Assembly: GCA_910583875.1 (NCBI GenBank) | Contig: CAJTXT010000005.1 | Location: 72,104-136,103 of the forward strand | DNA length: 64,000 nucleotides | Reading direction: 5' to 3' | Origin: an uncultured Vampirovibrio sp. | Lineage (GTDB): Bacteria; Cyanobacteriota; Vampirovibrionia; Gastranaerophilales; Gastranaerophilaceae | Shown here: in pieces, positions 1 through 64,000 of the stretch | Numbering within the stretch: position 1 is the stretch's first letter | Layout of the letters: each line of letters begins with the position of its first letter | Position numbers and translations under genes: made by a program | Notes under the pieces: generated by a model | Told to the model about the DNA's origin: nothing | Database searches by the model: none | What the model saw: only the letters and a program-made list of their open reading frames with translations

Positions 1-285
1 TGGCTTAATCTTTTCATGGTCTTTTATTCTATTTTCTTCAATTTGTTTTTTTTGTTCTTCTGTTAAATTTAAACGTTTTTCAAATTCTGCCTTTTTTGCT
101 TCCATTTCTGCTTTTGAGCGTTCATGAGGTCTCATATCGTTATAATGTGGCGAAATTTCTTTTTGTAAAACAAGAGGTGTTTTAGGTGTTTTAGCTGTTT
201 CACCTGAACATTCTGCATAGCTTGCACTATAACTTGTAAAAATTACCATTAAAGCAACTGATGCTAATAATATACTTTTTTTCAT
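1..285 (-). CDS. secreted LTXXQ-motif (Spy/CpxP-like) protein; 3' end runs off the left edge
   Basis: ATG at 285..283 follows an AAGGAG site. Signal peptide MKKSILLASVALMVIF, then 'LNLTEEQKKQIE'. Absent from the ORF track because it is truncated by the window edge. Confidence 0.5.
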   Translation of the reverse strand, partial: MKKSILLASVALMVIFTSYSASYAECSGETAKTPKTPLVLQKEISPHYNDMRPHERSKAEMEAKKAEFEKRLNLTEEQKKQIEENRIKDHEKIKP

Positions 286-295
286 TTAAATCTCC

Positions 296-787
296 TTAAA
301 TTAAATCTGCTAACATAATACTAAGTTCTTTGCGCGCGTTAAATATTCTGGAACGAACTGTTCCAACAGGACATTTGAGTTTTTCGGAAATTTCTTCATA
401 ACTCATATCCTGCATTTCATACATAATTATCACTTCTTTAAATTTTGGTTTTAATGAATCTATAGCATCCATTATCCTCTTTTGTCTTTGTTTTTCTATA
501 AATTGTGATTCTATGTTCTCTTTTGTATCTTTTATTTGTACTAATTCATCTTCTTCAGTAATTATAGTTTGTGAATGTCTAAAATATGCAGACTTCATAT
601 AATCACGGCATAAATTAGCCGTAATTGTACTTATCCAGCTTTTAAACTTACCGGTTTCTTTATATTTATCAAGATTTTTCCAAGTTCTTATATATACTTC
701 TTGTTCTATATCTTCATTATTTGAACCTGTCATATTCGAAATAATTTTACGAATATTATTTTTATATTGTTCTATAATAGATTTCAA
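296..787 (-). CDS. ECF-type sigma-70 family RNA polymerase sigma factor
   Basis: 163 aa. Region 2 'EQEVYIRTWKNLDKY'; region 4 HTH 'MSYEEISEKLKCPVGTVRSRIFNARKEL'. Confidence 0.85.
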   Translation of the reverse strand: MKSIIEQYKNNIRKIISNMTGSNNEDIEQEVYIRTWKNLDKYKETGKFKSWISTITANLCRDYMKSAYFRHSQTIITEEDELVQIKDTKENIESQFIEKQRQKRIMDAIDSLKPKFKEVIIMYEMQDMSYEEISEKLKCPVGTVRSRIFNARKELSIMLADLI

Positions 788-802
788 ATTTTACCCTTTA
801 CT

Positions 803-1156
803 CTATAAGTCTAAAAATCCATATTCATCAGTTGGTAACCCCATTGAAGAAATATAGGAATCATCATATAAATCATTTTGAAGAGTGTAATTATCGTAAA
901 TTTTATATCCTGTAAATGCCGTTAAGCCAATAAACGCAACAAAACAACATGCCAGTTTCTTTACAGCAGATGTTTTTCTTCTTTGCTGTTTTTTTAAATA
1001 TTCAGGAGCAACGCTTTTAACAAGCTTCGAAACTTTAAGGTATTTCTCATGTTCTTTCTGACAATCAGAGCATTCTTTTAAATGTTTATTGAAACTATCT
1101 TCGTCTTGAAAAACAAAATAAGCTTCATATTTATCACATTTTTTATCGTTGTTCAT
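803..1156 (-). CDS. putative zf-HC2-type anti-sigma factor, single-pass membrane protein
   Basis: 'HLKECSDCQKEHEKY' Cys/His motif and one TM segment 'LACCFVAFIGLTAFTGY'. Adjacent to the ECF sigma gene. Confidence 0.5.
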   Translation of the reverse strand: MNNDKKCDKYEAYFVFQDEDSFNKHLKECSDCQKEHEKYLKVSKLVKSVAPEYLKKQQRRKTSAVKKLACCFVAFIGLTAFTGYKIYDNYTLQNDLYDDSYISSMGLPTDEYGFLDL

Positions 1157-1214
1157 TTATTTTTCCTCTTTCATTTATTATAACGAGGTACAAAATTAAA
1201 AAGTTCATTATTTA

Positions 1215-1250
1215 TAAAAAAATGAAGCCGATTTTAATAATCGGCTTCAT
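1215..1250 (-). terminator. rho-independent terminator
   Basis: 12-bp stem atgaagccgatt/aatcggcttcat (1222-1233 / 1239-1250), followed on the minus strand by a T7 run. Confidence 0.6.
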
Positions 1251-1265
1251 TTATATAACTTTGTA

Positions 1266-1763
1266 TTATTTTATAGTTAACTCTGAATTTGTTAACTGAA
1301 AAGAATTATAAAATTCTATAAATCTTTTAGCAAATCTATTAAAAGTAATAGACGGCATTGTATTTTTTAATGAAAATACATAATTAATGCTTTTAGAATC
1401 TAAATCATATAAAGCAGCATCAGAATCTTGATAAATATTATTAAGCTGAACTTGTTTATCTGTATCAGAAAAATCAGTTGAATTATTAATTACTTCTATT
1501 TGAGCCAGATTCTTATTTAATCTTTCTAATGTAATCATCACGGCATTCTTATATTGAGAAGTTGCCATGTTAAAACCATCAAGCCTATATCCTATTAACT
1601 CATTTTTATTAATAAAACTAATATAATCATATTGTGCAAGTTCTTGAAGTTGTCCTTTTTTGAAATTTATATCATACTCAGACGTAACTGCAGCTTCTGC
1701 TTGAATAAAACAACCAAGTAATAATAAAACCGGAAGTATAAATTTAAACATATTCTTTATCAA
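1266..1763 (-). CDS. hypothetical lipoprotein
   Basis: 165 aa. Signal peptide with lipobox 'LLLGC'. No recognisable domain. Confidence 0.55.
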   Translation of the reverse strand: MIKNMFKFILPVLLLLGCFIQAEAAVTSEYDINFKKGQLQELAQYDYISFINKNELIGYRLDGFNMATSQYKNAVMITLERLNKNLAQIEVINNSTDFSDTDKQVQLNNIYQDSDAALYDLDSKSINYVFSLKNTMPSITFNRFAKRFIEFYNSFQLTNSELTIK

Positions 1764-1774
1764 AACAGCTCTCC

Positions 1775-2194
1775 TTATTTTTGTAAGAAATTCTTAAATG
1801 CATCTTGAACATTAATTTGTTCAGCCTTATATTGGCTATATTGGTCAAGAGTCATAACAGCTCTATAATCAGCTTCTGTTTTTTGCTCTAATAACTTTTG
1901 CTGAGTTTTTAGTGATGAAATATTTCTTTCATAAGCACTTGTTAAAAGATTAATTTGCTGTTGTGTTTTTTCTTTATCCTTTTTCACTTGAATTAATTTA
2001 TTATTATATTCCATAATTCTATTTTCAAGTGCATCATTTTCCTTTTTATAATTTTGCTGTATTTGTGTTAATTTTTCTACTTGAGTTGGAGTTATACCGT
2101 CAAGTGTTTCAAATGGAGCAGCATAAGCACCTGTAATGCAAAAAGAACAAATTAACATAAATGTAAATATACTCTTTTTCATATAAAACCTCAT
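1775..2194 (-). CDS. periplasmic coiled-coil protein with an LTXXQ-like motif
   Basis: Signal peptide 'MKKSIFTFMLICSFCITGAYA' (the start may be the internal Met at 2182). 'ITPTQVEKLTQIQ' motif and a heptad-rich remainder. Confidence 0.5.
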   Translation of the reverse strand: MRFYMKKSIFTFMLICSFCITGAYAAPFETLDGITPTQVEKLTQIQQNYKKENDALENRIMEYNNKLIQVKKDKEKTQQQINLLTSAYERNISSLKTQQKLLEQKTEADYRAVMTLDQYSQYKAEQINVQDAFKNFLQK

Positions 2195-2197
2195 TTC

Positions 2198-2593
2198 CTA
2201 ATCATTATAAGCTGAATATTCTTTAGATTTTTCCTTCCATTCTGTTTCTTCCATACAGAAAGCATGATTCCAAAATCTTTCTAAAGCATAAGTTTCACGT
2301 TCTTCACGATGTAAAATATGTACAATTACATCACCATAATCTAAAAGATTCCATCTGTTTTTTGTATCGTTTTCTTCACCGATGGGAATTCTTTCGAAAG
2401 CATCTTTAACTTTTTCTCTTACATAACCTGTTAAAGCTTTAACATGGGTAGGTGAATCTGAAGAACATATAACAAAATAATCTGCAAGAACAGAAATATT
2501 TGAAATATTCAATATTTTTATATCTTTTGCCTGTCTGTCATCAAGAACACGTGCTATCACACTGGCAAATTTATCTGATGAAATATCTTTCAT
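2198..2593 (-). CDS. rsfS: ribosome silencing factor RsfS (iojap-like)
   Basis: 131 aa. 'LADYFVICSSDSPTHVKAL' and 'WNLLDYGDVIVHILHREERETYALERFW' are typical of RsfS. Confidence 0.85.
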   Translation of the reverse strand: MKDISSDKFASVIARVLDDRQAKDIKILNISNISVLADYFVICSSDSPTHVKALTGYVREKVKDAFERIPIGEENDTKNRWNLLDYGDVIVHILHREERETYALERFWNHAFCMEETEWKEKSKEYSAYND

Positions 2594-2650
2594 TTATTAT
2601 TTCTCCGTTTCTATGCAAGCATTATAACACACTACAAAGAATACAGGAAA

Positions 2651-3634
2651 TTATATATAATTCTTTAAATTTGTATTTACATTATTATTTCGGCAAAGTT
2701 TTTTTAATTTACTCATTGCACGATTTTCAATCTGCCTTATTCTTTCTCTTGAAACACCATAATATGTTCCGATTTCTTCAAGAGTTTTCTTTTCTCCATT
2801 ATCATCCATGCCATAACGCATAATTAAAACATTACGTTCTTTTTCACTTAAATGATTAAGCATTTTCTTAATATCACAAAATAAACTATCTTGAGTAACT
2901 TTTGTATCAGGTGATAAAGTGCTTTCATCAACGATAAAATCTGATAATTTAGCATTTTCATCTTTCTGGTTAGCAGGAGATTCTATACTAATAGTTCCTT
3001 GAGCAGATTCTATTAAAGCTGTAAGTTTTTGAACAGGCATTCCAATTTTATAAGCTATTTCTTCTTTTGTAGGTGCTGTGCCATTTTCGATAGTTAAATC
3101 TAATGAAATTTTCTTAATCTTACTTAAAGTTTCAATCATATGTACAGGTAATCTTATTAGTCGTGATTTATCAGCAATAGCACGAGTAATAGCCTGCTGT
3201 ATCCACCAAGTTGCATAAGTCGAAAATTTATATCCCTTAGAATAATCAAATTTTTCTGCACTGCGCATTAGTCCCATATTACCTTCTTGAATCAAATCAA
3301 GAAAAGAAAGACCTCTGCCTATATATTTTTTAGCTATGCTTACAACTAATCTCAAATTGGCATTTACAAGAATTTTTTTTGCTTCTTCTGAATTTTCTTC
3401 TTTTATTTTTTTTGCAACTTCTAATTCTTCTTCTGAACTTAATAGTTTTATTTTACCTATTTGTTGTAGATAGATTTTAACCGAATCATCAGCAATAGCA
3501 CTATTTTGCGTTTCCGGAATTTTAGGTTCTTCCACAGCCGCGATTATATCTTCTCCATCAATCGGTGAGCTATTATAATCTTGTGATTGAAAATCTTCTT
3601 CTTTTAAAGAATATTTATCCTGTTCGTCAGACAT
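2651..3634 (-). CDS. rpoD: primary (group 1) RNA polymerase sigma factor
   Basis: '[12 protein letters not shown]', '[12 protein letters not shown]', '[43 protein letters not shown]', 'IRLPVHM' and '[27 protein letters not shown]'. Confidence 0.92.
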
Positions 3635-3655
3635 TACTCCTCCAATAATTACTTA

Positions 3656-4405
3656 TTATACAATATTCCCCGATTTTTGTATTGTTTGTTTTACAGATTC
3701 ATATATCACAATACTTGCAGCATTGGCAACATTTAAAGAATCAAAATTCGTTAACATAGGAATTTTTATTTTATAATCGGCTTTCTTTAAAATTGTTGTT
3801 GAAATACCTTCCTTCTCGGAGCCCATAACTATTGCAAAATTCATATCACAATAATCAATGTCATAATAATTATCTTTAGCATCTAAATCCGTTGCAATTA
3901 TCCAGAAGTTGTTATCCTTTAGTTTATCTATTATAGAAGATAAGCTATTAACCATAATTAAATCAATGTGATTAATTGCGCCTGCTGATGATTTTTCAAC
4001 CGTAGCATTAATTACAGAATTTCTTCTAGAAGGAAATATTATAGCATCAAAACCAGCGCACACTGCAGTTCTTATTATTGAACCCATGTTATGAGGATCT
4101 TCTACCCCATCTGTTATAATTACTTTTTTGTATTCTTTCTTTTTTTTAAGAAAATCCTCAAACTCTACATAACTTATCGGTGAAACGTATGCTATAACAC
4201 CTTGATGAGAATATTCTTTATACTTAAAAAACTTTTCTTTTGGAATAAATTGAAAAACTATACCCTTATTTTTTGCTATTTCAATTATTTGAGAAATCTT
4301 TGGATTCTCCCTCATACCCTTCATTAAGAGTATTTTACTTACACTTCTTGTGCCTTCTTGCAAGAGTTCAAGTACATTATTTCTGCCAAAAACAAAATCT
4401 TCCAT
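3656..4405 (-). CDS. rlmB: SpoU/TrmH-family 23S rRNA 2'-O-methyltransferase (RlmB-like)
   Basis: 249 aa. 'FGRNNVLELL', 'DGVEDPHNMGSIIRTA', 'VMGSEKEGIS' and 'IPMLTNFDSLNVANAASIVIYE'. Confidence 0.8.
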   Translation of the reverse strand: MEDFVFGRNNVLELLQEGTRSVSKILLMKGMRENPKISQIIEIAKNKGIVFQFIPKEKFFKYKEYSHQGVIAYVSPISYVEFEDFLKKKKEYKKVIITDGVEDPHNMGSIIRTAVCAGFDAIIFPSRRNSVINATVEKSSAGAINHIDLIMVNSLSSIIDKLKDNNFWIIATDLDAKDNYYDIDYCDMNFAIVMGSEKEGISTTILKKADYKIKIPMLTNFDSLNVANAASIVIYESVKQTIQKSGNIV

Positions 4406-4569
4406 TAATTTTAACCATTTTCTACATTACAAACTTCCCTTATTATACATTAAATGATATAGTAAAAGAAAGAAATTCATTCATTAAGTTTCTTTTCAAA
4501 AATGAATTTATAAAATATTATTGTATAATATTGTTATACTGTGTGAAAAAAGTAGGTTAATATAAAGAT

Positions 4570-6234
4570 ATGTTAGAAAAACTGGGATTTAAAAAGAGAA
4601 CACATGTTGGTATTTCACTATCGGCAAATAATTTTATAGAATTGGTTTGTATTGATAAAAATACAAAAACAGTTGTAAGATACTCATCCGGAAATATAAA
4701 ATATAATAACGCAATAAGAGAAATTATAGATTTTGAAGAATTTACTGAAGTAGTAGAGGGTTTATTTGAAGATGCAGGACTTGATCCTAAAAACTGTAGC
4801 ATTACATTAAACCTTCCCAATGTTCATTTTGGTATCACTACTTTAGATAATGCTTCTGAAACACCTTTTATAGTAGAAAATTTACAGTCTGAAATTGAAG
4901 ACTTATATATATTTAAAAGAAATGAACCTATTATTTCATACTCTATATTAGATGGTGACGCTGGACGTAGTCAGAAGAATATAGTATATAGCGCAATTCA
5001 AACAAAAATTGTTGTTAAACTTATCGAAATTTTTGATAATATGGAAGCTGAATTAGTAAGAATTGATACTTCTTACTCTTCAATGTTAAAAGCTATCCAG
5101 TTCTGTGACAGATTTAACAAATATGTTCAAAAAGAAGAAAAAACAGCGATATTACTAATTACACCAAATAGCTGTTGCTCATTCTACTTAAATGAAGCAA
5201 CTATTGTTGATTGTATTGAAGAACCATTAGCCGTTAAGTCTTTTTCTACAGAAGAAGTTTATTCTACAATTTCTAAAATAGCTGCAAATACTATTTCAAA
5301 AAATAATCCTCAGTCATTATTAATTATTAGCGAAACAGATGAGGTTAATTCAGAGTTATTAGCACAACGTCTAGAATTTTCTGGAGAAGTTGATTGCATT
5401 AATAAAAGTATAAATACAAATGAGCAATTTATTGAAGTTTCCGGTGTCGGGTCTGACATTGATGCAAACATGATATCTTATATGACAATTGAAGCTGTTG
5501 GTGCCGCTGCATCTGATTATGACGAATATCCGTTAAATATAAACTTCTTGCCGCCTGAAAGAATTAATGAAAATTTAGTTCAGGTTGGAGAATATGAAGT
5601 TGAATTTTCAAGATTAATTATTGTATCTTTAGTTACTGCTATATTAGCAGCTGCAATTATTTGTATAATTGTTTTATCTTTCTTAGGTTCAAGAATAAAT
5701 GTTTTAGAAAATAAAAATAATTCAATAGAAAAAGATATTAAAGTATTCCGTGAAACAGTTACTGATAATGATAAAGCTAATAAAAAAGATATTGTTCCTA
5801 TTTTAACAAAGATATTAGAAACAAATAAAAATGTTATAGATGTATATAATGCATTAGCAACAGATGCCCCTGAATCTATATACATAAAGAAATTTGTTAC
5901 AAATCCAGAAGGCGGAATTGGTATTCAAGGTGAAACAACAACAAGTGAATCTGTTCAAGATTTTGTAAAAGGATTAAGAGAAAAAAATGCGGATTTAATG
6001 TTGTCAAAATTATCTGTTAATACAAAAGAAGATCCTGTTCCTGCTAAAATTCAAAATGGATTTACTTTTGAAATTAAAACATCAAAAACTAATGTATCTC
6101 TTGATGATAATACTGCTATTAATCCAATGCTTCAAAATACACTTAATGCAGTAAATCAAAATCAGAATCAAAGGGCTGTTCCGAACAGAAGCAATCCTGT
6201 TCCATTGCTGCCACCACCATCTCCAGTAATATAA
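4570..6234 (+). CDS. type IV pilus assembly protein, PilM-like actin-fold domain fused to a PilN-like TM/periplasmic domain
   Basis: 554 aa. N-terminal 'HVGISLSANNFIELVCID' resembles PilM. One TM segment 'LIIVSLVTAILAAAIICIIVL' at about residue 350, followed by a periplasmic domain. A PilO-like gene lies next to it. Confidence 0.5.
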   Translation: MLEKLGFKKRTHVGISLSANNFIELVCIDKNTKTVVRYSSGNIKYNNAIREIIDFEEFTEVVEGLFEDAGLDPKNCSITLNLPNVHFGITTLDNASETPFIVENLQSEIEDLYIFKRNEPIISYSILDGDAGRSQKNIVYSAIQTKIVVKLIEIFDNMEAELVRIDTSYSSMLKAIQFCDRFNKYVQKEEKTAILLITPNSCCSFYLNEATIVDCIEEPLAVKSFSTEEVYSTISKIAANTISKNNPQSLLIISETDEVNSELLAQRLEFSGEVDCINKSINTNEQFIEVSGVGSDIDANMISYMTIEAVGAAASDYDEYPLNINFLPPERINENLVQVGEYEVEFSRLIIVSLVTAILAAAIICIIVLSFLGSRINVLENKNNSIEKDIKVFRETVTDNDKANKKDIVPILTKILETNKNVIDVYNALATDAPESIYIKKFVTNPEGGIGIQGETTTSESVQDFVKGLREKNADLMLSKLSVNTKEDPVPAKIQNGFTFEIKTSKTNVSLDDNTAINPMLQNTLNAVNQNQNQRAVPNRSNPVPLLPPPSPVI

Positions 6235-6250
6235 ACTAATAGAGGAAATT

Positions 6251-6883
6251 ATGAATAAAAGAAATAAAAAATTAGTTCCAGCTGTTTTTGCTCTTTCAAC
6301 TTTAATATTTATTTTAATTGTATTCTTTACTATAAATCCTAAATTTGAAGAATATCAAGAAGCACAAATAAAAAACTCAAAGATTAATGTTGACAGAGAA
6401 AATCTTGAAGATCAAATTACAAAAATAAAAGCAGAACAAGAACAAGAAGATATAAAAATGCAATCATTAAAGACTGTATATAAGTCTGAAATTGAATCAA
6501 GCAATGATAATCTTGGAATGTTTGGCAGTATGTTTGATGATATTATTAAACTTGCTCAAAACAACAGTTTATTAATTCGTTCAATTGAATATGATATGAG
6601 ACCGGAAACAGATCCTATTTATGCTGAGAATTCAGATAGTTATAATGTTTGCGAATTAAAATTCTTTTTTGTCGGAACTTATTCTCAATTAGGAGCTTTC
6701 CTAGCTGATATAAATAATCGTTTTCAATATCTAGTATATGTATCAAAATTAGATGTTACAGCATTTGCTTCTAATACAGATTATTTATTAATAAATTCTT
6801 CTATAACTTTATATTCAAAGAAACCTGACTCTGAAGCAGCAGCAAACAAAAATTCTAGAGCAAGAAAGAAACAACCACTATAA
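6251..6883 (+). CDS. PilO-like pilus assembly protein
   Basis: 210 aa with an N-terminal TM segment, a coiled coil and a C-terminal globular region. Lies 17 nt downstream of the PilM/N-like gene. Confidence 0.45.
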   Translation: MNKRNKKLVPAVFALSTLIFILIVFFTINPKFEEYQEAQIKNSKINVDRENLEDQITKIKAEQEQEDIKMQSLKTVYKSEIESSNDNLGMFGSMFDDIIKLAQNNSLLIRSIEYDMRPETDPIYAENSDSYNVCELKFFFVGTYSQLGAFLADINNRFQYLVYVSKLDVTAFASNTDYLLINSSITLYSKKPDSEAAANKNSRARKKQPL

Positions 6884-6894
6884 AAACAATAATT

Positions 6895-7314
6895 TTATTT
6901 AATTTGAAAAGAACATTTACTGCATTGTGCCTTTGGGTGCAATGCAATATTATTTTCCAAATCTAATAAACGGACTACCTTTGTAATTAATTTAGCAGAA
7001 CAAATAGGACATCTTAAGTTTTCTGTTTCACCTTGTAATATAGCTTTTTTGACACTATCTACATAACCTTTTGTAACTGCATCATAAGAAACAAGAAGTA
7101 TGCGTTCATATTCTTTTATTTCAGAAGGATTTACTTTGAGTCCTTTTGCTAATTTTTGACGCACCGTAGCAGGAAGAAATAAATCTTTTCCTGCCTCAAT
7201 ATCTTCTATTTGTTCAACCGTTAAACCTGTTTTTTTAGCTAAGCCAACTACAGAGAAACCCGCTTTTTCGCGAGTTTCTCTTACATATTCTGCTAATGAT
7301 TTTAATTCTGTCAT
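6895..7314 (-). CDS. XRE-family HTH protein with a C-terminal zinc ribbon
   Basis: 'LAEYVRETREKAGFSVVGLAKKTGLTVEQIEDIEAGK' plus 'CPICSAKL...CSKCSF'. Its start overlaps the secF stop. Confidence 0.6.
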   Translation of the reverse strand: MTELKSLAEYVRETREKAGFSVVGLAKKTGLTVEQIEDIEAGKDLFLPATVRQKLAKGLKVNPSEIKEYERILLVSYDAVTKGYVDSVKKAILQGETENLRCPICSAKLITKVVRLLDLENNIALHPKAQCSKCSFQIK

Positions 7315-8309
7315 TATACGCCTGCTTTTGCCTTTTTAGCTTGTTCAATGTCATTCCATAGCGCAACTAATGTACTTGCAAAGAAAATACTTGAATAAGT
7401 ACCAATTGCAATACCCAAAATCATAACAAGTACAAAGTCTTTTGTTGTAACACCGCCAAAGAAATATAATGCACCAAGTGTAATTAATGTTGTTAAAGAA
7501 GTATTTATACTTCTTGCTAATGTTTGGTTTACTGATGCATTTACAATATCATCATAAGTTGCTTTTTTAGAATAGAATTTTAAATTTTCTCTAATTCTGT
7601 CAAATACAACAATAGTATCATGAACGCTAAAACCAAGAACAGTAAGAATAGCCGTTACAAACAAACTGTCAATATGCACACCATACAATAAACCCAATAT
7701 TGAGAAAACACCTATAACAAAGATTACATCATGAAATAATGCAAGAAATGCAACTATTGCAAACTCAAAATGAAATCTTACAGTTAAGTATATTACAATA
7801 CCAAGCAAAGCAAGAGCAATTGCTGTCATTGAGTTAACAAATAACTGTTTACCTAATAGCGGTCCTACTGAGTTTACTTGCTCTAACTGTGCATCAGGAT
7901 ACTCTGCAGTAATAACTTCAGTAACTTTATCAATGACATTATCATCAGTATTTTCTGTTTCTACTTTTGAGTTATCTGCACCTGCAAATTGAGTTTTTAT
8001 AGAAATATGGTCTTTTTCTCCCGATTTTAAAACTTGGATAACAGGATTTTCAATACCGTTATCTGTTAATTTTGTTCTAAGTTCACCGATTTTATCAGTT
8101 GAAACAGATTCATTAACCTCATACTGAACAATTCTACCGCCTGTAAAATCAATACCAACTAATAGTGGTGAATGTGTCGGATATACTTTCATTGAATAGA
8201 ACATCGCAAAAATACCCGGCAATAATAATATTGCAGATAATGCTAACCATATCCATCTATATTTAACTACATCTATTATTCTTTTTGTGTTTAAAACACT
8301 ATATGACAT
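7314..8309 (-). CDS. secF: protein translocase subunit SecF
   Basis: 331 aa, six-TM pattern, 'GIDFTGG', 'HDTIVVFDRIREN'. Confidence 0.9.
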   Translation of the reverse strand: MSYSVLNTKRIIDVVKYRWIWLALSAILLLPGIFAMFYSMKVYPTHSPLLVGIDFTGGRIVQYEVNESVSTDKIGELRTKLTDNGIENPVIQVLKSGEKDHISIKTQFAGADNSKVETENTDDNVIDKVTEVITAEYPDAQLEQVNSVGPLLGKQLFVNSMTAIALALLGIVIYLTVRFHFEFAIVAFLALFHDVIFVIGVFSILGLLYGVHIDSLFVTAILTVLGFSVHDTIVVFDRIRENLKFYSKKATYDDIVNASVNQTLARSINTSLTTLITLGALYFFGGVTTKDFVLVMILGIAIGTYSSIFFASTLVALWNDIEQAKKAKAGV

Positions 8310-8331
8310 TTTATTTACTCCTCAAATTCTA

Positions 8332-9633
8332 TTAATCTAAAACACCGAATTTAGCTTTTTCACGTTTTGTTTCAGAAGCTTCATAAGCTTCATTAATATC
8401 TGATTCTTTCAATCCAAATAATGCAGGGTGTTTTAATTGTCCTGTACCAAACATTAAATGCATAAAGTTTTTAGTAACCGTAATTGCTGAAAACATACTA
8501 ACAAGTACACCTATAGCAAGTGTTAAAGCAAAACCTTTAACAATATTTGAACCTAAGAAATATAGAATAACGCAGGTAATTATTGTTGACATATTTGAGT
8601 CAAAAATACTTGTAAACGCTCTATCGAAACCTGAATTTATAGCTGTAAATAAAGTTCTGCCTGCTTTTAATTCTTCTTTCGTTCTTTCAAAAATAAGTAT
8701 GTTAGCATCTACTGCCATACCAATACTTAAAATAAAACCTGCAATACCTGCTAATGTTAATGTTACAGGAACCATTTTAAATATTGCAAATACAATTAAA
8801 GAATAAATTATAAGAGCAATATTAGCAATTAAACCGGGAACTCTGTACCAGAAAATCATAAATAACATTACAGCACCAAGCCCGATTACACCGGCTGTTT
8901 TACTTTTATCTAAACTATCAGCACCTAAAGTAGGACCAACAATATTTTCTTCTATAATTTTTGCAGGAACAGGAAGTGCACCAGCATTCAATAAATCTAC
9001 TATTTTCTTTGCACCGTCGTGTGTGAAATCACCTGTTATCTGAGCGTGACCACCTGTAATTTCTTGTTGAACAACAGGTTCTGAAATACTATCACCATTA
9101 AAGTAAATAGCAATAGGATAGCCTTTAAATTCCCTTGTTAATTTTGCAAATTTATTAGCACCTTTGCCGCTAAATTCAAGTGTTATAAGCCATCTGCCGG
9201 CATTATCAGTTCCAACTGCGGCTTTATTTAAGTCTTCACCAGATAAACCTGATGGTTCCCAGCCTTTTACTTCACCGTTTTCATCTATTACAGGTTTTTT
9301 AAAATCAAGCTCAGCTGTCTCACCTAAGAATTCTCTTGCCAATTTTGGATCTGAAATATTAGGGATTTCTATTAATAAACGTTTATCTCCCATTTGCTGT
9401 ACCATTGTTTCTGATACACCAAGAGCATTAACTCTGTTTTCAATAGCTGTTTTTAAACCATCCATCATATCTTGAGTAATTGTTGATATTGTTTCTGTAG
9501 TTTGAGCTTCAAGTACAATTCTTGAACCGCCAACCAAATCCAGACCTAACGGAATAGGCTTTACTTTGATAACTACAATGGAAATAATAGTAAGAACGAC
9601 TATTATCCAAAACATAATTATTTTATTCTTCAT
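8332..9633 (-). CDS. secD: protein translocase subunit SecD
   Basis: 433 aa, 'LGLDLVGGSRIVLE', 'GPTLGADSL', 'GMAVDANILIFERTKEE'. Confidence 0.9.
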   Translation of the reverse strand: MKNKIIMFWIIVVLTIISIVVIKVKPIPLGLDLVGGSRIVLEAQTTETISTITQDMMDGLKTAIENRVNALGVSETMVQQMGDKRLLIEIPNISDPKLAREFLGETAELDFKKPVIDENGEVKGWEPSGLSGEDLNKAAVGTDNAGRWLITLEFSGKGANKFAKLTREFKGYPIAIYFNGDSISEPVVQQEITGGHAQITGDFTHDGAKKIVDLLNAGALPVPAKIIEENIVGPTLGADSLDKSKTAGVIGLGAVMLFMIFWYRVPGLIANIALIIYSLIVFAIFKMVPVTLTLAGIAGFILSIGMAVDANILIFERTKEELKAGRTLFTAINSGFDRAFTSIFDSNMSTIITCVILYFLGSNIVKGFALTLAIGVLVSMFSAITVTKNFMHLMFGTGQLKHPALFGLKESDINEAYEASETKREKAKFGVLD

Positions 9634-9754
9634 AAAAATCCCCTGTATAATATAAAATACTTATTAATTTTAGCAAAAAAACATCTTGCATACATAAATT
9701 GTTGCAAAAACTTTAAATAAAAATATTAATAAAAATAATTACCCTAATGGGTAA

Positions 9755-19167: not shown

Positions 19168-19264
19168 AAAGATAAAAGCAGAAAAATTTCATTTTCGGCA
19201 CCTGTGTTTTCGCGATTCCTAAAAACAATGGTGCCAAAAATAAAATTTTTCTGCTTTTATCTTT
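19168..19264 (-). repeat. family-2 repeat
   Basis: Arms match at 33/35 positions. Core 'cacctgtgttttcgcgattcctaaaaacaatggtg'. Ends 4 nt before the stop codon of the 19268 gene. Confidence 0.88.
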
Positions 19265-19267
19265 GAA

Positions 19268-20566
19268 CTATTTCAAAAATTCTAAAGGCGGAACCCCTTC
19301 AAATTCTTCATATTCTTCTACCGATACAGTATTAGGAGCTTGATATTCATCTTCTAAACTTTTTTCAAGCAATTCTGCTTGTTTATTTAGAAGTTTATTA
19401 TTAGCACAAGCAATATCACGCCCAATTGATTTAGATGCAAGATATACAGCCTGTTCAGAAGGTGCACCTTCAGCTGCAACTGTTTCTTGAACATCATAAC
19501 TTGCCCAATCATCAGGTAATTCATCAACTGTAGTATAACCTTGCTCGTCATCAAGTCTTTTATCAACTTCATTTTCAAGAATATCTGTTACATATTCTTT
19601 TTGAGATTCAAAATGACAAGGAAGAACAAGCTCTGTACCAATAATCTCTTCAGGATCACGTTTTTCATATTTTTTAAGCATTTCTGCTGCTACTTGTAAA
19701 TGACCTATTTCCATTTGCATAAATTCTTCCCAGATAAGTTTCAATTTATCATCAACTTCATCTTTATAACAATTATAATAATTACAAACTTCCGTAAATT
19801 CATGTAATAACCATTTTTCAAGCATTGTTTCAGTAGGGTCAACAAGCGTTTCGTACATTGTTACGTGTTCCTCTTCAACGTCACATATTTCAGCATATAA
19901 ACGTTTTAAATCTGTATTGCCATACATAAAACCGTGCTCTGCATAATAATTATGTGTTTGTTGTTCACCCGAAATCAAAGTTAAAATATTTACTTTTGTA
20001 ATTGGTGAAGTTTTATCTTTATCGTATGGCTTACGAATTCTTAAAGCATTACAATTATGATGATATTGAGTAGGTCTTCCTATAACAACATCTGTCATTA
20101 GCTGAAGAATTTCATTAGGGTCTGTTTCTTCAATCATATATGCAAATTGAGAATATCTGTATAAATGGTCAAAGTCTTCTAATAAACCAAAATTAAAAGT
20201 TTCTTTTACATATTCATCAGGTTCATTTTGTGCAAGCCAAGCTGTTAAATCTACCGCAACCTGCTCATAGCCTAATGTTGTATCAAGTACAGTTTGATTA
20301 GGCGGAGTCAACCAATTAACGGTTGTTTGCTGCATATCTTCTATTCTTCTTGTTTTTACTAAAAGTTTATTTAATTCAGTATCTGCAGATTTACGAACAA
20401 AACAATGTTTAAATGTCCAGGCATTTGTTTCAATACCATTCATTAAAATTTGTCTTGTTCTTGTATAACAATCAGCTTCCATTCTATTATAAGGTCTGCG
20501 CACAATATCATGCCAGGTTCTTATTTGTTTATCTATCGGAATACCTTTTTCTTTTAATACGTTCAT
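19268..20566 (-). CDS. hypothetical protein with ferritin-like ExxH pairs
   Basis: 432 aa. 'DVEEEHVTMYE' and 'MQMEIGHLQVAAE' lie about 45 aa apart. Assignment is weak. Confidence 0.35.
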   Translation of the reverse strand: MNVLKEKGIPIDKQIRTWHDIVRRPYNRMEADCYTRTRQILMNGIETNAWTFKHCFVRKSADTELNKLLVKTRRIEDMQQTTVNWLTPPNQTVLDTTLGYEQVAVDLTAWLAQNEPDEYVKETFNFGLLEDFDHLYRYSQFAYMIEETDPNEILQLMTDVVIGRPTQYHHNCNALRIRKPYDKDKTSPITKVNILTLISGEQQTHNYYAEHGFMYGNTDLKRLYAEICDVEEEHVTMYETLVDPTETMLEKWLLHEFTEVCNYYNCYKDEVDDKLKLIWEEFMQMEIGHLQVAAEMLKKYEKRDPEEIIGTELVLPCHFESQKEYVTDILENEVDKRLDDEQGYTTVDELPDDWASYDVQETVAAEGAPSEQAVYLASKSIGRDIACANNKLLNKQAELLEKSLEDEYQAPNTVSVEEYEEFEGVPPLEFLK

Positions 20567-20642
20567 TATTTTTCCTTTCTAAAATTATAGGAATGCAATT
20601 GTGTATAAAAATAAAATTAGAATCACGCTCAAAAATAATTAG

Positions 20643-20841
20643 GAAATTATATAGAAATTTACACTAAATCTGCTTAAAAAATAGTAATAATGTCATTCCG
20701 AACTTGTTTGACTACTTTTTCCAAAATCTTTGATTTTGTGAAAAATGTCTGGTTTTCCACGGAATCTTACAATTTGTAAGACCCTGAAACAAGTTCAGGG
20801 TGACAACTTTAGCTATTTTAGTGTAAAGTTGCACATAATTT
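20643..20841. mobile_element. family-1 MITE, full length, carrying a nested 51-nt insertion
   Basis: Ends 'gaaattatatagaaatttacactaaa' and 'tttagtgtaaagttgcacataatttc' are inverted. Two hairpins (ttccg and ccctg variants). Confidence 0.85.
20710..20760 (+). mobile_element. nested 51-nt mini-element (family 3)
   Basis: 'gactactttttccaaaatctttgattttgtgaaaaatgtctggttttccac' splits the hairpin 'ccgaacttgttt|cggaat'. Confidence 0.85.
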
Positions 20842-20892
20842 CAATTTTTCAAGGAATTATAATTTTATATTTATACATTTGGTCATTCCTTT

Positions 20893-22224
20893 CTATCGAC
20901 AAAGCGCATGAGCAAAAAGTTCTGCAACTTTGTGGTTATAAAATCTGCCGTCATCTTTTGCAAAAAGATTTTCCCAATGACTTTCAGGACTTCCATCCAT
21001 TGAATATGAAGGATTTGTCATCATAATATGATGCGTATTTGTATCATACCTAAGCGGGAAAATATCATTAGTCTGCATAAAACTTGGCAGCTTATCACTT
21101 GCATTATAATATGCAAACAGAGCTGTATTTATTCTATGAAGCCTTTGTTCATAACTGATACCGCCCTCGTAGTTATCGTTTTCAATTTCAACACCAGGAG
21201 CGTAAACTCTGTTGTATTTTAATTTTTCAGATAATTCTTTTACAGCAAAAAAATCATCGCCTGTAATAAAATCAGTACCTGCATTTAACCCCATTAAACG
21301 ATAGCGTTCAAAATCATCTGAACTTTTTTCACCGACAAAACTTATCGTAGTTTTTCCGCTTCTTGCTCTAATTTCATTTAAAATATACTGCATCTGAGGA
21401 TATTCAGGCAAATCACCCACACCTGTATAATTTTCACAATCATACCCGCCAATATGTTTAGCTGAATCTATAAACATAGATTCAAAGCCTAAATTCATTA
21501 GTTTTACACTTTCATTAATATAGAGTTCAACATGTTCAGGGTTACACCAGCTAAATGTTTCATCACTACCATTAGGATATGCAACTTTTATCTGATCGGC
21601 AGAAATTACAGTTCTAAACCCTGTTTTTATACCACGAAAATGTGCTAAATCATTAAATGCCTGTATTTGTTCCTCAGGTGTAATTTTATCTGCAATGTTA
21701 TATGAAATAACATTATCACTATAACCCGCATTAAGCTTTATTCCGTAAATAGAGTTTTCTTCAAATGGACCTTTATTATAGCTATCACCAAATATATTGG
21801 GAAAAATCTGAGAAATAATAACGCAATTTGCCCAGCTTTTTGCAGATGGCGGAATAGCAGGAAGAAGTTTAATACAGCTAAGCATGCCGCAGCATGTTCT
21901 ATCAAAATTCATCTGCGCAATTGCGCGATTATTTAATTCTATATAATTTGCTAATCTTCCCCAATTATCACCATAATTCGGGCTCAAAATCTCATCGGGA
22001 AACTTTTCATAGAATATGCCGCCTTCAGATAAAGTCGCAATAGATTCAACAGCTTGCTTAATACTGCGTGAAAGTAATTCAGCTGGAACTATATTTGCTA
22101 CCCATTTTTTTGAAGCATAACATCCAAGCGAATGATAAGTTCTTTCTTTTGTCCAATTATTTTCTTTCAATTGAATATCTTCGCTAAGTGATTTTAATAA
22201 TTTATTTACATAATTTTCTTTCAT
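20893..22224 (-). CDS. hypothetical protein, possibly a GH13-like TIM-barrel glycosidase
   Basis: 443 aa. 'GFESMFIDSAKHI' resembles alpha-amylase region II (GFRxDxxKH) and 'FMQTNDI' resembles region IV. Assignment is weak. Confidence 0.35.
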   Translation of the reverse strand: MKENYVNKLLKSLSEDIQLKENNWTKERTYHSLGCYASKKWVANIVPAELLSRSIKQAVESIATLSEGGIFYEKFPDEILSPNYGDNWGRLANYIELNNRAIAQMNFDRTCCGMLSCIKLLPAIPPSAKSWANCVIISQIFPNIFGDSYNKGPFEENSIYGIKLNAGYSDNVISYNIADKITPEEQIQAFNDLAHFRGIKTGFRTVISADQIKVAYPNGSDETFSWCNPEHVELYINESVKLMNLGFESMFIDSAKHIGGYDCENYTGVGDLPEYPQMQYILNEIRARSGKTTISFVGEKSSDDFERYRLMGLNAGTDFITGDDFFAVKELSEKLKYNRVYAPGVEIENDNYEGGISYEQRLHRINTALFAYYNASDKLPSFMQTNDIFPLRYDTNTHHIMMTNPSYSMDGSPESHWENLFAKDDGRFYNHKVAELFAHALCR

Positions 22225-22361
22225 AATAAATAAATAATTTATCTACCAAAGAAAGATTTCATTAGACTTGTAGATATTTTTTCGGGTAATTAGTTTTTTT
22301 ATAAAAATAATTGGGGTCTTGTAATTTTTTTTTGAGCATATAATAATATAAATAGCTTTAT

Positions 22362-22435
22362 GGCAAGGTAGCTCAGTTGGCGAGAGCGCACGGCTCATAC
22401 CCGTGAGGTCGAGAGTTCGAATCTCTCCCTTGCTA
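22362..22435 (+). tRNA. tRNA with CAT anticodon (Met, or Ile2 if lysidinylated)
   Basis: Cloverleaf folded by hand. Acceptor ggcaagg/ccttgct (G1:U72), D arm gctc/gagc, anticodon stem cacgg/ccgtg with loop ctCATac, T arm gagag-ttcgaat-ctctc, discriminator A. Confidence 0.85.
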
Positions 22436-22467
22436 TTTTTATTTGCTTTATTTTGGGCTAATTCGGG

Positions 22468-22586
22468 ACAGTTTGCGAAATTTGCTCCAAAGTATTGATT
22501 TTATTGAGTTTTAATTTTAAAAAATAGGCAAGAATAAAATTCTTAAACTGGACCAAAACGGACTTTTTTTACCAGTTTAGGAATTC
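22468..22586. promoter_or_regulatory. three copies of the 12-nt motif AATTCnnAAACT / AGTTTnnGAATT
   Basis: 22468-22483 'acagtttgcgaaattt'. 22538-22551 and 22572-22585 form a 14-bp inverted repeat (13/14 match) with a 20-nt spacer. On the minus strand that repeat is followed by a T-rich run, so it may be the operon terminator. Confidence 0.45.
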
Positions 22587-22860
22587 AAGATAGAAAACCC
22601 AGTAAAGAAGATTTTAAATTAGCAGTTGATATTTTAGAAGAAATTTTGAATTACAATGAGCCGTACGAGCAAAAGAAATTCCAAAACAAGCGAAATTGCG
22701 AAATATGCAAAGAGATTATAGAAAAGCGTTATAGATAAAGTTGAAAATTTAATTTTTTTATACCAGTGCTATTTTGAGATTAGAGATATTTATGATAAAT
22801 AAGTATCAAATTGCAAATTAAATTCAATAAGAAGCCTGTTGAACACTTTTTGAACACTAT

Positions 22861-24573
22861 TCATTCGCTAGCTTGTTGATTTGGAAGTTCTGGATTTAAA
22901 TCAATGCCATCAACCCAAGATAATTTTACATTATAACCAAATCCTTTTAAATCCGTAATTATTTTGTCCAAGGCTAACTTACTTATAAAAGTAAGTTTAT
23001 TCTCTCCTTTATCATTAATTATTAAGTATCTAATAGTATAATCTTGATGTGCATTCAAAGAATTGTTTAATCTATGCTTAGGATTATCAAGTTTATCATT
23101 TACACTCGGGACAAAGACTTCTTTCATTGAGGCAAATGCTCTTGCCGAAACATAACCTTGATTAAACAAATGACTCAGATTTGCAGCTTTAGTACCTATT
23201 TTAGAATGAATAAATTCTTTTTTATTAGGTTCGAATATATCACAAATTTCCATTTTATCGCCATCAATGGTAATTTGTTTATTTATTTGATCTAACAATT
23301 CTCCATTCAATTGATTACAAAAGTTTCTATTAAAAATCCTTTCTTTATCAATATGTTTAGTTTCATTTATTTTTTCATTAAGTATTTCTTGAGTAGTATT
23401 ATGTTTTACAGTTTCATCTACTTCTATTGTTTCGCCAATGTCTTCAATATTTTTATTTATTCGTTCATATTTATCAGTAGATAAGCCATACCATACTGCA
23501 TTAGACAGAATATAAACCTGATTATCAAGTTTAAGTTCTCCATATAAACATTTTAATACAGACCATTCTTTGTATTTATTACCTTCTTCATTTAACAAAA
23601 TTATTTTATCTTGATTTAAATTAAGATTTTCTGGAGTTTCTCTTAAGCCAAGATAATCATTTAAAGATAATTTTTCAAATGGTTCAGAACTACGAGAATT
23701 TTCTGCAAGTTTATATTTAATGCTCGAAACAAGAGTTGAATCATAATCAATTTCAGGTTCAAATAAAAAGAAATTTGAGTCTTCCTCTGTAAGTTTATCT
23801 TTTAATATTTCGTTTAATTCTTTCTGTTTTTGGCTCGATAACGGTCTAAGACCTTTAAAAAACTTATTTACAATATCACTATTTATTTGCACATTTTTAT
23901 ATAAATCTAATAATAAACTTAATCTATCATCTAAATAATTCCAACAAGGTATTTCTGATTCTTTAAATCTCATTTTTATATTTAATGGTCCGTATTTGCC
24001 TATAACGGAACTTATTGTTGATGAATCCGCAACTGCATTTAAATGTCTAACTATATCATTATCTTCTAATTCTGCATTAAAAATTTCGTTTGATAGTTCT
24101 TGTGCATTTTGAAATTCTGTATTTCTAGGATTGCTTGATATGTTGCGAGTTCCTGCTCGTCTGATTTTTGCACCTTGATCAATCAAAGCCATTGCTGTAT
24201 ATATCCCAAACGTATCCTCTATTTTGTCTTTTGTTATGTTATGTCTGCCTTGTCCAAAATTTATTGCAAATAGGTATTTTTGATTATTATGTACAATTTG
24301 TTTTATTACAGTAAGTCCTTCGGCTGCGGTATTTGCAAATTTATCTTTAATGGTATCTTTTAAGATTTGCTCATCAAATTCTATTACCCAAGCTGGTTTT
24401 TGTCCTGCGCGTCCATTCTTATATAGAAAATAATTATCATTTTCTTCGCCACCTAAAATAACATTACTTTCTTCATAGTTTTCAATGTAATTATCTCTGC
24501 TATTAAGATTACAGTCTGCTTTTAGTAACATAATGTTTAAGTTAACTGTTTTTACTTTTTCTTCTTCCGACAC
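22861..24573 (-). CDS. 570-aa orphan, possibly a TIGR04141/DUF6119-like 'sporadically distributed' protein
   Basis: GTG start behind GGGAG. N-terminal 'LNIMLLKAD'. C-terminal 'ICDIFEPNKKEFIHSKIGTKAANLSHLFNQG' resembles a nuclease motif. The family name is from memory and was not searched. Confidence 0.35.
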   Translation of the reverse strand: MSEEEKVKTVNLNIMLLKADCNLNSRDNYIENYEESNVILGGEENDNYFLYKNGRAGQKPAWVIEFDEQILKDTIKDKFANTAAEGLTVIKQIVHNNQKYLFAINFGQGRHNITKDKIEDTFGIYTAMALIDQGAKIRRAGTRNISSNPRNTEFQNAQELSNEIFNAELEDNDIVRHLNAVADSSTISSVIGKYGPLNIKMRFKESEIPCWNYLDDRLSLLLDLYKNVQINSDIVNKFFKGLRPLSSQKQKELNEILKDKLTEEDSNFFLFEPEIDYDSTLVSSIKYKLAENSRSSEPFEKLSLNDYLGLRETPENLNLNQDKIILLNEEGNKYKEWSVLKCLYGELKLDNQVYILSNAVWYGLSTDKYERINKNIEDIGETIEVDETVKHNTTQEILNEKINETKHIDKERIFNRNFCNQLNGELLDQINKQITIDGDKMEICDIFEPNKKEFIHSKIGTKAANLSHLFNQGYVSARAFASMKEVFVPSVNDKLDNPKHRLNNSLNAHQDYTIRYLIINDKGENKLTFISKLALDKIITDLKGFGYNVKLSWVDGIDLNPELPNQQASE

Positions 24574-24737
24574 AACTCACTCCCTAAATTTGTAATTGAT
24601 ATTATCATCTTACATATAAAAGTAGAGATTTTTAGAAAAATTAATTATTTTTTAAGGTTTGATAAATCTAACATTTTAGATTATTTACTTTAATTGCATT
24701 TAATGTTGTTATTTTGTCGTATAAACCTTATGTTAAT

Positions 24738-25814
24738 TTATTTTATGTAATCTAAATATTCAAGCAATTTTTTCTGCTCAAGATATTTCATGTAGCTTTC
24801 CATGTATTCGTAATCAGGTTCACCAGTATCAGTAACTGGTAAAGTTAGGATTTCTTTTTTTAATCTAGTATCGCTTCTTTTGTAATTGAAACTATACTTA
24901 CCCCGAACTCTATCTGCAATTGTAGTAATAAACATACCAGAATATTTGTTTAGTTTATTGTTATAACCAACTGTAATATCTGATGTAGCAATAAAATCTT
25001 CGGATTTATATATTGAATACCCCATTGAGCCCTCTCCGTTGCGAATAAATGCAATACAGTTCCCTTTTTGGATTAGATATTCATTTCCAGCCTTTTCTAC
25101 AAAGCAAAGAACTCCATTATTCCTATTAGTTGCACCTAGATAAGGTATTCCTTGTTCATGTACTTGTTCTAAGTGATTCAAGCCTTTACTTTTGCCTGCC
25201 ACTAATACTGGGAATATAGCTTTTATTCTAAAATCACACCAACTTTTATTATCAATAATGTTCTTTTTTAACTTCTTTAATTGAGTTAGCTTAAGAACTT
25301 TGTATTGTTCTTTAAGTTTAATTTCACGCTCTTTTATATATTCTTCCATAAATTCGTAATCAGGCTCACCTTTTGAATTTATAGGTAGCATTATCTTGGC
25401 TCTTTTTAATCTGTCACTATTAAATAAATAGCCATAAGAAGCCTTGTTAAGTGCGGTATTTTCTATAGTTTTACATAAAAATAATGCAACATATTTATTT
25501 AAATCTTTTTTATATAAAAGATTTATAGAAGCACCACTAAATCCTCTACCAACAAAGTTATATTCGTGAAAAAAAGCTTTACCCTTAATCGGATCAATAG
25601 AAATAGCATTTTTTGAACTTATGCATCTTTCATTCGCTTTTACAAAAGATATTAGTCCATTATTCAATGTAGAAGTTGAAATATACGGTATATTTCCATC
25701 AATATAATTTTCTATAGGTTTCCCGTACACATTTTTGATTTCAAACAATTTGCAAATCTGAAAATCTTTCCATTCTCTGTCTTTTAAAGATTTAACCATT
25801 TTTACCCTCATCAA
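24738..25814 (-). CDS. R-M specificity subunit (HsdS-like, BcgI-B-like) with two target-recognition domains
   Basis: 358 aa. Internal duplication: 'PINSKGEPDYEFMEEYIKEREIKLKEQ' and 'PVTDTGEPDYEYMESYMKYLEQKKL' end the two halves. Confidence 0.8.
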   Translation of the reverse strand: MMRVKMVKSLKDREWKDFQICKLFEIKNVYGKPIENYIDGNIPYISTSTLNNGLISFVKANERCISSKNAISIDPIKGKAFFHEYNFVGRGFSGASINLLYKKDLNKYVALFLCKTIENTALNKASYGYLFNSDRLKRAKIMLPINSKGEPDYEFMEEYIKEREIKLKEQYKVLKLTQLKKLKKNIIDNKSWCDFRIKAIFPVLVAGKSKGLNHLEQVHEQGIPYLGATNRNNGVLCFVEKAGNEYLIQKGNCIAFIRNGEGSMGYSIYKSEDFIATSDITVGYNNKLNKYSGMFITTIADRVRGKYSFNYKRSDTRLKKEILTLPVTDTGEPDYEYMESYMKYLEQKKLLEYLDYIK

Positions 25815-27714
25815 ATAAATAGGCTCTGCCTTGTGCTATCATTGAGAACTCAAATGTTAAATAATCAGCAATTGTTTTGTTAAAATCTTTTTCTGTTGGT
25901 ATTTCGTCATTAAAATAATAAAAAGAGTGTAACCATTCGTCAGTTGGTTCAATAGTAGATTTAACACAGAATTTTGTAGGAGCTTCAATTCTATTAAACC
26001 ATACATCTAACAAATGTTGTTTCTTGTCTTTAGCATATTCTGTTTCGACTAAGCCAATGTGTGGAGATACTTTGAAACCATCGTCCTTGAAATCAATAAA
26101 TTTACATTCTTTATCTTTAGGATGTGGTTTATGTGCTGTAAATATAGCTATACATGGATTAGTTCCCACCCCATAAAAAGTATCGCCACTTAAAGTAATT
26201 ACCCCTTCTAATGTGTGGTGCTTTAGAATGTTTTCCTTATAGTTTTGTTCATCTTTTGTTTTGCCAGTTAAAGATGATTGAGGAATAATAACCACAACCT
26301 TACCATCTTCTGCCAAGGAATCTAATAAATGTTCGACAAAACTAATTTCATATAATGACGGATTCGCTTTAGAACCTTGACTATAAGGAGGGTTCATCAT
26401 ACCAACATTGGCACCTTTAAGTTGCAATTCAGCTTCATTGCATCTTAAAAAGTCTTCATCTATTAAATTGCTTTTGCCATCACCACGTATAATCATATTT
26501 GTTGTAGCAATAGTAAACATATATGGTTGAAGTTCTATACCATGAAGCTGATTTTTACGGATACTCTCTTTTTGTGTTTCGGTTTTGGCTTTCTTTAACA
26601 TATTATGCATTGCAGCAATTAAGAATCCCGCCGTACCACAGCAAGGGTCAAAAACAATATCATCAGGTTTTAAGTCAACAAGATCACAAAATAATTGAGT
26701 TATATGTTTAGGTGTTAAAATTATTCCTAATGTTTGCCCATCACCTCCTGAATAACTCATAAATTCACCATAAAATCTTCCAAGATAATCTTCTGCAGTT
26801 TTTGTATATTTTATGGTTTTGTAAATATTATCATAAATTTGTTCAGCATAGTATTTTAAAGGAGTTTTACCTAAAATTGGGTTAATTTCATTTAAAATCT
26901 TTGTATCTTTAATAACTGCAAATTGAGTTAATAGTTTATCTTTTTTTACAGTAGGTGAAACTTTAGAACGTTGTAAATTTTTATCAATGGCATTATAAAT
27001 TTTATTTCCATCTGTGTCTATATCATCCCCTATAAGTTGTTCAAGATTAAATGACCCTTTTTCAATTTCTCGAAGAGCAAGCAAGATTCCAGAAACAACA
27101 AGAGGCTTCTGTGTATCTTGCAAATTACCATAATTTCTTAAATCCTCATGTAAATTTTTGGCGAATTTAAGAATTTCGGTTGTTTCTTTTTGCAAATCAG
27201 TGTTTTCGCCGAGAATTTCTCTTGTATAATATTCGTCGATATTTTCTTCATTAAATATATAAAATGATTCGACATCTGGCATTATCTTGCAATACTCACG
27301 TTCATTTATAAATAGAGGTGTAATTTTGTGATGTTTTTCATTTCCAGAAACACCAAATGCAATGATCTTTTTATAATTAGTATTATTTATAAGATGTTTT
27401 CCATAAAAGTAAGCACCATTTACTGCGTATTGTCCGACAGATTTAGTATCTGTACTTATTAAATTCTTGTCATCATATTTTACATGTTTTGATAGATCTG
27501 ATTTATCTTCAATGACAAGTATAAAATCTTTCACAACTCCAACATACTCCGGAAAACCAACATTTCCAGTACCTTTCTTTGATGCTGTTTTTAATGCTTC
27601 GTCAATTTCTTTTATTGAACAGCCTTGTGGGTCTAAACAGATTTTTGCTTCTTTTAATAAATCATAAACCCATAAATCAGTTTTGACTTCCTTTTTTGCC
27701 ATATCATATACCAT
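25792..27714 (-). CDS. fused endonuclease and N6-adenine methyltransferase subunit (BcgI-A-like, Type IIB)
   Basis: 640 aa. N-terminal PD-(D/E)xK-like 'GFPEY-x12-VIEDK'. SAM motif 'VFDPCCGTAGFL'. Catalytic 'MNPPYSQ'. Overlaps the S-like gene by 23 nt. Confidence 0.7.
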   Translation of the reverse strand: MVYDMAKKEVKTDLWVYDLLKEAKICLDPQGCSIKEIDEALKTASKKGTGNVGFPEYVGVVKDFILVIEDKSDLSKHVKYDDKNLISTDTKSVGQYAVNGAYFYGKHLINNTNYKKIIAFGVSGNEKHHKITPLFINEREYCKIMPDVESFYIFNEENIDEYYTREILGENTDLQKETTEILKFAKNLHEDLRNYGNLQDTQKPLVVSGILLALREIEKGSFNLEQLIGDDIDTDGNKIYNAIDKNLQRSKVSPTVKKDKLLTQFAVIKDTKILNEINPILGKTPLKYYAEQIYDNIYKTIKYTKTAEDYLGRFYGEFMSYSGGDGQTLGIILTPKHITQLFCDLVDLKPDDIVFDPCCGTAGFLIAAMHNMLKKAKTETQKESIRKNQLHGIELQPYMFTIATTNMIIRGDGKSNLIDEDFLRCNEAELQLKGANVGMMNPPYSQGSKANPSLYEISFVEHLLDSLAEDGKVVVIIPQSSLTGKTKDEQNYKENILKHHTLEGVITLSGDTFYGVGTNPCIAIFTAHKPHPKDKECKFIDFKDDGFKVSPHIGLVETEYAKDKKQHLLDVWFNRIEAPTKFCVKSTIEPTDEWLHSFYYFNDEIPTEKDFNKTIADYLTFEFSMIAQGRAYLFDEGKNG

Positions 27715-29014
27715 CCTTTAAAATTTCATCAAACTTGCTTGCCATGTACAATGGAATATTATAAAGCCCATTGTTTATCTCAAAATTCGCAAGTGAAGTT
27801 CTTATGCTTATCTCGGGTTCAAATTTTTCTCGATAAACCTTAAGACTTTTTGCTTGTAAATTTGTATTAGCTTTCACTTCAACAGGAATAACATACCCGT
27901 CAGTTTGAATAATAAAATCAATCTCAGCATTTCCAGACTTACTTATCCAATAAGCAATTTCCATATCTTCAATAGTTTTTAATTGTTGCAGTACGTATTG
28001 TTCTGCTAAAGCACCGTTAAATTCTGTAAAAATTTTATCTCCTTCAATCAAAGTTCTTGCTGGAAGCTTACTTAATGCAGATAATAAACCTACGTCTAAA
28101 ATAAATAATTTAAATGCTTTGGTGTCTTCATATGCTTTTAATGGTAAAGCAGGTTTTGTAATACGGTTTATTTTATAAACCAGTCCACAATTAATAAGCC
28201 AAGATAAAGCTTCCTCAAACTCATCTGCCCTTGCTCCGGATTTTATTTTTTTATAAACAAACTTCTTACTTTCTTGAGTTAATTGACTTGGAATTGACTC
28301 CCATAGTAAATCAAGTTTCAACTTGCCAGTAGAAGATATATGTTTTGAGAAATCTCTTGTATATGCATCTAAAATATTTTCTTGAACCTTACGAACTTTT
28401 TGAAAATCATTTGTTTCAATAAATGTACTAACCACTTCTGGCATTCCGCCAACGTAATAATATTTTTTTAACCATTCAATATACTTTTCTTTAAAAACTT
28501 TTATATTAGGAGATTTAGGACTTTTTAGTAATTCTATAAAATTACTTTCACCAATGGCATCTAAAAATTCTAAAAATGATAGAGGATATAAATCAAGAAA
28601 ATCTACTTTTCCAACCGGAAAAGAAACATTCTCATGAATAGCAACTCCCAATAAACTGCCAGCTGCAATAATATTATATTCTGGAGTGTTTTCATAAAAA
28701 TATTTAAGAGCCGTTAAAGCTTTTGGGCATTCTTGAATTTCATCAAGTATTATTAGTGTTTTTTGGGCATCAATTTTAGAATGGGTTAACTCCAAACCTT
28801 CAATAATTCTTTTTGTATCAAAATCTATTGAAAACAGATCACACATTAACTTGTCTAATTCAAAGTTTATATAAATAACCTTTTTGTATTCAGTTTTGCC
28901 AAACTCTTTCATTAACCAAGTTTTGCCAACTTGACGAGCCCCTCTGATTATCAATGGTTTTCGTTTTGAATTATTCTTCCATTCTATGAGCTTATTTATT
29001 GCATATCGTTTCAT
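27704..29014 (-). CDS. AAA+ ATPase (AAA_14/DUF4143 type) with a C-terminal PD-(D/E)xK-like motif
   Basis: Likely start 'MKRYAINKLIEW' (the ORF track extends to 29065). Walker A 'GARQVGKTW', Walker B 'LIILDEIQ'. C-terminal 'AEIDFIIQTDGYVIPVEVKA'. Confidence 0.75.
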   Translation of the reverse strand: MKRYAINKLIEWKNNSKRKPLIIRGARQVGKTWLMKEFGKTEYKKVIYINFELDKLMCDLFSIDFDTKRIIEGLELTHSKIDAQKTLIILDEIQECPKALTALKYFYENTPEYNIIAAGSLLGVAIHENVSFPVGKVDFLDLYPLSFLEFLDAIGESNFIELLKSPKSPNIKVFKEKYIEWLKKYYYVGGMPEVVSTFIETNDFQKVRKVQENILDAYTRDFSKHISSTGKLKLDLLWESIPSQLTQESKKFVYKKIKSGARADEFEEALSWLINCGLVYKINRITKPALPLKAYEDTKAFKLFILDVGLLSALSKLPARTLIEGDKIFTEFNGALAEQYVLQQLKTIEDMEIAYWISKSGNAEIDFIIQTDGYVIPVEVKANTNLQAKSLKVYREKFEPEISIRTSLANFEINNGLYNIPLYMASKFDEILKDGI

Positions 29015-29203
29015 ATAATCTCTCTCAGTATATAACTTAACAAAAATTAATAATAAATAACTCATCCGAAAATACGATTTTACATTTTTTTAAACGACTT
29101 TTGAGAAATTTATAGCATTATATCAAATGACTTTGAGTGGTAATATTACATTTTTATTAACTACTTTTTCTAAAAATAAAGTTACTTAAAAATAACGTTG
29201 CCC

Positions 29204-29251
29204 GAAATTCTCAAACTATCTGTGAAAAATTCCTAAACTGTTTGTGAATTT
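29204..29251. promoter_or_regulatory. three more copies of the AATTCnnAAACT motif, including a 23-nt near-palindrome
   Basis: 'gaaattctcaaactatc' (29204-29220) and 'aattcctaaac-t-gtttgtgaatt' (29228-29250). Located between the WYL gene stop and the ATPase start. Confidence 0.45.
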
Positions 29252-29292
29252 ACACAATTGAAAGGTTATAGATAATTTAAAATGGTTTAAAT

Positions 29293-30255
29293 TTAATAAT
29301 TTTTTAAATTACTTTCCATATATTGTTTATACTCAGCTTGCAGTGATTTTGGTGCAATAATTTTGCAGCCGCTGCCCCATTTGAATACATGCCAAATGAT
29401 TTCTAAGCTTCCGCTTGCTCTAAAAGTTACAGTATAACTACCGTCCGTATTATATTTACCCCTTTGTGTCGGATGGAAATTGAATTGACTCGCTTCCTGT
29501 GCTAGTTCAGGTGAAAACAAAAGTTCAACATCAAGAACTTCACCGTGATACACACCAAAAGACTGGTTTGTATATTTTTGCAAGTTAAAATCACCTTTAT
29601 CAAATGTTTTATCGGTAAGTTTTAATCCTTCAAATTTATGCAACAAATAGTTATAAATTCCATTACCTTTGGCTTTTTCCCTTGCAACAAGATAAATCTT
29701 TTCTCCGTAAATCATTCCAAGAGGTTCAATTAATCGAATTTTATCGTTATAAATTCCATTAACCATTTTTGAATGTTGAACAGCTTCCCGAATAATTTCC
29801 AGCGTTTCTATACTAATCTTATATTGCGGCATTTGGCGGACTGCATAACCTTCTGTTTGCATATACAGTTCAATATTTGTTTCAAGAGAATTTGCATTTT
29901 TACGGTTAAATGTCTTAATTTTTTCAACTGTTTTGGCTAATTCTGCTTTCATTTCTTTATTCGTTGTTCTGCGTTGGCATTGCTCAATATTTGCTATCTC
30001 TTTAGGAGAAAAAGAAATCAAATTTGAAATTGAATAGTTTATAAATCCCCAATGTTTTTGAGAATCGTTTGTTTCAATTTCATCAACAGACGGAAAAATA
30101 CAAGTTAAACTATCTCTCATTCGTTCTGCAGTCCTTCGTGAAACATTATATCGTTCTGCAATTTCAGAAATCGTTACCCCTTGAATTTTTGATGACATAA
30201 AAATTGCCAAATCTAAAATATCTGAAATTCGTGAATATCTTGGTTTATCTTGCAT
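29293..30255 (-). CDS. HTH plus WYL-domain transcriptional regulator (BrxR/CapW-like architecture)
   Basis: 320 aa. wHTH 'VTISEIAERYNVSRRTAERMRDSL'. WYL-like 'YNDKIRLIEPLGMIYGEKIYLVAREKAKGNGIYNYLLHKFEGLKL'. Confidence 0.7.
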   Translation of the reverse strand: MQDKPRYSRISDILDLAIFMSSKIQGVTISEIAERYNVSRRTAERMRDSLTCIFPSVDEIETNDSQKHWGFINYSISNLISFSPKEIANIEQCQRRTTNKEMKAELAKTVEKIKTFNRKNANSLETNIELYMQTEGYAVRQMPQYKISIETLEIIREAVQHSKMVNGIYNDKIRLIEPLGMIYGEKIYLVAREKAKGNGIYNYLLHKFEGLKLTDKTFDKGDFNLQKYTNQSFGVYHGEVLDVELLFSPELAQEASQFNFHPTQRGKYNTDGSYTVTFRASGSLEIIWHVFKWGSGCKIIAPKSLQAEYKQYMESNLKNY

Positions 30256-30344
30256 AATTATTCCCCTTGAAATTATTATAGCACAATATGTCCGTATTTG
30301 TCGCAGATATACGTTAAAATGATAACAAAATAAGGAGATAATAT

Positions 30345-30932
30345 ATGGATAAAATTAAATTATTAATCAAAAATAGAGAACAAGATACATTCGCAATACA
30401 TTATGCCTGTGAATGTTTTTATAATGGCGGTGCTATTGCACCTTCTATTTGCTCAATCAGTATTGTAAATATGAGAACAAACAATCTGCATACATTTGCA
30501 TTGCATAATTATATTTTACAAGGGAAATCATTGATTGATAGTGAAAAACAATTATTGTTAGATTTTGTTGATTTTTACAAATCATTGAACAATCCAATAT
30601 TTATTCACTGGGCAATGGATAGTTTGCAATACGGATTTAAAGCTATTTTTGCCAGAGCTGAAAACTTTGGAATATATGATTTTGATTTATCAAAAATGCA
30701 AGATATAAATCTAAAAAATTATATTGATTTATCACTTATAAGAAGTTTAGAAATGAATAATTGCAAGAGAATTTCTGTTCTAAACGGCAAAGATGAGGCA
30801 ATAAGTTTTGATAAACGTGACTACAATTTAGTCAAATTATCGACAGAAGGTAAAGTTTTAGGAATATTAGAATTATTTGAAAAATATCTCAATAATGATT
30901 TAGTTGAATTAGATGATGATGTAATCTACTAA
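30345..30932 (+). CDS. hypothetical protein, cassette gene 1
   Basis: 195 aa, SD site AAGGAGA. No confident domain. An RNase-H-like strand/helix pattern is only a guess. Confidence 0.5.
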   Translation: MDKIKLLIKNREQDTFAIHYACECFYNGGAIAPSICSISIVNMRTNNLHTFALHNYILQGKSLIDSEKQLLLDFVDFYKSLNNPIFIHWAMDSLQYGFKAIFARAENFGIYDFDLSKMQDINLKNYIDLSLIRSLEMNNCKRISVLNGKDEAISFDKRDYNLVKLSTEGKVLGILELFEKYLNNDLVELDDDVIY

Positions 30933-30940
30933 AGGTTAAA

Positions 30941-31861
30941 ATGACATATCTGAATATAATAAATAAAATTAATAAAGAATACGGAGTTGAACTCAATGAA
31001 GACGATATCAAAAAAATAGTTTTTGGTATACAAAATAAAATGTGTTATTTTTTAACTAATCCTAATGATTTGAGTAATTCAAGAATTGCAGTAATTGTTA
31101 AATATGGACAAAATCTTATTAAACTTATCACTTATCATGATGGTTCGATAGTTTGTGTTTTACCATGTAATCATTCACAAAATGCGGATATGTTAAATAT
31201 TCCTGATATTAAAAAAGAAATTGAGTTATTAAATAAAATTGAACTAAAGAATTTAAGTCATATTTGTGCATATTGCAATAAGGCTTTGAAACCGGAAGAA
31301 AAAACAATAGATCATATCATACCAAAATCAGCTAAAGGGAAAAATATTGTTGATAATTATGTTATTTGTTGCTCAGAATGTAATACAAAAAAAGCAAATT
31401 ATGATATTAATTCTTATTTAGAAGCTAATGATAAAATTGCTTATTGTTTTGATAATTATTTACAAATGATTGATAATCAAAGAAAAAACAAGTTTTATTC
31501 AAAATTAATTAAACAACATATCAAAGAACATATTTTCTCAAAGGCAAAAAAATACCAATTATATCGAAATGAGCGAATTAATCAAATACAAGATATAGAA
31601 TATAAAATAAAAGGTAGTTCTATTTCTTTTAAAATCAATAAAACACAAGCAAAAATTTTAGATTTTTATCTTGAAAATAAAGATTTTACTGAATATAAAT
31701 TATTGGCAAAACAATTAAAAATTAGTAAAAGCGAATTACAAACACATATTACTCATATCAATTGTTTAACAGGAATTTTTATACTTAAAGAAGTGAGTAA
31801 AAATGGTATCAGATTAAATGGGTTATATAAAGATAAATTAGAAATTATTAAACAAGATTAA
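30941..31861 (+). CDS. HNH endonuclease-domain protein with a probable C-terminal HTH, cassette gene 2
   Basis: 'CAYCNKALKPEEKTIDHIIPKSAKGKNIVDNYVICCSECNTKKAN'. C-terminal 'AKILDFYLENKDFTEYKLLAKQLKISKSELQTHI'. Confidence 0.75.
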   Translation: MTYLNIINKINKEYGVELNEDDIKKIVFGIQNKMCYFLTNPNDLSNSRIAVIVKYGQNLIKLITYHDGSIVCVLPCNHSQNADMLNIPDIKKEIELLNKIELKNLSHICAYCNKALKPEEKTIDHIIPKSAKGKNIVDNYVICCSECNTKKANYDINSYLEANDKIAYCFDNYLQMIDNQRKNKFYSKLIKQHIKEHIFSKAKKYQLYRNERINQIQDIEYKIKGSSISFKINKTQAKILDFYLENKDFTEYKLLAKQLKISKSELQTHITHINCLTGIFILKEVSKNGIRLNGLYKDKLEIIKQD

Positions 31862-31904
31862 ACAATTTTACATTAAAAACGTTATATAATTCAAAGGAGT
31901 TTAA

Positions 31905-33083
31905 ATGAAAAAGATAAGTTTATTGATGTTACTTTTAATCTTTAGTACAATCTCTGCGTGTGCCTATTTTCAAGTTAATGAATTTAAACTGGTACAAAAT
32001 AATAATACAAAAATCTGTCAAGCATTTGAAGATGGTTATGTTTGTGGAAATGAAGAACCTGTTTATTATGAAAATTTTAAAGAAACTTTTTTGTCACTAA
32101 AAATTAATTATTGGAATATGGACGGGGAAAAATGTTTACGTTTAAAGCAAGGATATAAATGTTCTAATGAAACTCCTGTTTTTTGGTTTAAAGGCAAAAA
32201 AGGAATATTAATAAAAGATAATGAAGGTAATGAGCAAATATGTTCATTGAAACGCGATGGCAGTTATGAATGTCCTCAAAATAATGAATTGTATAGTATG
32301 CTTTTACCTTATGGAAATTGGGAATTTATAAGAGAAGAAGGCTTTTGGAAGGTTAAATACACACAAGGTTGTATAGGCTACAAAAACGGTTATATTTGCC
32401 CTAGTGAAGAACCAAGATTTATCAAAGATTTTAGAAGCAGTTTTGATTTTTCCATCTCAGAACAAATGTCAAATGATGTGAAAGTAAAAAATGGAATACC
32501 TCTAGATAAAAATTGTTATGAATTGAGTTTGGGTTATTATTGTACTGGAGAAATGCCTGTAATAAATAAGGTATACAAAATTGATGAACATCGCGGTATT
32601 TTTGTATCTGATAAAAACAACCCAGGTAATAAAAAAATATGTAAACATTTTACGTTTGATGAGTACATTGATAGCGGATATAAATGCAAAGGTGAAGAAC
32701 CGGTTATAACCAAAAGACCTACCACAATAAAATATAACGGCAAATCAAAGTTTCATGGTAAAGTTGAAGAAATGCGCAAAGGTATAATTGCAAATTATGG
32801 GTTAGTTACTTGTAATCAATATAAAGACGGTTATGTTTATTGTCCCGGTGAAGAAAATAATCCTAAAAAGTATGCTATGACTTATGATTTAACGCCGGAA
32901 GAATTTAGGAAAGCAGGAAAGGAAGCCGAACGCAACAAAACGGCAACGGAACGGTTAAAAGAGAGCCTCAATAAAGGTCGTATTTATATGCGTGATAAGA
33001 ATGGAAAAAGAACCGAATATAAAATTAATCCTTATACAATCGATAGGAATTCTTTGGAACTGATACCGCGTTGGTCGCATTAA
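31905..33083 (+). CDS. lipoprotein with six Cys-containing 'C..x..GY.C..E.PV' repeats, cassette gene 3
   Basis: Lipobox 'STISAC'. Repeats EDGYVCGNEEPV, KQGYKCSNETPV, KNGYICPSEEPR, SLGYYCTGEMPV, DSGYKCKGEEPV, KDGYVYCPGEEN. Confidence 0.7.
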   Translation: MKKISLLMLLLIFSTISACAYFQVNEFKLVQNNNTKICQAFEDGYVCGNEEPVYYENFKETFLSLKINYWNMDGEKCLRLKQGYKCSNETPVFWFKGKKGILIKDNEGNEQICSLKRDGSYECPQNNELYSMLLPYGNWEFIREEGFWKVKYTQGCIGYKNGYICPSEEPRFIKDFRSSFDFSISEQMSNDVKVKNGIPLDKNCYELSLGYYCTGEMPVINKVYKIDEHRGIFVSDKNNPGNKKICKHFTFDEYIDSGYKCKGEEPVITKRPTTIKYNGKSKFHGKVEEMRKGIIANYGLVTCNQYKDGYVYCPGEENNPKKYAMTYDLTPEEFRKAGKEAERNKTATERLKESLNKGRIYMRDKNGKRTEYKINPYTIDRNSLELIPRWSH

Positions 33084-33116
33084 TGAATTGTATATGATTA
33101 ATTAAAAGGAATTTAA

Positions 33117-33506
33117 ATGAAAAAGAATCGTCTATCTAAAGCAAAAAATCAAACTTATCATTTCAAAAAAAGATGTGATGAAAGATTAGGTGTACAAATT
33201 GATAGAAAAGCAATTCAAAGACGAATTAATGAACAAAAATTTGACGAGCACTTTTATTTTTTAAATAAACAATCTAATAGGGTTTCCAGATATCGTTACA
33301 GATTTCAAGATAAATGGTATATCATTCCTTACGACAGAAATACTCATAAAGTTATAACAATATTTGAAGACAATAAACAAGATATTTTTACAGAAACTAA
33401 AACTGATATTATTACTAAAAACACTAAAAAGAATCCATTCAACTGGTTTCAAAAACTTATTCAATGTTTTAAGGATATAAGTACATCAATTCATAAACAA
33501 TGTTAA
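33117..33506 (+). CDS. small basic protein, possibly a DUF4258/BECR-fold toxin, cassette gene 4
   Basis: 129 aa. 'YHFKKRCDERLGV' follows an H-x3-R-x2-ER pattern, then beta-rich 'WYIIPYDRNTHKVITIF'. Confidence 0.35.
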   Translation: MKKNRLSKAKNQTYHFKKRCDERLGVQIDRKAIQRRINEQKFDEHFYFLNKQSNRVSRYRYRFQDKWYIIPYDRNTHKVITIFEDNKQDIFTETKTDIITKNTKKNPFNWFQKLIQCFKDISTSIHKQC

Positions 33507-33691
33507 TAGTATTATTTTGAAATAAATAAAAACAGCAATAATACAGGGTTAATGAAATCTGAAGGTACAACAATTATTCTGCACAAGTATAAAGATATAT
33601 GCATATTAAACAATGAAAAAATAATATGTAAAGGAATCAATAGGGTTGACGTATATAAATATGAAATTAATTAAAATTATGAGGTTTTAAA

Positions 33692-34885
33692 ATGAAAAAA
33701 GATGATGAATGGCAAGCAAAATATTTTTATACATCTACAGAACTTAACAATTTTATTGAACCGTTGAAATCAAAATTGCTTGGTAAATCTATAGATAAGA
33801 TAATGATTACTGGACATATTTATACAAGTTGCGGATATGATGACAAAGAAAATTATTGTGTTAAATATTCCTGTGATGAAAAATGGGTTATAGAAGACAA
33901 CAACGTTGAAAAACAAATCCAATCATTACCAACTCATAAAGTTTCTCTTTCTTTAGATGATCCATTGATTTTATGTTTTGGCAATATTCATTTTGAAATA
34001 AATTACTGTGAATTTAGTAATGCACAAATTGGCATAAATACATTAAATTCTATGAGTAATGCTGATTGGCAAGATGTTAGTGATTATTTTGTCAAGAACA
34101 TTATTGGAAAGAAATTATTAGATATAAAAATAAATCAAACTTGTATACCAAATAAATACACTTCTCACTACCGAAAAAATGGTGAAAAAATGTATGATGA
34201 AATAGTTTTTGTATTTGAAAATGGCTATCAATTAGAAATATCTTCGGATATAGATTATATGTCTTTAGCTGAAAGAATTATATGGCAAGAACAGCAAGAT
34301 TTAGCACAAAGAGATTGGGATTGTTATTATGATTCAAAGCAATATTTGGATGATAATGAAAAAACATTCAAAGAGCTAATTGCTGAATCAATTCCGATTA
34401 ATGGTAATAATATGCGAATAACCGCTAATGATGAATATTCCACTGGATTTCTTGATTACTATTTTGAAATAAATAATAATGGTATTATTAGCAAATGTTA
34501 TTATGGGTTTGCTATTAACAATATGAATTTTCTTTGGAATTTCGTAGAAGCTATGGTAATGTCAAAAAATGATTGTTATTTGTGTTGTGAAGAAGAAGGG
34601 CCAGAAACATATTTTTATATACAAAATCTAGATGATGATAAAATTAGATTTATACATATTAGTAATAGAATACAAGACGAAGGTTTAGTGACTGAAGACT
34701 ACAAAGTTCGTCAAGATTTTATAACAAGCAAATATAATTTTATAAAACAATTTTATACTTGCCTAATACAACCGATTAGACATTTTAATAAAACTAATAT
34801 GAGCAAGGTATGCTTGGATGAATACAATGAATTTTATAAAAATTCAATAATTGTAAAAAAATATTTGGAACTTTATAATTGTTAA
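33692..34885 (+). CDS. hypothetical protein, cassette gene 5
   Basis: 397 aa, SD site GAGG. No recognisable motif. Confidence 0.5.
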   Translation: MKKDDEWQAKYFYTSTELNNFIEPLKSKLLGKSIDKIMITGHIYTSCGYDDKENYCVKYSCDEKWVIEDNNVEKQIQSLPTHKVSLSLDDPLILCFGNIHFEINYCEFSNAQIGINTLNSMSNADWQDVSDYFVKNIIGKKLLDIKINQTCIPNKYTSHYRKNGEKMYDEIVFVFENGYQLEISSDIDYMSLAERIIWQEQQDLAQRDWDCYYDSKQYLDDNEKTFKELIAESIPINGNNMRITANDEYSTGFLDYYFEINNNGIISKCYYGFAINNMNFLWNFVEAMVMSKNDCYLCCEEEGPETYFYIQNLDDDKIRFIHISNRIQDEGLVTEDYKVRQDFITSKYNFIKQFYTCLIQPIRHFNKTNMSKVCLDEYNEFYKNSIIVKKYLELYNC

Positions 34886-34915
34886 ATACTCGTTTTTACT
34901 GTTACAAATAATCAT

Positions 34916-35908
34916 CTAAAGTATTTTTTTACATTTTTCCAAGATTTTAGGAAGAAGTGAATTCCACGCTGCTTCTTTTGGATGTAAATTATCTTGCATT
35001 AAATATTTTTCGGAATTTAAGTCTTCTTGCGTTAAATCATCGGTGCTTATTACCGTAAAATTATTCTTTTCAAGCTTTTCTTTTAAAATATCCTCAAAGT
35101 CTATCTTATTATTATCATATAATATGACAATAAAATTAATTTTTTTATTCCATCTTTTTTCTAAACAATTCCGTGTTTCAACTAAATATTTAACAGCTAA
35201 ATCAGTCAATTTATCAGCATTCTTTGGATTTTTTATATAACTATCAACATATTTGCAATTTATAGCTCTTACAATATATGATGATTTAATTAAATTAAGA
35301 AATATATTATTATAATTATCCTTTACTAATTTATTATTTTTAATTTTATATCTTAAATAGAAATTCCCGCCGATTACATCAAAATCACTAAAAATCGACA
35401 TTCTTAGATAATGGTCATTTATCATTACATAAAAAATGGTATCTGATATTGGAACATCTTTATAAAAACTTGAATTTTCTTCTGAAACCTGATAATACAT
35501 ATGCTGTAAACTAGCTCCTGGTATGGCTCTGTTATATACTGGTCTTTTTAATTTATGAGCTAATTTATAACTAAAATTTTGATTGTAATTCAGATATTGA
35601 CCATGAGCAAAAGAATCACCAAAAATTATTATAGGTTTCCCTTTTTTATATTCTAATCCATCAGGCTTTCTACCATTAATTATATTGTCTTTACCGTTAA
35701 AATACCCATCCAAATTTATAAATGTTATATGAGGATTTTTTAAGTAATACCTATATGGAGGGATAAATGTAGATAACGGATGCTCTTCCAAATATTTTTT
35801 AGGGTTTAATGCAATTCTATAAGTTAAATAATCCGTAATAAAAAATAAACATATTAATAAAATTATATTAAAACTAACTAATAATATTATTTTTAAACTT
35901 TTGTTCAT
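34916..35908 (-). CDS. membrane-anchored SGNH/GDSL-family hydrolase
   Basis: N-terminal TM segment. Block I 'IIIFGDSFAHG'. Block V 'DNLHP'. Confidence 0.6.
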   Translation of the reverse strand: MNKSLKIILLVSFNIILLICLFFITDYLTYRIALNPKKYLEEHPLSTFIPPYRYYLKNPHITFINLDGYFNGKDNIINGRKPDGLEYKKGKPIIIFGDSFAHGQYLNYNQNFSYKLAHKLKRPVYNRAIPGASLQHMYYQVSEENSSFYKDVPISDTIFYVMINDHYLRMSIFSDFDVIGGNFYLRYKIKNNKLVKDNYNNIFLNLIKSSYIVRAINCKYVDSYIKNPKNADKLTDLAVKYLVETRNCLEKRWNKKINFIVILYDNNKIDFEDILKEKLEKNNFTVISTDDLTQEDLNSEKYLMQDNLHPKEAAWNSLLPKILEKCKKIL

Positions 35909-35920
35909 AAATCCTCATAT

Positions 35921-36718
35921 TCACATATTAGCTAATATTATTAAACAATAATATGCTGCAGGAGCTGAAAAAATAAATGCATCAACTCTATCTAAAATAC
36001 CGCCATATTCAAAGAAAAAAGAACCGCTATGTTTTATACCTAAATCTCTTTTTATTAAGGATATTGATAAATCACCAATTTGTGAAAATATAGAGATTGT
36101 TACACCTAATATAATTGTTTTTATAAATGCTAATTCTAAAAAATACATAAGTGGTAAACAAGCAATGCAACTAAATATTATGTTCGATATAGAACCTGCA
36201 ACAGTTTTATTAGGACTTATTTGCGGGCATAAAAGTTTATTTTTAAATAATGGTCCAATTCTTGATGCACTATAATCACCTAACAGAACAGCACTAAAAT
36301 ATATGATTATAAACGAAAATTTATAAACAGAAAAAAAATAAAAAAGCTTAACTATATATAAAGTACAAAATATAAATAAAAATCCCATTATAGTTGCAAA
36401 AGTAGTAACTATATATGGCTTTTTATTTTTAATGATTGTTATAAAGAAAGATAGCATAATACCTATAACTGTTAACGGAGTAACATATTCGTTATAACTA
36501 TATATATACAGATAAGAACATACTATACCAATAAATTCCGGAAGAATTTTATGAATATGAATATCTTTTACTCTAAACATACTCCTATATTCTTTTAAAG
36601 CAAAAATAATGAAGAAAATAGAAACAAGAAATAATGCAAGTTTAGATATTGCAATAGATAAGAGTATTCCAAATAAAATAATAAAGCCTGTTATATAGTG
36701 TAATCTTTTTTGTTTCAT
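35921..36718 (-). CDS. cdsA: phosphatidate cytidylyltransferase
   Basis: 'SPNKTVAGSISN' and 'GDLSISLIKRDLGIKHSGSFFFEYGGILDRVDA'. Start set at the internal Met; the ORF track extends to 36757. Confidence 0.8.
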   Translation of the reverse strand: MKQKRLHYITGFIILFGILLSIAISKLALFLVSIFFIIFALKEYRSMFRVKDIHIHKILPEFIGIVCSYLYIYSYNEYVTPLTVIGIMLSFFITIIKNKKPYIVTTFATIMGFLFIFCTLYIVKLFYFFSVYKFSFIIIYFSAVLLGDYSASRIGPLFKNKLLCPQISPNKTVAGSISNIIFSCIACLPLMYFLELAFIKTIILGVTISIFSQIGDLSISLIKRDLGIKHSGSFFFEYGGILDRVDAFIFSAPAAYYCLIILANM

Positions 36719-36776
36719 AAAAATCTCTTTTACCCAAAATATAATAACAAAATGCAAAAAAAAAGGCTATTAAATC

Positions 36777-37883
36777 CTAGATATTTTTCAAGGGAAAAGC
36801 ATCACAACATAATTGACAAGCATTAAAAATTTTATTTTTCTTCAAATTTTGTCTAAATTTTTTATATTGTTCACTATTTAAAGCTTTTTGAATATTTTTA
36901 CCTCTAATATTTCCAAGTTTTACAGATAAGCAAGGATATAAATCCCCTTCCGGAGTAATAAATACACTTGAAAATGGTATATTACAAGGCTTATAGATTT
37001 CTTTTACATTTTTATTTCCAAGACTAAAAAATTTTATAATTCTTTCTAAATCATTTGTTTCACTAAATTTAGGCGCCCATCTCAATTTTGTTTTTGATTT
37101 TTTTGAAAGACTTTCAAGTTCTTTATAAATTTCTGTAAAATGTTCTTTGTTAAAATACATTTCCAGCGGATATTCTGTTTTATAAAATTCTTCATCAAAA
37201 GAAGTTTTAAGAACTGAATTTTGTCTTAAAAAATTATTTCTTTTAAATGATAATGAATAAAATTCTGCGTTTAACTCGTTTGCTTGTTTATATATTTTTG
37301 GCAAATCATCAAGATTATCTTCTAAAATAACACTTTTTATATCCAAAATCGGTCGTTTTTTATTTTCTTTTTCTTTGAGTTCTTTTAATAATTCTAAATT
37401 TTTTATAATATTTTCAAATAATCCGTCTTTATTTCTTATTTTATTGTGGTTATTCCCATATCCATCTATAGAAACCGATAGTAACAACATATTATACTTA
37501 ATAAAAGTATTTATTTTTTCCTCATCCAATAAAAGACCATTTGTTATAATGCTAACCTTACCAAAAGTCTGTTTGCAAGCCTTCTCAAGTATTTCAAAGA
37601 AATCATGTCTTATCATAACTTCACCTGCAACAATAGAAATAAAAGAATAAAAAGGAATTTGACTTATAATATCAAACCATTCCTTTGTTGTAAGTTCATC
37701 TTTCTTTCTGTCTTCATTTATAAAACAAAAACTGCAATTTAAATTACATCTATATGTTAATTCCAAGAAATATCTTATTGGAGGAAACATATAATTTACA
37801 AAATTATATTCAGAAAGAAATGAATATCCTTTTCTTACATTATCAAATAGTATTGAATCATTCATCTTTTTTAAATTTCCCAT
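36777..37883 (-). CDS. radical SAM protein with a SPASM-like C-terminal Cys cluster
   Basis: 'CNLNCSFC' (CxxxCxxC). C-terminal 'PCNIPF...YPCLSV...NACQLCCD'. Confidence 0.75.
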   Translation of the reverse strand: MGNLKKMNDSILFDNVRKGYSFLSEYNFVNYMFPPIRYFLELTYRCNLNCSFCFINEDRKKDELTTKEWFDIISQIPFYSFISIVAGEVMIRHDFFEILEKACKQTFGKVSIITNGLLLDEEKINTFIKYNMLLLSVSIDGYGNNHNKIRNKDGLFENIIKNLELLKELKEKENKKRPILDIKSVILEDNLDDLPKIYKQANELNAEFYSLSFKRNNFLRQNSVLKTSFDEEFYKTEYPLEMYFNKEHFTEIYKELESLSKKSKTKLRWAPKFSETNDLERIIKFFSLGNKNVKEIYKPCNIPFSSVFITPEGDLYPCLSVKLGNIRGKNIQKALNSEQYKKFRQNLKKNKIFNACQLCCDAFPLKNI

Positions 37884-37904
37884 ACTTTTATATTATAATT
37901 ATAA

Positions 37905-39512
37905 TTGGAAAGATTTAACAATACGATGAATTTTTTTAAAGTAATTAGAACAAAATCCTACATAATATTTGTGTCATTAATTTTTATATTTGGAATAATT
38001 TTAAGAGTGCTTCTTCTTAATGCAAATGCATATAATATTGTTGTAGATGAATGTCATAGTCTTTTTCATATTGATAGTTTTACATATAAGGATTTATTCT
38101 TTAAATTTATGGAAGGAGCAAATTTCCTTCCGGGATATCATTTTTTGTTAAAAATAATTCATTCATTATTTGGTTATAATTTTCTATTACTAAAAGTTCC
38201 CAGTCTATTATTAGGAATATTTTCTATTTTTATTTTTTATAGAGTAATTAAACAAAGTTTTAATAATAGTTTTATAGTAATATCAGCATTATTTATTTTT
38301 GCAACAAATTATAATCTTATATACTATTCTACGCAAATTAAACCTTATATTTTTGATGTATGCATTGTCCTGATAATATTAAATTCAGCTTTTTATATAT
38401 GTAAACATTACCAAGAAGAAAAAATACCAATAGCAGCACTAACAAAATATATAATATTCAGCATATTATTTTGTTTTACTTCATTAACTTCTATTGTAAT
38501 TTTAGAACTTTACTGGGTAATATTTTTTATTATTTGGTATTTCAAAAAATCAGAAAATATTTTTAATGCATTAATTTTTCAGCTTTTTATATCTATATTT
38601 ATAATTTTTGAATATTTCTCATATATAATTCAAATTCATTCCGGTACCAGCTTAAAAGACCAATGGTTAAATAATGGTTTTTATTTTAACCCATCATCAT
38701 TAGATGCTATAAATTCACTTATTCATTTTTCTCATTTTAATTTTTACTGGTTTGATAAAGATTTAACATATCACTTACCCTCATTTGTTATAATTCTATA
38801 TATTGTATTGTTTTTCTTAGGAGTTATTTCTTTTTTAATTCCTATATTGAAAAAAGAACATGATATAAAAGGGTTATTTATAATTACTCCCTTTTTATTA
38901 TTCATTACTTTATCATTCTTATATATCTATCCTTTTTGCAATAGATTAATAATTTTTCTAATACCATTTTTTATTATTATTGAATTAAAAGTCTTTGATA
39001 TAAAAAACAATAAAATATTGAAATATTGTGCATCTTTCATATTATTATTTATTATTTTTATATATTGTCGTTATGTTAATGAATTATATCAAATAAGAGG
39101 AAACATAGAAAATTCAAAAATATCTGAAAACACATATTCACTTATAAAAGAATTAGAAAATGAAAATAATGATAAAGTAATTATTTCATCTGAAGATATT
39201 TGTACAGTTTGTCTTAATACAAAGTCAATTATGTATGTAGATATTAACAAATCTATAATTAATAAGAATACACAACAGCTATTTATTTCTAATCCAAAAC
39301 AAATAAACGATTTCAATAATAAAAATATGGCTTCTTTATCAGATATTATTCAAAAAAAACAAACTATCATATATACTTTTAAATTAGTAAATGAAAAAAA
39401 TAATGAATCAGAAATAATATCTGAGGCAATTAAGAATTTAGGATATAAACAAATATCTGAAAATTATCTTTCATTTACTGACTCTAAAATTTTTAAACGA
39501 ATTGATAATTAA
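37905..39512 (+). CDS. GT-C-type (ArnT/PMT-like) polytopic membrane glycosyltransferase
   Basis: 535 aa, more than 10 TM segments, 'VVDECHSLFHI' in the first loop, C-terminal soluble domain. Confidence 0.5.
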   Translation: MERFNNTMNFFKVIRTKSYIIFVSLIFIFGIILRVLLLNANAYNIVVDECHSLFHIDSFTYKDLFFKFMEGANFLPGYHFLLKIIHSLFGYNFLLLKVPSLLLGIFSIFIFYRVIKQSFNNSFIVISALFIFATNYNLIYYSTQIKPYIFDVCIVLIILNSAFYICKHYQEEKIPIAALTKYIIFSILFCFTSLTSIVILELYWVIFFIIWYFKKSENIFNALIFQLFISIFIIFEYFSYIIQIHSGTSLKDQWLNNGFYFNPSSLDAINSLIHFSHFNFYWFDKDLTYHLPSFVIILYIVLFFLGVISFLIPILKKEHDIKGLFIITPFLLFITLSFLYIYPFCNRLIIFLIPFFIIIELKVFDIKNNKILKYCASFILLFIIFIYCRYVNELYQIRGNIENSKISENTYSLIKELENENNDKVIISSEDICTVCLNTKSIMYVDINKSIINKNTQQLFISNPKQINDFNNKNMASLSDIIQKKQTIIYTFKLVNEKNNESEIISEAIKNLGYKQISENYLSFTDSKIFKRIDN

Positions 39513-39579
39513 AATTCTTATGTTATTATATAATTATTATATAAATTATAGCTAACATTAATAACAAAAGAGGATTTTT

Positions 39580-40620
39580 ATGAGAATTTCGAATGTGAGT
39601 ATGCAATTTTTTAACCATTCAAAACGTAATGTGTTAAAAAATCAAACTATGTATTCCGCATCACACAAAGGTGCGGATTTTTTATGTTTTGGGAAGAATA
39701 TTGAATTAGCGAAGAAAGTTAGTATTATCCCGTCATCCAAACCAACCGATTTAGAAAGAAATATTCAAAAAATAGCTGATATAGATACATCCGAAACAGA
39801 TATAAAAAAATTTAAAAATGGCGAAACATATGTAAATATAAAAGATAATGTTCGAGGGAAAGATGTATATTTAATGCCAGCATCAAACGAAAATGTTAAT
39901 GATAATTTAATTGAAACATATTTAAAAGCTGATGCAGCAAAAAGAGCAGGTGCATCCAAAGTTATTGCCGTAATGCCAAATTTTGATTATGCAAGACAAG
40001 AAAAAAGAATGGAACAAGGCGAACCAATTGCAGCAAGATTAAACATGGATTTATTAAAAACATCAGGAGTTGATGAAATAATAACAACTGATTTACATAC
40101 ACCTGCAATTGAGGGTTTTGCCCCAAACAGCATGAGTGTTACACATCTTGAATCAATAGAACTAATGAAAGATTATTTCAAATCACAGGGAATAGAAAAT
40201 CTTATGGTAGTAAGTCCTGATTTAGGCGGGACAAAGAGAGCCGACAAATTAGCAAAAGCACTCGGCTGTGATAAAGCAATTGTTTATAAACATAGACAAG
40301 CGCATAATCAAGCAACCGCAGAAACATTAATCGGTGATGTACAAGGAAAAAATTGTATTTTATACGATGATATTATAGATACAGCAGGAACAATAACAGA
40401 AGCTGCAAAACTTTTAAAGCAAAAGGGAGCAAATGATATTTATGTATGTGCAACTCATGGTTTATTTAACGGAAATGCAATGCAAAAATTATCGGAAGCA
40501 CCAATAAAAGAAGTAATTGTTTCTAACACTACACCTAAAAAAGCAGATTCTATTGATAAAATAAAACAAGTTGATATTGCACCTCAAGTAGTCGGTGCAA
40601 TGTTAAATATATCTGTGTAA
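39580..40620 (+). CDS. prs: ribose-phosphate pyrophosphokinase with an N-terminal extension of about 45 aa
   Basis: 'FKNGETYVNIKDNVRGKDVYLM', 'DLHTPAIEGF', 'VVSPDLGGTKRA', 'LYDDIIDTAGT'. The extension carries 'FLCFGKN'. Confidence 0.88.
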   Translation: MRISNVSMQFFNHSKRNVLKNQTMYSASHKGADFLCFGKNIELAKKVSIIPSSKPTDLERNIQKIADIDTSETDIKKFKNGETYVNIKDNVRGKDVYLMPASNENVNDNLIETYLKADAAKRAGASKVIAVMPNFDYARQEKRMEQGEPIAARLNMDLLKTSGVDEIITTDLHTPAIEGFAPNSMSVTHLESIELMKDYFKSQGIENLMVVSPDLGGTKRADKLAKALGCDKAIVYKHRQAHNQATAETLIGDVQGKNCILYDDIIDTAGTITEAAKLLKQKGANDIYVCATHGLFNGNAMQKLSEAPIKEVIVSNTTPKKADSIDKIKQVDIAPQVVGAMLNISV

Positions 40621-40755
40621 ATAAATTTACTAATCTTTCTTTTAATTCTAAACTGGTTAGATGCTGAAACAAGTTCAGCATGACGTATTGAGAAAATAAA
40701 GTGATAAATAATTATAAACAACATATCAACTATATACTGTCACCCTGAACTTTTT

Positions 40756-40806
40756 GACTACTTTTTCCGAAATCTATGATTTCGAGAAAAATGTCTGGTT
40801 TTCCAC
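40756..40806 (+). mobile_element. nested 51-nt mini-element (family 3)
   Basis: 'gactactttttccgaaatctatgatttcgagaaaaatgtctggttttccac' lies inside 'ccctgaacttttt|agggtc'. Confidence 0.85.
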
Positions 40807-40866
40807 AGGGTCTTGCCAACTTAACATAACTAATCATTGACTTAATTCTAAATCACCTAGATGCTG

Positions 40867-40888
40867 TGGGAAACCAGACATTTTTCAA
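40867..40888 (-). mobile_element. family-3 fragment
   Basis: 'tgggaaaccagacatttttc' equals the reverse complement of the 3' end of the 51-nt element. It interrupts an 'agatgctg' hairpin arm. Confidence 0.6.
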
Positions 40889-40980
40889 AAATTTTTAATC
40901 TTAAGAATTAACCTTACAAACTGTCTTTATATATTCAAAGTAGTGTATAATTTTTTATAGAAGATACTGAGGAAAATATA

Positions 40981-43593
40981 ATGAGAAAAATTTTTTTAGC
41001 AATCACGATAATTTTTATAGGTTTAGTTTCTTATGGTGCTGATTATTCAAGTTTTAAACTTGATAACGGGCAAAATGTAATTATAAAAGAAGTTCACGAC
41101 AACCCTATTGTTATTATTGATACCTGGATTAAAACAGGTTCAATAAATGAAAGTGATGAGAATAACGGCGTTGCACATTTTTTAGAGCATTTATTTTTCA
41201 AAGGTACATCAAAACATCCCGCTAAAGAATTTGACCAAATTTTAGAAGCAAAAGGTGCTGTAACAAATGCTGCAACAAGTAAAGATTTTACTCATTATTA
41301 TATTTTAATTCCCTCTCAATATTTTGAATTAGCATTAGATTTACACTCAGATATGCTATTAAATCCTTTAATTCCAAGAAAAGAACTTGAAAAAGAAAGA
41401 AAAGTTGTAATTGAAGAAATTGCAAAAAATAATGATAAGCCAACTACTGTTCTTTACAGAAATTTAGTTCAGGGTTTTTATAAAACGCATCCATATAAAC
41501 GTGATGTTATCGGAACTAAAGAAGTAATAGAAACTATCTCTAGAGAACAAATCCTTGATTTCTATAACACTTGGTATACACCTAATAATATGACTACTGT
41601 AATTATTGGTGATATTAACACACAAAATGCTTTAGATTTAGTTAAAAATAAATTCAACAAGCCTATTGAACAAAATGCAAAAAAACAATTTTCTGTTTAT
41701 AAGCTGGATAAAAAACCTGTCTCACAAATTGAAGTAAAAAAAGACATGAATATTGAAACAGGTTATATTCTTATAGGGTTTAAAGGTTGTCATCCTATGA
41801 GCAATAAGGATTCATACGCATTGGATGTTTTAGCAACAATATTAGGCGAGGGGAAATCTTCAAGACTTTATAAAAACATAAAAGAACAAAAACAGCTTGT
41901 TCATTCAATTTCAGCTTCTCATTCTTCTATGAGAGATGACTCCATATTTTACATTTCTGCAAACTACTTAACAGAAGATATTGAACGTTTAAAATCAAAT
42001 ATATTTAGTGAAGTAGAAAAACTCTATAAAAACGAAATTACACCCGAGGAAATTCAAAAAGCAAAAAATATTATTGAACGTGATACCTTCTACTCTAGAG
42101 AATCAGTATCTAATATATCTTCAGCAATAGGTTATACTGTTACTTTAACAAATGATACTTCTTATTATAAAAATTATTTGGATAATATAAACAAAGTTAC
42201 ACAAGAAGACTTAAAAAGAGTTGCAAAAGAGTATTTAAATAAAGATTCAGCTGTTATTTCAATAATTCTTCCTTCAAAAGAAAATAAGCCTAAAATTGAA
42301 AAACAACAAGAAAAAAACTACAATGCAAAAGTAATAAGCAAAAACAAAGAAACTATAAAATACCAACTTGAAAATGGTGCAACATTAATCATTACCCAAA
42401 ATACAGCAAATGATATTATAGCAATGGAGATAGCATCAAGAGGCGGTAATAATCTTGAAAAAATTGCAGGAATTGCTTCTGTAACAGCAGATACACTTTT
42501 AAAAGGGACTCATAAATATAAAAATCAAGAATTAGCATTATTATTAGAAGAAAACGGTATAATAATTGCCCCATCTGCTCGCGGCGATTCCTTTGGAATT
42601 TCTTCTAAATTTACAAAAAACGAAAAAAATTTGGCACTTGATATTTTAGAAGAAGTTATGACAAAAGCCTCTTTAGATGCCTTTGACATTGAACGAGTAA
42701 AAGCCGATAAGATGTATTCTATAAAAAATAAAAACAATACACCTGATGCTTTAGCCTTTGATGAATTTAAAACAGCCTTATGGCAAGGAACTCCTTACGG
42801 TAATACAGGTAAGATACTTCAAAATACATTGCCGTCTATTCAAAGAGAAGATATTGTAAACTTCTATAATGGATTATTTCCTGCTGAAAATGTAGTAATT
42901 ACAATAAATGGAAATGTAGATAATCAAGAATATATTAATTACTTTTCAAGATTATTAAAAAATAGCAACAAGCAGCCGGTAAATCTTGCAAATTATAAGA
43001 ATATTTTCAAACCGCTTCAAAAAAATAAAATTGTAAAAGTAAATAAAGATTCACAAGCTTGTTGGATTCTTATGGGTTGGTTAACAGACGGAGTAACAAA
43101 TCAAAAAGATTGGGCAACTCTTCAAGTTATTGACTCAATTCTAGGAACAGGTATGAGTTCAAGATTGTTTAACAACTTGAGAGATGAACAAGGTTTAGCA
43201 TACCAAGTAGGTTCAACCTTCTCTGCAAATGTTAACAAAGGAGTTTTTGCTCTTTATATTGCTACTAATCCTAACTCTGCTTTAACTTCAAAACAAGGTA
43301 TGTTAAAAGAAATTGAAAAACTAAAGAAAGAATTTGTAACTGATAAAGAATTAGCAGAAGCAAAAGATAAGCTTTTGGGCAACTTCGTACTTTCTATGGA
43401 AACAAATATGGATAAAGCTTCTATAGTTAATTCACTTGAAATAAGCGGAAGAGATTACTGTTTTCTTGAACAATATCCACAATTAATAAATTCAGTAACA
43501 CTGCAAGATATAATAAAAACAGCAAACAAATACTTCAATCAACCTTATGTATTTACTACAGTAGGACCTGGTTCATCTATTGAAAAATTATAA
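40981..43593 (+). CDS. secreted M16-family (insulinase/pitrilysin-like) zinc peptidase, duplicated module
   Basis: 870 aa with a signal peptide. 'HFLEHLFFKGT' is the HxxEH motif. The second half lacks the motif. Confidence 0.85.
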   Translation: MRKIFLAITIIFIGLVSYGADYSSFKLDNGQNVIIKEVHDNPIVIIDTWIKTGSINESDENNGVAHFLEHLFFKGTSKHPAKEFDQILEAKGAVTNAATSKDFTHYYILIPSQYFELALDLHSDMLLNPLIPRKELEKERKVVIEEIAKNNDKPTTVLYRNLVQGFYKTHPYKRDVIGTKEVIETISREQILDFYNTWYTPNNMTTVIIGDINTQNALDLVKNKFNKPIEQNAKKQFSVYKLDKKPVSQIEVKKDMNIETGYILIGFKGCHPMSNKDSYALDVLATILGEGKSSRLYKNIKEQKQLVHSISASHSSMRDDSIFYISANYLTEDIERLKSNIFSEVEKLYKNEITPEEIQKAKNIIERDTFYSRESVSNISSAIGYTVTLTNDTSYYKNYLDNINKVTQEDLKRVAKEYLNKDSAVISIILPSKENKPKIEKQQEKNYNAKVISKNKETIKYQLENGATLIITQNTANDIIAMEIASRGGNNLEKIAGIASVTADTLLKGTHKYKNQELALLLEENGIIIAPSARGDSFGISSKFTKNEKNLALDILEEVMTKASLDAFDIERVKADKMYSIKNKNNTPDALAFDEFKTALWQGTPYGNTGKILQNTLPSIQREDIVNFYNGLFPAENVVITINGNVDNQEYINYFSRLLKNSNKQPVNLANYKNIFKPLQKNKIVKVNKDSQACWILMGWLTDGVTNQKDWATLQVIDSILGTGMSSRLFNNLRDEQGLAYQVGSTFSANVNKGVFALYIATNPNSALTSKQGMLKEIEKLKKEFVTDKELAEAKDKLLGNFVLSMETNMDKASIVNSLEISGRDYCFLEQYPQLINSVTLQDIIKTANKYFNQPYVFTTVGPGSSIEKL

Positions 43594-43619
43594 AATATAG
43601 TCTAAAGTAATTAAGAGAG

Positions 43620-44207
43620 TTGAATATGCGCAATCAAATAAAAGAAAATAAAGAATTTAATATTATATCAAGAAGTATTGATAATGCAGAAAAATGCACA
43701 GTTATTGAAAGCTGTGAAGATTGTTTCAAAGTTAAACTTAAAAACAAACAAAAATATGAGAAAGGTGAATCTGTTGAATTATTTGCAATGACAAATAAAG
43801 GGCAGTTTTATTTTGAAACAATCATTAAAGATGTTGAAGAAGATATTCTTTCGGTTTGGTTTCCTCTTTCATTTAAATACCTTCAAAGAAGAGAATTTTC
43901 CAGAATCAAGATTGAAAAAAATATTGAATTAAAAGCTAATGATAAAATTATTCCTGCAAAAATTTCAGATATAAGTGCCGGAGGACTGAAAATAATAACA
44001 AATGAACAACTCGAACTTTGCAGCGATTATTCAATAACAGTTAATATAGAAAATAAAGAAGTTAAAGTTATATTTGAACCTATTAGAATAGAAGCAGATA
44101 TAAATTCGTTTATTTCTTCCGGACGTTTTAAGAATATTAGTAACTACGATAGAATTTCATTAGTTCAATATTGTTTTAGGAAGCAAATTGAAAGCAATAA
44201 CAAGTAA
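43620..44207 (+). CDS. PilZ-domain c-di-GMP receptor
   Basis: 'RREFSR' (RxxxR) and 'DISAGG' (DxSxxG). Confidence 0.75.
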   Translation: MNMRNQIKENKEFNIISRSIDNAEKCTVIESCEDCFKVKLKNKQKYEKGESVELFAMTNKGQFYFETIIKDVEEDILSVWFPLSFKYLQRREFSRIKIEKNIELKANDKIIPAKISDISAGGLKIITNEQLELCSDYSITVNIENKEVKVIFEPIRIEADINSFISSGRFKNISNYDRISLVQYCFRKQIESNNK

Positions 44208-44278
44208 AATGCTTGTAAAACACTAAAAAATATTGTTAAATATTCATATATAAATAAGGTTATCGGACGGGAAATATT

Positions 44279-45979
44279 GTGAAAAAGAAAATTGAAAAGA
44301 AGAAAAAAGGCATAATTCCAAAACGTGGTTTTAAGTTTCAATTACGTTCTACAATTATGTCAAACATAATGTTTGTAATGTTATTAACGGTTGTTGCAAT
44401 AATGCTATCAATGTCTGCATTTGCAGTTACAATTATAAAATCAATGCAAAAAGATTTGCCAGCTGAATTCATCTCAAGTTTAAAAATTTTTAATGAAAAA
44501 TACAATACATCTCAAGAATTTGAACAAAGATTATATTCTTTAAAAGACGATATAAATAATGTTATTCTAAAAAATTATAATGTAAAAGATATATATGTTT
44601 CAGATGCAAATAGAAAACCTGTTTTTACAACATTTCAAGAAGGTACTGAATATAGATACGAAACAAACAGTCCTATTTCTTTTAAATTATTAACTTCACC
44701 AACATATACAGCTTCAAACTACAGAGCAGTATATGTACCAAAAACAATAGATGAAAAAATTAATAACAAAATTGTAAAAAAACAATATAATATTCATTTA
44801 ATAATTCCACAAGAAAATGATAAATATATAAATAGCATTAAAGATATTTCAAAAACATTATTTTGTATAATTATTGTTGCAAGTTTTATTATAGTACTTT
44901 TCCTTTCAAGAAAAATTTCCAAACCATTATTTATAATGGAAGAAACCGTTTCTAAAATAGCAAAAGGAGACCTTTCAGGCCGTTTAGATTATACAGCTTT
45001 TGATGAAATCAACAAGCTTGTTCAATCATATAATATGATGGCAAACGCGCTTCAACGTTTATATTCTTCATTAGAAGTTCAAGTTCAAGATAAAACAAAA
45101 GAATTAAAAAGTGCATATAATGAACTTCAAAGTACACAAGCAATGATGGTTCACTCTGAAAAAATGAAATCTTTAGGTGAACTTGTAGCAGGTATTATGC
45201 ACGAGATAAATAATCCAATTAACTTTATATACGGTAACATGACTCATTTAAGCAACTATTCTAATGACTTGATTAATATAATTGAAGAATATACAAAATA
45301 TAATGAATCATTAAAACCGGAAGAAAAAGAAGACATTGAAAATTTAAAACAAGAAATAGACTATGAATTTTTAAAAACAGATTTACCTGACTTGATAAAA
45401 AGCTGTAAAGAAGGAGCTGACAGAGCAAAGAATATAATTCAAGACTTAAAGAGTTTCTCAAGAATGGAAGAAGCAACAATTACAGATGTAGACCTTCCTC
45501 ATGAAATAGATACAACATTGAATATTTTGCACAACAAGATTAAAAATAAAGCAACTGTTCATAAAGAATACAATGAAAATGTTCCAAAAGTTGAAGCTTT
45601 TGGAGGTCAATTAAATCAAGTATTCATGAATATTCTTGATAATGCTGTAGGTGCAATTAAAGAAACCGGTGACATTTGGATAAGAATGAATGAAGATAAA
45701 GATAATAAAAATCTAATAATAGAAATTGAAGATAACGGAATAGGAATGGATGAAGAAACATCAAGAAAAGTTTTCAATCCTTTCTTCACTACAAAGCCTG
45801 TGGGACAAGGAACAGGGCTTGGTATGTCAATCACCTATAAAATTATTAAAAATCATCAAGGTGATATAAGAGTTGAATCTAAGCAAAATTTGGGAACTAA
45901 ATTTATAATAAGACTTCCTATTAACATTGATAGAGAAAATTTAAACGCAAGCATGATTAGCGGAGATAATAATGGATAA
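44279..45979 (+). CDS. membrane sensor histidine kinase with HAMP
   Basis: H-box 'HEINNPINFI', N-box 'NILDNAVGA', G1 'EDNGIGM', G2 'GTGLGMS'. Two TM segments plus HAMP 'IAKGDLSGRL'. Confidence 0.88.
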   Translation: MKKKIEKKKKGIIPKRGFKFQLRSTIMSNIMFVMLLTVVAIMLSMSAFAVTIIKSMQKDLPAEFISSLKIFNEKYNTSQEFEQRLYSLKDDINNVILKNYNVKDIYVSDANRKPVFTTFQEGTEYRYETNSPISFKLLTSPTYTASNYRAVYVPKTIDEKINNKIVKKQYNIHLIIPQENDKYINSIKDISKTLFCIIIVASFIIVLFLSRKISKPLFIMEETVSKIAKGDLSGRLDYTAFDEINKLVQSYNMMANALQRLYSSLEVQVQDKTKELKSAYNELQSTQAMMVHSEKMKSLGELVAGIMHEINNPINFIYGNMTHLSNYSNDLINIIEEYTKYNESLKPEEKEDIENLKQEIDYEFLKTDLPDLIKSCKEGADRAKNIIQDLKSFSRMEEATITDVDLPHEIDTTLNILHNKIKNKATVHKEYNENVPKVEAFGGQLNQVFMNILDNAVGAIKETGDIWIRMNEDKDNKNLIIEIEDNGIGMDEETSRKVFNPFFTTKPVGQGTGLGMSITYKIIKNHQGDIRVESKQNLGTKFIIRLPINIDRENLNASMISGDNNG

Positions 45980-46985
45980 ATACAAAATATTAATAGTAGA
46001 TGATGAACCGGATAACCTGGCATTATTATATAGAACGCTAAGAGGGAGATATGAAATTGCGAAATCCACATCTCCTGTTACAGCCCTTGAAATGCTTAGA
46101 CAAGAGCATTTTCATTGCATTCTTTCTGACCATAAAATGCCAGAGATGGATGGTGTTGAATTCTTAAAAAGAAGTTATGAAATTTCACCAAATACAATGA
46201 GATTATTAGTAACAGCATATACAGATGCAGGTATCTTAATAGATGCTATTAACTATGCAAAAATTTATAGATATATAAAGAAACCGTATAATCCGGATGA
46301 ATTAATTTTAATTGTAAATAATGCACTAGAATATTGGCAATTAAAATATGATAACAGTTCTTTGGTTAATGATTTAAAAGAATTATTTGCAGGTACAATT
46401 ACGGCAATTGTAGAAGCACTTGATGCTAAAGATTCTTATACATTAGGAAGAAGCAGAAGGGTTACTTTTTATGCCGTAAAAATAGCTAAAGCACTTCATT
46501 TAAGTGACACAACTACTGGTAAGATTGAACTTGCAGGATTATTACACGATATAGGTATGATTGGTGTTTCTGATGACATTTTGGCAAAAGTTGAACAATT
46601 ATCAACTGAAGAATACTCAGAAATAAAAAAACACGTTGATCATAGTATAAAAATCCTTGATGATATAAAACAATTAAAGGATGTTGTCGAAATTATAAAA
46701 TATCACCATGAACACTTTGATGGAAAAGGTTATCCTTACGGTAAAAAAGGAGAAGAAATTCCAATCGGTTCAAGAATTATTGCAGTTGCAGATGCGTTTG
46801 ATAGTATGATAACACCAAAAGCATATAGAAATCAGGTTGTACCGTCGCAAGCTCTTGCAAGAATAAAAGAAGTAACAGGAACTCAATTTGACCCTGTTGT
46901 AGTTGAAATTTTTGAACAAATTCTTCCTGATACACTTCGTGAAATAAAAGAAGCAGAAAGAAATTTACGCGCTAAACAAGTTTAA
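45972..46985 (+). CDS. response regulator with an HD-GYP c-di-GMP phosphodiesterase domain
   Basis: REC 'ILIVDDEPDN', 'LSDHKMPEMDG'. 'LLHDIGM' and 'HHEHFDGKGYPYG'. Overlaps the kinase gene by 8 nt. Confidence 0.88.
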   Translation: MDKYKILIVDDEPDNLALLYRTLRGRYEIAKSTSPVTALEMLRQEHFHCILSDHKMPEMDGVEFLKRSYEISPNTMRLLVTAYTDAGILIDAINYAKIYRYIKKPYNPDELILIVNNALEYWQLKYDNSSLVNDLKELFAGTITAIVEALDAKDSYTLGRSRRVTFYAVKIAKALHLSDTTTGKIELAGLLHDIGMIGVSDDILAKVEQLSTEEYSEIKKHVDHSIKILDDIKQLKDVVEIIKYHHEHFDGKGYPYGKKGEEIPIGSRIIAVADAFDSMITPKAYRNQVVPSQALARIKEVTGTQFDPVVVEIFEQILPDTLREIKEAERNLRAKQV

Positions 46986-47078
46986 ATAAGAATGATAAGA
47001 TTTTTTTAGTTAGAAGGCATTGTTTTCGCGTATGCAGAAAACACAGGCTTCTAACTAAAAAAATCTTATCATTCTTAT
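46986..47078 (+). repeat. family-2 repeat, core variant
   Basis: Perfect 31-bp arms (46986-47016 / 47048-47078). Loop 'gcattgttttcgcgtatgcagaaaacacagg'. Starts at the base after the stop codon. Confidence 0.85.
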
Positions 47079-47137
47079 TTACTTATAATTTTGTGATAAT
47101 ATAAAATAGTCAGAATTTAAATAGAGGTCTATTTTAT

Positions 47138-48865
47138 ATGAGAATGTCACAACTTTTTGTACAAACACTAAGAGAATTTCCTTCAGATGCTGAAGTAATG
47201 AGTCATAAATTATTAGTAAGAGCAGGCTACATAAGAAAGCTTGCAAATGGTGTATATAACTATTTACCATTAATGTGGCGAGTATTAAAAAAAGTTGAAA
47301 ATATAATAAGAGAAGAAATGGATGCAGCAGGTGCTCAAGAACTATTAATGCCCTTCGTGCAGCCTGCAGAATTATGGCAAGACTCGGGGCGCTGGGAAGT
47401 ATATGGTAAAGAACTAATGCGTTTAAAAGATAGACACAATCGTGAAATGTGTTTAGCACCAACTCATGAAGAAGTTGTAACCGCTGTAGCAAAAGAAGGT
47501 GTTCGTTCTTATAAACAATTGCCTTTAAATCTATATCACATTCAATTAAAATTTAGAGATGAAATAAGACCTCGTTTCGGTTTATTAAGAGGACGTGAAT
47601 TTATAATGAAAGACGCATACAGCTTTGATGCCGATGAAGAAGGTCTTGATAAATCTTATGAAATTATGGCAAAAGCTTATACTAGAATTTTTGAAAGATG
47701 CGGCTTAGAAACAAAAATGGTTCAATCTGATACAGGTGCTATAGGCGGAAGTGTTTCTCACGAATATATGGTGCTTGTAAATGAAGATACAGAAAACAAC
47801 GCTGGTGAAAATGATGTATTCTATTGCACAAAATGTGGTTATAGCGCAAATTCAAATCATGCTGTTTCTATTTTAAATCCAGCTGAAACAGATGGTAAAT
47901 TCGAAAAAGCAGAAATCATAGATACACCTAACGCACATTCAATTGAAGAACTTGCAAAATTATTAAAGGTTCCTGCAAGCGTAATTTGTAAATGCTTAAT
48001 ATATGTTGTTGACGGTAAATATGTTGCAGCCTTAATTAGAGGTGATAAGACTGTTGAAGAAACAAAATTAATGAACGCTTTTGCCGGAAATGATATTCGT
48101 ATTGCACGAAATGACGAAATTGAAGAAATTATGAAGGCTTCCGGTTTTAACGCAATAGCAGGATTTATTGGGCCAAAAGGATTAAAGAACGTTCAAATAA
48201 TTGCAGATGAAACAGTAAAAGAACTCAAAAACTTTGTTATCGGTATAAATCAGACAGACAAACACTTAGTAGGTGCTAATTGGGGCGTAGATGTTGAATT
48301 ACCTGAAAAGATTGCCGATATCAGATTAGTAGAAAAAAATGATAAATGTGTTGATTGCGGTGCTGAATTAAAAGTCACAAAAGGTATTGAAGTTGGAAAC
48401 ATCTTTAAACTCGGAACAAAATATTCAAAAGCAATGAATGCAACATTTACAGATAAAGACGGTAAAGAAAGACCATTCATAATGGGCTGTTACGGTATTG
48501 GTGTTACAAGAACAGCTGCTGCCGCTGTTGAAAGACACCATGATGAATTTGGTATTAAATGGCCTTTAGCAATTGCACCTTATACAGTTGTTATTGTTCC
48601 AGTAAGCGATCAAGATGAAACTCAAATGAAAGTTGCAGAAGAAATGTACAAAAAACTTTTAGATGCAAAGGTTGAAGTTCTTCTTGATGATAGAAGTGAA
48701 AGAGCTGGTGTTAAATTAAAAGATGCTGATTTAATCGGTATTCCGTTTAGAATTACTGTTGGTAAAACAATTAAAGACGGACTTGTTGAATTTAAAACAC
48801 GTGCTACAAATGAAATGGTAACAATTACTCCGGATGAAGCTGTTGAACGAATTTTAGCATTATAA
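47138..48865 (+). CDS. proS: prolyl-tRNA synthetase (bacterial type, with editing insertion)
   Basis: 575 aa. 'MRMSQLFVQTLRE', 'FRDEIRPRFGLLRGREFIMKDAYSF', 'GCYGIGVTR'. Confidence 0.95.
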   Translation: MRMSQLFVQTLREFPSDAEVMSHKLLVRAGYIRKLANGVYNYLPLMWRVLKKVENIIREEMDAAGAQELLMPFVQPAELWQDSGRWEVYGKELMRLKDRHNREMCLAPTHEEVVTAVAKEGVRSYKQLPLNLYHIQLKFRDEIRPRFGLLRGREFIMKDAYSFDADEEGLDKSYEIMAKAYTRIFERCGLETKMVQSDTGAIGGSVSHEYMVLVNEDTENNAGENDVFYCTKCGYSANSNHAVSILNPAETDGKFEKAEIIDTPNAHSIEELAKLLKVPASVICKCLIYVVDGKYVAALIRGDKTVEETKLMNAFAGNDIRIARNDEIEEIMKASGFNAIAGFIGPKGLKNVQIIADETVKELKNFVIGINQTDKHLVGANWGVDVELPEKIADIRLVEKNDKCVDCGAELKVTKGIEVGNIFKLGTKYSKAMNATFTDKDGKERPFIMGCYGIGVTRTAAAAVERHHDEFGIKWPLAIAPYTVVIVPVSDQDETQMKVAEEMYKKLLDAKVEVLLDDRSERAGVKLKDADLIGIPFRITVGKTIKDGLVEFKTRATNEMVTITPDEAVERILAL

Positions 48866-48892
48866 AAAGAAAAAACAGAAAATATATACAAT

Positions 48893-49012
48893 TTTACACT
48901 AAAATTACTGAATTTGTCACCCTGAACTTGTTTCAGGGTCTTACAAATGGTAAGATTCCGAAACAAGTTCGGAATGACATTATGACTATCTTTTGAGTCA
49001 ATTTAGTGTAAA
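48893..49012. mobile_element. family-1 MITE, compact complete copy (reference copy)
   Basis: 'tttacactaaa...GTCACCCTGAACTTGTTTCAGGGTCTTACaaatgGTAAGATTCCGAAACAAGTTCGGAATGAC...tttagtgtaaa'. Confidence 0.88.
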
Positions 49013-49134
49013 TTTATATATAATTCCTATTTTTTATTTTTGCTATTTATTCTTATCATTTCTTCATAAAATCCAATTTTTTAACAAAATTTTTCCTTTA
49101 ATTTCGTTCATGCAAAAAGTAGAAGGTATATATT

Positions 49135-50163
49135 TTGATTACAATTTCCCCTGCTTTACATACAAAAACATATAACATATATAATAATCCGGCATCCGGA
49201 TTATCTAAACCAATGCAAAGTTTTAAAGGAAATGATACATCAGATATAGTTTCGCAAGGGGATAAAGCATTAAACGAAAATAATTTTTCTAAAGCTTTAG
49301 AAGCTTATCAACAAGCAAACAAACTAAACCCTGATGATATTAATATTTATAGAAAAATGGCAAAAGCAAATTTTGGTTTAAAAGATTATGCTTCTGCCGA
49401 AAACAATTTTTCCGTTTATTTAGAGAAAAAACCGGAAGATGTTGATTGCTTAATTGAATTAGGTGAAACACAAAGACAAGCAGGATTTTATCAAAAAGCC
49501 TTAAGTAATTTTGAAAAAGCACATAATATAGATAAATCTAATGATTTAGCTCAAAGAAGCATTTTAGAAACTAAGAATAATATTTTAGCAATATATTCAC
49601 CGGAACGAGCAAAAGTAGAAAAAATGGCTTATGCTTCAAATAATTTAAGAGAAGCATTAAATATGACTGTACAATATTTAACACCTGCATTTATGAAAGA
49701 TATGCAAGATGTGTCTATTTCTTTTGGCGAAACAGCACAAATGGGCGGAACTTCTAATATTGCTCAGTATGAAAATTATAAAAATGCTATTACTATATCA
49801 AATTCATATATCTATGCTGCACCGCAAGTTATTGCAGCATATTTAACACACGAATCAATTCACGCAAAAGATAAAGATCCATATACATCAATACGCGAAG
49901 AACAAGATGCCTATGAAGTTGCAACAAAGTTTTGGATTAATCACTCAAATGGAGTAAGCGATCCGGAAATGGATTATGCAAAAGATTTATACTTAAAATC
50001 TCCGGCAGCATTAAGTTCAAGAGTTGAAGAAATATACACACTACGAGACCCTTCAATAGCAAAAACATCTCCAAATCATCCACCTGAGAAGAAATTTCAT
50101 TTTAATACCTCAAAGAAAAAAGCTGCTTCACAATCTATAAAAGAATATAATGTTATTGCATAA
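49135..50163 (+). CDS. TPR-repeat protein with a C-terminal HExxH motif and an F-x-G leader
   Basis: TTG start behind GAAGG. TPR stretch 'ALEAYQQANKLNPDD...'. 'YLTHESIHAKD' followed by 'EEQDAYE'. Leader '...MQSFKGND'. Confidence 0.55.
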   Translation: MITISPALHTKTYNIYNNPASGLSKPMQSFKGNDTSDIVSQGDKALNENNFSKALEAYQQANKLNPDDINIYRKMAKANFGLKDYASAENNFSVYLEKKPEDVDCLIELGETQRQAGFYQKALSNFEKAHNIDKSNDLAQRSILETKNNILAIYSPERAKVEKMAYASNNLREALNMTVQYLTPAFMKDMQDVSISFGETAQMGGTSNIAQYENYKNAITISNSYIYAAPQVIAAYLTHESIHAKDKDPYTSIREEQDAYEVATKFWINHSNGVSDPEMDYAKDLYLKSPAALSSRVEEIYTLRDPSIAKTSPNHPPEKKFHFNTSKKKAASQSIKEYNVIA

Positions 50164-50194
50164 AAGCCTGTAAAACTTAAGTTTTACAGGCTTT
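50163..50194. terminator. hairpin between convergent genes
   Basis: 14-bp stem aaagcctgtaaaac/gttttacaggcttt. Confidence 0.55.
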
Positions 50195-50198
50195 AAGC

Positions 50199-51332
50199 TT
50201 ATTTAGATGTCTTTTCTGTATCACCTTCAGGGTTAACCGAAATTTTAACTTGCCCTTTAGATACTTCAAATATAGTTTCCGTTGCATATGCAACATAATT
50301 TCTATATTTCTTTTTTCTAATTTTTTTGTCTTTAATCAATTTATCAACATGTTCAAAATAAGATTGCATATACTTTATTCGATTTTCTTTATCTTCACAC
50401 AACCATTGAAGAAATGGTTTATTTCCCTTCTTAGAATTACATCCGCTATGCATTGACATATAATTACTAATATCATCATGGTTATTTTCAATATCATATG
50501 CAAGAATATGGTCAGTATTTGCTACTGAAGTAGATACTAATCTGGAAGCAATTTCATCTGATGACCAAGCTTCTCCATGTTTATTTTTACCGGAATATTT
50601 AACTATCCAAGCCGAATTCATATCAGAAGAAACAGGGAATTCACTTGCCAGTTGTTGTAATTTTTTAGTTTTATGAGGGTTCGAAAGATTTATTTTACTA
50701 ATATCTTCTAACATTATTTTACGTCTAAAAGGAGCTTCTTCATTATTTTTATATATATGACTTTGTATTCCTTTTGCTTTTTTTAACAATAATTCTTTTT
50801 CCTCAGAAGGAAGACTATTTGCTAATGCCTTTATTTTTTGGACTTGTCTTTTTTGTATCTCTTGTAATTGAGGTAATTTGGCATCTCTTAACTTACATAC
50901 AAGACTTCTAATATCTTTTTCTCCAGAAAAATCTGCCATACGAAGAAGTTCATAATAAACACTTTTTTCAACTGGACGCATATAATCAGTATATTGACCC
51001 ATATAATCCAATTGTTCTTCCGGAGGAAGTTCTGAAAGGTCATTTTTTATTTTATGAAACAATGTTTTATTCATCATCTTTTGTCCACAAGCAGGACAAG
51101 GAACATCATTAAACTTTGAAACTAAGAAATCACCGGAATATTCTTTCAAATTATGTCTGGAGGTTGAAACTTTTCTTTCTGTACCAGTAAAGCTCAAAGG
51201 ATAATAAAAAACATTACTCAATTCTTTTATTTGAGCAGTTTGAGGATTACTAATCGGATTTTGAACAACTTGCGGTTTTACATAACTATTTTTGTAAAAA
51301 CCGATAGAATTAATTACAGGGTTAATTTTCAT
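50199..51332 (-). CDS. HNH-nuclease-domain protein with a CxxC element and an F-x-G leader
   Basis: 'CPACGQKM'. C-terminal 'NTDHILAYDIENNHDDISNYMSMHSGCNSKKGNKPF' follows a D-H...N...N..K HNH pattern. Leader '...YPLSFTGTE'. Confidence 0.6.
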   Translation of the reverse strand: MKINPVINSIGFYKNSYVKPQVVQNPISNPQTAQIKELSNVFYYPLSFTGTERKVSTSRHNLKEYSGDFLVSKFNDVPCPACGQKMMNKTLFHKIKNDLSELPPEEQLDYMGQYTDYMRPVEKSVYYELLRMADFSGEKDIRSLVCKLRDAKLPQLQEIQKRQVQKIKALANSLPSEEKELLLKKAKGIQSHIYKNNEEAPFRRKIMLEDISKINLSNPHKTKKLQQLASEFPVSSDMNSAWIVKYSGKNKHGEAWSSDEIASRLVSTSVANTDHILAYDIENNHDDISNYMSMHSGCNSKKGNKPFLQWLCEDKENRIKYMQSYFEHVDKLIKDKKIRKKKYRNYVAYATETIFEVSKGQVKISVNPEGDTEKTSK

Positions 51333-51643
51333 ACTTACCTATCATGCATGCATAATATCTTTATTACATGAAAACAGAAAATGATTTTTTTTGTCAACTT
51401 CAGTTACATTTTGTAAAGTTGAATTTTTTCAATTATTTTTTTTGACATTTGGAATAAAAAAATATCATTTTAAAAAAAAATACACTTGTTTTTAAAAGAA
51501 GTGCATTCATTTTTGACAAAATTGTTGCTTTTTTTAAAACAAATCTTCTTAACACGATAAATTAAATAGCAAATAAATTTGTTTTTATACTTTAACTTGA
51601 TATTATTGCTTATGGTCGAACATGTTAAAAGGTAAGAAGCAAA

Positions 51644-53362
51644 TTGAAAATATCACAAATTAGTAACAACACTCCTTGTAAAAATAATCAAACATTAAAC
51701 AAAAAAAATAATAATAACTATAATACAAATCCAAAATTCCAAGGTGGAGCCATCGATACAGCTTTTAACTTGTTAGACAAAGGATTTAGCGTTCTTGATA
51801 AAAATGCAATGATACAAGTCTCCTTCGTAGATACAGTTTCAACAAATATTCCAAGAACATTAGTTGATTTAAAGACAGGTATTGCAGCTGCATTTGAAAC
51901 CTGCCGACGTGAATTTTCAGGCTTATTTGTAAACTGTTTAATGCCAGGGTTAGTAGTAAAAGGCTTAGCACATGTTCTTCCAAAAGCTGCTGAATTACAA
52001 GGTACTGATGTAGTCGGTTCTTGGGCAAACGGTGATGCTATTGATAAATTAAAAGGTGTATATAAACAAGCACAAGAATCAGGTGCTAGAGATAAAACAA
52101 AAGTTTATGTTGAAAAAGCATTAGGTTCATTAGAAGGTCTTGACGGCAAAAATTGGATTAAATTTGCAGATAAAGCAGCTGCACCGGAATATCAAGAAGC
52201 TATTAACAATGTTGTTAAAGCTATATCTTCAAATGGCAGCGAAAAGAAAACATTATTAAAACAAGCTCAAACAAAACTTGCTTCTGTAACAAAAGCAGAA
52301 AGTATATTAAGATTTAATGGCAAAGCACAAGCAAATCTTGAAGAAACTCTTCGTGATGTTGTTGACTTAGGTTCTAAATTTAATGCTGTAAAAGAAAAAG
52401 CAGTTAAAGGACTTGGTGAATCTGTTGATGATGCTGCAAGAAATGCAAATATTTCTCAAGCTATTGATAAATATGGCTCATCATTAAAAGGATTTGTTAA
52501 TAAGAAGAGCTTAATAGGTCTTGGAATTGTTATTGGTATTGCGGTAAGCATTCAAACAATCAACCGTGCAATTACAAGAAAACAATTTAATGCAGAAGGC
52601 GCACCAATCTACAAAGATTTTGGTAAAAAAGATACAACACAAAAAATGGATGAAAAGCAAAAGAAAACCTTCTTTGCGAAGAAACTTGCTTCTGCTGCTG
52701 GAATGTATGGCTTAGCTGCTGCTTCAATGATGAAGAAACCGTCTTTAGGAATGTTCCAATTCTCAGGTATATTCCCAACAATGGATCAATGCAGATGGAT
52801 TGCTGCTTCTACATTTGCAAGCAGAATGATGGGCGCTGAAGATGAAAACGAATTGAGAGAAACAACTATAAGAGATATAGCTTCCTTCTCCGGATTATAC
52901 TTCCTTGGCGATTATGTTAAAAAGGCTGCTGCATCAGGCATAGAAGCATTATCAAGAACAAAACAAGGTTCTAAATTATTAGGTGAGAATGTTGTATTAC
53001 TAAACCGTAAGAAAGAAATTGCAAAACCTGTACTTGAAAACGGCGCTTCATTTGCTAAGAAAGCTGCTGCACAAGCTGGATACCGTGCAAAACAACTTGG
53101 AAACTGGATTAAGAATACAGACCTTAAATCAGCTGCTGAAGTTGCAAATACTAAGACACGCAACCTAAGAAATATTTGCCGTGTAGCAGATATTGCCTTC
53201 TCTATAGTAATGCTTGGTATTTTACTTCCGAAATACAATCGTTCTGTTACAGAAAAGAAAGTTGCCGCAGCAAAAAAACAAGAAGAAATGCAAAAACGTG
53301 CAATGTTTAATTATTCAACTGTAGAACAAACACCTGAAATTTTTAAAAGTTTAATAAAATAA
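51644..53362 (+). CDS. hypothetical Ala/Lys-rich membrane-associated protein with an F-x-G leader
   Basis: TTG start. 572 aa. Asn-rich leader ending 'NPKFQGGA'. Hydrophobic segments 'LIGLGIVIGIAVSI' and 'IAFSIVMLGILL'. Confidence 0.5.
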   Translation: MKISQISNNTPCKNNQTLNKKNNNNYNTNPKFQGGAIDTAFNLLDKGFSVLDKNAMIQVSFVDTVSTNIPRTLVDLKTGIAAAFETCRREFSGLFVNCLMPGLVVKGLAHVLPKAAELQGTDVVGSWANGDAIDKLKGVYKQAQESGARDKTKVYVEKALGSLEGLDGKNWIKFADKAAAPEYQEAINNVVKAISSNGSEKKTLLKQAQTKLASVTKAESILRFNGKAQANLEETLRDVVDLGSKFNAVKEKAVKGLGESVDDAARNANISQAIDKYGSSLKGFVNKKSLIGLGIVIGIAVSIQTINRAITRKQFNAEGAPIYKDFGKKDTTQKMDEKQKKTFFAKKLASAAGMYGLAAASMMKKPSLGMFQFSGIFPTMDQCRWIAASTFASRMMGAEDENELRETTIRDIASFSGLYFLGDYVKKAAASGIEALSRTKQGSKLLGENVVLLNRKKEIAKPVLENGASFAKKAAAQAGYRAKQLGNWIKNTDLKSAAEVANTKTRNLRNICRVADIAFSIVMLGILLPKYNRSVTEKKVAAAKKQEEMQKRAMFNYSTVEQTPEIFKSLIK

Positions 53363-53369
53363 AATTTGG

Positions 53370-53568
53370 GAATTATATAGAAATTTACAATAAACATGTT
53401 CAGAATATAGTCATAATGTCATTCCGAACTTGTTTCGGAATCTTACCAATTGTAAGACTCTGTGGGGAACTAGGCATTTTTCACAAAATCACAGATTTTA
53501 GAAAAAGTTGTCAAACAAGTTTATGGTAACGACTTCAACTTTTTTAGTGTAAAGTTATACATAATTTC
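53370..53568. mobile_element. family-1 MITE, full length, carrying a nested insertion
   Basis: Same ends as the 20643 copy ('ggaattatatagaaatttaca' and 'tttagtgtaaagttatacataatttc'). Confidence 0.85.
53462..53512 (-). mobile_element. nested 51-nt mini-element (family 3)
   Basis: 'gtggggaactaggcatttttcacaaaatcacagattttagaaaaagttgtc' interrupts 'gtaagactctg|aaacaagtt'. Confidence 0.8.
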
Positions 53569-53701
53569 TTAAATTTTTTTTAAAATTTCAAAAAAATGCG
53601 CAAAAAATTTTTTGTTCATGTTTTGTATTAACGGCTAGTTGATAAAAACACGAAAATAGTATATAATTAATAACCCATGAGAATGTAAAGGAGAGAAGTA
53701 A

Positions 53702-54049
53702 GTGGTTGACAATAGGTCAGCTGGTGTTCTCGGGATTGCAGGAGGTATCAACTTCAAGAGCGGAGACATATCTGGTACTGCTGCAAAAACCTCAGACGAC
53801 AGAGCGAGTCAAGGAACTGAATATTTTATGCAAGAAGGCGAAGAGCAGCAAGGGGCAAACCAACCTTTTGTTGATAGAAGCATGCAGCTTCGTGCCTCCT
53901 TAAATTCTCTTGCGCTTTTAAATGTTGTATCTGTTCTGCAAAATCAGCGGAAGAATTTGCTATTAGATGGTGAAGATATGACGGAAAAAATACGAGCAAA
54001 AAAAGTTGAAAAAATAAAAAAAGATAATGAAAATAATCAAAACAAATAA
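53702..54049 (+). CDS. hypothetical small protein
   Basis: GTG start behind AAGGAGAG. 115 aa. Locally GC-richer than its surroundings. Contains 'GINFKSGD'. Confidence 0.45.
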   Translation: MVDNRSAGVLGIAGGINFKSGDISGTAAKTSDDRASQGTEYFMQEGEEQQGANQPFVDRSMQLRASLNSLALLNVVSVLQNQRKNLLLDGEDMTEKIRAKKVEKIKKDNENNQNK

Positions 54050-54086
54050 AAGACTATCAAGATTAATCTCAAGATAGTCTTTTTTA
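54050..54086 (+). terminator. rho-independent terminator
   Basis: Stem aagactatc/gatagtctt followed by a T-run at 54080-54085. Confidence 0.6.
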
Positions 54087-54110
54087 TTGAAATCTGATAA
54101 AATACAAAAT

Positions 54111-55268
54111 ATGAAAAGATTTGGAATAAAAAAATTAATTTTTAGCTTATTTTTAAGTGCAATCATAATTAATAATGCACAAGCCTTAGAATTTAAAGAT
54201 ATTCCTCATGGTTTTTGGGCATATAAACAAATTGATGAAATGACAAACGAAAAAATAATAAGTGGTTATCCTAACAATACTTTTATGCCCAAAAAATATG
54301 TTACAAGGGCAGAATATTCCGCAATGGTTATAAAAGCATTAGGACAAGAAAATCTTACAATTAACGAAATGTATACCTTTGAAGATATTGACGCCAAACA
54401 TTGGGCATGGGAATACATTTTACGTGCATTAAATTTAGATATATTAAAACCAGCATCAAATAGTTATTTTTATCCTAATGATTATATTACGAGAAGCGAA
54501 GTTATTACATTTCTGGCTAATATTTTAAAAACAGAAGATATATCGAAAAAAGATGCAATAATAGCACTTCAAAATTCATATATTGATTTTGATGACATTC
54601 CTGATTGGTTCAAAGTTACTGCAGGAAAAGCAGAATATTTAAATGTAATAGCAAAAGAACCGCCAAGAGAACATTATCTTGATTACGATGCTTATGTTAC
54701 AAGAGCGCAAATGGCAGTATTTTTAGCTAATTTAAAACATGAAATAGATTCATATCTCCAAGAAAAAATTGATGCTGAAAAAGCACCAAAAATAGGGGAA
54801 GGTATACAAATTGAAAATGTATTACTTGATGATGATGTTGCAACAATTCCGGCAAGAAGTATTCTACCTATAATGATAGTAGGACAAATAAGCAGTAAGA
54901 ATAATGCGCCCGGACAAATGTTTCAAGCAAGATTTGCAAATAATATAGTAGATGATGAACATCATATTTTATTATCAAAAGACATAATTTTAATAGGAAA
55001 AATTCTTGATACTACAAAAGCCGTTAATTTTATTAGAAATGGTGAAATGATGTTTGAATTATCTGCAACAAACAAAAACAATAATATTACAAGAATTTTA
55101 GGTGTTGCAGAATATCAAGCCTCAATTAGTGAAGCAAATAAAATTAAAAAAGCCGCAAAAACAGTTATAAAAGGAACTGATTTTACGGCAAAAGACGGTC
55201 AAATACTATATATAAAACTCTTTAAACCAATGAGAGTGAATATAGTAACAGGTGAAGTGCTGGATTAA
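54111..55268 (+). CDS. SLH-domain envelope protein
   Basis: ATG at 54111 gives the signal peptide 'MKRFGIKKLIFSLFLSAIIINNAQA'. SLH repeats 'FKDIPHGFWAYKQIDEM..GYPNNTFMPKKYVTRAEYSAMVIKAL', 'FEDIDAKHWAW..' and 'FDDIPDWFK..'. Confidence 0.8.
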   Translation: MKRFGIKKLIFSLFLSAIIINNAQALEFKDIPHGFWAYKQIDEMTNEKIISGYPNNTFMPKKYVTRAEYSAMVIKALGQENLTINEMYTFEDIDAKHWAWEYILRALNLDILKPASNSYFYPNDYITRSEVITFLANILKTEDISKKDAIIALQNSYIDFDDIPDWFKVTAGKAEYLNVIAKEPPREHYLDYDAYVTRAQMAVFLANLKHEIDSYLQEKIDAEKAPKIGEGIQIENVLLDDDVATIPARSILPIMIVGQISSKNNAPGQMFQARFANNIVDDEHHILLSKDIILIGKILDTTKAVNFIRNGEMMFELSATNKNNNITRILGVAEYQASISEANKIKKAAKTVIKGTDFTAKDGQILYIKLFKPMRVNIVTGEVLD

Positions 55269-55589
55269 TTAAACTTTTTTATAAACGCCCATATCTTCAA
55301 GTGCTTTTAAAAAGCTTTTTGCAGTAGCTTTTTGAACATCCGGCGGAACAACTCTTAATAGTTCAACTGTTCTTGAAATAACAGGATCTTTATCATACCA
55401 GCGATTACAAACTTTTGGACGAACCATTTCATAGAACTTATCAATAGCCTCTTTAGAAACCTTTTTTTCAATTTCTTGTAAGAAGATTTCAGCCTGAACT
55501 TTAAGTTCATTTTGATAGTTTTGAAGAAGATTAATTACTTCAAGCAAAACAGGATCATGATCATACCATCTTTTATAATTTTGACTCAC
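55269..55589 (-). CDS. hypothetical protein with a duplicated 'RWYDxDPV' module
   Basis: 106 aa. 'KRWYDHDPVLLEVINLL' and 'NRWYDKDPVISRTVELL'. Overlaps the 3' end of murA by 17 nt. Confidence 0.55.
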   Translation of the reverse strand: MSQNYKRWYDHDPVLLEVINLLQNYQNELKVQAEIFLQEIEKKVSKEAIDKFYEMVRPKVCNRWYDKDPVISRTVELLRVVPPDVQKATAKSFLKALEDMGVYKKV

Positions 55590-56898
55590 TAAAATTTCCT
55601 TTATTTTGATTAATAATTACAGAATCCTCATCATTATATCTTTGAATATCTGCACCTATCATTCTAAACTTATTTTCTAATAATTCGTAACCTCTATCTA
55701 TATGATATATGTTATCAATAGTACTAATTCCTTCAGCCATTAAAGCTGCAATAACAAGAGAAGCACCGGCTCTAAGGTCAGAAGCTCGAAGATTAGCACT
55801 TGTAAGATTTTTAACACCTTTAACTAAAGCATGATTTCTTTCTTGATGAATATCAGCACCCATTTTACGAAGTTCAGGCACTTGCATAAATCTGTTTTCA
55901 TACAAACTTTCAGTAATAATACTAACACCGTCAGCAACAGTAGCTAAAGCCATTGCTAAAGATTGTAAATCTGTAGGGAAACCAGGATATGGCTGAGTAA
56001 TTATATTAACAGCTTCTAGTCTTCTTTTGCAGCTTACTTCAATTGAAGTCGGGTCTATAAGTTTAATATCTGCACCCATTTTAGATAACTTTGAAGTATA
56101 GAAAGTTAAATGTCCGGGGAAGACATTTCTAATAATACCTTTACCTTTTGTAGCAATGAAAGCAGCCATATAAGTACCTGCTTCTATCCTATCAGGAATA
56201 GTAGTATATTCTATCGGGTGAATATTTTCTTGTTTAACACCATTAATAACAATTTCAGAAGTACCGGCCCCAATTACATCAGCGCCCATAGCATTTAAGA
56301 AATTAGCTAAATCTATAATTTCAGGTTCTTGTGCAGCATTTTGAATTCTTGTTGAACCTTCTGCAAGAACAGAAGCAAGCATAATATTTTCTGTAGCACC
56401 AACAGACGGTATATCAAGATAAATATCAGTACCAGTTAGTTTTCTTGCTTTTGCATGAACGTATCCATTCTCAATTTTAACAGTTGTTCCTAATGCTTCA
56501 AGCCCTCTAATATGAAAATCAACTTTTCTTTCACCAATAGCACACCCGCCAGGAAGAGCAACTATTGCTTCTTTAAATCTTCCGACTAATGCACCTAAAA
56601 CAACAAAAGATGCTCTCATTCTGCTAACAAGTTCATAGCTGGCTTTTAAGCTTGTAATATTAGAAGCATCAATAGTAATAGACTTTTCTACTTTGTCATA
56701 TTTCGTCTTAGCGCCTAATTGTTCTAAAACATTAAGCATAATAACAACATCTGTTAGTTCCGGAACATTATAAATTTTACTTTCACCTTTAGCCAGTAAT
56801 GCTGCTGCCATAAGTTTTAATACTGCATTTTTTGCCCCGCTGACAGCCACTTCGCCCTTTAATTGTTTACCGCCAATTATCCTAATCTTTTCGGTCAA
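55573..56898 (-). CDS. murA: UDP-N-acetylglucosamine 1-carboxyvinyltransferase
   Basis: 441 aa. 'ISGAKNAVLKLMAAALLA' and 'LPGGCAIGERKVDFHIRGL' (active-site Cys). Confidence 0.95.
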   Translation of the reverse strand: MTEKIRIIGGKQLKGEVAVSGAKNAVLKLMAAALLAKGESKIYNVPELTDVVIMLNVLEQLGAKTKYDKVEKSITIDASNITSLKASYELVSRMRASFVVLGALVGRFKEAIVALPGGCAIGERKVDFHIRGLEALGTTVKIENGYVHAKARKLTGTDIYLDIPSVGATENIMLASVLAEGSTRIQNAAQEPEIIDLANFLNAMGADVIGAGTSEIVINGVKQENIHPIEYTTIPDRIEAGTYMAAFIATKGKGIIRNVFPGHLTFYTSKLSKMGADIKLIDPTSIEVSCKRRLEAVNIITQPYPGFPTDLQSLAMALATVADGVSIITESLYENRFMQVPELRKMGADIHQERNHALVKGVKNLTSANLRASDLRAGASLVIAALMAEGISTIDNIYHIDRGYELLENKFRMIGADIQRYNDEDSVIINQNKGNFSESKL

Positions 56899-57080
56899 TG
56901 TTCCTCCAACTGATTTTGATGTCCCAATCTATAAACCTGCTATTAATATAATAATATAACTTATGCTATAACGGGTAAATAGATTAACTATTGTAAACAC
57001 ATAAAATTATATCATTCAAATATACTATATTATAAGAAAGCATTTGCATATAAAATAAAAGAAAGAATAGAGGATTTTTT

Positions 57081-57476
57081 ATGGAATTGAATCAAGAACT
57101 TTTAGAAAAAGCAAAAGAAGCTTCACAAAAAGCCTACTGTAAATATTCCGAATTTCCGGTAGGTGCATGTGCTTTCTTTGAAAGCGGCAATAGCTATATT
57201 GGCTGTAATGTTGAAAATTCCAGCTACGGGCTTGCTTTATGTGCGGAAAGAAATGCGCTTTCTACAGCGATTGTAAAGGGTGAAACTTCGAAACTTGTAA
57301 AACTTGCTATATATTCGCCAAAATCCTCAAAATGTTTCCCTTGCGGGGCATGCCGTCAATGGATTAAAGAATTTTCAAAAGGTTTTAATACAGAAATAAT
57401 CCTTGAAGATGAAACAGGCAATTGTTGTTCATTTTACATAGATGAACTTTTGCCTTATGAGTTCCAATTAGTGTAA
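57081..57476 (+). CDS. cdd: cytidine deaminase
   Basis: 'CAERNAL' and 'PCGACRQW' zinc-binding motifs; 131 aa. Confidence 0.9.
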   Translation: MELNQELLEKAKEASQKAYCKYSEFPVGACAFFESGNSYIGCNVENSSYGLALCAERNALSTAIVKGETSKLVKLAIYSPKSSKCFPCGACRQWIKEFSKGFNTEIILEDETGNCCSFYIDELLPYEFQLV

Positions 57477-57511
57477 AATAGTATTGTACAAATGAAAAAG
57501 AGGAAATTTTA

Positions 57512-58297
57512 ATGGCTGATTATACCATTAATTATGAAGAAATTACACAATGGCTTCAGTTATATAAAGAATCTGAAAACGAAAAACAAAAAAAGCATTT
57601 GCAAAATGTTATAGTAATAGCAACCATGCCGCTTGTAAAAAAGATTGCCCATGGACTTGCAAGAAGAAACACTGACCCTGTTGAAGATATTATTCAAGTT
57701 GGAAGTGTTGGTTTGGTTAAAGCTATACAATTATATAATCCTAAAGTCAGCGAGAATTTTAAAACTTATGCTACTTATTTGATTACAGGTGAAATAAGAC
57801 ATTATTTGCGTGATAAAGTTTCCATGATTAAAGCTCCAAGGGAAATTTATGAGCTTGCATACCGCGTAAATAAACTTATGCAAAAATTGAAAGATGACCA
57901 AGGAAATGAACCTTCTGAAAAAGTTTTAGCAGAAGAACTTGGAACATCAGTCGGCAAAATAAAAGAAGTTATTGATGTTGAAAGAAGAAAACAAACTATT
58001 TCTTTAGACCAAGTTATAACAACAGGTGCAGATGAATCATTATCATTATTCGATAAAATTGCAGATGATAATCACTATAATTTAGAATCGTTCCAAGAAG
58101 ATAAAATCTTGATAAAAGATGCAATCAACCGTCTTGACGAAAAATTGCAAGAGGTTATTATTTTAAATTATTTTGAAGATATGAGCCAAACACAAATTGC
58201 TACAAAGCTTGGCATTTCTCAAATGCAAGTATCAAGAAGATTGAAAAAAGCATTAAATATGCTGCTTCATATCTTATCTGAAAAAGAGAAAGTATAA
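57512..58297 (+). CDS. sigma-70 family alternative sigma factor (group 3, SigB/F-like)
   Basis: 'DIIQVGSVGLVKAIQLY', 'YATYLITGEIRHYLRD' and region 4.2 'SQTQIATKLGISQMQVSRRLKKAL'. Confidence 0.85.
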   Translation: MADYTINYEEITQWLQLYKESENEKQKKHLQNVIVIATMPLVKKIAHGLARRNTDPVEDIIQVGSVGLVKAIQLYNPKVSENFKTYATYLITGEIRHYLRDKVSMIKAPREIYELAYRVNKLMQKLKDDQGNEPSEKVLAEELGTSVGKIKEVIDVERRKQTISLDQVITTGADESLSLFDKIADDNHYNLESFQEDKILIKDAINRLDEKLQEVIILNYFEDMSQTQIATKLGISQMQVSRRLKKALNMLLHILSEKEKV

Positions 58298-58313
58298 AAT
58301 TAAGGCGGAAATT

Positions 58314-59432
58314 ATGATAGATGAAATTTTGTTAATATGCTTTTTTGTTCTAGTTATCGGAGCTTGCATAGGCAGTTTTTTAAATGTAGTTGCTCTAAGA
58401 GCTATTTCAAAAGAATCTATTGTACTTCCACCATCAAAATGTCCTGAATGCGGGGAACCTATAAAATGGTACGATAATATACCCGTTTTATCATATTTAT
58501 TCACTTTTAAAGGTAAATGCAGAAATTGCGGCTGCAAGGTTAGCAAACAATATCCTATTGTTGAAGCGTTAACAGCTGTTATATTTTTAGCTGTATTTTT
58601 AGCTTTCGGAGCAAGTATAAAAACAATTCTTTTACTTATTTTATTATGTATTTCAATTGTTATTTGTATTACAGATTTTAAAAAAGAATATGTATTTGAC
58701 TCTCACAGCTGGGCTTTAATTATTTTTTCAATTATTGCTTCATTATACTTTAATGGTTTAGAAAATTATTCTAAACCTGCAATCGGCTTGATAGTTGGGG
58801 TTGTTGCAATGGAAGCTGTTGCAAGGCTTGCATATTATCTTATAAGAAAGAAATCTCAAGAAAAAACAGCAGATACGGAAAATAACGAAGAAGTAAAAGA
58901 AGAAGTACAAACAGAAACACCAAGCGAAGAATCAACAGAAGTTGCTAATCAAGATGAAGATATCAATATTAACGAATATGTTGAAAAAAACAAACGTGCT
59001 TTTGGTGAAGGTGATACATACTTAGCAGCTGCAGCAGGCGCATTATTAGGCTGGAAATATCTTCTTGCCGCTATTGGTTTAGCTATTATTTTGCAAGCTG
59101 TTTGCATACTTCCTCAGTTCTTGATGAATTTATACAAACAAAAACAATTTAGATTATTATTCTCTTTAACAGCATTTATTGTTTTAGCATGCATATATTG
59201 GATTATTTCAAATATTGTAAGCGTAAACATCTTTGTTGCATTTGGTTTTGTAATTGCGTTAATTTTCTTTGCAATAGATTCTATTACAAGATTAAAGCAG
59301 ACAGTAAACGACCAAGGCTTTGCTGCAATTCCGTTTGGACCCGCATTATTATGCGCAACATTTTTACTATTTTTCTACGGTCCATACATTATAGGATTTT
59401 TGAAAAAACATATATTTATGATTTTAGGATAA
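58314..59432 (+). CDS. pilD: prepilin peptidase (A24 family) with an acidic insertion
   Basis: 'CPECGEPIKWYDNIPVLSYL...CRNCG', Asp motifs 'ITDFKK' and 'GEGDTYL'. Glu-rich insert of about 50 aa. Confidence 0.85.
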   Translation: MIDEILLICFFVLVIGACIGSFLNVVALRAISKESIVLPPSKCPECGEPIKWYDNIPVLSYLFTFKGKCRNCGCKVSKQYPIVEALTAVIFLAVFLAFGASIKTILLLILLCISIVICITDFKKEYVFDSHSWALIIFSIIASLYFNGLENYSKPAIGLIVGVVAMEAVARLAYYLIRKKSQEKTADTENNEEVKEEVQTETPSEESTEVANQDEDININEYVEKNKRAFGEGDTYLAAAAGALLGWKYLLAAIGLAIILQAVCILPQFLMNLYKQKQFRLLFSLTAFIVLACIYWIISNIVSVNIFVAFGFVIALIFFAIDSITRLKQTVNDQGFAAIPFGPALLCATFLLFFYGPYIIGFLKKHIFMILG

Positions 59433-60221
59433 TTTTTTTAACTCTATAAGCAAAAGATAATAATATTTTGCAAGTGCTTGAGTTAAATTATCAACTTGGA
59501 ACTTAGCAGGAATGATTTGATGCATTTCTGCTTCAAGAAAATATTCATTATCAATTTCTTTTAAAAGTTCCATTTGCATAATATCTTTTTTATTATTTCC
59601 GCTCAATATTTGTACAATAATTTGCTTTTCCATATCTTTTAAGGTTAAAAACTTTTTCTTTTTATTATCTTCAAGCCAAAAGAAAAGAAAATGTAAATTT
59701 AAAATAACGTTTTTTAGGTTTAGTTTTATATTAGGGTTAATATAATCATAGGCGATTTCAAAAATTACCGAATTAAAATAATAGCGTTCAGAAAGGTATC
59801 TAAGTTCAAGTTCTTTATATATTTTTTTGAGAAAATCTATAAAAATTTTATCTGTCTCAAACAGATATTTCATTTTATATAATTGTTTTTCATATTTTTC
59901 TTTATTATTCAAATGTTTTTTAAGAAGCAAGTATTGTTTTTTAATCTCGGGCGGGAGGTTAAATATTTGTTCGACAAGGTAGGTAATTAAAAAACCTTCT
60001 TTTTCATTTGTGGTTTTAAGTTTATTGAACACGATATTAAGGCTGGTTTCGATATTTTTATCAAAACCAAGTATATGTTTCAAATTTTGAAGCATATTGT
60101 AGGATTTATTAAGATTTAGGCATAATATATTTTGCATTTTTGAAGTTAGATACAAATTAAAATTATCTCGTATAAAACGATTATCCTTTATATTTAATAC
60201 ATAAAATAAATTTATTTTCAA
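59424..60221 (-). CDS. hypothetical protein
   Basis: 265 aa. No recognisable motif. Confidence 0.45.
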   Translation of the reverse strand: MKINLFYVLNIKDNRFIRDNFNLYLTSKMQNILCLNLNKSYNMLQNLKHILGFDKNIETSLNIVFNKLKTTNEKEGFLITYLVEQIFNLPPEIKKQYLLLKKHLNNKEKYEKQLYKMKYLFETDKIFIDFLKKIYKELELRYLSERYYFNSVIFEIAYDYINPNIKLNLKNVILNLHFLFFWLEDNKKKKFLTLKDMEKQIIVQILSGNNKKDIMQMELLKEIDNEYFLEAEMHQIIPAKFQVDNLTQALAKYYYLLLIELKKLS

Positions 60222-60305
60222 TAAAATTTATAGTTTAAATGCAACAAATATGACTACTCTTTAAGTGTATAGATTGTAGTATTGAAATACCCTAAACTTA
60301 TAAAT

Positions 60306-60656
60306 ATGAACATATCAGAAATATTTGGACATAATGTAAAAAAATATAGGGACTTGCACAATTTATCACAAGAAGAATTGGCATTTCGTTTGTCGGTTAA
60401 TCTGTCTAATATAACAAGGATTGAGGCTGGAGCACAATTTGTTACCGCTGAAACATTACAGAAAATTGTTGATATTTTCAACATTGAACCATCAAAATTA
60501 TTTGAAGTAAATAAAGAAGATATAAAACAAAATAAAAAAAGTACAAATAAAGAAAAACTAATAAAATATATAGAAGTTCAAACAGAAGAAGATTCTAAAT
60601 ATTTTCTAGCTTGTTTTAAACAATACATAAAACACATAGCAAAAATATCAAAATAA
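60306..60656 (+). CDS. XRE-family HTH protein, paralogue 1
   Basis: 'FGHNVKKYRDLHNLSQEELAFRLSVNLSNITRIEAG'. Start set at the internal Met; the ORF track starts at 60282. Confidence 0.7.
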   Translation: MNISEIFGHNVKKYRDLHNLSQEELAFRLSVNLSNITRIEAGAQFVTAETLQKIVDIFNIEPSKLFEVNKEDIKQNKKSTNKEKLIKYIEVQTEEDSKYFLACFKQYIKHIAKISK

Positions 60657-60660
60657 TGTT

Positions 60661-60993
60661 TTAATTATCTTTTAATGCATCTATTATCGTAAGTATAATT
60701 TTTCTTTTCTCAAAAGATAAATCTTTGAATTTTTCGCATATTAAGAATTGAAGTTCTTTATCATCAATGTTTAAAGACTCATCATCAAATAAAAATAATC
60801 TTGCGACAGGAAGATTTAAAGTTTCTACTACTTTGACAAAAACAGGATATGAAGGGAAAGTATAACCTGTTTCAATACCTGATAATGTTTGGGGAGTAAT
60901 GCCTGCTTTATCCGCAAAATCAATTTGGCTTAACCCTAACTTATTTCTATAATATTTAACTCTTTTTCCAAAGTCTTTTTTAAAATCCATCAT
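60661..60993 (-). CDS. XRE-family HTH protein, paralogue 2
   Basis: 'FGKRVKYYRNKLGLSQIDFADKAGITPQTLSGIETG'. Confidence 0.75.
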   Translation of the reverse strand: MMDFKKDFGKRVKYYRNKLGLSQIDFADKAGITPQTLSGIETGYTFPSYPVFVKVVETLNLPVARLFLFDDESLNIDDKELQFLICEKFKDLSFEKRKIILTIIDALKDN

Positions 60994-61075
60994 TATTCAA
61001 ATGTAATAATGATAAGCATTTTTAGCAATCAACTATAATCGTATTATTCGACTATGATTTAAATGGTTATAATTT

Positions 61076-61218
61076 ATACTACACTTAAAAATTTATTGTC
61101 ACCCTGAATTTATTTCAGGGTCTTACCAGCTTATTAGTAATTTTTTAATTCTTTATCCATTATAAATCTTTAGTATTCATTTCTTATTGGTAAGATGCTG
61201 AAACAAGTTCAGCATGAC
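61076..61218. mobile_element. family-1 MITE with a long spacer
   Basis: Hairpins 61098-61126 (ccctg variant) and 61189-61218 (tgctg variant). Spacer of about 62 nt. Confidence 0.8.
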
Positions 61219-61290
61219 ATATTTAATTTTTTCCTAATAAGATTCAAAGTTATATCAATTTAACTATTTTTCCAAAATATTTATAATACT

Positions 61291-61629
61291 ATGACAAAAA
61301 GTACTCTTAAAAAAGAATTAGGTTCAAAATTTCAATCTATGAGGAAACGCCTAGGTTTATCACAAGAAAAACTAGCAGAGTTAATAGGTGTATCAACCAA
61401 CACCATATCAAAGATTGAAACAGGAAATAGATTCCCATCTTGTAAAACATTCGAAAATATAGCTAGTGCTTTAGAAATAAATTTATCAGAGTTATTTGAT
61501 TTCACAAATAAAAACATTCAACCAGATGTAACCAAATCTTTAATTCTTGAATTAAAAGAATGCGATATTGAAACACAAAAAGTTATTCTAGCTTTTACAA
61601 GATTTTATAAAAAAGAACATCACAAATAA
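61291..61629 (+). CDS. XRE-family HTH protein, paralogue 3
   Basis: 'LGSKFQSMRKRLGLSQEKLAELIGVSTNTISKIETG'. Confidence 0.75.
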   Translation: MTKSTLKKELGSKFQSMRKRLGLSQEKLAELIGVSTNTISKIETGNRFPSCKTFENIASALEINLSELFDFTNKNIQPDVTKSLILELKECDIETQKVILAFTRFYKKEHHK

Positions 61630-61636
61630 TTTTTGA

Positions 61637-61846
61637 GAGTTATATAAAATTTACACAGAATCTACTTAAAATACAGCAATAATGTCATGCTGAACTTGTT
61701 TCAGCATCTTACCAATAAGGAATTGAAACAAAAGAATACAATATATAAGAATAAAAAGCATAATTATAAGCTGGTAAGACCCTGAAACAAGTTCAGGGTG
61801 ACAACTTTAGATAGTTCAATTTATAGTTGTATATAGCCCATAATTT
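61637..61846. mobile_element. family-1 MITE with a long spacer, inverted relative to the 61076 copy
   Basis: Hairpin order is reversed (tgctg, then ccctg). The spacer ends 'caataagg...ataagctg' match the reverse complement of the 61127-61188 spacer. Confidence 0.8.
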
Positions 61847-61928
61847 TTTTAGTACTCATTATAAGAGGACAATAACAATCTAGAAAATACTAACTATATT
61901 ACTTATTATTATTCAAAGGAGAATTATC

Positions 61929-62270
61929 ATGAATAATATAAGTATATTAAAAGAAATAGGCAAATTTCTGAAAATGTATAGAGAATCTAAAAATATATCA
62001 ATAAAAGAACTATCAAAACGCACAAACCTAAGTGAAGATGAAATAATTAAAATTGAAAATGCAGAAATTGACCAATATATGTTTGTAAATGCCTTTGTAA
62101 ATTATGTAATGAAAATCTATGTAAAAGCTTTATCTGACAATAAATAAATTAATTTTGATAGTTCTGCAAACTATGATAACGCCATAAATATTGCAGCCCA
62201 AAATCTTAATGATAAAGATAAACAATTTATCCTTAATTTTATTCAGCTTTATCAAAAATCAAAACAATAA
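61929..62270 (+). pseudogene. XRE-family HTH paralogue 4 with an in-frame TAA at 62145
   Basis: After the stop the same frame reads 'INFDSSANYDNAINIAAQNLNDKDKQFILNFIQLYQKSKQ*'. This aligns with the C-terminal halves of paralogues 1-3. Confidence 0.55.
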
Positions 62271-62292
62271 ATTATATACTTATAAATAAACT

Positions 62293-62425
62293 GTCACCCT
62301 GAATTTATTTGACTACTTTTTCCGAAATCTATGATTTCGAGAAAAATGTCTGGTTTTCCACAGGGTCTTACCAGCTAAAATATTATTTTCAAATTGGTAA
62401 GATGCTGAAAAAAGTTCAGCATGAC
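62293..62425. mobile_element. family-1 MITE carrying a nested insertion
   Basis: 'gtcaccctgaatttattt|...|agggtcttac' plus 'ggtaagatgctgaaaaaagttcagcatgac'. Confidence 0.8.
62311..62361 (+). mobile_element. nested 51-nt mini-element (family 3)
   Basis: Identical to the 40756 copy by eye. Confidence 0.85.
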
Positions 62426-62680
62426 AGTTATTATTTTTAATAATGTATCAAATAAAAAACATTTACATTTCCAAAAGTCACCAATACCACAAAGTTTTGG
62501 AAATATATTTCCAAAACTCTAATTTTATACAAAAATCATATTAATAACATTCGATAATATTCCTAATGTTTCACACAATGGAATAAAACAAATATTTGCA
62601 CTAGATTGGTTATTATCTTAATAATAGTTTTTTAAAAATTTTTTATTTGACTTTTATTTAAACATCATTAAATAAAAAAT

Positions 62681-63058
62681 ATGTTATTCGATTTCCTAAA
62701 ACAAAAGCATGAATGCCAGCATAAGAATGTACCAATAGATGTTGATGAAGCATACTGCCCTGATTGCGGAGCATTAGTTAAAAACAAATGGTACCTTGTT
62801 CGCTGCAGCTGCTGCAACATAAAACGCAGCGCACATACGCAATATAATGAAATAAAACCGGACTCTAAATACTGCCCAAACTGCGGTGCTACAGATTTTT
62901 ATGTCCAAGAACTTGATAAAGTTAATTTTATGGATATTCATTATGCAATTTATAAAAAAGTTATAATACCGCAAGGCAATTGCACCACACGTCAAATATG
63001 GATAGAAAAGGAGGAAAATCTATTACAGGAGAAAAAACTCATAGGGTTTAGGAATTAA
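62681..63058 (+). CDS. double zinc-ribbon protein
   Basis: 'CPDCGALV...CSCCN' and 'CPNCGATDF'. 125 aa. Confidence 0.55.
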   Translation: MLFDFLKQKHECQHKNVPIDVDEAYCPDCGALVKNKWYLVRCSCCNIKRSAHTQYNEIKPDSKYCPNCGATDFYVQELDKVNFMDIHYAIYKKVIIPQGNCTTRQIWIEKEENLLQEKKLIGFRN

Positions 63059-63065
63059 TACACGA

Positions 63066-63093
63066 AAGACCGTCAAAATGGCGGTCTTTTTTT
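63066..63093 (+). terminator. rho-independent terminator
   Basis: Stem aagaccg/cggtctt, 9-nt loop, T-run. Confidence 0.6.
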
Positions 63094-63210
63094 GCGGAAT
63101 AAGAAAAATGCACAAGGGGTATTTGTTTCGAAGTCCATTGATTTTAGGAACCGCGAAATTACAGGACGAGAAGCAAATACCCCTTGTGCATTTTTCTTAT
63201 TCCGCAAAAA
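63089..63210 (+). repeat. family-2 repeat
   Basis: Perfect 37-bp outer arms 'tttttgcggaataagaaaaatgcacaaggggtatttg'. Core 'gtccattgattttaggaaccgcgaaattacaggac'. Confidence 0.88.
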
Positions 63211-63312
63211 CAAACAACAAAACAGTAAAAGATTTAATTTTTCGTCCTGTGATTTCGCGGTTCCTAAAATCAATGGACTTCAAAATTAAATCTTTTACTG
63301 TTTTGTTGTTTG
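63211..63312 (-). repeat. family-2 repeat, abutting the previous copy in opposite orientation
   Basis: Perfect 31-bp arms 'caaacaacaaaacagtaaaagatttaatttt'. Core 'gtcctgtgatttcgcggttcctaaaatcaatggac'. Confidence 0.88.
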
Positions 63313-63321
63313 TTTTTAAGC

Positions 63322-64000: not shown

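Follow-up and report, generated by a model that had tools for sequence, protein, structure and literature searches.

A 50-nt, apparently mobile DNA element inserted near the tips of small repeated hairpins in gut Gastranaerophilales

Genes and repeated hairpins in the window

The window, by which we mean the whole 64,000-nt stretch of DNA analysed here, has a G+C content of 29% and a counterpart in assembly GCA_949927535.1 (contig CATLEV010000005.1, positions 71011-135010). A defence-type island occupies 22362-30255 beside a tRNA gene (22362-22435) and carries genes for a DUF6119 protein, a type I restriction specificity subunit, an N6 DNA methylase, an AAA_14/DUF4143 ATPase and a WYL-domain regulator. 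The 377-aa protein encoded at 50199-51332 is kept in related strains; an HNH nuclease domain at its C terminus is the only domain recognised in it. XRE-type HTH genes form a cluster at 60282-62147, with copies of a small hairpin that we call H1 lying among them; a related strain (L103) lacks two of the clustered genes and the intervening repeats.

The H1 hairpin has the form TGTCA-[7-nt arm]-CTTGT-[7-nt arm]-TC and is found in several compensated arm variants (CCCTGAA/TTCAGGG, TGCTGAA/TTCAGCA, TTCCGAA/TTCGGAA and TCCTGAA/TTCAGGA). An H1 hairpin may stand alone, form an inverted pair with another through TCTTAC..GTAAGA, or lie within a larger repeat that possesses outer inverted repeats. All 18 H1 hairpins of the window are intergenic: 13 are empty, four are filled by an additional segment and one is filled by a truncated segment. 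The reference for the empty state is a double hairpin at 48915-48979 (TGTCA[CCCTGAA CTTGT TTCAGGG]TCTTAC AAAT GGTAAGA[TTCCGAA ACAAG TTCGGAA]TGACA), and the other empty hairpins start at approximately 12058, 18196, 18268, 20780, 40655, 53417, 61097, 61190, 61683, 61775 and 62398. The filled state is exemplified on the plus strand at 20691-20766 (TGTCA-TTCCGAA-CTTGTTT-[element]-CGGAATC), to be compared with the empty form TGTCATTCCGAACTTGTTTCGGAATC at 53417-53441.

The filled hairpins are themselves parts of larger host repeats. The repeat (MITE) at 20631-20837 (repeat families D2 and D4) is bounded by outer inverted repeats and contains a pair of H1 hairpins that face inward; of these, the left is filled. 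Sequence comparison identified another at 40738-40891 with both hairpins filled, the right one by a truncated segment, and a double-hairpin repeat without outer inverted repeats at 62292-62426, in which the left hairpin is filled. Finally, a repeat of ~211 nt at 53366-53576 has its right hairpin filled. Other strains lack this repeat at the corresponding site (alignment A1 against L089, L090 and L092), which indicates that the host repeat is mobile. This repeat is bordered by an imperfect ~8-nt duplication, T(A/T)AAATTT. Such a duplication suggests that the outer repeat may have been moved by a DDE-type enzyme. The nesting of a small insert within a MITE within the genome, as put forward in a preliminary description of this DNA, is thus borne out by a host repeat that carries the insert and is itself missing in other strains.

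The contigs of other strains end at repeats, and the between-strain comparison, made through the flanking proteins and the members of their clusters, recovered only the presence or absence of the whole MITE at 53.4 kb. Because short-read contigs break at repeats, the comparison of filled and empty hairpins at orthologous sites was blocked. Gene order also differs in the relatives that carry members of the recA and SNF2 helicase clusters, and the intergenic regions beside these genes are therefore not orthologous.

Copies and boundaries of the 50-nt element

The window contains four full copies of the inserted segment and one fragment, all of which were found by sequence comparison where the preliminary description had placed them. 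Copy 1 (GACTAC...GGTTTTCCA) lies on the plus strand at 20710-20759, between GAACTTGTTT and CGGAATC in a hairpin of the TTCCGAA/TTCGGAA type, and is 92% identical to copy 2. Copies 2 (40756-40805) and 4 (62311-62360), both on the plus strand, have the same sequence (51/51 identical positions from 40756 and 62311); copy 2 is flanked by GAACTTTTT and CAGGGTC, and the immediate flanks of the two copies differ (GAATTTATTT for copy 4 vs GAACTTTTT). The more diverged copy 3 (~85% identity over the core) lies on the minus strand at 53463-53512, in the right-hand hairpin of its host repeat, with the minus-strand junctions ...AAACTTGTTT^GACAAC...CCCCA^CAGAGTC, where ^ marks a junction. The 3'-terminal fragment of a further copy, on the minus strand at 40867-40886 (lengthened by nhmmer to 40891), still has its CAGCATC arm attached and occupies the second hairpin of the host repeat of copy 2. 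It ends in TTTCCCA and copy 2 in TTTTCCA, and this difference identifies it as a separate insertion; the two hairpins of the repeat at 40738-40891 thus hold non-identical copies. The internal hairpin motif of the element occurs four times in the window, against 0.21 occurrences expected by chance.

We compared filled hairpins with empty ones (...GAACTTGTTT^CAGGGTC against ...GAACTTGTTT[GACTAC...GGTTTCCCG]CAGGGTC) and found that the inserted unit is 50 nt long, for example 20710-20759. The length of 51 nt originally proposed included a C that is the first base of the CAGG/CGGA arm and lies outside the element. In both of the hairpin contexts in which the element was found, its first and last bases differ from the neighbouring flank bases, so that the boundaries are unambiguous; the filled/empty comparison revealed an exact 50-nt difference and no target-site duplication. 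The termini can be written TTT^GACTACTTTTTCC on the left and GGTTT(C/T)CC(G/A)^ on the right. They do not form terminal inverted repeats, GACTAC... and ...TTTCCCG not being complementary. The preliminary description was therefore correct on both absences. A DDE-type MITE was rejected for the 50-nt element, which has neither terminal inverted repeats nor a target duplication, unlike the outer host repeat, which has both. The element contains no genes.

When the empty hairpin is folded, the insertion point GTTT^C falls two bases into the 3' arm of a 7-8 bp stem. The position is fixed, as had been noted, but it is not strictly within the 5-nt loop, at whose 5' edge the insert had been thought to lie.

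A conserved fold that includes the last base

The element is predicted to consist of a 5' GACT, a 15-bp hairpin (two bulged T, 3-nt loop), a single C, and a 3-bp hairpin (CGG-TTTC-CCG). Pairing in this second hairpin runs up to the final base of the element. The internal hairpin noted earlier is thus present, although it extends to 15 bp with two bulges and is accompanied by the second, 3-bp hairpin. As DNA, the 50 nt fold with -9.5 kcal/mol (z = -4.2).

Across copies, the 15-bp helix is paired in 99% of cases, with compensations from CG to AU in five copies and from AU to GC in three, but many of its columns were set by the search pattern and its invariance therefore says little. The terminal pair of the 3-bp hairpin is C-G in 69 copies, T-A in 18 and unpaired in four, counts that related copies can inflate, and it is the pair with the highest mutual information within the element. 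The secondary structure of the element is conserved with compensatory changes, including the pair at its last base. That two exactly complementary positions change together suggests recognition of the right end as a structure. Mutual information between the target flank and internal positions revealed no signal of a guide sequence.

Distribution and a second target hairpin

We scanned one genome per species with a pattern that consisted of the element core only, and matches were obtained at no fewer than 87 loci from at least 23 species genomes (assemblies). A profile search over ~750 kb of matched DNA plus the window then counted at least 106 full-length and at least ~16 partial copies. Among the matches listed, all related loci belong to Candidatus Gastranaerophilales, gut Melainabacteria/Vampirovibrionia. 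The Gastranaerophilales are non-photosynthetic relatives of cyanobacteria. A scan of viral contigs and BLAST searches of plasmids and phages yielded no match to the element.

All copies among the matches listed lie 3' of (G)TTT in a single orientation, with TT nearly invariant, and nearly all of them are in H1 at the identical position and orientation. The exceptions occupy an unrelated hairpin, H2 (GTAGGTTGGGTTT^[element]^TAACCCAAC), which was found filled in L011 (four copies), L024, L041 and L055 and, in decayed form, in the metagenome contig L105, a distribution that covers three further species genomes and one metagenome contig. Empty H2 hairpins (GTAGGTTGGGTTTTAACCCAAC) occur within the same locus as filled ones. 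To the left of the insert H1 and H2 have GTTT in common, and their flanks share no other homology; H2 carries a GTAG at its 5' side. A metagenome scan filtered against the main context revealed no third hairpin context and yielded one decayed H2 copy and one variant of H1. The flanks of the copies uphold the single orientation relative to the hairpin claimed in the preliminary description, which is the same in ~100 copies among the matches listed, and they show that the unrelated H2 is occupied as well.

Evidence for insertion

Three paralogous composite repeats of one genome (>300 nt) align at >90% on either side of the 50 nt and differ by exactly GACTAC...TTTCCCG, located between ...GAATTTATTT and CAGGGTCT. 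Filled and empty paralogues are thus related by an exact 50-nt presence/absence without target duplication, as had been anticipated. Such an exact indel between paralogues does not alone polarise the two states, and palindromes promote deletions; the filled hairpin could be ancestral and the empty ones 50-nt deletions. We consider this the least probable of the readings weighed here. Empty hairpins outnumber filled ones 13:5 in the window, which is an unbiased sample, and in the empty state the stem of 7-8 bp is perfectly paired, with its two uppermost A-T pairs bridging the junction, so that deletions would have to be base-exact every time. The same relation between filled and empty states is found in the unrelated H2, and elements diverge less than their hosts: within genomes, over columns not fixed by the search pattern, divergence is 6.6% for the elements and 12.4% for the host hairpins, and in one genome these values are 5% and 21%.

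In 88.7% of cells the two arms that flank the insert can pair with each other, and they come in several compensated variants (UA 41 and CG 31 at one pair). Paired arms of several types are expected from independent hits and unexpected if one filled master copy had spread. The compensated host arms point to repeated, independent insertions that would have entered pre-existing hairpin variants. In the window, five out of five insertions are in the 18 H1 hairpins, against 1003 GTTT sites of which 125 are intergenic. We found no insertions outside hairpins, although the 4-nt target alone would predict them.

The 50-nt element also spreads passively as its host repeats multiply. In three genomes (CALVCA, CALUVE and CALUPV), the degree of similarity is the same for the element as for its flanks, and for CALVCA and CALUVE this implies that hitch-hiking on host repeats contributes much of the copy number. 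It is conceivable that all copies are explained in this way, the insert being a long form of the host hairpin that arose once or a few times and was multiplied by hitch-hiking and by gene conversion or recombination, with no machinery of its own. The mobility of the host repeat agrees with this, as do the equal similarities in the three genomes, the mismatched arms of some filled hairpins (which crossovers inside the element would give) and the lack of a transposase in 859 kb of loci; Correia and ERIC repeats likewise have long and short forms that differ by site-specific internal indels. We nevertheless think it unlikely that passive multiplication accounts for the whole pattern. The same 50 nt are found in an unrelated hairpin whose flanks are homologous in GTTT only. 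At least four compensated arm types exist among filled hairpins, mostly matched, where conversion from one donor would homogenise them. Moreover, elements are more alike than hosts in several genomes, and compensatory changes maintain the structure of the element itself.

In CALVCA (L022, L030, L033 and L034), a composite unit is present at least five times, in which a full element and its arm are followed, after the linker TTACCCCAGGGAATAAG, by a 37-nt element truncated at its 5' end and by a further arm. An aberrant or one-ended event could have produced this unit.

The strong conservation of sequence and structure across at least 23 species might also be expected of a functional module, such as a protein-binding site, a small RNA or a regulatory hairpin, that is kept by selection and copied by recombination without being selfish DNA. 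Several results make this highly improbable. The orientation of the window copies relative to flanking genes varies, and the orientation of the copies against the coding strand (59:42) is not significantly biased. No Rfam family matched: with Rfam 15, the window yielded tRNA only, and the best sub-threshold score of the filled repeat was 18.5 bits against a cut-off of 65.3. Promoter and terminator scans of the element returned signals at chance level. Truncated and decayed copies exist, and the element invariably lies within selfish repeats. We saw no sign of an RNA or regulatory role for the element.

At L079:3015-4358 and in 38 similar ORFs of the loci, the reading frame passes through the 50-nt element and repeats of the H1 type and continues into an N-terminal sequence that is prepilin-like. 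Such ORFs suggest that the repeats may often lie just upstream of pilin-like genes.

Search for the enzyme

We searched the 859 kb flanking the copies for a Y1 HUH transposase (PF01797) or RAYT-like ORF using phmmer, a profile of 120 TnpA homologues and a RAYT motif regex, and found none; the window likewise yielded no Y1 transposase. The IS608 TnpA probe was validated. None of the 20 window ORFs checked is a transposase, no TnpA, TnpB or IscB was found near the copies, and clustering of multi-copy ORFs revealed no multi-copy transposase ORF in the 859 kb of loci. A global search for TnpA homologues returned Helicobacter- and Campylobacter-like proteins only; it had no taxon filter and is uninformative. 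The full-length IS200/IS605 element with the same ends that the preliminary description envisaged was not found: in the loci examined, we saw no longer element with both ends of the 50-nt element. Circle junctions (...GGTTTTCCA^GACTACTTTTTCC...) and tandem copies were searched for and none was found.

Comparison with known systems

IS200/IS605 elements integrate downstream of a short motif without duplication and excise without a scar, and their non-autonomous copies are moved in trans (PMC10055086). Like these elements and PATEs, the 50-nt element lacks inverted repeats and duplications, has a fixed orientation at a short 5' motif, shows precise presence/absence and depends on hairpins. Described PATEs, in contrast, are several hundred nucleotides long and the present element is much smaller. 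IS200/IS605 elements have similar imperfect, transposase-bound hairpins near both ends, whereas this element has one bulged 15-bp hairpin and one dissimilar 3-bp hairpin, and its target, unlike theirs, is limited to the vicinity of hairpin tips. Its left end is separated from the large hairpin by only 4 nt, compared with 16-19 nt between the left cleavage site and the hairpin in IS608 and ISDra2. IS200/IS605 elements favour the lagging-strand template; the copies of the present element showed no orientation bias against either GC skew (53:48) or the coding strand (59:42) over 8-kb pieces, which are a weak proxy for replication direction. The IS200/IS605 or PATE identity suggested in the preliminary description is hence partly supported. 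The fixed position and orientation, the conserved 5' GTTT, the hairpin and the absence of duplication would fit, but the similar end hairpins and a Y1 gene in the 859 kb do not accompany them, and the family assignment is not established.

The host hairpins resemble REPs and REPINs: they are short palindromes with compensated stems, intergenic, and often arranged as inverted pairs separated by a linker, as in REPINs and BIMEs. A domesticated Y1 enzyme acting in trans, as RAYT does for REPs, is the kind of partner that would be expected (PMC3116915, PMC6006769). The 50-nt element is an insert within REP-like hairpins and is not itself a REP, and the motif search of the loci detected no RAYT gene. 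REPs and REPINs have a 5' GT[AG]G before the palindrome, whereas the element starts with GACT, and its GTAG is confined to the other strand, on the 3' side of the hairpin.

IS1397/ISKpn1, IS621, ISPpu9/10 and ISPa11 have been described to insert specifically, and in a set orientation, into palindromes that are small and repeated; more generally, elements of the IS3, IS110, IS4, IS256 and IS5 families specifically target REP hairpins, and the IS110 family is without inverted repeats and uses a single orientation of insertion (PMC1525189). These precedents raise the possibility that the 50 nt are a miniature derivative of a hairpin-targeting double-stranded DNA insertion sequence, either of the IS110 family (bridge RNA and DEDD recombinase) or of an IS3 type such as IS1397. 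We judge this very unlikely. The known REP-targeting elements are autonomous, 1-1.5 kb in length and dependent on DDE or DEDD enzymes, and their insertion is marked by a duplication or by core bases that are shared. The IS110 family leaves shared core nucleotides at the junctions and DDE enzymes leave a duplication, whereas the junctions seen here share no base and bear neither trace. The element also lacks inverted repeats, and multi-copy ORF clustering revealed no such transposase in the flanking 859 kb. IS110 elements rely on their own DEDD transposase and a bridge RNA, both of which the 50-nt element lacks, and its length is far below the ~150-200 nt needed for a bridge RNA.

Two other types of target were considered. 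An IS91-type target (CTTG/GTTC) was rejected, as the insertion point lies 3 nt further along and H2 is without the motif. Integron-type recombination at G^TT was rejected because RYYYAAC/GTTRRRY boxes do not match the hairpin and a shared overlap is absent.

Correia and ERIC repeats exist with and without an internal segment of 50-70 bp at a fixed site. We know of no such internal segment in unrelated hosts, whereas the same 50-nt element is found in two unrelated hairpins. The small dispersed repeats (SDR) of Nostoc, a sister lineage of Melainabacteria, are reportedly 21-27 nt long, with the mover unknown (Elhai et al. 2008, Genome Res 18:1484). By description only, they are alike in being very small, gene-less, hairpin-forming inserts inside other repeats. 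To our knowledge, targeting near a hairpin tip after GTTT has not been described for SDRs.

Proposed mechanism

Our results identify a very small non-autonomous mobile element, which is real and apparently undescribed and whose mechanism we infer. On balance, we think it probable that the 50 nt are non-autonomous mobile DNA specific to Gastranaerophilales, which would insert one-way and without duplication 3' of a 5'-GTTT exposed near the tip of a small hairpin. Transposition would pass through single-stranded DNA, and an enzyme of the HUH/Y1 type, supplied in trans, may cut and rejoin the strand in the peel-and-paste style of IS200/IS605. Such an enzyme would fit because the element has no inverted repeats, no duplication, a scarless presence/absence, a 5' motif on one strand and a dependence on hairpins. 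Under this model, GTTT would serve as the transposon-adjacent target motif, the large hairpin as a putative protein-binding site, and the terminal mini-hairpin would set the cleavage site at the right end. The active strand would be the one that reads GACTAC..., since GTTT is conserved on that strand only. The 4-nt target alone fails to explain the restriction to hairpins; either the target has to be presented close to the tip of a hairpin, or genuine transposition is rare and hitch-hiking has produced the majority of copies.

A more speculative version of this reading, which we hold to be unlikely, is that the element represents an unrecognised class of ultra-small (50-nt) mobile DNA that would home near the tips of repeated hairpins by a single-strand route and be moved by a domesticated host HUH enzyme or by an enzyme of unknown kind.

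Two further kinds of sequence were observed at hairpin tips. In a related species, an H1 hairpin downstream of recA is empty in one strain (L109, ~2865-2890) and holds a 237-nt insert in others (L110, 2848-3084; also L107, L108, L111 and L112). This insert, seen at a single locus, lies in the H1 loop between GAACT and TGTTTC without target duplication, and the sequence at its left end (GCGAATTTTCCG^CAGG) is similar to that of the 50-nt element at its 3' end together with the arm. The window itself holds a second repeat family (12134-12196, 12213-12359, 18958-19064, 19083-19150, 19165-19267, 46983-47081, 63084-63215 and 63206-63317), in which a conserved core of ~37 nt (GCACCATTGTTTTTAGGAATCGCGAAAACACAGGTGC) is found at the tip of long, near-perfect hairpins with arms of 26-68 bp and locus-specific sequence. 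This family was not found in the loci of other species, and long hairpins without the core were not found in the window. With the second repeat family and the 237-nt insert added, hairpin tips would be a general site of insertion in these genomes.

Significance

If it is mobile, as our evidence suggests, a unit of 50 nt made of a hairpin and two short tails is among the smallest transposable units in bacteria and would come near the minimum DNA substrate of a single-strand transposition system. The target rule is unusual in that a 4-nt motif is effective only near a hairpin tip, and such a rule is relevant to structure-dependent DNA insertion and possibly to engineering. Our search of the literature on repeats in Melainabacteria found nothing, and these bacteria possess a rich and so far undescribed repeat system in which REP-like hairpins occur together with composite MITEs and nested inserts. 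Short-read assemblies break at such repeats, which could be used to mark strains in gut metagenomes.

Follow-up and report, generated by a model that had tools for sequence, protein, structure and literature searches.

A defence gene island downstream of tRNA-Met(CAT) in a Gastranaerophilaceae genome: a probable mosaic built up by Mu/Tn7-type transposons

Results

Gene content and boundaries of the tRNA-Met locus

The window analysed is a 64,000-nucleotide stretch of the genome (G000) of an uncultured gut Vampirovibrio sp. of the Gastranaerophilaceae, in which tRNA-Met(CAT) lies at 22361–22436 on the + strand. ARAGORN and Rfam agree on these limits; the sequence-only reading had rightly placed an island next to this tRNA, with a tRNA end one base short at 22435. 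The tRNA is the sole RNA family found by an Rfam scan of the locus and stays genus-wide beside a 443-aa gene (20893–22224). Downstream lie a host spacer (22437–22460), at which a contig of another strain (L111) is longer; a tRNA-proximal, transposase-side transposon end lacking its outermost 35 bp (22461–22588, + strand), recognised by its repeated boxes and by alignment with the genome G092; and the remnant of orf143, the fourth gene of the transposition operon, with downstream DNA (22579–22856, + strand), aligned with G092 and G018. Cargo genes on the - strand follow: a 570-aa DUF6119/TIGR04141 'sporadically distributed' protein (22861–24573; domain search and phrog_18579), an S/BcgIB-like specificity subunit (24738–25814), a 640-aa BcgI-like type IIB/IIG restriction-methylase (RM) subunit (25792–27714), and PDC-S01, an ATPase with AAA_14 and DUF4143 domains that may be cargo or a semi-core gene (27704–29065), the last three identified by domain search and PADLOC. 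The distal transposon end (29066–29254, - strand), identified by its boxes and a break in homology, is followed by an HTH-WYL-WCX regulator of BrxR/CapW-like architecture (29293–30255, - strand) and by a divergent five-gene operon (30345–34885, + strand) encoding o195, a 306-aa HNH protein, o392, o129, and o397. Pfam and PADLOC bear out the earlier description of the genes after the tRNA as defence-type or orphan.

The envelope cluster that follows (34916–39512) encodes an SGNH hydrolase, a CdsA-like paralogue, an rSAM-SPASM protein, and a 535-aa polytopic membrane protein. It had been taken for the core flank of the island, but it is not syntenic in relatives and is the most atypical stretch, at the 97th–98th percentile of genome-wide tetranucleotide distance with a GC content of 0.23, whereas windows over 22–30 kb fall between the 27th and 75th percentiles and the island is not set apart from its left flank; the proposed compositional contrast was thus not found. 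The SGNH hydrolase has 11 paralogues in the genome, and the cluster is a genus-specific, fast-evolving envelope shell cluster with no clear origin in a mobile element. Conserved synteny restarts at prs (PRPP synthetase; 39580–40620, + strand) and an M16 peptidase gene (40981). Gene content between the tRNA and prs differs among relatives, and prs directly abuts tRNA-Met in two sister species (L036 and L048), which supports the view that the region 3' of the tRNA is accessory and variable.

Restriction-modification and PDC-S01 cargo

The RM subunit matches the PADLOC REase_MTase_IIG profile (1.3e-170 over residues 7–635) and contains an N6_Mtase domain, and the S subunit matches Specificity_II (1.6e-37) and, in two stretches, Methylase_S. 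The two genes overlap, and their domains predict the fused endonuclease-methylase and separate two-TRD specificity subunit of a BcgI-like type IIB system. The RM subunit is 95–98% identical in amino acid sequence to the G092 copy, and the S subunit exhibits only 39% identity to its G092 counterpart, so that specificity has diverged. Counted from the distal end, PDC-S01 invariably comes first and reads inward; it exhibits amino acid identities of 95% with G092, 97% with G018, 94% with G136, and 91–92% with G082 and G011; the stretch from PDC-S01 into the RM gene is 94.1% identical to G092 over 2,623 nt. The 97% identity of PDC-S01 in G018 compares with 74% for the core 443-aa protein and 70% for the M16 protein. 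Identity so far above that of core proteins points to horizontal spread between genera. A 30% identical homologue of the DUF6119 protein adjoins boxes on a further contig of G092 (C33). Across the element family, cargo consists mostly of defence genes (R-M, PDC-S01, Gabija-like, SIR2-pAgo-like, and 'Beta protein' genes) and is predicted to act against phage.

Transposon ends around the first 6.8 kb and a gene remnant between them

The 6.8-kb block at 22461–29254 is bracketed by two transposon ends composed of repeated AATTCyyAAACT boxes, and both ends are 90–97% identical to those of an autonomous element in G092, a member of another genus. The proximal end, which is 96.9% identical to the G092 element end over 129 nt, has 12-nt box cores starting at approximately 22470 (-), 22538 (+), and 22574 (-). 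In L111, the end contains 35 extra bases; these include a 5'-TGT terminus, which lies 37 bp beyond the tRNA. The distal end contains two boxes in tandem at a spacing of 22 bp (29206 and 29228) and terminates in ...TTTACA at 29254, exactly where homology with G092 and G018 breaks off. Boxes occur at both cassette ends in the window and in G011, and the tandem-box pattern was found in 20 of the 301 genomes of the order, compared with none for a reversed control pattern. Neither the window copy, whose outside flanks read TTTTA and CAATT, nor the G018 copy is surrounded by a target-site duplication, and so a simple insertion cannot be demonstrated in the window. All comparisons are between MAGs, in which mobile DNA may be mis-binned.

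A start-less ORF at 22547–22738 had been read as a decayed piece of the delivering vehicle. This holds: the ORF corresponds to the C-terminal 53 of the 143 residues encoded by orf143 of the G092 element, with approximately 85% peptide identity, and the surrounding DNA (22579–22856) exhibits 86% nucleotide identity with G092 and 90% with G018. Deletion has removed TnsB, TnsC, and orf225 from the window copy altogether and has left its orf143 without the 5' part. Neither a domain search for rve-type transposases nor tblastn with the transposase gave a match in the whole of G000, and the window copy is therefore now fixed.

The intact element in G092 and its transposition genes

The autonomous element of G092 (C42:3786–15625) is 11.8 kb long, adjoins tRNA-His, has 5'-TGT...ACA-3' termini, and is flanked by a 5-bp direct duplication (AAGGG) that was seen for this copy only. 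It contains a GNAT gene, transposition genes, and cargo. Its operon, at the outer ends of which the boxes lie, encodes a MuA/TnsB-like transposase, a TniB/TnsC-like ATPase, and two small ORFs (approximately 225 and 143 aa). The 665-aa transposase matches Mu-transpos_C (1.3e-14, 54 bits), rve weakly, and phrog_310 'transposase' over its full length (1.4e-102), and a candidate DDE triad was spotted by eye in the alignment. The 238-aa ATPase matches AAA_22 and TniB (PF05621; 4.8e-8, 33 bits against a cut-off of 22.4). No phage structural or lysis genes were found in the element by a scan that covered all but the cargo ORFs of 438 and 293 aa.

TniQ (PF06527) has no match near any element in eight element-bearing genomes, and neither a TnsA domain nor Cas12k was found in the elements. 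Both small ORFs lack Pfam and PHROGs matches, although the low confidence of the AF2 model of orf225 (pLDDT 37) leaves room for remote homology. In the related elements L248 and L256/L257, the third gene encodes a protein of 125–265 aa with the N-terminal SAM-like/core-binding domains of an integrase and no catalytic domain, so that a DNA reader derived from a recombinase may occupy the selector's position; G092 orf225 resembles these proteins over the N-terminal ~55 residues only.

Linkage to tRNA genes and spread between genera

Copies of the element lie beside tRNA-Met (the window, L111, G011, G012, and G107), tRNA-His (G092), tRNA-Ser-CGA (G018), tRNA-Gln (G136 and contig C3 of G000), and tRNA-Ser-TGA (L257). 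The transposase-side end begins 37–49 bp after the tRNA 3' end in the Met, Ser, and His copies, and the Gln and Ser-TGA copies likewise adjoin their tRNA. This end faces the tRNA in every copy, and insertion is thus orientation-specific. Because near-identical elements occur beside at least four tRNA species, the selector cannot be tied to a single tRNA. G000 possesses two transposase-less copies, beside tRNA-Met and tRNA-Gln. As judged from these sequences, the family is a tRNA-targeting Mu/Tn7-type element of a new form that lacks TniQ, TnsA, and Cas12k.

The same data bear on a quite different account, in which no vehicle was involved: the interval from tRNA-Met to prs and M16 would be a hotspot of homologous recombination, and the boxes would be operators of a shared regulator such as the WYL protein. 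The genes after tRNA-Met differ in almost all sister species (17 loci, with nearly all ORF families singletons), several relatives show breaks or inversions of synteny, and the tandem boxes of both G000 copies lie approximately 140–215 bp upstream of the first gene. RM and S are 27–39% identical between the otherwise homologous cassettes of the window, G011, G018, and G092, suggesting internal cassette exchange. However, homology with elements at the tRNA-His, tRNA-Ser, and tRNA-Gln loci ends precisely at the TGT/ACA termini, the G092 copy has its 5-bp duplication, and the boxes sit at the outer ends of a transposase operon. Four genera contain truncated copies with 100% identity at which assemblies break, a pattern expected of mobile repeats. 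Recombination probably reshuffles the cargo, yet it does not account for the ends, and as the origin of the island it is very improbable.

A second module and the question of an integrase

The regulator of the module at 29293–34885 matches WCX (2.6e-10), WYL below the Pfam cut-off (9.6e-4), HTH weakly, and the PADLOC WYL profile (6.5e-23). The HNH protein is alone among the products of the five + strand genes in having a Pfam domain; o195 belongs to phrog_8766, o392 is a reported lipoprotein, and o397 belongs to a rare family. The regulator is 85% identical to a WYL protein encoded within the L256/L257 transposon, which carries TnsC/TniB-type domains as in G092, and o195 and o397 exhibit 62% and 54% identity with genes of L256 and of L256/L257, respectively. 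These homologues lie directly after TnsB-TnsC in a copy beside tRNA-Ser, suggesting that 29293–34885 is probably the end-less remnant of a second transposon copy. No transposon ends were detected around it, and the case for a transposon origin is consequently one of gene homology, drawn from a single other element family (TnsB identity 49%). The island, earlier treated as a single unit, is therefore better described as a mosaic of at least two modules.

The tRNA-flanking position had first been explained by an integrase: an island or satellite would have entered the 3' half of tRNA-Met via a tyrosine recombinase, with the integrase and attR later deleted. The tRNA is a working attB in the genus, given that integrase genes directly follow it in G014, G003/G042, G041, and L038. 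G041 possesses a 12.3-kb element (integrase, Toprim protein, DUF3987, resolvase, and Abi_2) that is bounded by a hybrid tRNA on one side and by the displaced 43-nt tRNA half on the other. In G003, the half-tRNA that matches lies on a different contig, and the contig of the integrase also bears a homologue of o195 (33%) approximately 11 kb from the tRNA. Part of 29.3–34.9 kb could therefore descend from an integrase element, and with such att-flanked elements in sister species the site is a double hotspot for transposons and integrase elements. In the window, the earlier finding of no integrase and no direct repeat of the tRNA end was upheld. All four tyrosine recombinase (PF00589) matches in G000 lie on other contigs, Pfam scans of all island ORFs gave no recombinase, and the 424-bp spacer contains no integrase pseudogene. 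The 24-mer of the tRNA 3' end, with up to three mismatches, matches only the tRNA itself, and the partial copy anticipated at 34.8–35.0 kb is absent; local alignment of a 55-nt att-type half-tRNA over 22.4–46 kb scored no better than shuffled sequence, with G041 and G003 as positive controls for the repeat search. The tRNA-proximal DNA is a transposon end with the remnant of a transposition operon rather than an int-proximal attL, and the closest homologues of WYL, o195, and o397 reside in a TnsB-TnsC element. For 22461–29254, an integrase-type vehicle is ruled out by the two DDE transposon ends still present and the orf143 remnant; for the island as a whole, it is improbable, if less so than recombination without a vehicle.

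Discussion

The evidence indicates that 22461–29254 arrived on a DDE transposon of the Mu/Tn7 superfamily and not as an integrase-type island, and the lack of an integrase is explained by at least the first 6.8 kb having come in this way. We place a probability of roughly 0.78 on the reading that the island is a mosaic built up at the tRNA site by such transposons, with 22461–29254 as one decayed copy. A transposon family of the Gastranaerophilaceae would insert 37–49 bp downstream of tRNA genes with its transposase-side end towards the tRNA, and an intact copy would comprise the transposase, a TniB/TnsC/MuB-like AAA+ ATPase, two small ORFs, and variable defence cargo, with PDC-S01 reading inward from the far end. 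In the window copy, both ends would survive along with PDC-S01, the BcgI-like RM and S genes, and the DUF6119 gene. One end would be short of its outermost 35 bp, orf143 would have been stripped of its 5' part, and the genes for the transposase, the ATPase, and orf225 would be gone. An older copy (29293–34885) was probably pushed away from the tRNA by the newer insertion, its transposition module and ends having been deleted; this order of events is inferred.

Cyanobacterial tRNA-targeting Tn7-like transposons form a TnsAB-fusion clade, use TnsD-type selectors, as in McCAST/PmcCAST/CyCAST homing, and insert 29–33 bp downstream of tRNA genes (PMC9881144, PMC10293859, PMC11837452). The present family, whose host lineage is sister to Cyanobacteria, resembles them in its orientation-specific insertion downstream of tRNA genes (here at 37–49 bp), its TnsB-type DDE transposase and AAA+ regulator, its multiple ~20-bp end repeats and TGT/ACA termini, and the 5-bp duplication, here in G092 only. 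It differs in lacking TnsA or a TnsAB fusion, a Pfam-detectable TniQ/TnsD, and a CRISPR module, in a transposase that matches the Mu-phage type over its full length, and in placing near-identical elements beside at least four tRNA species. A Tn7-like element is defined by TnsB and TnsC with TnsA or TniQ (Hsieh & Peters, PMC9881144). TnsB and TnsC/TniB (in intact relatives only), repeat ends with termini, and site- and orientation-specific insertion are all present here, but neither a TniQ/TnsD selector nor a TnsA nuclease was detected, and the element therefore falls outside the usual definition.

Type V-K CRISPR-associated transposons are TnsA-less TnsB-TnsC-TniQ-Cas12k systems that home to tRNA genes. 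Like them, the present family has a TnsA-less core and inserts downstream of tRNA genes; its TnsC-like ATPase is also small (238 aa), and it too has a tie to the cyanobacterial lineage. It has no Cas12k, CRISPR array, TniQ match, or known guide-RNA family (Rfam: tRNA only). Phage Mu likewise combines a full-length MuA-like transposase, followed by the AAA+ ATPase MuB, with multiple ~22-bp end-binding repeats (binding being predicted here) and a 5-bp duplication; unlike a Mu-like phage, the 11.8-kb element pairs MuA- and MuB-like genes without structural genes, and its insertion is site- and orientation-specific where that of Mu is near-random.

TnsF, which selects the target in Tn6022-type elements, is an inactivated tyrosine recombinase (Faure et al. 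2023, PMC10293859). The catalytic-domain-less integrase proteins of L248 and L256/L257 recall TnsF; they are fragment-sized, have no detected TniQ partner, and are only putative selectors. The cargo of Tn7-like transposons is dominated by defence systems (Benler et al. 2021, PMC8649781), as is the cargo here, and the tandem growth of islands at att sites (PMC11014353) is matched by successive elements that appear to pile up and decay at one site; transposase clade, hosts, and att type differ from those systems. BrxR/CapW regulators have an N-terminal HTH, a central WYL, and a C-terminal WCX domain and are encoded beside the operon that they control. With its weak WYL and HTH matches and a gene divergent from the five-gene operon, the present protein may be such a regulator, and its regulatory role is a prediction.

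A broader joint proposal is tentative, with odds well short of even: that the family is a new Mu/Tn7 branch that finds its target without TniQ, TnsA, or CRISPR, that its defective copies can be mobilised in trans, and that it shuttles defence genes between genera. Target choice would fall to a small wHTH protein, derived in some copies from a tyrosine integrase's DNA-binding half; it would recognise something common to many tRNA genes, for example the T-arm, and steer MuA/TnsB-TnsC insertion to ~40 bp downstream. The transposase-less copies at tRNA-Met and tRNA-Gln would stay mobilisable once an autonomous copy enters the cell. If this is true, the element family would be the main shuttle by which defence cassettes are swapped between genera, and the PDC-S01 gene, whose product is a DUF4143 ATPase that includes a nuclease-like domain, would count as semi-core to the element and not as mere cargo.

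Gene content and variability of the tRNA-Met site

tRNA-Met(CAT) (22361-22436, + strand) was detected by both ARAGORN and Rfam, and domain and PADLOC searches bear out the list of defence and orphan genes that the sequence-only reading had placed beyond it. These comprise a DUF6119/TIGR04141 protein (22861-24573), the S (24738-25814; Specificity_II, 2e-37) and RM (25792-27714; REase_MTase_IIG, 1e-170) subunits of a BcgI-like type IIB restriction-modification (R-M) system, the PDC-S01 ATPase with AAA_14/DUF4143 (27704-29065) and an HTH-WYL-WCX regulator (29293-30255), all on the - strand. Divergent from the WYL gene is a five-gene operon on the + strand (o195, a 306-aa HNH protein, o392, o129 and o397), in which a domain was found only in the HNH protein. 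No functional information on DUF6119/TIGR04141 or DUF4143 was found in the literature. The host is a gut metagenome-assembled genome (MAG) of the Gastranaerophilales (Melainabacteria), and 22-30 kb shows nothing unusual in GC content or tetranucleotide make-up for a genome of 29% GC. The most atypical composition in the window falls on 34-40 kb (97th-98th percentile of tetranucleotide distance), and these measures were uninformative as island markers for 22-30 kb.

Across the compared genomes, all of which are MAGs, tRNA-Met and the upstream gene for a 443-aa protein (20893-22224) are kept as a pair throughout the genus, whereas the DNA beyond the tRNA differs in almost every sister species, with ORF families that are nearly all singletons (17 loci, up to 9.8 kb past the tRNA). 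The conserved right-hand order is prs (39580-40620, PRPP synthetase), M16 peptidase, PilZ, histidine kinase and response regulator. In two species (L036 and L048) prs directly adjoins tRNA-Met, an empty-site-like state, and in other relatives the M16 block lies 9-12 kb off or is inverted. The variable neighbours and the abutting prs uphold the description of the region as an accessory island at a tRNA. Exact-protein look-ups for an empty site in the same species returned only the same assembly or 1.6-kb contigs ending within the tRNA.

The conserved right flank starts at prs and not at the SGNH/cdsA "envelope-lipid" cluster, which had been taken for the core flank. This cluster is not core: its composition is atypical, the SGNH protein has 11 paralogues in the window's genome and a best match of 61% identity in a relative, and the CdsA-like gene (35921-36757) is a genus-restricted, non-syntenic paralogue of the housekeeping cdsA, 47-70% identical and at other genomic positions in relatives. 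Homologues of the CdsA-like gene have in-frame stops in several relatives, with one or two in-frame TAA codons in 7 of 21 genus genomes (G003, G006, G014, G016, G019, G020 and G021) in frames that are otherwise full length; the stops may mark recurring pseudogenes, come from sequencing errors in AT-rich DNA or have another cause. Dispersed intergenic repeats of ~50-120 nt, 80-96% identical, occur in the window at 12226-12346, 18958-19264, 20782-20892, 48871-48960 and 61641-61829; they border several genes, among them the gene for the 443-aa protein, which has them on both sides, and Logan and ENA contigs of the window's species break at them.

Integrase-type elements at the same tRNA

The absence of an integrase, a recombinase and a repeat of the tRNA end, remarked on from the sequence alone, was confirmed. 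No recombinase is present in the island, the four PF00589 matches in the window's genome all lie on other contigs, and the rve domain has zero matches in that genome. No second copy of the tRNA end (att repeat) was found by exact or 3-mismatch scanning or by local alignment against shuffles, and tblastx found no integrase pseudogene in the 424-bp spacer. Five integrase-family ORFs do occupy tRNA-Met-adjacent slots in sister species, and a complete 12.3-kb integrase element sits at the same tRNA-Met in one of the related genomes (L118, G041:C6:2012-14407). This element has a hybrid tRNA-Met, with several differences in the 3' half that it brought along, and the original 43-nt 3' half now lies displaced at the far end as attR; the corresponding half-tRNA is on another contig in G003. 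The element encodes an integrase, a Toprim protein, DUF3987, a resolvase, zinc-ribbon proteins and Abi_2, and resembles a satellite or integrative mobilisable element. The earlier reasoning from the tRNA site is therefore sound for the genus, and the window holds no trace of an integrase-type element.

The genus is also rich in 180-220-aa ORFs whose similarity to tyrosine recombinases is confined to the catalytic domain (PF00589, E ~1e-24; e.g. G000:C1:239401-239829 and C2:99995-100435 in the window's genome), distinct from Xer-like and full-length integrases. At locus L022 (G021:C5 region, 3091-10842), an acetyltransferase gene occurs in two exact copies together with the first ~150 codons for a GT-C-like membrane protein. 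Between the copies lies a 5.5-kb insert carrying an integrase-SAM-like ORF of 147 aa, an AbiEi/AbiEii-like pair and a nuclease-like ORF of 471 aa. The arrangement is an assembly artefact or an insertion that duplicated a long stretch of its target.

A probable decayed transposon in the island

An intact element of 11.84 kb lies beside tRNA-His in another genus (G092:C42:3786-15625). On the tRNA side it has the terminus 5'-TGTATTTTTTGAGGTAGTTTAGGAATTCGGGAC... and six boxes, followed by GNAT, transposase, ATPase, orf225, orf143, two cargo genes, S, RM and PDC-S01; the far end has two tandem boxes and then ...TTTACA-3', and a 5-bp direct duplication, AAGGG, is present on both sides. No phage structural genes were found in this element. 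The window copy (22461-29254) matches it at the proximal end (96.9% over 129 nt), at the 3' end of orf143 and downstream DNA (86% over 279 nt), and in a stretch from RM over PDC-S01 up to the distal terminus at 29254 (94.1% over 2,623 nt), with protein identities of 95-98% for RM and 95% for PDC-S01 but only 39% for S. Relative to the intact element, ~4.6 kb is missing from the window copy, namely the inner boxes, GNAT, transposase, ATPase, orf225 and the 5' part of orf143. At the proximal end the outermost 35 bp are gone as well, but a contig of another strain (L111) retains them, including the TGT terminus, 37 bp past the tRNA. The window copy has no target duplication, its outside flanks being TTTTA and CAATT.

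The start-less ORF fragment near the tRNA, ...LGIQDRKPSKEDFKLAVDILEEIL...CEICKEIIEKRYR*, aligns with the last 53 residues of the 143-aa orf143 protein and is, as had been proposed, a decayed piece of the vehicle. The idea of an accessory island with a vehicle relic thus stands, but an integrase as the vehicle does not, since the ends and the remnant match the G092 transposon. We estimate a probability of roughly 0.78 that the vehicle was a tRNA-homing Mu/Tn7-type transposon that has since lost its transposition genes and that the island is a mosaic.

Boxes and transposition genes

In the window, boxes of the sequence AATTCyyAAACT lie at 22470 (-), 22538 (+) and 22574 (-), with a tandem pair at 29206/29228; the same arrangement occurs at the same tRNA in G011, and a third box site in the window's genome, C3:92218, precedes a SIR2/pAgo-like gene and an R-M cluster. 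Of 301 genomes of the order, 20 have the tandem-box pattern and none has the reversed control pattern. PDC-S01 homologues downstream of boxes are 91-97% identical, other genera included, whereas core proteins of G018 are only 70-74% identical. A role for the boxes as operators of the WYL regulator or of a "defence regulon" was considered and demoted, as the boxes were found at the TGT/ACA termini of the transposase operon.

Truncated ORFs near further boxes are pieces of 655-686-aa proteins, and ORFs of 202 and 254 aa near boxes, which had zero Pfam matches, are truncated transposase genes. The full-length proteins match Mu-transpos_C (1.3e-14), rve weakly, and phrog_310 "transposase" over their full length (1.4e-102); a candidate DDE triad was picked by eye in their alignment, and a PDB sequence search gave insignificant matches only. 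After each transposase gene come genes for a 226-262-aa AAA_22/TniB ATPase and two further small ORFs. TniQ (PF06527) had zero matches near any element, no TnsA domain or Cas12k was found, and Rfam found only tRNA among RNA families. The single-sequence AlphaFold (AF2) model of orf225 was unusable (pLDDT 37), and the similarity of orf225 to the integrase-SAM-like products of the third gene in related copies is limited to an N-terminal wHTH-like segment of ~55 residues.

Other copies and their tRNA linkage

The same element lies 40 bp past tRNA-Ser(CGA) in G018, where the transposase is reduced to decayed fragments and the R-M system is another one, and further copies are beside tRNA-Met (G107, G012), tRNA-Gln (G136, G000:C3:92203-99374) and tRNA-Ser(TGA) (L257). 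Wherever the transposition genes or the two ends of a copy were mappable, its transposase-side end faces the tRNA. The PDC-S01 gene is the first inside the distal end in five copies, directly follows the transposition module in G011:C11, and has homologues at L225, L234, L235, L248, L249 and L253. Its protein has AAA_14 and DUF4143 with a weak PD-(D/E)XK_4 match, and may be a semi-core component of the element and not free cargo. Other homologues, 83-85% identical, lie beside tRNA-Ala and tRNA-Leu (L122, L124).

The tRNA-Gln copy in the window's own genome is a second transposase-less member of the family, outside the window and beside tRNA-Gln(TTG) (C3:99429-99501). Its distal tandem boxes are at 92218-92251, its divergent proximal end (...AATAATCAAACTG x2 ...AAAATACA) stops ~54 bp from the tRNA, and its cargo includes a 1025-aa SIR2-like/pAgo-like protein, two DNA methylases and a restriction-enzyme-like protein. 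Internally deleted mini-elements are present at L226, L233, L240 and L241 (G011:C6, G065:C4, G107:C16 and G151:C13) and at contig ends in G109, G259, G086 and G127, with identical tandem boxes (AATTCTCAAACCGGCTGTGATAATTTCTCAAACT) and the truncated 202-aa transposase ORF. Where sequence is available (four loci in three genera, g1, g14 and g24), this ORF is 100% identical. Assemblies frequently break at mini-elements, whose identity means that a non-autonomous transposon has spread very recently or that bins have mobile DNA in common. In a defence island of another genus (L244, G092:C33:15000-29500), boxes and a truncated transposase fragment lie next to a DUF6119 homologue, a 1013-aa SF1 helicase-REase (MTES_1575/DUF559) protein, and a trio of TerB-N/TerB-C, BrxC/D-like ATPase and DEAD helicase.

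The second module

The o397 family is rare, with 25 matches in 5.8 billion proteins. One homologue (54%) lies inside a related transposon (L256/L257; TnsB 49% identical) with the order TnsB, TnsC, integrase-SAM-like small protein, 136-aa ORF, o195 homologue (62% identical to the window's), WYL homologue (85%), two variable genes and o397 homologue. Given these homologues inside a transposon, 29293-34885 resembles, and judging by gene content probably is, the cargo-proximal part of another transposon copy. A scan of 29.3-41 kb for transposon ends around this module gave only noise. In the order of events that we infer, a deletion would have begun at the newer element's distal end and extended into the older element, which would fit the absent target duplication.

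Relation to known elements and significance

Type V-K CASTs are without TnsA and home to tRNA genes. Cyanobacteria have tRNA-targeting Tn7-like elements with TnsD-type selectors that insert 29-33 bp past the tRNA (PMC9881144, PMC10293859, PMC11837452), the selector of Tn6022, TnsF, is an inactivated tyrosine recombinase (PMC10293859), and Tn7-like elements typically carry defence cargo (PMC8649781). The Gastranaerophilaceae family is alike in behaviour and core enzymes, but the defining selector genes were not found by Pfam searches, and it is therefore set apart and not placed as a Tn7-like member.

The decayed DDE transposon, with short ends that are easily overlooked, accounts for a common puzzle, the tRNA-linked "island with no integrase". 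Its exact ends and candidate four-gene machinery constitute a possible compact site-specific insertion system. The elements carry candidate defence modules, PDC-S01 with the BcgI-like R-M system and DUF6119 and, putatively, the WYL-controlled five-gene operon, and near-identical defence cargo (R-M, PDC-S01) moves between gut genera. With this family, the tRNA-homing Tn7/Mu elements gain a group without TnsA, TniQ or CRISPR, hosted by the non-photosynthetic sister lineage of Cyanobacteria, which is relevant to how target selection of the Tn7 type evolved and to the origin of type V-K CASTs.

Follow-up and report, generated by a model that had tools for sequence, protein, structure and literature searches.

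BcgI methylates a bipartite site and cleaves DNA on both sides of it, needs neither ATP nor an ATPase and, to our knowledge, is not preceded by a coupled ATPase gene. WYL regulators with a wHTH-WYL-WCX architecture are known at the head of defence operons. PDC-S01 (AAA_14 + DUF4143, COG1373) is defined in PADLOC as a single-gene candidate, and most PADLOC PDCs await validation. The PD-(D/E)xK families in PMC3424549 include DUF4143, and Payne et al. (bioRxiv 10.1101/2024.01.29.577857) cite PrrC as the model for systems embedded in Type I R-M.

The window considered here, a 64-kb stretch of a Vampirovibrio sp. contig, carries five ORFs between positions 22861 and 30255, all on the minus strand and at the coordinates given by the initial annotation, which read them as a single system under one WYL regulator. 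We consider that the locus is probably a mosaic defence island of four separable modules (a restriction-modification (R-M) core, an ATPase, a DUF6119 protein, and a mobile block with its WYL flank), in which the ATPase and the DUF6119 protein are two separate candidate defence nucleases travelling with the R-M pair. Related loci do not bear out a single system. The ATPase gene lies directly upstream of the A subunit gene in only 2 of the 55 metagenome loci whose sequence extends 1.5 kb or more upstream of A, the DUF6119 gene is present in only 1 of 90 related loci (chosen by an A subunit at 69-97% identity), and A+S pairs at 90-92% identity occur alone among housekeeping genes, without the ATPase.

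A complete BcgI-like Type IIB R-M system is present in the window, as initially proposed. The A subunit (25792..27702, minus strand) was assigned from PADLOC, the name of a homologue and motifs: it matches N6_Mtase and, over its full length, the PADLOC model REase_MTase_IIG (1.3e-170), it fuses an N-terminal PE...EDK endonuclease motif to an N6-adenine methyltransferase (DPCCGTAGF, NPPY), and a homologue at 97% identity carries the name 'restriction enzyme BgcI subunit alpha'. The specificity (B/S) subunit (24738..25799, minus strand) has two target-recognition domains, seen as two Methylase_S stretches, and matches the PADLOC model Specificity_II (1.6e-37). The two genes do overlap, by 8 bp (25792-25799) with the ATG favoured by gene callers and not over 25792-25814. 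An S match was obtained in 86 of the 90 related loci, several of the remainder lying on contigs that break off at A or S; on this comparison, A+S is the invariant core of these loci: nothing else in them is constant, and the pair frequently occurs by itself. In one relative the pair lies alone between lon and a permease gene, and in another beside transposase genes. A and S are shown by homology to form a BcgI-like Type IIB R-M system that would be self-sufficient. By analogy with BcgI, methylation of a bipartite site by their complex is expected, as is ATP-independent cleavage of unmodified DNA to either side of that site.

The ATPase gene (27704..29017, minus strand) was identified from profiles and motifs as an AAA_14 + DUF4143 gene with a C-terminal PD-(D/E)xK-like motif, the PADLOC candidate PDC-S01. 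Its product matches AAA_14 (1.6e-30), DUF4143 (1.1e-36), PDC-S01 (1.2e-181) and, weakly, PDDEXK_4. The motifs reported at first are present (GARQVGKTW at residue 42, ILDEIQ at 106, IDF at 382 and EVK at 396), with a spacer of 11 residues rather than 13. The start is most likely at 29017 (MKRYAINKL), which matches 436-aa homologues. Tight coupling to A was correctly recognised, but not the overlap at 27704-27714, which results from the longest-ORF rule: homologues of A begin at MAKKEV, placing its start at the ATG at 27702 and leaving a 1-nt spacer. The gene forms one tight unit with the R-M pair, and this coupling recurs in relatives, where the junction is a 1-nt gap or a 4-bp overlap and the ATPases (98%, 91% and 85% identity) are joined to A subunits at only 97%, 24% and 29% identity, respectively. 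Upstream, nucleotide comparison delimits a conserved leader (29018..29204, minus strand) with degenerate repeats of about 32-33 bp, each ending in AAAAATG, which is 68-76% identical to those of the closest relative (L072) and of L162-164 despite different upstream genes. The ATPase would be transcribed and translated as one unit together with A and S, under this leader of its own.

The ATPase might be a true third subunit or cofactor of an ATP-dependent, three-component Type IIB enzyme, acting in loading, translocation or cleavage licensing. This is suggested by the 1-nt spacer or 4-bp overlap at the stop/start junction in four independent cassette types, and by the coupling to BcgI-like A/S in each of the three sampled contexts where the ATPase is at least 85% identical. 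We nevertheless hold it to be unlikely. A specific ATPase-A protein interface is hard to reconcile with these data because identity among the A partners is no more than 24-29%, against 85-98% for the ATPases; moreover, the closely related A+S pairs mentioned above lack the ATPase, ATPases at 77-82% identity occur without any A/S pair, either alone or beside a convergent HpaII R-M system, and BcgI needs no ATPase. Plasmid copies (about 50% identity) head a Type III R-M system, overlap a KptA gene or stand alone. The coupling to a BcgI-like A in the closest clade (3/3 contexts, at least 85% identity) could still reflect a real functional partnership. The ATPase most likely acts autonomously, since near-identical copies (85-98%) head three unrelated A/S cassettes and copies also occur alone, and it would likely be an NTP-gated nuclease adding a second line of defence rather than serving as a restriction-enzyme subunit.

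The last gene (22861..24573, minus strand) encodes the 570-aa protein that had been called an orphan. It is not one: Pfam DUF6119 covers its whole length (3.8e-78) and TIGR04141 matches too (8.6e-67), and this DUF6119/TIGR04141 family counts some 4,700 clusters when grouped at 50% identity. This family is unstudied in the literature searched, and is absent from PADLOC-DB v2 and from the text and the searched supplements of Payne et al. (bioRxiv 10.1101/2024.01.29.577857). The gene is separated from S by a gap of 164 bp (24574..24737, minus strand), a leader with an AGGGAG Shine-Dalgarno sequence and a GTG start, which shares 80% identity over 77 nt with the leader of a 74%-identical DUF6119 gene in the locus L009, where the gene follows an A/S pair unrelated to that of the window. 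Judging from this nucleotide comparison, the leader travels with its gene. The AF2 model of the protein (pLDDT 87) suggests a PD-(D/E)xK-like C-terminal domain and, weakly, an RdgC-like N-terminal region (about residues 1-400). Foldseek matches for the two assignments are weak (PDB, E values of 5e-3 and 1.3e-2; BFVD, 2.6e-5), and no sequence-level support was found for either. Conserved columns of the C-terminal domain give the invariant residues E411, E442, D445, H456-x-K458 and Q472. DUF6119 would be an independent gene with its own leader, encoding a putative DNA-binding nuclease.

Type I R-M genes are found within 5 genes of DUF6119 in 19 of 66 loci, and none is that near in the other 47; in 11/66 loci, from many phyla, the gene lies embedded, in the same orientation, between hsdM/S and hsdR, as in the annotated Mameliella plasmid, where hsdM-hsdS-DUF6119-hsdR are joined by 4-bp overlaps. 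YgjP/SprT peptidase genes are frequent co-neighbours. DUF6119 also follows two further BcgI-like pairs (L009 and L132), homologues at 72% identity lie in non-BcgI contexts, and others belong to the accessory region of a phage or to plasmids that carry no R-M system. In L072, whose ATPase and A subunit are 97-98% identical to those of the window while S is only 39% identical, the DUF6119 slot is filled by DUF4917+DUF4357. Enrichment near R-M genes, on which the initial annotation had made its proposal depend, is seen for both the ATPase and the 570-aa gene, but as independent, exchangeable modules rather than components of a single named system. DUF6119 is considered a candidate embedded defence gene because, across phyla, it adjoins or sits inside R-M operons.

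Embedding of this kind also recalls a PrrC-like guard, that is, a latent nuclease held by the methyltransferase/specificity complex and freed by a phage anti-restriction protein, leading to abortive infection. Same-strand embedding in 11/66 loci, with 4-bp overlaps in the annotated example, is consistent with a guard, as are its position immediately after S in three distinct BcgI-like cassettes, the predicted resemblance of the C-terminal domain to PD-(D/E)xK toxin nucleases, and the citation of PrrC as the model for systems embedded in Type I R-M (bioRxiv 10.1101/2024.01.29.577857). We judge it improbable, given the 47/66 loci without a Type I gene within 5 genes, the occurrence among phage accessory genes and on plasmids that lack R-M, the gene's own leader, and the fact that the closest homologues of the window's protein are not beside a BcgI-like pair.

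The first gene (29293..30255, minus strand) encodes a transcription regulator of wHTH-WYL-WCX, BrxR/CapW-like architecture, as initially described, based on Pfam and PADLOC profiles (Pfam WCX 2.6e-10; PADLOC WYL 6.5e-23; Pfam WYL 9.6e-4, below the cut-off; HTH_23/HTH_11 weak). Its proposed role as head of a five-gene operon, with WYL inducing or repressing a Type IIB R-M system reinforced by a cooperating ATPase-nuclease and the 570-aa protein, is very unlikely in our view. Co-direction of all five genes, the regulator's architecture and the occurrence of both the ATPase and DUF6119 families near R-M genes agree with such an operon. So do the two gaps that it spans, which had been passed over (275 bp from the WYL stop to the ATPase start at 29017, and 164 bp after S): neither contains a terminator-like site. 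Transcripts starting at the WYL promoter might run on through the whole set of five genes, since neither gap shows such a site and scanning for promoters tells little in DNA this AT-rich (44 sites seen versus 47.7 expected). However, a WYL gene was found in none of the 90 related R-M loci and none of 6 other ATPase contexts, the modules are found separately and swapped independently, and the gene lies beyond the sharp boundary of the conserved block, which a TGT terminus marks 38 bp after the WYL stop codon. Moreover, its candidate operator, an imperfect palindrome (ATATCTGCG-N7-CGGACATAT, 30286-30310), occurs once in the window, with no copy upstream of the ATPase gene. It overlaps the best promoter-like site of the WYL gene in the promoter scan (30275..30310, minus strand; GCGACA-18-TATAAT with TG), within an 89-bp region common to the WYL gene and a divergent operon. 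The regulator is part of the flank, unrelated to the mobile block, and would more probably control itself and this divergent, HNH-containing operon (30345-34885).

Homology to relatives starts sharply at TGTAAAT, which marks one element end (29205..29254, minus strand): a TGT terminus (TGTAAATTCACAAACAGTTTAGGAAT...) followed by two copies, spaced 22 bp, of a 12-nt motif, CAGTTT[AG]NGAA[AT]. A motif search of the 64-kb window returned exact copies only at 29229 and in a cluster of three (22469..22584; 22469 +, 22539 -, 22573 +). This cluster is probably the other element end, abutting a tRNA-Met (CAT; 22361..22436, plus strand, by tRNA call) that is a probable attachment landmark. The tRNA-side end is placed from motif copies only. 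No duplicated 3' segment of the tRNA-Met was found elsewhere in the window. Positions 22579-22856 share 86% nucleotide identity with L072 12276-12544, the match ending in a shortened gene, of which the last 52 codons of 136 aa remain (22580..22735, plus strand; tblastn, 85% identity); in L072, the 136-aa gene adjoins TniB-like/AAA_22 and Mu-type DDE transposase genes. This remnant of a neighbouring gene is all that was found in the window, which holds no transposition genes. A Tn7/Tn5053-like transposon, inserted immediately 3' of tRNA-Met and landed beside an unrelated regulator gene, would have carried ATPase-A-S-DUF6119 as cargo and since been stripped of its transposition genes.

With Tn7/Tn5053-like elements, which bear defence cargo and integrate downstream of tRNA genes, the block shares a TGT terminus, short motifs repeated close to each border, contact with the 3' end of tRNA-Met, and a cargo frame that in L072 runs on into TniB/AAA_22 and Mu-type DDE transposase genes; it differs by the loss of transposition genes, and neither a target-site duplication nor an empty site was found. 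The regulator resembles BrxR/CapW in architecture and in lying upstream of, and co-directional with, defence genes, but its linkage to them is not conserved, a mobile-element end separates them, and the only palindrome found is in its own divergent promoter region. DUF6119 resembles Type I-embedded genes (PrrC and 'guilt-by-embedding' candidates) by its position between hsdM/S and hsdR in 11/66 loci, and differs from PrrC in lacking an anticodon-nuclease domain and from the group in following, in the window, a Type IIB pair. The core resembles BcgI (A2B-type) in an A subunit of about 636 aa with N-terminal PD/E-ExK and gamma-class N6-adenine methyltransferase with NPPY, a full-length match of A to the PADLOC model covering the class, a separate subunit of about 353 aa with two target-recognition domains, overlapping genes and the absence of hsdR; it differs by the translationally coupled ATPase gene that precedes the pair in the window and the closest relatives. 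This ATPase resembles PDC-S01 in its full-length match (1.2e-181), its Walker A/B and D...ExK motifs and, like the family, its place in or beside R-M systems, and differs from that single-gene definition in being conserved at the head of BcgI-like cassettes that are exchangeable, with a leader of tandem repeats of about 32-33 bp.

Five open reading frames lie on the minus strand between positions 22861 and 30255, as the initial annotation had described, and this part of its observation was largely real. They encode a WYL regulator (29293-30255; wHTH-WYL-WCX), an AAA_14 + DUF4143 ATPase (27704-29017) assigned to the PADLOC phage-defence candidate PDC-S01, the A and S subunits of a restriction-modification (R-M) pair (25792-27702 and 24738-25799), and a 570-aa protein (22861-24573) which had been called an orphan, erroneously, as it is an end-to-end member of DUF6119/TIGR04141. 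The source is a metagenome-assembled genome whose relatives are Gastranaerophilales/Melainabacteria from gut samples. Of the two gene overlaps reported at first, that between A and S is real (8 bp); that between the ATPase and A disappears if the conserved MAKKEV start is taken, leaving a 1-nt spacer between the ATPase stop and the A start. Two gaps in the row had been passed over, namely 275 bp between the WYL stop and the likely ATPase start (29017), and 164 bp between S and the DUF6119 gene. A tRNA-Met (22361-22436) was the sole match in an Rfam search of 22000-30500.

The A and S subunits were assigned by homology to a predicted BcgI-like Type IIB enzyme. Such enzymes cut to either side of a bipartite site, depend on AdoMet and are ATP-independent. 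The match of the A subunit to the PADLOC REase_MTase_IIG model is full-length (1.3e-170; positions 3-631 of 637), and the residues of its motifs PE(55-56)...EDK(69-71), DPCCGTAGF (356) and NPPY (441; ORF numbering) are invariant across 13 homologues. A single chain thus unites an endonuclease motif with an N6-adenine methyltransferase, as the BcgI-like Type IIB class requires, and a 97%-identical copy bears the NCBI name "restriction enzyme BgcI subunit alpha". The specificity subunit S, encoded adjoining A, contains two target-recognition domains (two Methylase_S stretches; PADLOC Specificity_II 1.6e-37). Directly after S, many related loci (L125-L134, L144, L153, L154, L156) carry 1-2 extra partial specificity-gene fragments, none of which is seen in the window; these fragments suggest exchangeable half-S cassettes, i.e. 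specificity switching.

R-M neighbourhoods were surveyed in 90 loci with an A homologue (69-97% identity), over which the A-S pair was the sole constant feature. Pairs that are 90-92% identical occur on their own, either flanked by lon and a permease gene or beside transposase genes. An ATPase gene was found upstream of A in 2 of the 55 metagenome loci having at least 1.5 kb of upstream sequence, a DUF6119 gene in one of the 90 (L132; a distant homologue, 25% identical, directly after S) and a WYL homologue in none. All five genes together were recovered from the source strain's own contigs only, the parts occurring elsewhere singly or in other combinations; this want of co-occurrence across genomes argues against the single five-gene system proposed initially. 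When the surroundings of the ATPase and DUF6119 families were checked, an association with R-M was retained for both, supporting a defence context, and membership of one shared system was not. Co-directional and closely packed defence genes may be a mosaic rather than a system, a caution for annotation. In the set of compared loci, related A/S pairs were also seen in variable defence neighbourhoods (L076, 10325-14441; L075, 1-1496), one with a Pycsar-like pair (Guanylate_cyc + PycTM), DUF3800 and an integrase, the other with HEPN_LA2681 and Fic.

The ATPase is a full-length PDC-S01 match (PADLOC 1.2e-181, residues 17-447) with a P-loop ATPase and a DUF4143/PD-(D/E)xK region (Pfam AAA_14 1.6e-30, DUF4143 1.1e-36, PDDEXK_4 0.0019). 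The motifs quoted for it in the initial annotation are present, with an IDF/EVK spacer of 11 residues instead of 13. DUF4143 has been classed as a PD-(D/E)xK family (PMC3424549), and PDC-S01 is a candidate proposed by "guilt by embedding", its hosts being BREX, DISARM and Type I R-M systems (bioRxiv 10.1101/2024.01.29.577857); the literature searched yielded no functional paper on DUF4143 or COG1373. In the closest relative, L072, the ATPase shares 98% and A 97% identity with the window proteins, S only 39%, and the slot after S (10007-12257) holds DUF4917 (438 aa) and DUF4357 (293 aa) genes instead of DUF6119. A homologue 91% identical to the ATPase is separated by a 1-nt gap from a 690-aa A subunit which is 24% identical to that of the window (methyltransferase region only), and one at 85% has a 4-bp overlap with a 651-aa A subunit (29% identical). 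These comparisons support a tight ATPase-A-S unit; within its closest clade the ATPase is the conserved first gene of BcgI-like cassettes which are themselves exchangeable. In L162-164 a DUF4357 gene comes, too, after the unrelated 690-aa A/S cassette; it is another recurrent R-M follower.

Such tight linkage may reflect a true functional partnership between ATPase and R-M enzyme. More distant homologues occur in other settings: those at 77-82% identity are solitary, next to an integrase or amid housekeeping genes, or have a convergent HpaII R-M system as neighbour, and those at about 50%, on plasmids, head a Type III R-M system, overlap a KptA gene, or are likewise solitary. Because these contexts vary, with and without A/S, the ATPase was considered as autonomous and often located at R-M systems, a habit which fits its origin as a "guilt by embedding" candidate. 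The preferred reading is that it would be co-expressed with A and S yet work independently, as an NTP-gated nuclease. The KptA case is L186 (Fusobacterium animalis plasmid pSB029A, 5004-6882), where a 47%-identical AAA_14-DUF4143 ATPase gene overlaps by 8 bp an RNA 2'-phosphotransferase (KptA/Tpt1) gene, a pairing without R-M system. Directly upstream of the ATPase start, the leader (29018-29204) contains a tandem array of units about 32-33 bp long, each closing in AAAAATG; the window copies are degenerate, L170 (4367-4458) has 2.9 copies at 95% identity, and six loci share the AAAAATG columns. The array may serve as an operator or as iterons.

The supposed regulator is parted from the supposed operon by what is, from its sequence, a putative mobile-element end. 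A stretch of about 240 bp in front of the ATPase start is conserved (68-76% nucleotide identity) between the window, L072 and L162-164, and the genes further upstream differ. Homology sets in abruptly at TGTAAAT(T/C)(C/T)ACAAACAGTTTAGGAAT, window position 29254, which is 38 bp beyond the WYL stop. Exact copies of the 12-nt end motif CAGTTT[AG]NGAA[AT] are found in the 64-kb window at 29229, 22469, 22539 and 22573 only. The first has a one-mismatch partner 22 bp away; the other three lie between the tRNA-Met and the DUF6119 end, and from them a tRNA-side element end would be placed at 22469-22584. Next to these copies, the segment 22579-22856 is 86% identical to that which follows the cargo of L072, and carries at its end the final 52 codons of a 136-aa gene; in L072, TniB/AAA_22-like and Mu-type DDE transposase genes come after this gene. 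The observed order is end, cargo (ATPase-A-S-DUF6119), remnant, motif cluster and tRNA 3' end. Given the canonical Tn7/Tn5053-like layout, this is what such an element would leave if its transposition genes were deleted. Before insertion, the 3' end of the WYL gene would have faced the tRNA.

Searches of the window with the L072 and L075 proteins (tblastn) detected no TnsB/TniA-type transposase or TnsC/TniB-type ATPase gene, only the 52-codon remnant of the neighbouring gene, and no target-site duplication was seen by eye around the guessed termini. Look-ups of the exact DUF6119, WYL and 443-aa neighbour proteins, made to find either an empty site or further contexts, returned only the arrangement of the same strain. 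Two other explanations were rejected. Were the block an integrase-type island, the 3' end of the tRNA should recur as a direct repeat, and none was found. The end-motif pair could also be taken for an operator serving the promoter of the ATPase gene; L074-L079 have a similar pair, 22 bp apart, on the downstream side of S, inverted and without ATPase, a comparison limited by the real element boundary there, which is about 180 bp further out.

The WYL protein has the wHTH + WYL + WCX architecture of BrxR/CapW-type regulators. A unique palindrome (30286-30310), with no copy within 29018-29292, lies in the 89-bp promoter region which the WYL gene shares with a divergent five-gene operon on the plus strand (30345-34885). 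This shared region and palindrome suggest that the divergent operon may be the real target of the regulator and an undescribed defence candidate; the WYL protein would then govern itself and perhaps also this HNH operon. Read-through from the WYL gene into the block downstream may occur as an alternative. Promoter-like sites were no commoner than in shuffled sequences (44 versus 47.7 expected) and no terminator-like site was found in the gaps, so that the scan is silent for or against an operon. The one WYL homologue seen near a DUF6119 gene, in locus L010, was discarded as proof of a link between the two, as it has only 35% identity to the WYL protein of the window and its gene is the last of an unrelated, divergent operon. 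The divergent operon of the window encodes a 195-aa protein (phrog_8766, unknown function), then a 306-aa HNH protein (weak PtuB-like matches); its remaining ORFs (392, 129 and 397 aa) have no Pfam, PADLOC or PHROG match. Beside the island, the region 15720-22224 contains four ORFs (443, 364, 432 and 443 aa) with no significant match to the same three databases (the 432-aa ORF has a sub-threshold Rubrerythrin match only) and a 173-aa ORF with a weak DUF2628 match. Beyond it, a 1058-aa SNF2-family helicase (12344-15520, minus strand; weak SWIM match) strongly matches the PADLOC models DpdE (7.3e-174) and ZorD, with no further Dpd or Zorya component among the genes checked.

The DUF6119 protein aligns over residues 12-555 to positions 1-524 of the 524 of the Pfam model (3.8e-78; TIGR04141 8.6e-67). 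The family comprises 4,757 clusters (50% identity) at E <= 1e-3, the 150 best matches listed being 513-588 aa long; PADLOC-DB v2 has no model for it. A first locus search with a 39-sequence alignment was dropped because the alignment was too diverse, and the search was redone with 23 closer sequences. In the 66 genomic loci obtained, the commonest neighbours were HsdS (18), HsdR (14), HsdM (13) and a YgjP/SprT peptidase (6), and a Type I gene was within five genes of DUF6119 in 19 loci, against a rough expectation below 1% which is a general-knowledge estimate and not a computed background. In 11 loci, from Gastranaerophilales, Thermodesulfovibrio, Alphaproteobacteria, Bacteroidota and others, the gene has hsdM/S on one side and hsdR on the other, all on one strand; on the Mameliella plasmid pKUB257 the order is hsdM-hsdS-DUF6119-hsdR-SprT, with 4-bp overlaps on both sides of DUF6119. 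Homologues at 72% identity do not adjoin a BcgI-like pair, some being near other restriction or methylase genes; the gene is also seen flanked by two integrase genes in the accessory region of a phage, and on a plasmid that lacks an R-M system. In L009, a 74%-identical gene comes after another unrelated A/S pair, and its leader shares 80% identity over 77 nt with the 164-bp leader of the window. Members of the family thus recur within R-M operons of Type I and Type IIB in many phyla. Gastranaerophilales homologues (L007/L008, L010, L019, L020) are often near Mu-type transposase (5 loci) or TniB-like (3 loci) genes; the same transposon family seems to carry the DUF6119 gene in several arrangements.

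In the AlphaFold2 model of the protein (pLDDT 87, confident), the invariant residues E411 (helix 410-422), E442, D445 (before strand 446-448), H456-x-K458 (strand 453-459) and Q472 (helix 463-482) are placed on an alpha-beta-beta-beta-alpha core. Searched as a whole against the PDB, the model comes closest to two CdiA-CT chains, 4zqu_A (E 5e-3, prob 0.97) and 4g6u_A (E 2.2e-2, prob 0.89), which we take to be PD-(D/E)xK-fold nuclease toxins. These matches are lost with residues 1-400 alone and so belong to the C-terminal domain. For residues 1-400, the top PDB match is E. coli RdgC (2owl_A; E 1.3e-2, prob 0.82, with a low TM of 0.24-0.30). Against BFVD, the full model matched a 284-aa phage 'Exonuclease' (E 2.6e-5, prob 1.0) and two RdgC-named phage proteins; a profile search against PDB sequences gave no meaningful match. 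From the predicted structure, a DNA-binding domain joined to a nuclease can reasonably be proposed. Together with the recurrence in R-M operons, the nuclease-like C-terminal domain makes the family a concrete and cheap candidate for phage-defence testing. The literature searched, together with the supplements of the embedding paper (bioRxiv 10.1101/2024.01.29.577857), yielded nothing functional on DUF6119, TIGR04141 or PF19614.

The protein would most simply be a nuclease that binds DNA and is expressed separately, one of the "embedded defence gene" kind, and may alternatively be a PrrC-like guard. A broader and rather improbable reading combines a new R-M-linked immune effector, DUF6119, with PDC-S01 as an ATP-dependent partner, generic and exchangeable, for BcgI-like enzymes. 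The effector would then be an RdgC-like DNA-binding nuclease tied to Type I and Type IIB methyltransferase/specificity complexes, for example as a guard freed by anti-restriction proteins, and the transposon-borne block, if this were true, would be a three-layer defence unit from which the WYL gene is excluded.

The WYL gene shows no conserved linkage with the genes it was said to regulate, homologues of its product being present in 0 of the 90 related R-M loci and in 0 of the sampled ATPase loci. The parts are of known kinds, and the chief new item is DUF6119, as an uncatalogued, widespread and R-M-embedded candidate nuclease. The second is the conserved ATPase at the front of exchangeable BcgI-like cassettes on a putative transposon; its near-constancy in front of unrelated cassettes displays the swapping of R-M specificities in gut Gastranaerophilales, and opens to testing one of the commonest prokaryotic defence candidates.

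Follow-up and report, generated by a model that had tools for sequence, protein, structure and literature searches.

Five genes lie tightly packed on one strand of the window (the whole 64,000-nt stretch of DNA that was analysed), divergent from a gene for a WYL regulator, and the question that this locus raises is whether they form one conserved, novel system, as the preliminary description proposed. Our answer is that a DriD/DdaA-type activator acting on an ssDNA- or damage-activated promoter probably drives a variable set of accessory genes here, a reading to which we give a probability of roughly 0.7 and whose basis is part observed and part inferred. Its observed part consists of the homology to DriD, the identity of the DNA-reading helix, the sequence, orientation, and fixed spacing of a DNA box, the co-occurrence statistics, and the mosaicism of the genes. 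The genes and their neighbours are the following (protein lengths from the ORF list):

22861-29065, minus strand: context operon downstream of the WYL gene, with PDC-S01 ATPase, N6-MTase, S subunit, and DUF6119 (Pfam and PADLOC)
29293-30255, minus strand: WYL gene, 89 nt from g1, predicted DriD/DdaA-type wHTH-WYL-WCX transcription regulator (Pfam, phmmer against PDB)
30345-30932, plus strand: g1, 195 aa, predicted RNase H-like / PolB-type 3'-5' exonuclease fold without the DxE motif (AF2, Foldseek)
30941-31861, plus strand: g2, 306 aa, HNH endonuclease with an uncharacterised N-terminal domain and a possible C-terminal HTH, optional cassette (Pfam)
31887-31923, plus strand: shared cassette leader and start, TAATTCAAAGGAGTTTAAATGAAAAAG..., one copy of direct repeat D1 (84%), with the second copy at 33099-33135 before g4
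31905-33083, plus strand: g3, 392 aa, predicted exported lipoprotein with seven Cys-pair repeats, optional cassette (sequence reading)
33117-33506, plus strand: g4, 129 aa, small basic protein with an alpha-alpha-beta-beta-beta core, optional cassette (family profile, AF2)
33552-33674, plus strand: 40-aa ORF in the gap between g4 and g5, a gene call in one public assembly (L002/L005)
33692-34885, plus strand: g5, 397 aa, optional cassette with its own DriD box in other genomes (homolog contexts)

Recomputed coordinates agreed exactly with the five plus-strand ORFs, the gaps of 8, 43, 33, and 185 nt between them, and the 89-nt divergent spacer reported earlier, and the R-M operon said to adjoin them was confirmed by N6_Mtase, Methylase_S, DUF6119, and PDC-S01 ATPase matches. 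Purifying selection acts on each of the five (dN/dS 0.08-0.35), which shows them to be real genes. Searches of Pfam, NCBIfam, PHROGs, and PADLOC 2.0 with the five proteins returned only HNH for g2 and phrog_8766 for g1 (7e-22), so that g1 is not the orphan it was taken for. No Pfam, NCBIfam, or PADLOC family was matched by g1, g3, g4, or g5, and for the five genes as a whole PADLOC matched no defence model beyond generic HNH similarity.

The WYL protein contains Pfam WCX (2.6e-10), WYL, and HTH domains. When it was compared with PDB using phmmer, the best match was Caulobacter DriD (9pfq/8tp8, E=1e-39, residues 6-307), while chains of BrxR and CapW gave none at E<=1. Pairwise alignment showed that the DNA-reading helix RRTAERMRD, which includes the DriD base contacts R37, E40, and R41 (PMC10853764), is the same in both proteins. 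Among the residues by which DriD contacts ssDNA (PMC10853764), Y192, Y240, R178, and R288 are kept in the alignment and R204, W206, and R207 are changed. Over 28 loci the WYL protein is 61-92% identical with a dN/dS of 0.04-0.14. The full-length homology and the identical DNA-reading helix strongly support the prediction that the gene encodes a DriD/DdaA-type regulator composed of wHTH, helical bundle, WYL, and WCX. In a published tree, DriD and DdaA are placed apart from BrxR and CapW (PMC12392091). We also considered that the protein might be a repressor of the BrxR kind, at the head of the R-M operon on the minus strand; this was dropped on the PDB comparison and because no box was found in the spacer between the WYL gene and PDC-S01.

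The divergent spacer between the WYL gene and g1 contains the following elements:

30275-30304, minus strand: promoter-like site of the WYL gene, GCGACA-18-TATAAT with TG, its -35 inside the box (consensus scan)
30287-30306, plus strand: DriD-type box TATGTCCGTATTTGTCGCAG, core TGTC-N7-GTCG, common to the divergent WYL and g1 promoters (PWM score 30.3 bits)
30315-30320, plus strand: -10-like hexamer TAAAAT of the g1 promoter, 8 nt after the 20-mer box and without a usable -35
30332-30337, plus strand: g1 ribosome-binding site AAGGAG (sequence reading)

This box is the sole strong site found by a PWM scan of the 64-kb window, where 0.33 sites per 64 kb are expected by chance at a 14-bit threshold; a second, weak box (14.1 bits, 62987-63006) falls within an ORF and scores no better than chance. 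The box is of the class of the published DriD consensus ATACGAC-N7-GTCGTAT and of the didA site ATACGTCCGTTTCTGGCGCA (PMC10853764), and it fits the DriD/DdaA motif class CGxC-N7-GxCG with an AT-rich centre (PMC10853764, PMC12392091). Across about 40 related Gastranaerophilales loci, a -10-like hexamer follows exactly 8 nt downstream in 60 of the 63 distinct boxes, in one orientation only. The letters at the site of a would-be -35 read CCATAT or TCCATA, a poor -35 like that of DriD-dependent promoters. In 28 loci the box precedes g1 by approximately 44 nt, and it adjoins the WYL gene in nearly all loci, with one copy common to both genes where they are divergent and one each where they are separated. 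Its forward orientation is always away from the WYL gene and, in the window, toward g1. With a DriD-type box in the spacer, a hexamer at fixed spacing, and this orientation, the earlier view that the divergent pair is a regulator and its target is strongly supported. Boxes also occur with other genes: stand-alone MORN and g5 genes have their own and no WYL gene within 8 kb, outside the window genome both g2 and g5 can be led by a DriD box of their own, and in L042 one lies before hsdR. In the spacer between the WYL gene and g1, both divergent promoters have their -35 under the box, a placement that would equally suit a repressor such as CapW or BrxR. In Caulobacter, too, the driD promoter is bidirectional, and its box activates the operon on the other side rather than driD itself (PMC13004042).

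The position of the box over both -35 elements is part of the case for a different reading, in which the WYL protein represses a defence island in the manner of BrxR or CapW and would keep g1 and its cargo, as anti-phage effectors, silent until ssDNA from infection releases it. This would suit a locus embedded in defence genes, as seen in the window and in related loci, and CapW senses ssDNA too (PMC11662680). However, the PDB match of the protein is to DriD (E=1e-39), with none at E<=1 to BrxR or CapW, from which DriD and DdaA stand apart in the published tree (PMC12392091), and targets lacking a -35, with a strictly fixed distance from box to -10 in one orientation, are typical of recruitment-type activation (PMC13004042). 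Furthermore, no box-driven cargo gene matches a PADLOC model. We favour activation over repression and regard a repressor as unlikely.

The conserved first target of the box, and the constant partner of the regulator, is g1. In our sample of 34 species-level genomes anchored on g1, the WYL gene accompanies it in 28 loci and in three different architectures. The AF2 model of g1 (pLDDT 90, pTM 0.88) resembled family-B polymerase exonuclease domains when compared with PDB using Foldseek (E=3e-5, TMq 0.65, archaeal PolB) and exonuclease and YprB RNase H-like proteins when compared with BFVD; the family profile gave nothing significant against PDB sequences. Within the family (66 homologs), H19 and C36 are invariant and C22 and H88 nearly so. 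None of 59 sequences has an acidic residue in strand beta1 (residues 15-22), and E151 is the only invariant carboxylate among them, so far as the model indicates leaving g1 without the conserved carboxylate tetrad and the Exo I D-x-E of DEDD 3'-5' exonucleases. Streptococcus Javan prophages carry relatives that are 34% identical in their lysogeny module.

Only the WYL gene and g1 travel together, and g2-g5 occur singly or in other combinations. Among the 34 loci anchored on g1, g2 is in none (L008 has no more than a 93-aa fragment), g3 in 2, g4 in 3-4, and g5 in 1-2, and homologs of g2, g3, and g5 are found elsewhere without the others. More than three of the five genes were never together in these loci or in the contexts anchored on g2, g3, or g5, the same strain excepted. 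DNA alignments showed clean mosaicism at the level of the cassette: g2 is a precise 920-bp indel (window positions 30940-31858 are missing from L006), g3 is deleted in L007, and the leader of direct repeat D1 precedes g3 in L006 and g4 in L007. The same slot is occupied in other genomes by a MORN-repeat protein, RlaP, an MBL nuclease, or type II CRISPR-Cas, with the box-led g1 heading cas9-cas1-cas2 in seven loci. Other box-driven cargo genes had no PADLOC matches. These data indicate that the five genes, although genuine, do not make up one system, and that g2-g5 are interchangeable passengers among related genomes of gut Melainabacteria. A lack of co-occurrence in other genomes, as seen here for the set of five, is an outcome that the preliminary description had itself named as refuting its proposal.

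The individual passengers differ in how much can be read from them. For g2, the HNH core described earlier was recovered at residues 109-153 (Pfam HNH_5 2e-10, HNH 2e-9, and HNH_4 4e-8, above cut-offs), including the beta-beta-alpha-Me motif with Cys pairs, and the proposed C-terminal HTH appeared only below threshold (HTH_Mga, E=0.015). A full-length homolog that is 65% identical lies directly divergent from the WYL gene without g1 in L052, and the HNH region shows 31-39% identity with proteins from a single confirmed viral contig (L055/L057) and from three further metagenome contigs. We rejected g2 as Septu PtuB, the PtuB models covering only the 50-residue HNH core (E=5e-6). In PADLOC there was no match to PtuA and no adjacent same-strand ATPase by g2.

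The description of g3 as a lipoprotein with Cys-containing repeats was upheld. Its predicted signal peptide MKKISLLMLLLIFSTISAC has the lipobox ISAC at residues 16-19, with Cys19, which fits [LVI][ASTVI][GAS]C, and there are seven C-x8-14-C repeats with 'GYxC..EEP'. The protein has only 3 homolog clusters; it is present in L006 and L008 (dN/dS 0.19-0.35), and a 45% homolog stands alone in an island with GmrSD, RlaP, and type I R-M. The g4 family is widespread and uncharacterised, with 143 representative clusters and the motif K8 H15 R19 R23 G25 ... Y72 D73 T81, and g4 itself is present in L006, L007, and L014. The DUF4258-like label given to g4 did not hold, since none of 58 family members matched DUF4258 at E<=1, and no Pfam family was consistent across members. 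Nor did the suggestion of a small toxin gain statistical support from profile or fold searches: the AF2 model (pLDDT 87) had no significant fold match in PDB (best E=0.23; RelE 1wmi E=0.5, TM 0.26-0.35), the family profile had none among PDB sequences, and only the alpha-alpha-beta-beta-beta topology is compatible with RelE/BECR small RNase toxins.

There are 25 homologs of g5, and these gave no consistent Pfam match when every member was scanned and no significant PDB match with the family profile. One stands by itself between housekeeping genes (L040), one follows a MORN protein with its own box (L045), and one is directly divergent from the WYL gene (L042). The 185-nt gap before g5 could house an independent promoter. 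Past g5, a 53-bp match (34884-34936) occurs only in the two closest loci and is therefore no general boundary element.

The surroundings of the module vary as well. The operon with PDC-S01, R-M, and DUF6119 genes is specific to the window genome and missing from all other loci, and the defence genes of related loci comprise CRISPR-Cas9, an MmeI-like IIG enzyme, AbiE, DpnII-like R-M, GmrSD, and type I R-M. The module adjoins tRNA-Met in four loci, and in five loci the region upstream of g1 contains MuA-like, TniB-like, and integrase-fragment genes. Both of these placements, together with the phage family and Javan relatives of g1 and the resemblance of the g2 HNH region to proteins on viral and metagenome contigs, would suit a reading of the cassette as mobile-element or prophage debris, with a homing-type HNH and morons that have no common function or regulation. 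We consider this quite improbable. Near the window cassette there is no integrase, transposase, or structural gene, no tRNA-Met-derived att repeat or element ends were found around 22.2-36.2 kb, and the transposition and cargo families of related loci are absent from the window. Nor do the five turn out to be ordinary structural genes of a prophage, the alternative raised at the outset; moreover, all are under purifying selection, the geometry of box and promoter is conserved in every architecture, and the module in L052 is flanked by housekeeping genes. One dedicated novel multi-component defence system of all five genes under WYL control, which the tight one-strand packing with no detectable internal terminator, the single regulated promoter in front, and the defence-island surroundings had suggested, is very improbable and, given the co-occurrence data, largely refuted: the full set is nowhere else but in the same strain and at most three genes are together in other loci, g2 comes and goes as a precise indel, L007 lacks g3 by deletion, g5 and g2 are under their own boxes elsewhere, and there are no PADLOC matches.

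In the activator reading that we prefer, a dimer of the regulator would, on the model of Caulobacter DriD, bind ssDNA that builds up when DNA is damaged or phage attacks, and this would free its wHTH domains. These may then bind the 20-bp box at 30287-30306, which would sit at the -35 position of a promoter that has a -10 and no usable -35, and the bound regulator would recruit RNA polymerase toward g1. Transcription would start approximately 18 nt before g1. Because no internal terminator was detected in the cassette beyond chance, in a scan that is crude for a 27% G+C genome, read-through into g2, g3, and g4 is probable and into g5 perhaps. Activation itself, the ssDNA signal, the co-transcription, and the role of each cargo protein are what we infer here. 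The genes g2, g3, g4, and g5 are single-gene cassettes inserted, deleted, and swapped behind the g1 promoter, and the locus would be the local, variable part of a damage-inducible regulon in a defence-rich island adjoining tRNA-Met, rather than a dedicated five-component machine. As a tentative extension, the activator and a portable 'box plus -10' promoter might be a plug-in module that recruits new single genes, even type II CRISPR-Cas operons, into a DNA-damage/infection alarm regulon. In it, g1 might be a new His/Cys-type RNase H-fold enzyme or ssDNA-end binder, an obligatory first responder whose position before cas9 would make Cas9 damage-inducible.

If the activator reading is correct, the SOS-independent, ssDNA-sensing DriD/DdaA type extends to a new phylum, the uncultured Cyanobacteria-related gut Melainabacteria, where the DNA code is essentially that of Caulobacter. 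The box, followed by 8 nt and a -10, provides a sequence handle for a damage/infection regulon in Gastranaerophilales genomes, and the analysis flags g1, g4, g5, the MORN/F8 pair, and the Cys-repeat lipoprotein as unannotated families that are likely damage- or phage-responsive. The locus is also a caution that a regulator and tightly packed genes need not equal a 'system'.

Compared with known relatives, g1 shares the beta-beta-beta-alpha-beta-alpha-beta-alpha fold of stand-alone PolB-type/YprB-like RNase H-fold exonucleases but differs from them in having no Pfam/NCBIfam sequence membership and in strand beta1, which is I-H-Y-S/A-C where the exonucleases have D-x-E, so that His and Cys are conserved and not carboxylates. 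BrxR and CapW resemble the regulator in their wHTH-WYL-WCX architecture, their place at the head of defence-rich islands, and probable ssDNA sensing (PMC9122601, PMC11662680), whereas they have no PDB sequence match at E<=1 as against 1e-39 for DriD, and the promoter geometry here suggests activation. DriD, the WYL activator of the SOS-independent DNA-damage response of Caulobacter crescentus, has full-length homology, an identical DNA-reading helix, and the same class of box, which lies over the -35 with constant spacing to the -10 (PMC10853764, PMC13004042) and occurs as a single copy, oriented to the target, where the regulator gene and the target operon diverge from a bidirectional promoter (PMC13004042). 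It differs in belonging to Alphaproteobacteria rather than Melainabacteria/Gastranaerophilales, in the three ssDNA-contacting residues changed here, and in its targets, which are didA, bapE, recA, recJ, and dnaG rather than variable accessory genes (g1, HNH, MORN, RlaP, and MBL nuclease). DdaA of Moraxellaceae, from the sister clade of DriD, is a WYL activator of DNA-damage and anti-phage networks that has repair genes and also Cas and R-M loci under its control (PMC12392091). Its motif, CGWCA-N5-TGWCG, is close to the CGWCC-N5-TGTCG found here, DdaA being likened by its published description and not by sequence (PMC12392091). DdaA replaces SOS genome-wide, whereas in the neighbourhoods of about 20 kb viewed here we saw a local island and no repair genes under the box. 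The likeness to DdaA is seen in the box-led g1 before cas9-cas1-cas2 in seven loci and in the box before hsdR in L042.

The preliminary description placed five genes on the plus strand (g1 to g5), with 89 nt between g1 and a divergent minus-strand gene for a wHTH-WYL-WCX regulator (WYL). This layout was recovered exactly, including the lengths of the five ORFs and the gaps of 8, 43, 33 and 185 nt between them. The features considered here are as follows:

22861-29065 (-): PDC-S01 ATPase (AAA_14/DUF4143, 1e-181), N6-methyltransferase with a IIG-like N-terminus, S subunit and DUF6119 protein; PADLOC candidate (PDC-S01)
29293-30255 (-): WYL
30287-30306: DriD-type box
30345-34885 (+): g1 (195 aa), g2 (306 aa), g3 (392 aa), g4 (129 aa) and g5 (397 aa)

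Because g1 to g5 are under purifying selection relative to their nearest orthologs (dN/dS 0.08-0.35), we consider them to be real genes. A contig of MAG GCA_949927535.1 is identical to the window. A 40-aa ORF (MKSEGTTIILHKYKDICILNNEKIICKGINRVDVYKYEIN; 33552-33674, +) takes up most of the 185 nt that separate g4 from g5, and one public assembly with this sequence annotates it as a gene.

When WYL was compared with PDB sequences using phmmer, it matched Caulobacter crescentus DriD (9pfq, 8tp8) over residues 6-307 (E=1e-39), and no BrxR or CapW chain was found at E<=1. The recognition helix RRTAERMRD is identical in the two proteins and includes the DriD base-contacting residues R37, E40 and R41 (PMC10853764). 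In the alignment, the ssDNA-contacting residues Y192, Y240, R178 and R288 of DriD are kept in WYL and R204, W206 and R207 are not. None of the papers searched connected DriD with Melainabacteria.

The upstream regions of g1 and WYL have in common an element of about 20 bp. A position weight matrix built from 24 distinct instances (consensus TACGTCCATATTTGTCGTAA) found a single strong box in the window, TATGTCCGTATTTGTCGCAG at 30287-30306 (30.3 bits), with a threshold of 14 bits at which 0.33 chance matches are expected per 64 kb. A weak, chance-level match of 14.1 bits (TCTATCCATATTTGACGTGT, 62987-63006, -) lies within an ORF. Where WYL and g1 are divergent there is one common box, and where they are separated each has its own. 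Of 63 distinct sites, 60 have a -10-like hexamer (TAAAAT at 30315-30320 in the window) at a spacing of exactly 8 nt downstream of the 20-mer, and only in one of its two orientations. Box and -10 always point away from WYL and toward the neighbouring gene, and the would-be -35 position, inside the box, is a poor match to TTGACA. That WYL is instead a CapW/BrxR-like repressor is disfavoured both by its homology and by this promoter geometry, and we regard it as unlikely.

Boxes also precede a MORN-repeat protein gene with its partner F8 (MORN-F8) and genes for a 445-aa unknown protein, the g2 fragment and g5, a WG-repeat protein, an MBL/RMMBL hydrolase, RlaP and HsdR. Stand-alone MORN and g5 genes that lack a WYL gene within 8 kb are boxed as well. 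PADLOC gave no match for any of the box-driven cargo genes. There is no DriD box before the block at 22861-29065, downstream of WYL, which is unique to the window genome among the loci examined. At the boxes near RlaP genes (L012:7494, L015:14795, L017:7673, L020:14796, L036:3141 and 4046), what comes next is not an obvious ORF start but a non-coding stretch that is similar between sites (…gatacggtaatctcc… / …gatactgtaaatctcg…). In the related locus L042 (330-6223), a box-like site of 19.6 bits lies between an RNA-repair cluster, DUF2828 (TROVE-like) / RtcB / RlaP, and a divergent gene for an additional WYL protein of greater length (408 aa); the cluster is immediately upstream of the g1 / WYL / g5 module. 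The non-coding stretch may be a conserved leader or small RNA tied to such RtcB / RlaP / Ro-type RNA-repair genes.

To compare gene content, we aligned g1 homologs (66 clusters), which yielded 34 species-level loci from Candidatus Melainabacteria / Gastranaerophilales gut MAGs, and inspected neighbourhoods of about 20 kb each by tblastn and ORF clustering. WYL adjoins or is near g1 in 28 of the 34, three of the six exceptions being cut by contig ends, and is more conserved (61-92% identity) than g1 (44-93%). The pair occurs in three arrangements. WYL and g1 may be divergent with variable cargo after g1, as in the window. In seven loci g1 is followed by cas9-cas1-cas2, a CRISPR array and then a convergent WYL at the far end. 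In the third, MuA-like and TniB-like genes, an integrase fragment and an HTH gene precede a g1 that is convergent with WYL, which on its other side is divergent from MORN-F8-RlaP. The persistence of the pair through three different arrangements argues for a functional link between WYL and g1.

In the CRISPR loci (L009, L010, L016, L018, L019, L029 and L037; for example L010:8568-12394), the boxed g1 is 91-151 nt upstream of the type II cas9-cas1-cas2 genes and array. No separate box precedes cas9 in these seven loci, and the predicted damage-responsive g1 promoter may therefore drive Cas9 expression. Directly upstream of g1 in L012, L014, L015, L017 and L020 (for example L017:62-2809) are a Mu-type transposase (rve + Mu-transpos_C), a TniB-like AAA ATPase, an integrase N-terminal fragment and a Terminase_5/DUF1804 HTH gene. 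A transposon-like island whose cargo includes MmeI-like and AbiE genes may carry the module in some genomes. In four lineages the WYL-g1 module is closely preceded by the same tRNA-Met gene (window 22361-22436, +; L027:6331-6415; L031:968-1043; L026:665-717), which in L027 is separated from the g1 box by about 50 nt. This suggests a conserved chromosomal hotspot; a search of the window found no att-like repeat. The idea that the cassette is mobile-element debris is weakened by purifying selection on its genes and by the conserved promoter geometry, and no element genes or ends were found in the window; we think it quite improbable.

The other four genes are rare in the g1-anchored loci: g2 is missing from all 34 except for one 93-aa fragment, g3 is present in two, g4 in three or four and g5 in one or two. 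Thus, g1 to g5 do not travel together, and the earlier proposal that they form one system fails this co-occurrence test and is very unlikely to be correct.

Comparison of the window with its closest loci at the DNA level shows clean cassette mosaicism. L006 aligns collinearly over WYL and g1, lacks exactly 30940-31858 (the g2 ORF), aligns again over g3 and g4, and then diverges. In L007 g1 is followed directly by g4, and L008 contains g1, g3, the g2 fragment and g5. The cassettes have in common a leader of about 50 nt and a ATGAAAAAG start, which is a plausible recombination substrate. In L008 and L006, despite their different cargo, the variable region has at its right-hand end a copy of the stretch of about 50 bp that lies just past the g5 stop in the window (34884-34936); no copy was found in more distant loci. 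Searches anchored on g5 placed its homologs alone amid housekeeping genes, after a MORN protein or directly divergent from WYL, and one anchored on g3 found a lone homolog within a GmrSD / RlaP / type I R-M island. In a locus without g1, a full-length g2 (65% identical) is transcribed divergently from an adjacent WYL and has MORN-F8 after it.

Among the products, the HNH core described for g2 exceeded Pfam thresholds, whereas its C-terminal HTH was only a sub-threshold hint. The description of g3 as a lipoprotein with Cys repeats held (lipobox ISAC, Cys19, seven Cys-pair repeats). No Pfam, NCBIfam or PADLOC family matched g1, g3, g4 or g5. The DUF4258 likeness suggested for g4 was not borne out, the g4 family (widespread small proteins, 143 representative clusters) having no match to DUF4258 or any other Pfam entry. 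Its confident model (pLDDT 87) has an alpha-alpha-beta-beta-beta core and no significant fold match (best E=0.23; RelE E=0.5). Relatives with known function were not detectable for g5 and g3.

The g1 protein, previously called an orphan, matches the function-unknown phage family phrog_8766 (7e-22). Its confident AlphaFold model (pLDDT 90, pTM 0.88) resembles the family-B polymerase 3'-5' exonuclease domain (E=3e-5, TMq 0.65) and also matches viral exonuclease and YprB-like RNase H-fold proteins. None of the 59 sequences has an acidic residue in strand beta1 (I-H-Y-S/A-C), and H19, C22, C36, H88 and E151 are invariant or nearly so. Because this fold is combined with a beta1 lacking an acidic residue and with conserved His, Cys and E151, the model indicates an exonuclease-fold protein with a non-canonical site, possibly a His/Cys metal site. 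Streptococcus Javan prophages encode relatives with 34% identity within their lysogeny module, and seventeen Streptococcus prophages have one. In Streptococcus phage Javan494 (L051, record 2777-3565) the 262-aa relative lies between a cI-like repressor and an excisionase, on the integrase/repressor strand, with no DriD-type box present.

Together, these data favour, with a probability of about 0.7, a reading in which an ssDNA-responsive activator of the DriD/DdaA type would act at a box-dependent promoter and drive a g1-led transcript that carries g2 to g5 as interchangeable passengers; our terminator scan was crude. The published DriD consensus is ATACGAC-N7-GTCGTAT, with ATACGTCCGTTTCTGGCGCA as the didA site (PMC10853764). 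The DriD-related DdaA of Moraxellaceae binds CGWCA-N5-TGWCG and regulates repair genes plus Cas and R-M loci (PMC12392091). The window box is of the same motif class as theirs. Cryo-EM showed that DriD covers the -35 position, with a constant spacing to the -10, and recruits RNAP; at the bidirectional driD promoter it activates the divergent operon and not driD (PMC13004042). The layout of that promoter is reproduced in the window.

Follow-up and report, generated by a model that had tools for sequence, protein, structure and literature searches.

The hairpin repeats dispersed through the 64,000-nt stretch of DNA analysed here (the window, C5:72104-136103 within a genome of 2.04 Mb and 29.5% G+C) are, with a probability that we put at about 85%, recognition sites of an SsnA-type GIY-YIG nuclease, similar to the Ssn-related motifs (SRMs) and the NTS repeat of Neisseria and part of the "CGTC/TGTC-tagged REP" superfamily. 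The feature is real and belongs to the described Ssn/NTS-SRM system, and with this identity the covariation of the hairpin stems is explained rather than mysterious. A conspicuous family of repeats from an uncultured gut lineage is now tied to a system with an identified enzyme. New with respect to published work are a conserved cross-phylum SRM class that escapes the published search string, the definition of the stem positions that vary by compensation, SRM doublets that ride in a MITE with terminal inverted repeats (TIRs) and target-site duplications, SRM loops that look like hot spots for small insertions, and the presence of at least 354 units in one Gastranaerophilales species.

The repeat unit has the consensus T-GTCA-[4 nt]-GAA-CTTGT-TTC-[4 nt']-TCTTAC, and a single unit folds into an 8-bp stem with a 5-nt loop (-6.5 to -7.9 kcal/mol). 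All nine loci listed in the initial annotation of this DNA hold units, and the 11-nt core GAACTTGTTTC has 15 occurrences in the window where 1.95 would be expected. The family is also abundant genome-wide, as had been supposed: a search with fixed positions, up to 4 substitutions and the variable stem left free detected 310 short units (1 in the shuffled control), and with 44 "long" units of 79 nt, which carry a 50-nt insert in the loop, the genome contains at least 354 units, or about one per 6 kb. The variable part of the stem is 4 nt, not 5 nt as first described, the fifth pair being a constant G-C. Three compensated variants, the same three noticed at the outset, dominate among the 310 short units, i.e., TGCT/AGCA (121), CCCT/AGGG (86) and TTCC/GGAA (61), and a few units carry the minor variants TCCT, TTCT or CTCT. 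The stem had been called always perfectly complementary; this is true of 281 of the 310 short units, but 29 have at least one mismatch, and in the window the unit at 53452-53530 is degenerate.

Only two of the 310 units are located inside an ORF although coding sequence makes up 87% of the genome. Units are over-represented in convergent intergenic regions (59 of 268 occupied vs 69 of 1066 tandem ones), and the two unit orientations are balanced (140 vs 139). In a loop-anchored profile T-GTCA is 92-100% conserved (GTCA 99-100%), the T-C-T after the stem 97-99% and the C after the palindrome 97%, and there is no conservation upstream of T-GTCA. Substitutions per position amount to 0.5% in GTCA and in the stem-top GAA, 1% in TTC, approximately 3% at the C after the stem, 5.8% in the loop and 20% in the distal TAC; within the motif core conservation is lowest in the loop, and only the distal TAC tail is more variable. 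The units and elements of the window are as follows.

48877..49028, no strand: MITE of 152 nt with a tail-to-tail SRM doublet; TIRs at 48877-48903 and 49002-49028.
48916..48944, plus strand: SRM unit CCCT/AGGG, an exact match to the consensus GTCACCCTGAACTTGTTTCAGGGTCTTAC.
48950..48978, minus strand: SRM unit TTCC/GGAA, GTCATTCCGAACTTGTTTCGGAATCTTAC, an exact consensus match.
12015..12084, no strand: partial MITE arm (12015-12040) and one TGCT unit (12056-12084, minus) with its tail replaced by TGAC.
18197..18336, no strand: TGCT/TGCT homodimer, units at 18197-18225 (plus) and 18268-18296 (minus), spacer 42 nt, TIR remnant at 18315-18336.
20642..20843, no strand: MITE copy of 202 nt; long-form TTCC unit at 20692-20770 (plus) with the 50-nt loop insert, CCCT unit at 20776-20804 (minus).
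40656..40886, no strand: three-part cluster of a TGCT unit (40656-40684, minus), a long-form CCCT unit (40739-40817, plus) and a long-form fragment (40858-40886).
53368..53569, no strand: MITE copy of 202 nt; TTCC unit at 53418-53446 (plus), degenerate long-form CCAT/AGAG unit at 53452-53530 (minus).
61098..61218, no strand: CCCT/TGCT heterodimer with no outer TIR, units at 61098-61126 (plus) and 61190-61218 (minus), spacer 63 nt.
61635..61835, no strand: TGCT/CCCT heterodimer in degenerate MITE arms, units at 61684-61712 (plus) and 61774-61802 (minus), spacer 61 nt, TIR-like sequence at 61635-61658.
62293..62425, no strand: long-form CCCT unit (62293-62371, plus) facing a TGCT unit (62397-62425, minus).

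The two units of the 152-nt element at 48877-49028 face each other, 5 nt apart, and the element is located between proS (47138-48865) and a TPR gene (49135-50163). Eight congeneric genomes have no element in the orthologous proS-TPR intergenic region, where their sequences are too diverged for defining insertion junctions. No target duplication is visible at this decayed copy; the copy at 53368..53569 is flanked by TAAAATTT and TAAATTTT, which are identical at 7 of 8 positions. Two small XRE-type HTH genes (PF01381), at 60661-60993 (minus) and 61291-61629 (plus), lie within 2 kb together with three SRM doublets, and the second gene has doublets on both sides, an arrangement that can be compared with the "motif-gene-motif" layout in Neisseria.

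The genome contains 133 dimers, of which 89 are tail-to-tail doublets (CTTAC inward, tags outward) and 44 are head-to-head pairs (tags inward). The spacers of the tail-to-tail doublets have modes at 5, 24, 41-45 and 57 nt. The remark that one element usually carries two different stem variants was borne out, since 56 of the 89 tail-to-tail doublets are heterodimers; among the 33 homodimers, 29 are TGCT-TGCT. More than 250 units are found outside the TIR-bounded elements, with no TIRs and no visible duplication (e.g., TGCT-TGCT doublets with 41-45-nt spacers), and a search of the genome for paralogous empty sites of such TIR-less doublets gave none.

The hairpin was also sought in other genomes, as the initial annotation had advised, by an exact-pattern scan with the 29-nt motif in one genome per species. 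More than 110 loci in many phyla were detected with the same doublet design and stem variants, among them loci in Gastranaerophilales, Sphingomonadales (many per genome), Treponema, Balneolaceae, Patescibacteria, Francisella, Nitrospiraceae, KSB1 and other taxa. The compensated variants in other genomes include TCCT, TCCC, TTCT and TGCC. Some Sphingomonadales doublets (e.g., L040, L045, L049 and L077) have an additional 8-10 nt or so of loosely complementary flanks outside GTCA...TGAC (ccacYtcc ... ggRgtgg), and the repeated element there is therefore longer than two units.

When all ORFs at the motif loci were clustered, one small protein recurred beside the units, a GIY-YIG protein of about 95 aa (PF01541, E = 2.4e-15). 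An autonomous partner with the same ends as the MITE, for which the initial annotation had advised a search, was not found in this genome or, with a near-exact TIR pattern, in the genome collection; the partner linked to the hairpin is this 95-aa GIY-YIG gene. Inverted units bracket the gene exactly at several loci, and at one of them (L098) the TAA stop codon lies within the GGTAAGA of the right unit. A reverse search that started from the GIY-YIG protein yielded 80 homologue loci in about ten phyla, with units on both sides of the gene in 41 (51%) and at least one unit in 63. The hairpin-GIY-YIG-hairpin cassette has a median length of 378 bp, units are 17-fold denser at distances of up to 200 nt from the gene across the 80 loci, and 28 of the 41 cassettes have unlike stem variants at their two ends. 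At one cassette locus (L111) no empty site was found; its neighbours are other repeats and a sequence that recurs in many genomes, possibly a tRNA gene. Comparison by eye of the doublet spacers with the ends of ssnA genes gave no convincing similarity.

This genome carries a single ssnA-type gene, located outside the window at C4:79074-79361 and encoding 95 aa; its nuclease is predicted to cut the units of this genome. In a PDB search the protein gave weak matches only, to the UPF0213 proteins 1ZG2 (E = 2e-4) and 1YWL (E = 1.5e-3). The gene is not bracketed by units; one long-form unit is found 44 nt downstream in the other orientation. A remnant, AATTTATAATG, is present where relatives have AATTGGTAAGATG, and both flanking hairpins have been lost. 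The genome combines the highest motif count observed with a gene that lacks flanking hairpins, which recalls single-copy "domesticated" RAYTs. Among 41 related genomes, units are present in 14 of 16 with a strong homologue vs 7 of 25 without one (Fisher p = 3e-4), and the 7 genomes of the latter kind still have a few units. Strict unit matches number 279 in this genome and at most 38 in each of 40 relatives, most congeners having none, and hence there was a sharp, roughly 10-fold expansion in this one species. Such a burst in one species with none in its congeners offers a natural case for asking if SsnA amplifies its motifs. ComEC and DprA are encoded in the genome, which is no proof of competence, as both are nearly universal.

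The covariation of the stems reported in the initial annotation was confirmed with 123 distinct units around the 80 GIY-YIG loci, a set not selected for pairing. Paired cells amount to 97.8% vs 87.5 +/- 0.6% in shuffles, and double-sided changes to 105 vs 28.6 +/- 3.8. Variation is confined to three of the eight pairs, namely pair 2 (T-A 95, C-G 23), pair 3 (C-G 58, G-C 43, T-A 14) and pair 5 (T-A 97, C-G 21). Cells of the G-T type number 5 of 984, and with this near-absence a DNA hairpin fits better than RNA. The covariation had been ascribed either to selection on a hairpin or to templated copying of it. The first part stands, the selected structure being most likely an ssDNA hairpin, but copying between arms found no support: ongoing arm-to-arm correction within the genome was rejected because the variable pairs break at 3.9%, an ordinary decay rate. 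This non-Watson-Crick share of the variable pairs is above the rate of the invariant parts (0.5-1%) and below that of the loop (5.8%). The stem variants are old lineages common to many phyla that were recently amplified here.

Since most cassettes combine unlike variants, a single enzyme has to work with more than one of them. This genome has three abundant variants and a single gene, and it is simplest to suppose that the enzyme requires pairing at the three variable positions without reading their base identity. Against this tolerance, which is our inference, stands the SsnA of N. meningitidis, which is inactive after a structure-preserving change of the palindrome.

SsnA of N. meningitidis is a single-domain GIY-YIG protein of 94 aa (cd10448) with catalytic residues Y6, Y17 and E64; its substrate is the Neisseria hairpin repeat NTS (CGTCATTCCCGCGMAVGCGGGAATCYRG), bound as ssDNA only and in one orientation only, with the cut a few nt upstream, and the protein does not bind RNA (Chenal et al., Nat Commun 2025, PMC11893778). 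SRMs occur in hundreds of copies and are present on both sides of the ssn genes in 42% of homologues, and in N. meningitidis Ssn cleavage restricts incoming transforming DNA (PMC11893778). By mutagenesis of NTS, the GTC upstream of the palindrome was needed for cleavage and the C after the palindrome was crucial for binding; the loop was dispensable and its extension tolerated in vitro, and changing the palindrome with the structure kept abolished activity (PMC11893778).

The system described here resembles this one in several respects. The protein of this genome is a single-domain GIY-YIG protein of nearly the same size (95 vs 94 aa) with Y8, Y19 and E66 in identical spacing, and its hairpin is oriented, with a 5' (C/T)GTCA tag and a C directly after the palindrome. 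The NTS motif reads CGTCATTCC...GGAATC and the TTCC unit GTCATTCC...GGAATC, so that GTCATTCC...GGAATC is identical letter for letter in both. There are hundreds of intergenic copies, the identity of the loop is unimportant, and the gene is bracketed by inverted motifs at a comparable frequency (42% published, 51% here, 41 of 80). The conservation hierarchy of the units (GTCA and the post-palindrome C high, loop low) matches the published mutagenesis, and the loop extensions tolerated by SsnA fit the finding that 35 of 44 long-form units keep complementary stems across the 50-nt insert.

There are also differences. The upper stem is GAA/TTC and the loop CTTGT; three stem pairs vary by compensation, with several variants alongside one gene; the gene of this genome has no flanking motifs; some doublets reside in a MITE with TIRs and target-site duplications; and the host is a gut member of the Gastranaerophilales, in which the activity is predicted by likeness. 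The published SRM string, HGTCWYN(0-2)YYVSBRHN(0-5)WNVSBRGN(0-2)RNCYNB, which is a search aid and not a definition, matched none of the 310 units and had one match in the whole genome. It misses this class because the stem top is GAA/TTC and not G+C-rich, and published SRM counts are consequently underestimates. This mismatch, like the unbracketed gene of this genome and the 7 related genomes with units but no strong homologue, speaks against the proposed identity. A literature query with the motif sequence found no paper.

The units also agree with the CGTC-tagged REPs, in which the tag is often TGTC, stems of 8-9 bp start with A-T, loops have 4-5 nt, tails are short and unpaired, homo- and heterodimers occur, and dRS3 of Neisseria is included (Di Nocera, De Gregorio, Rocco, BMC Genomics 2013, PMC3733652). 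Here the tag is TGTC, the 8-bp stem starts with A-T (the second pair being T-A in two variants and C-G in CCCT), the loop has 5 nt, the tail is TCTTAC(CA), and the 133 dimers frequently include heterodimers with unlike stems. The elements of that survey were mostly from Alphaproteobacteria, with no dedicated enzyme then linked to them (PMC3733652). Their dimers were mainly head-to-head, whereas here 89 doublets have outward and 44 have inward tags.

By analogy with characterised systems the units likely function as cleavage signals on ssDNA, and we propose the following mechanism. The SRM would be an oriented ssDNA hairpin composed of the tag T-GTC-A, the 8-bp stem, the 5-nt loop and T-C-T. 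When the DNA becomes single-stranded, as in transforming DNA or in replication and repair intermediates, the hairpin would fold, and SsnA would bind it in one orientation and cut a few nt upstream of the GTCA tag, as characterised homologues do. The stem would have to pair, five of the eight pairs and the flanks being read by sequence. The other three pairs are seemingly read as helix only, and compensated variants could thus coexist and serve the same enzyme. Stem pairs that are probably read by shape, as the compensated variants indicate, may be useful for engineering Ssn ssDNA tools. A tail-to-tail doublet would provide one cleavable site per strand, and cleavage would then be independent of which strand turns single-stranded. 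The doublet within the 152-nt MITE with TIRs and an 8-bp target-site duplication would be one route by which copies spread.

A further reading, which we consider doubtful, goes beyond cleavage: the doublets and the 378-bp SRM-ssnA-SRM cassette would be mobile elements in the manner of REPINs and RAYTs, with the nuclease of about 95 aa as the sole enzyme. The discrete spacer classes of the doublets, the presence or absence of an element at an orthologous site, the co-occurrence of gene and motif, and the near-identical motif across phyla are compatible with nuclease-driven mobility and do not prove it. The likeness to REPINs and RAYTs (Bertels and Rainey 2011; Nunvar et al. 2010) consists of a gene that is present once between inverted hairpins, singlets and doublets in the hundreds that lack the gene, and a hairpin recognised as ssDNA; the differences are the enzyme (GIY-YIG hydrolase vs HUH Y1 transposase) and the tag (TGTC vs GTAG). 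If this reading were true, a nuclease class that is absent from the recognised transposases would be the basis of a replicator, the roughly 10-fold burst (279 vs at most 38 in 40 relatives) would be a recent SsnA-driven amplification, and the compensated stem variants would serve as "ends" that are recognised by shape and can replace one another.

MITEs bounded by TIRs and target duplications are well known from bacteria, e.g., Correia/NEMIS of Neisseria, and the repeats had initially been taken as a MITE family. This is correct for about 16 full copies of 152 or 201-202 nt, but more than 250 units lie outside them and the hairpin occurs in many phyla. The terminal inverted repeats, described at first as about 26 nt, are real and 27 nt in length (GGAAATTATATAGAAATTTACACTAAA), and are confined to these full elements. 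Fifteen intact TIR pairs were found, 13 of them bounding elements of 152 or 201-202 nt and 2 bounding larger, disrupted ones (278 and 309 nt); the 201-202-nt length corresponds to one unit with the 50-nt loop insert, and the centre is a TTCC + CCCT doublet in all 15. The target-site duplications are 8 bp, AT-rich and perfect in six cases, with a mean identity of 6.07 of 8 vs 4.25 +/- 0.32 in shuffled pairings. The copies are 90-95% alike, which indicates a recent burst, and the 152-nt element folded as ssDNA reaches -30 kcal/mol (z = -7.6). The same MITE with perfect duplications is found in one other MAG, where the doublet is CCCT + TGCT. Thus the intergenic 152/202-nt elements resemble the Correia/NEMIS type in their TIRs, duplications and long hairpin fold, and differ in that there are only about 16 full copies and an SRM doublet occupies the centre.

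From these elements one could argue that a DDE-type transposase moves all copies as one classical MITE family, the hairpins being mere internal structure. We regard this as very unlikely, since the majority of units are in doublets or singlets without TIRs or duplications, and in many phyla the hairpin is found without these TIRs and beside the GIY-YIG gene. Moreover, an autonomous IS with the 27-nt TIRs was not found in this genome or among the TIR matches of the related MAG, which were always the MITE with its doublet; a near-exact TIR pattern run against the genome collection gave 9 matches, 8 in one relative, none of them such an IS, and a single one in a Seonamhaeicola MAG. The TIRs do not flank the ssnA cassettes. 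The classical MITE is therefore refuted as a full explanation and holds for the TIR-bounded subset. This MITE is only one carrier of the SRM doublet, which hitch-hikes in it, and a doublet in a conventional MITE is a concrete route of SRM spread.

A role of the hairpins at the RNA level, as terminators, sRNAs or processing sites, is suggested by their stability, their intergenic location and their enrichment at 3' ends between convergent genes; it is nevertheless highly improbable. Their orientations are equally frequent, no T-run follows the hairpin, G-U-type pairs are nearly absent, and the characterised SsnA does not bind RNA (PMC11893778). In an Rfam scan the hairpins gave no match at the gathering score and only sub-threshold miRNA-like noise at relaxed thresholds, the sole gathering-score match in the window being a tRNA.

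We give as little credence to the units as double-stranded regulator binding sites or nucleoid-organising palindromes. GAAC-N4-TTTC has what we take to be a loose likeness to LexA-type boxes, but the compensatory changes mean that a strand pairs with itself rather than being read as a duplex sequence, conservation of the flanks is asymmetric, and the associated gene encodes a nuclease and not a regulator. Mobilisation of a REP/REPIN family by a RAYT (HUH Y1 transposase) can be practically dismissed, for in spite of the similar architecture (hundreds of intergenic hairpins, inverted doublets and, in relatives, a hairpin-flanked single-copy gene) PF01797 (Y1_Tnp) was absent in a six-frame search of the genome that matched in control genomes, the tag is TGTC rather than GTAG, and the hairpin-flanked gene is of the GIY-YIG type.

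Two further observations concern inserts and neighbouring repeats. The insert of about 50 nt in the long units, GACTACTTTTTCCRAAATCTWTGATTTYGWGAAAAATGTCTGGTTTYCCA, is located at a fixed point of the SRM loop (GAACTTGTTT^...^C) in 44 copies genome-wide, four of which are in the window (20710-20760, 40757-40806, 53462-53511 and 62311-62360); TGCT, CCCT and TTCC units alike can carry it, and within the MITE it may be in the one unit or the other, so that it seemingly was inserted independently. In the related MAG CASFGU01 (L219:5840-6061 and L215:7386-7680) a nested insert of about 85 nt is present in the loop of a MITE-borne SRM; it differs from the 50-nt insert and itself holds an SRM unit. SRM loops thus look like general hot spots for small insertions. 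The window also holds another repeat family, unrelated to the first, with a conserved core, CATTGTTTTTAGGAATCGCGAAAACACAGG, within long, locus-specific complementary arms, with core copies at 12272-12301, 18997-19026, 47018-47047 and 63136-63165 and long palindromes around the cores at 12213-12359, 18958-19064, 19165-19267 and 63084-63285.
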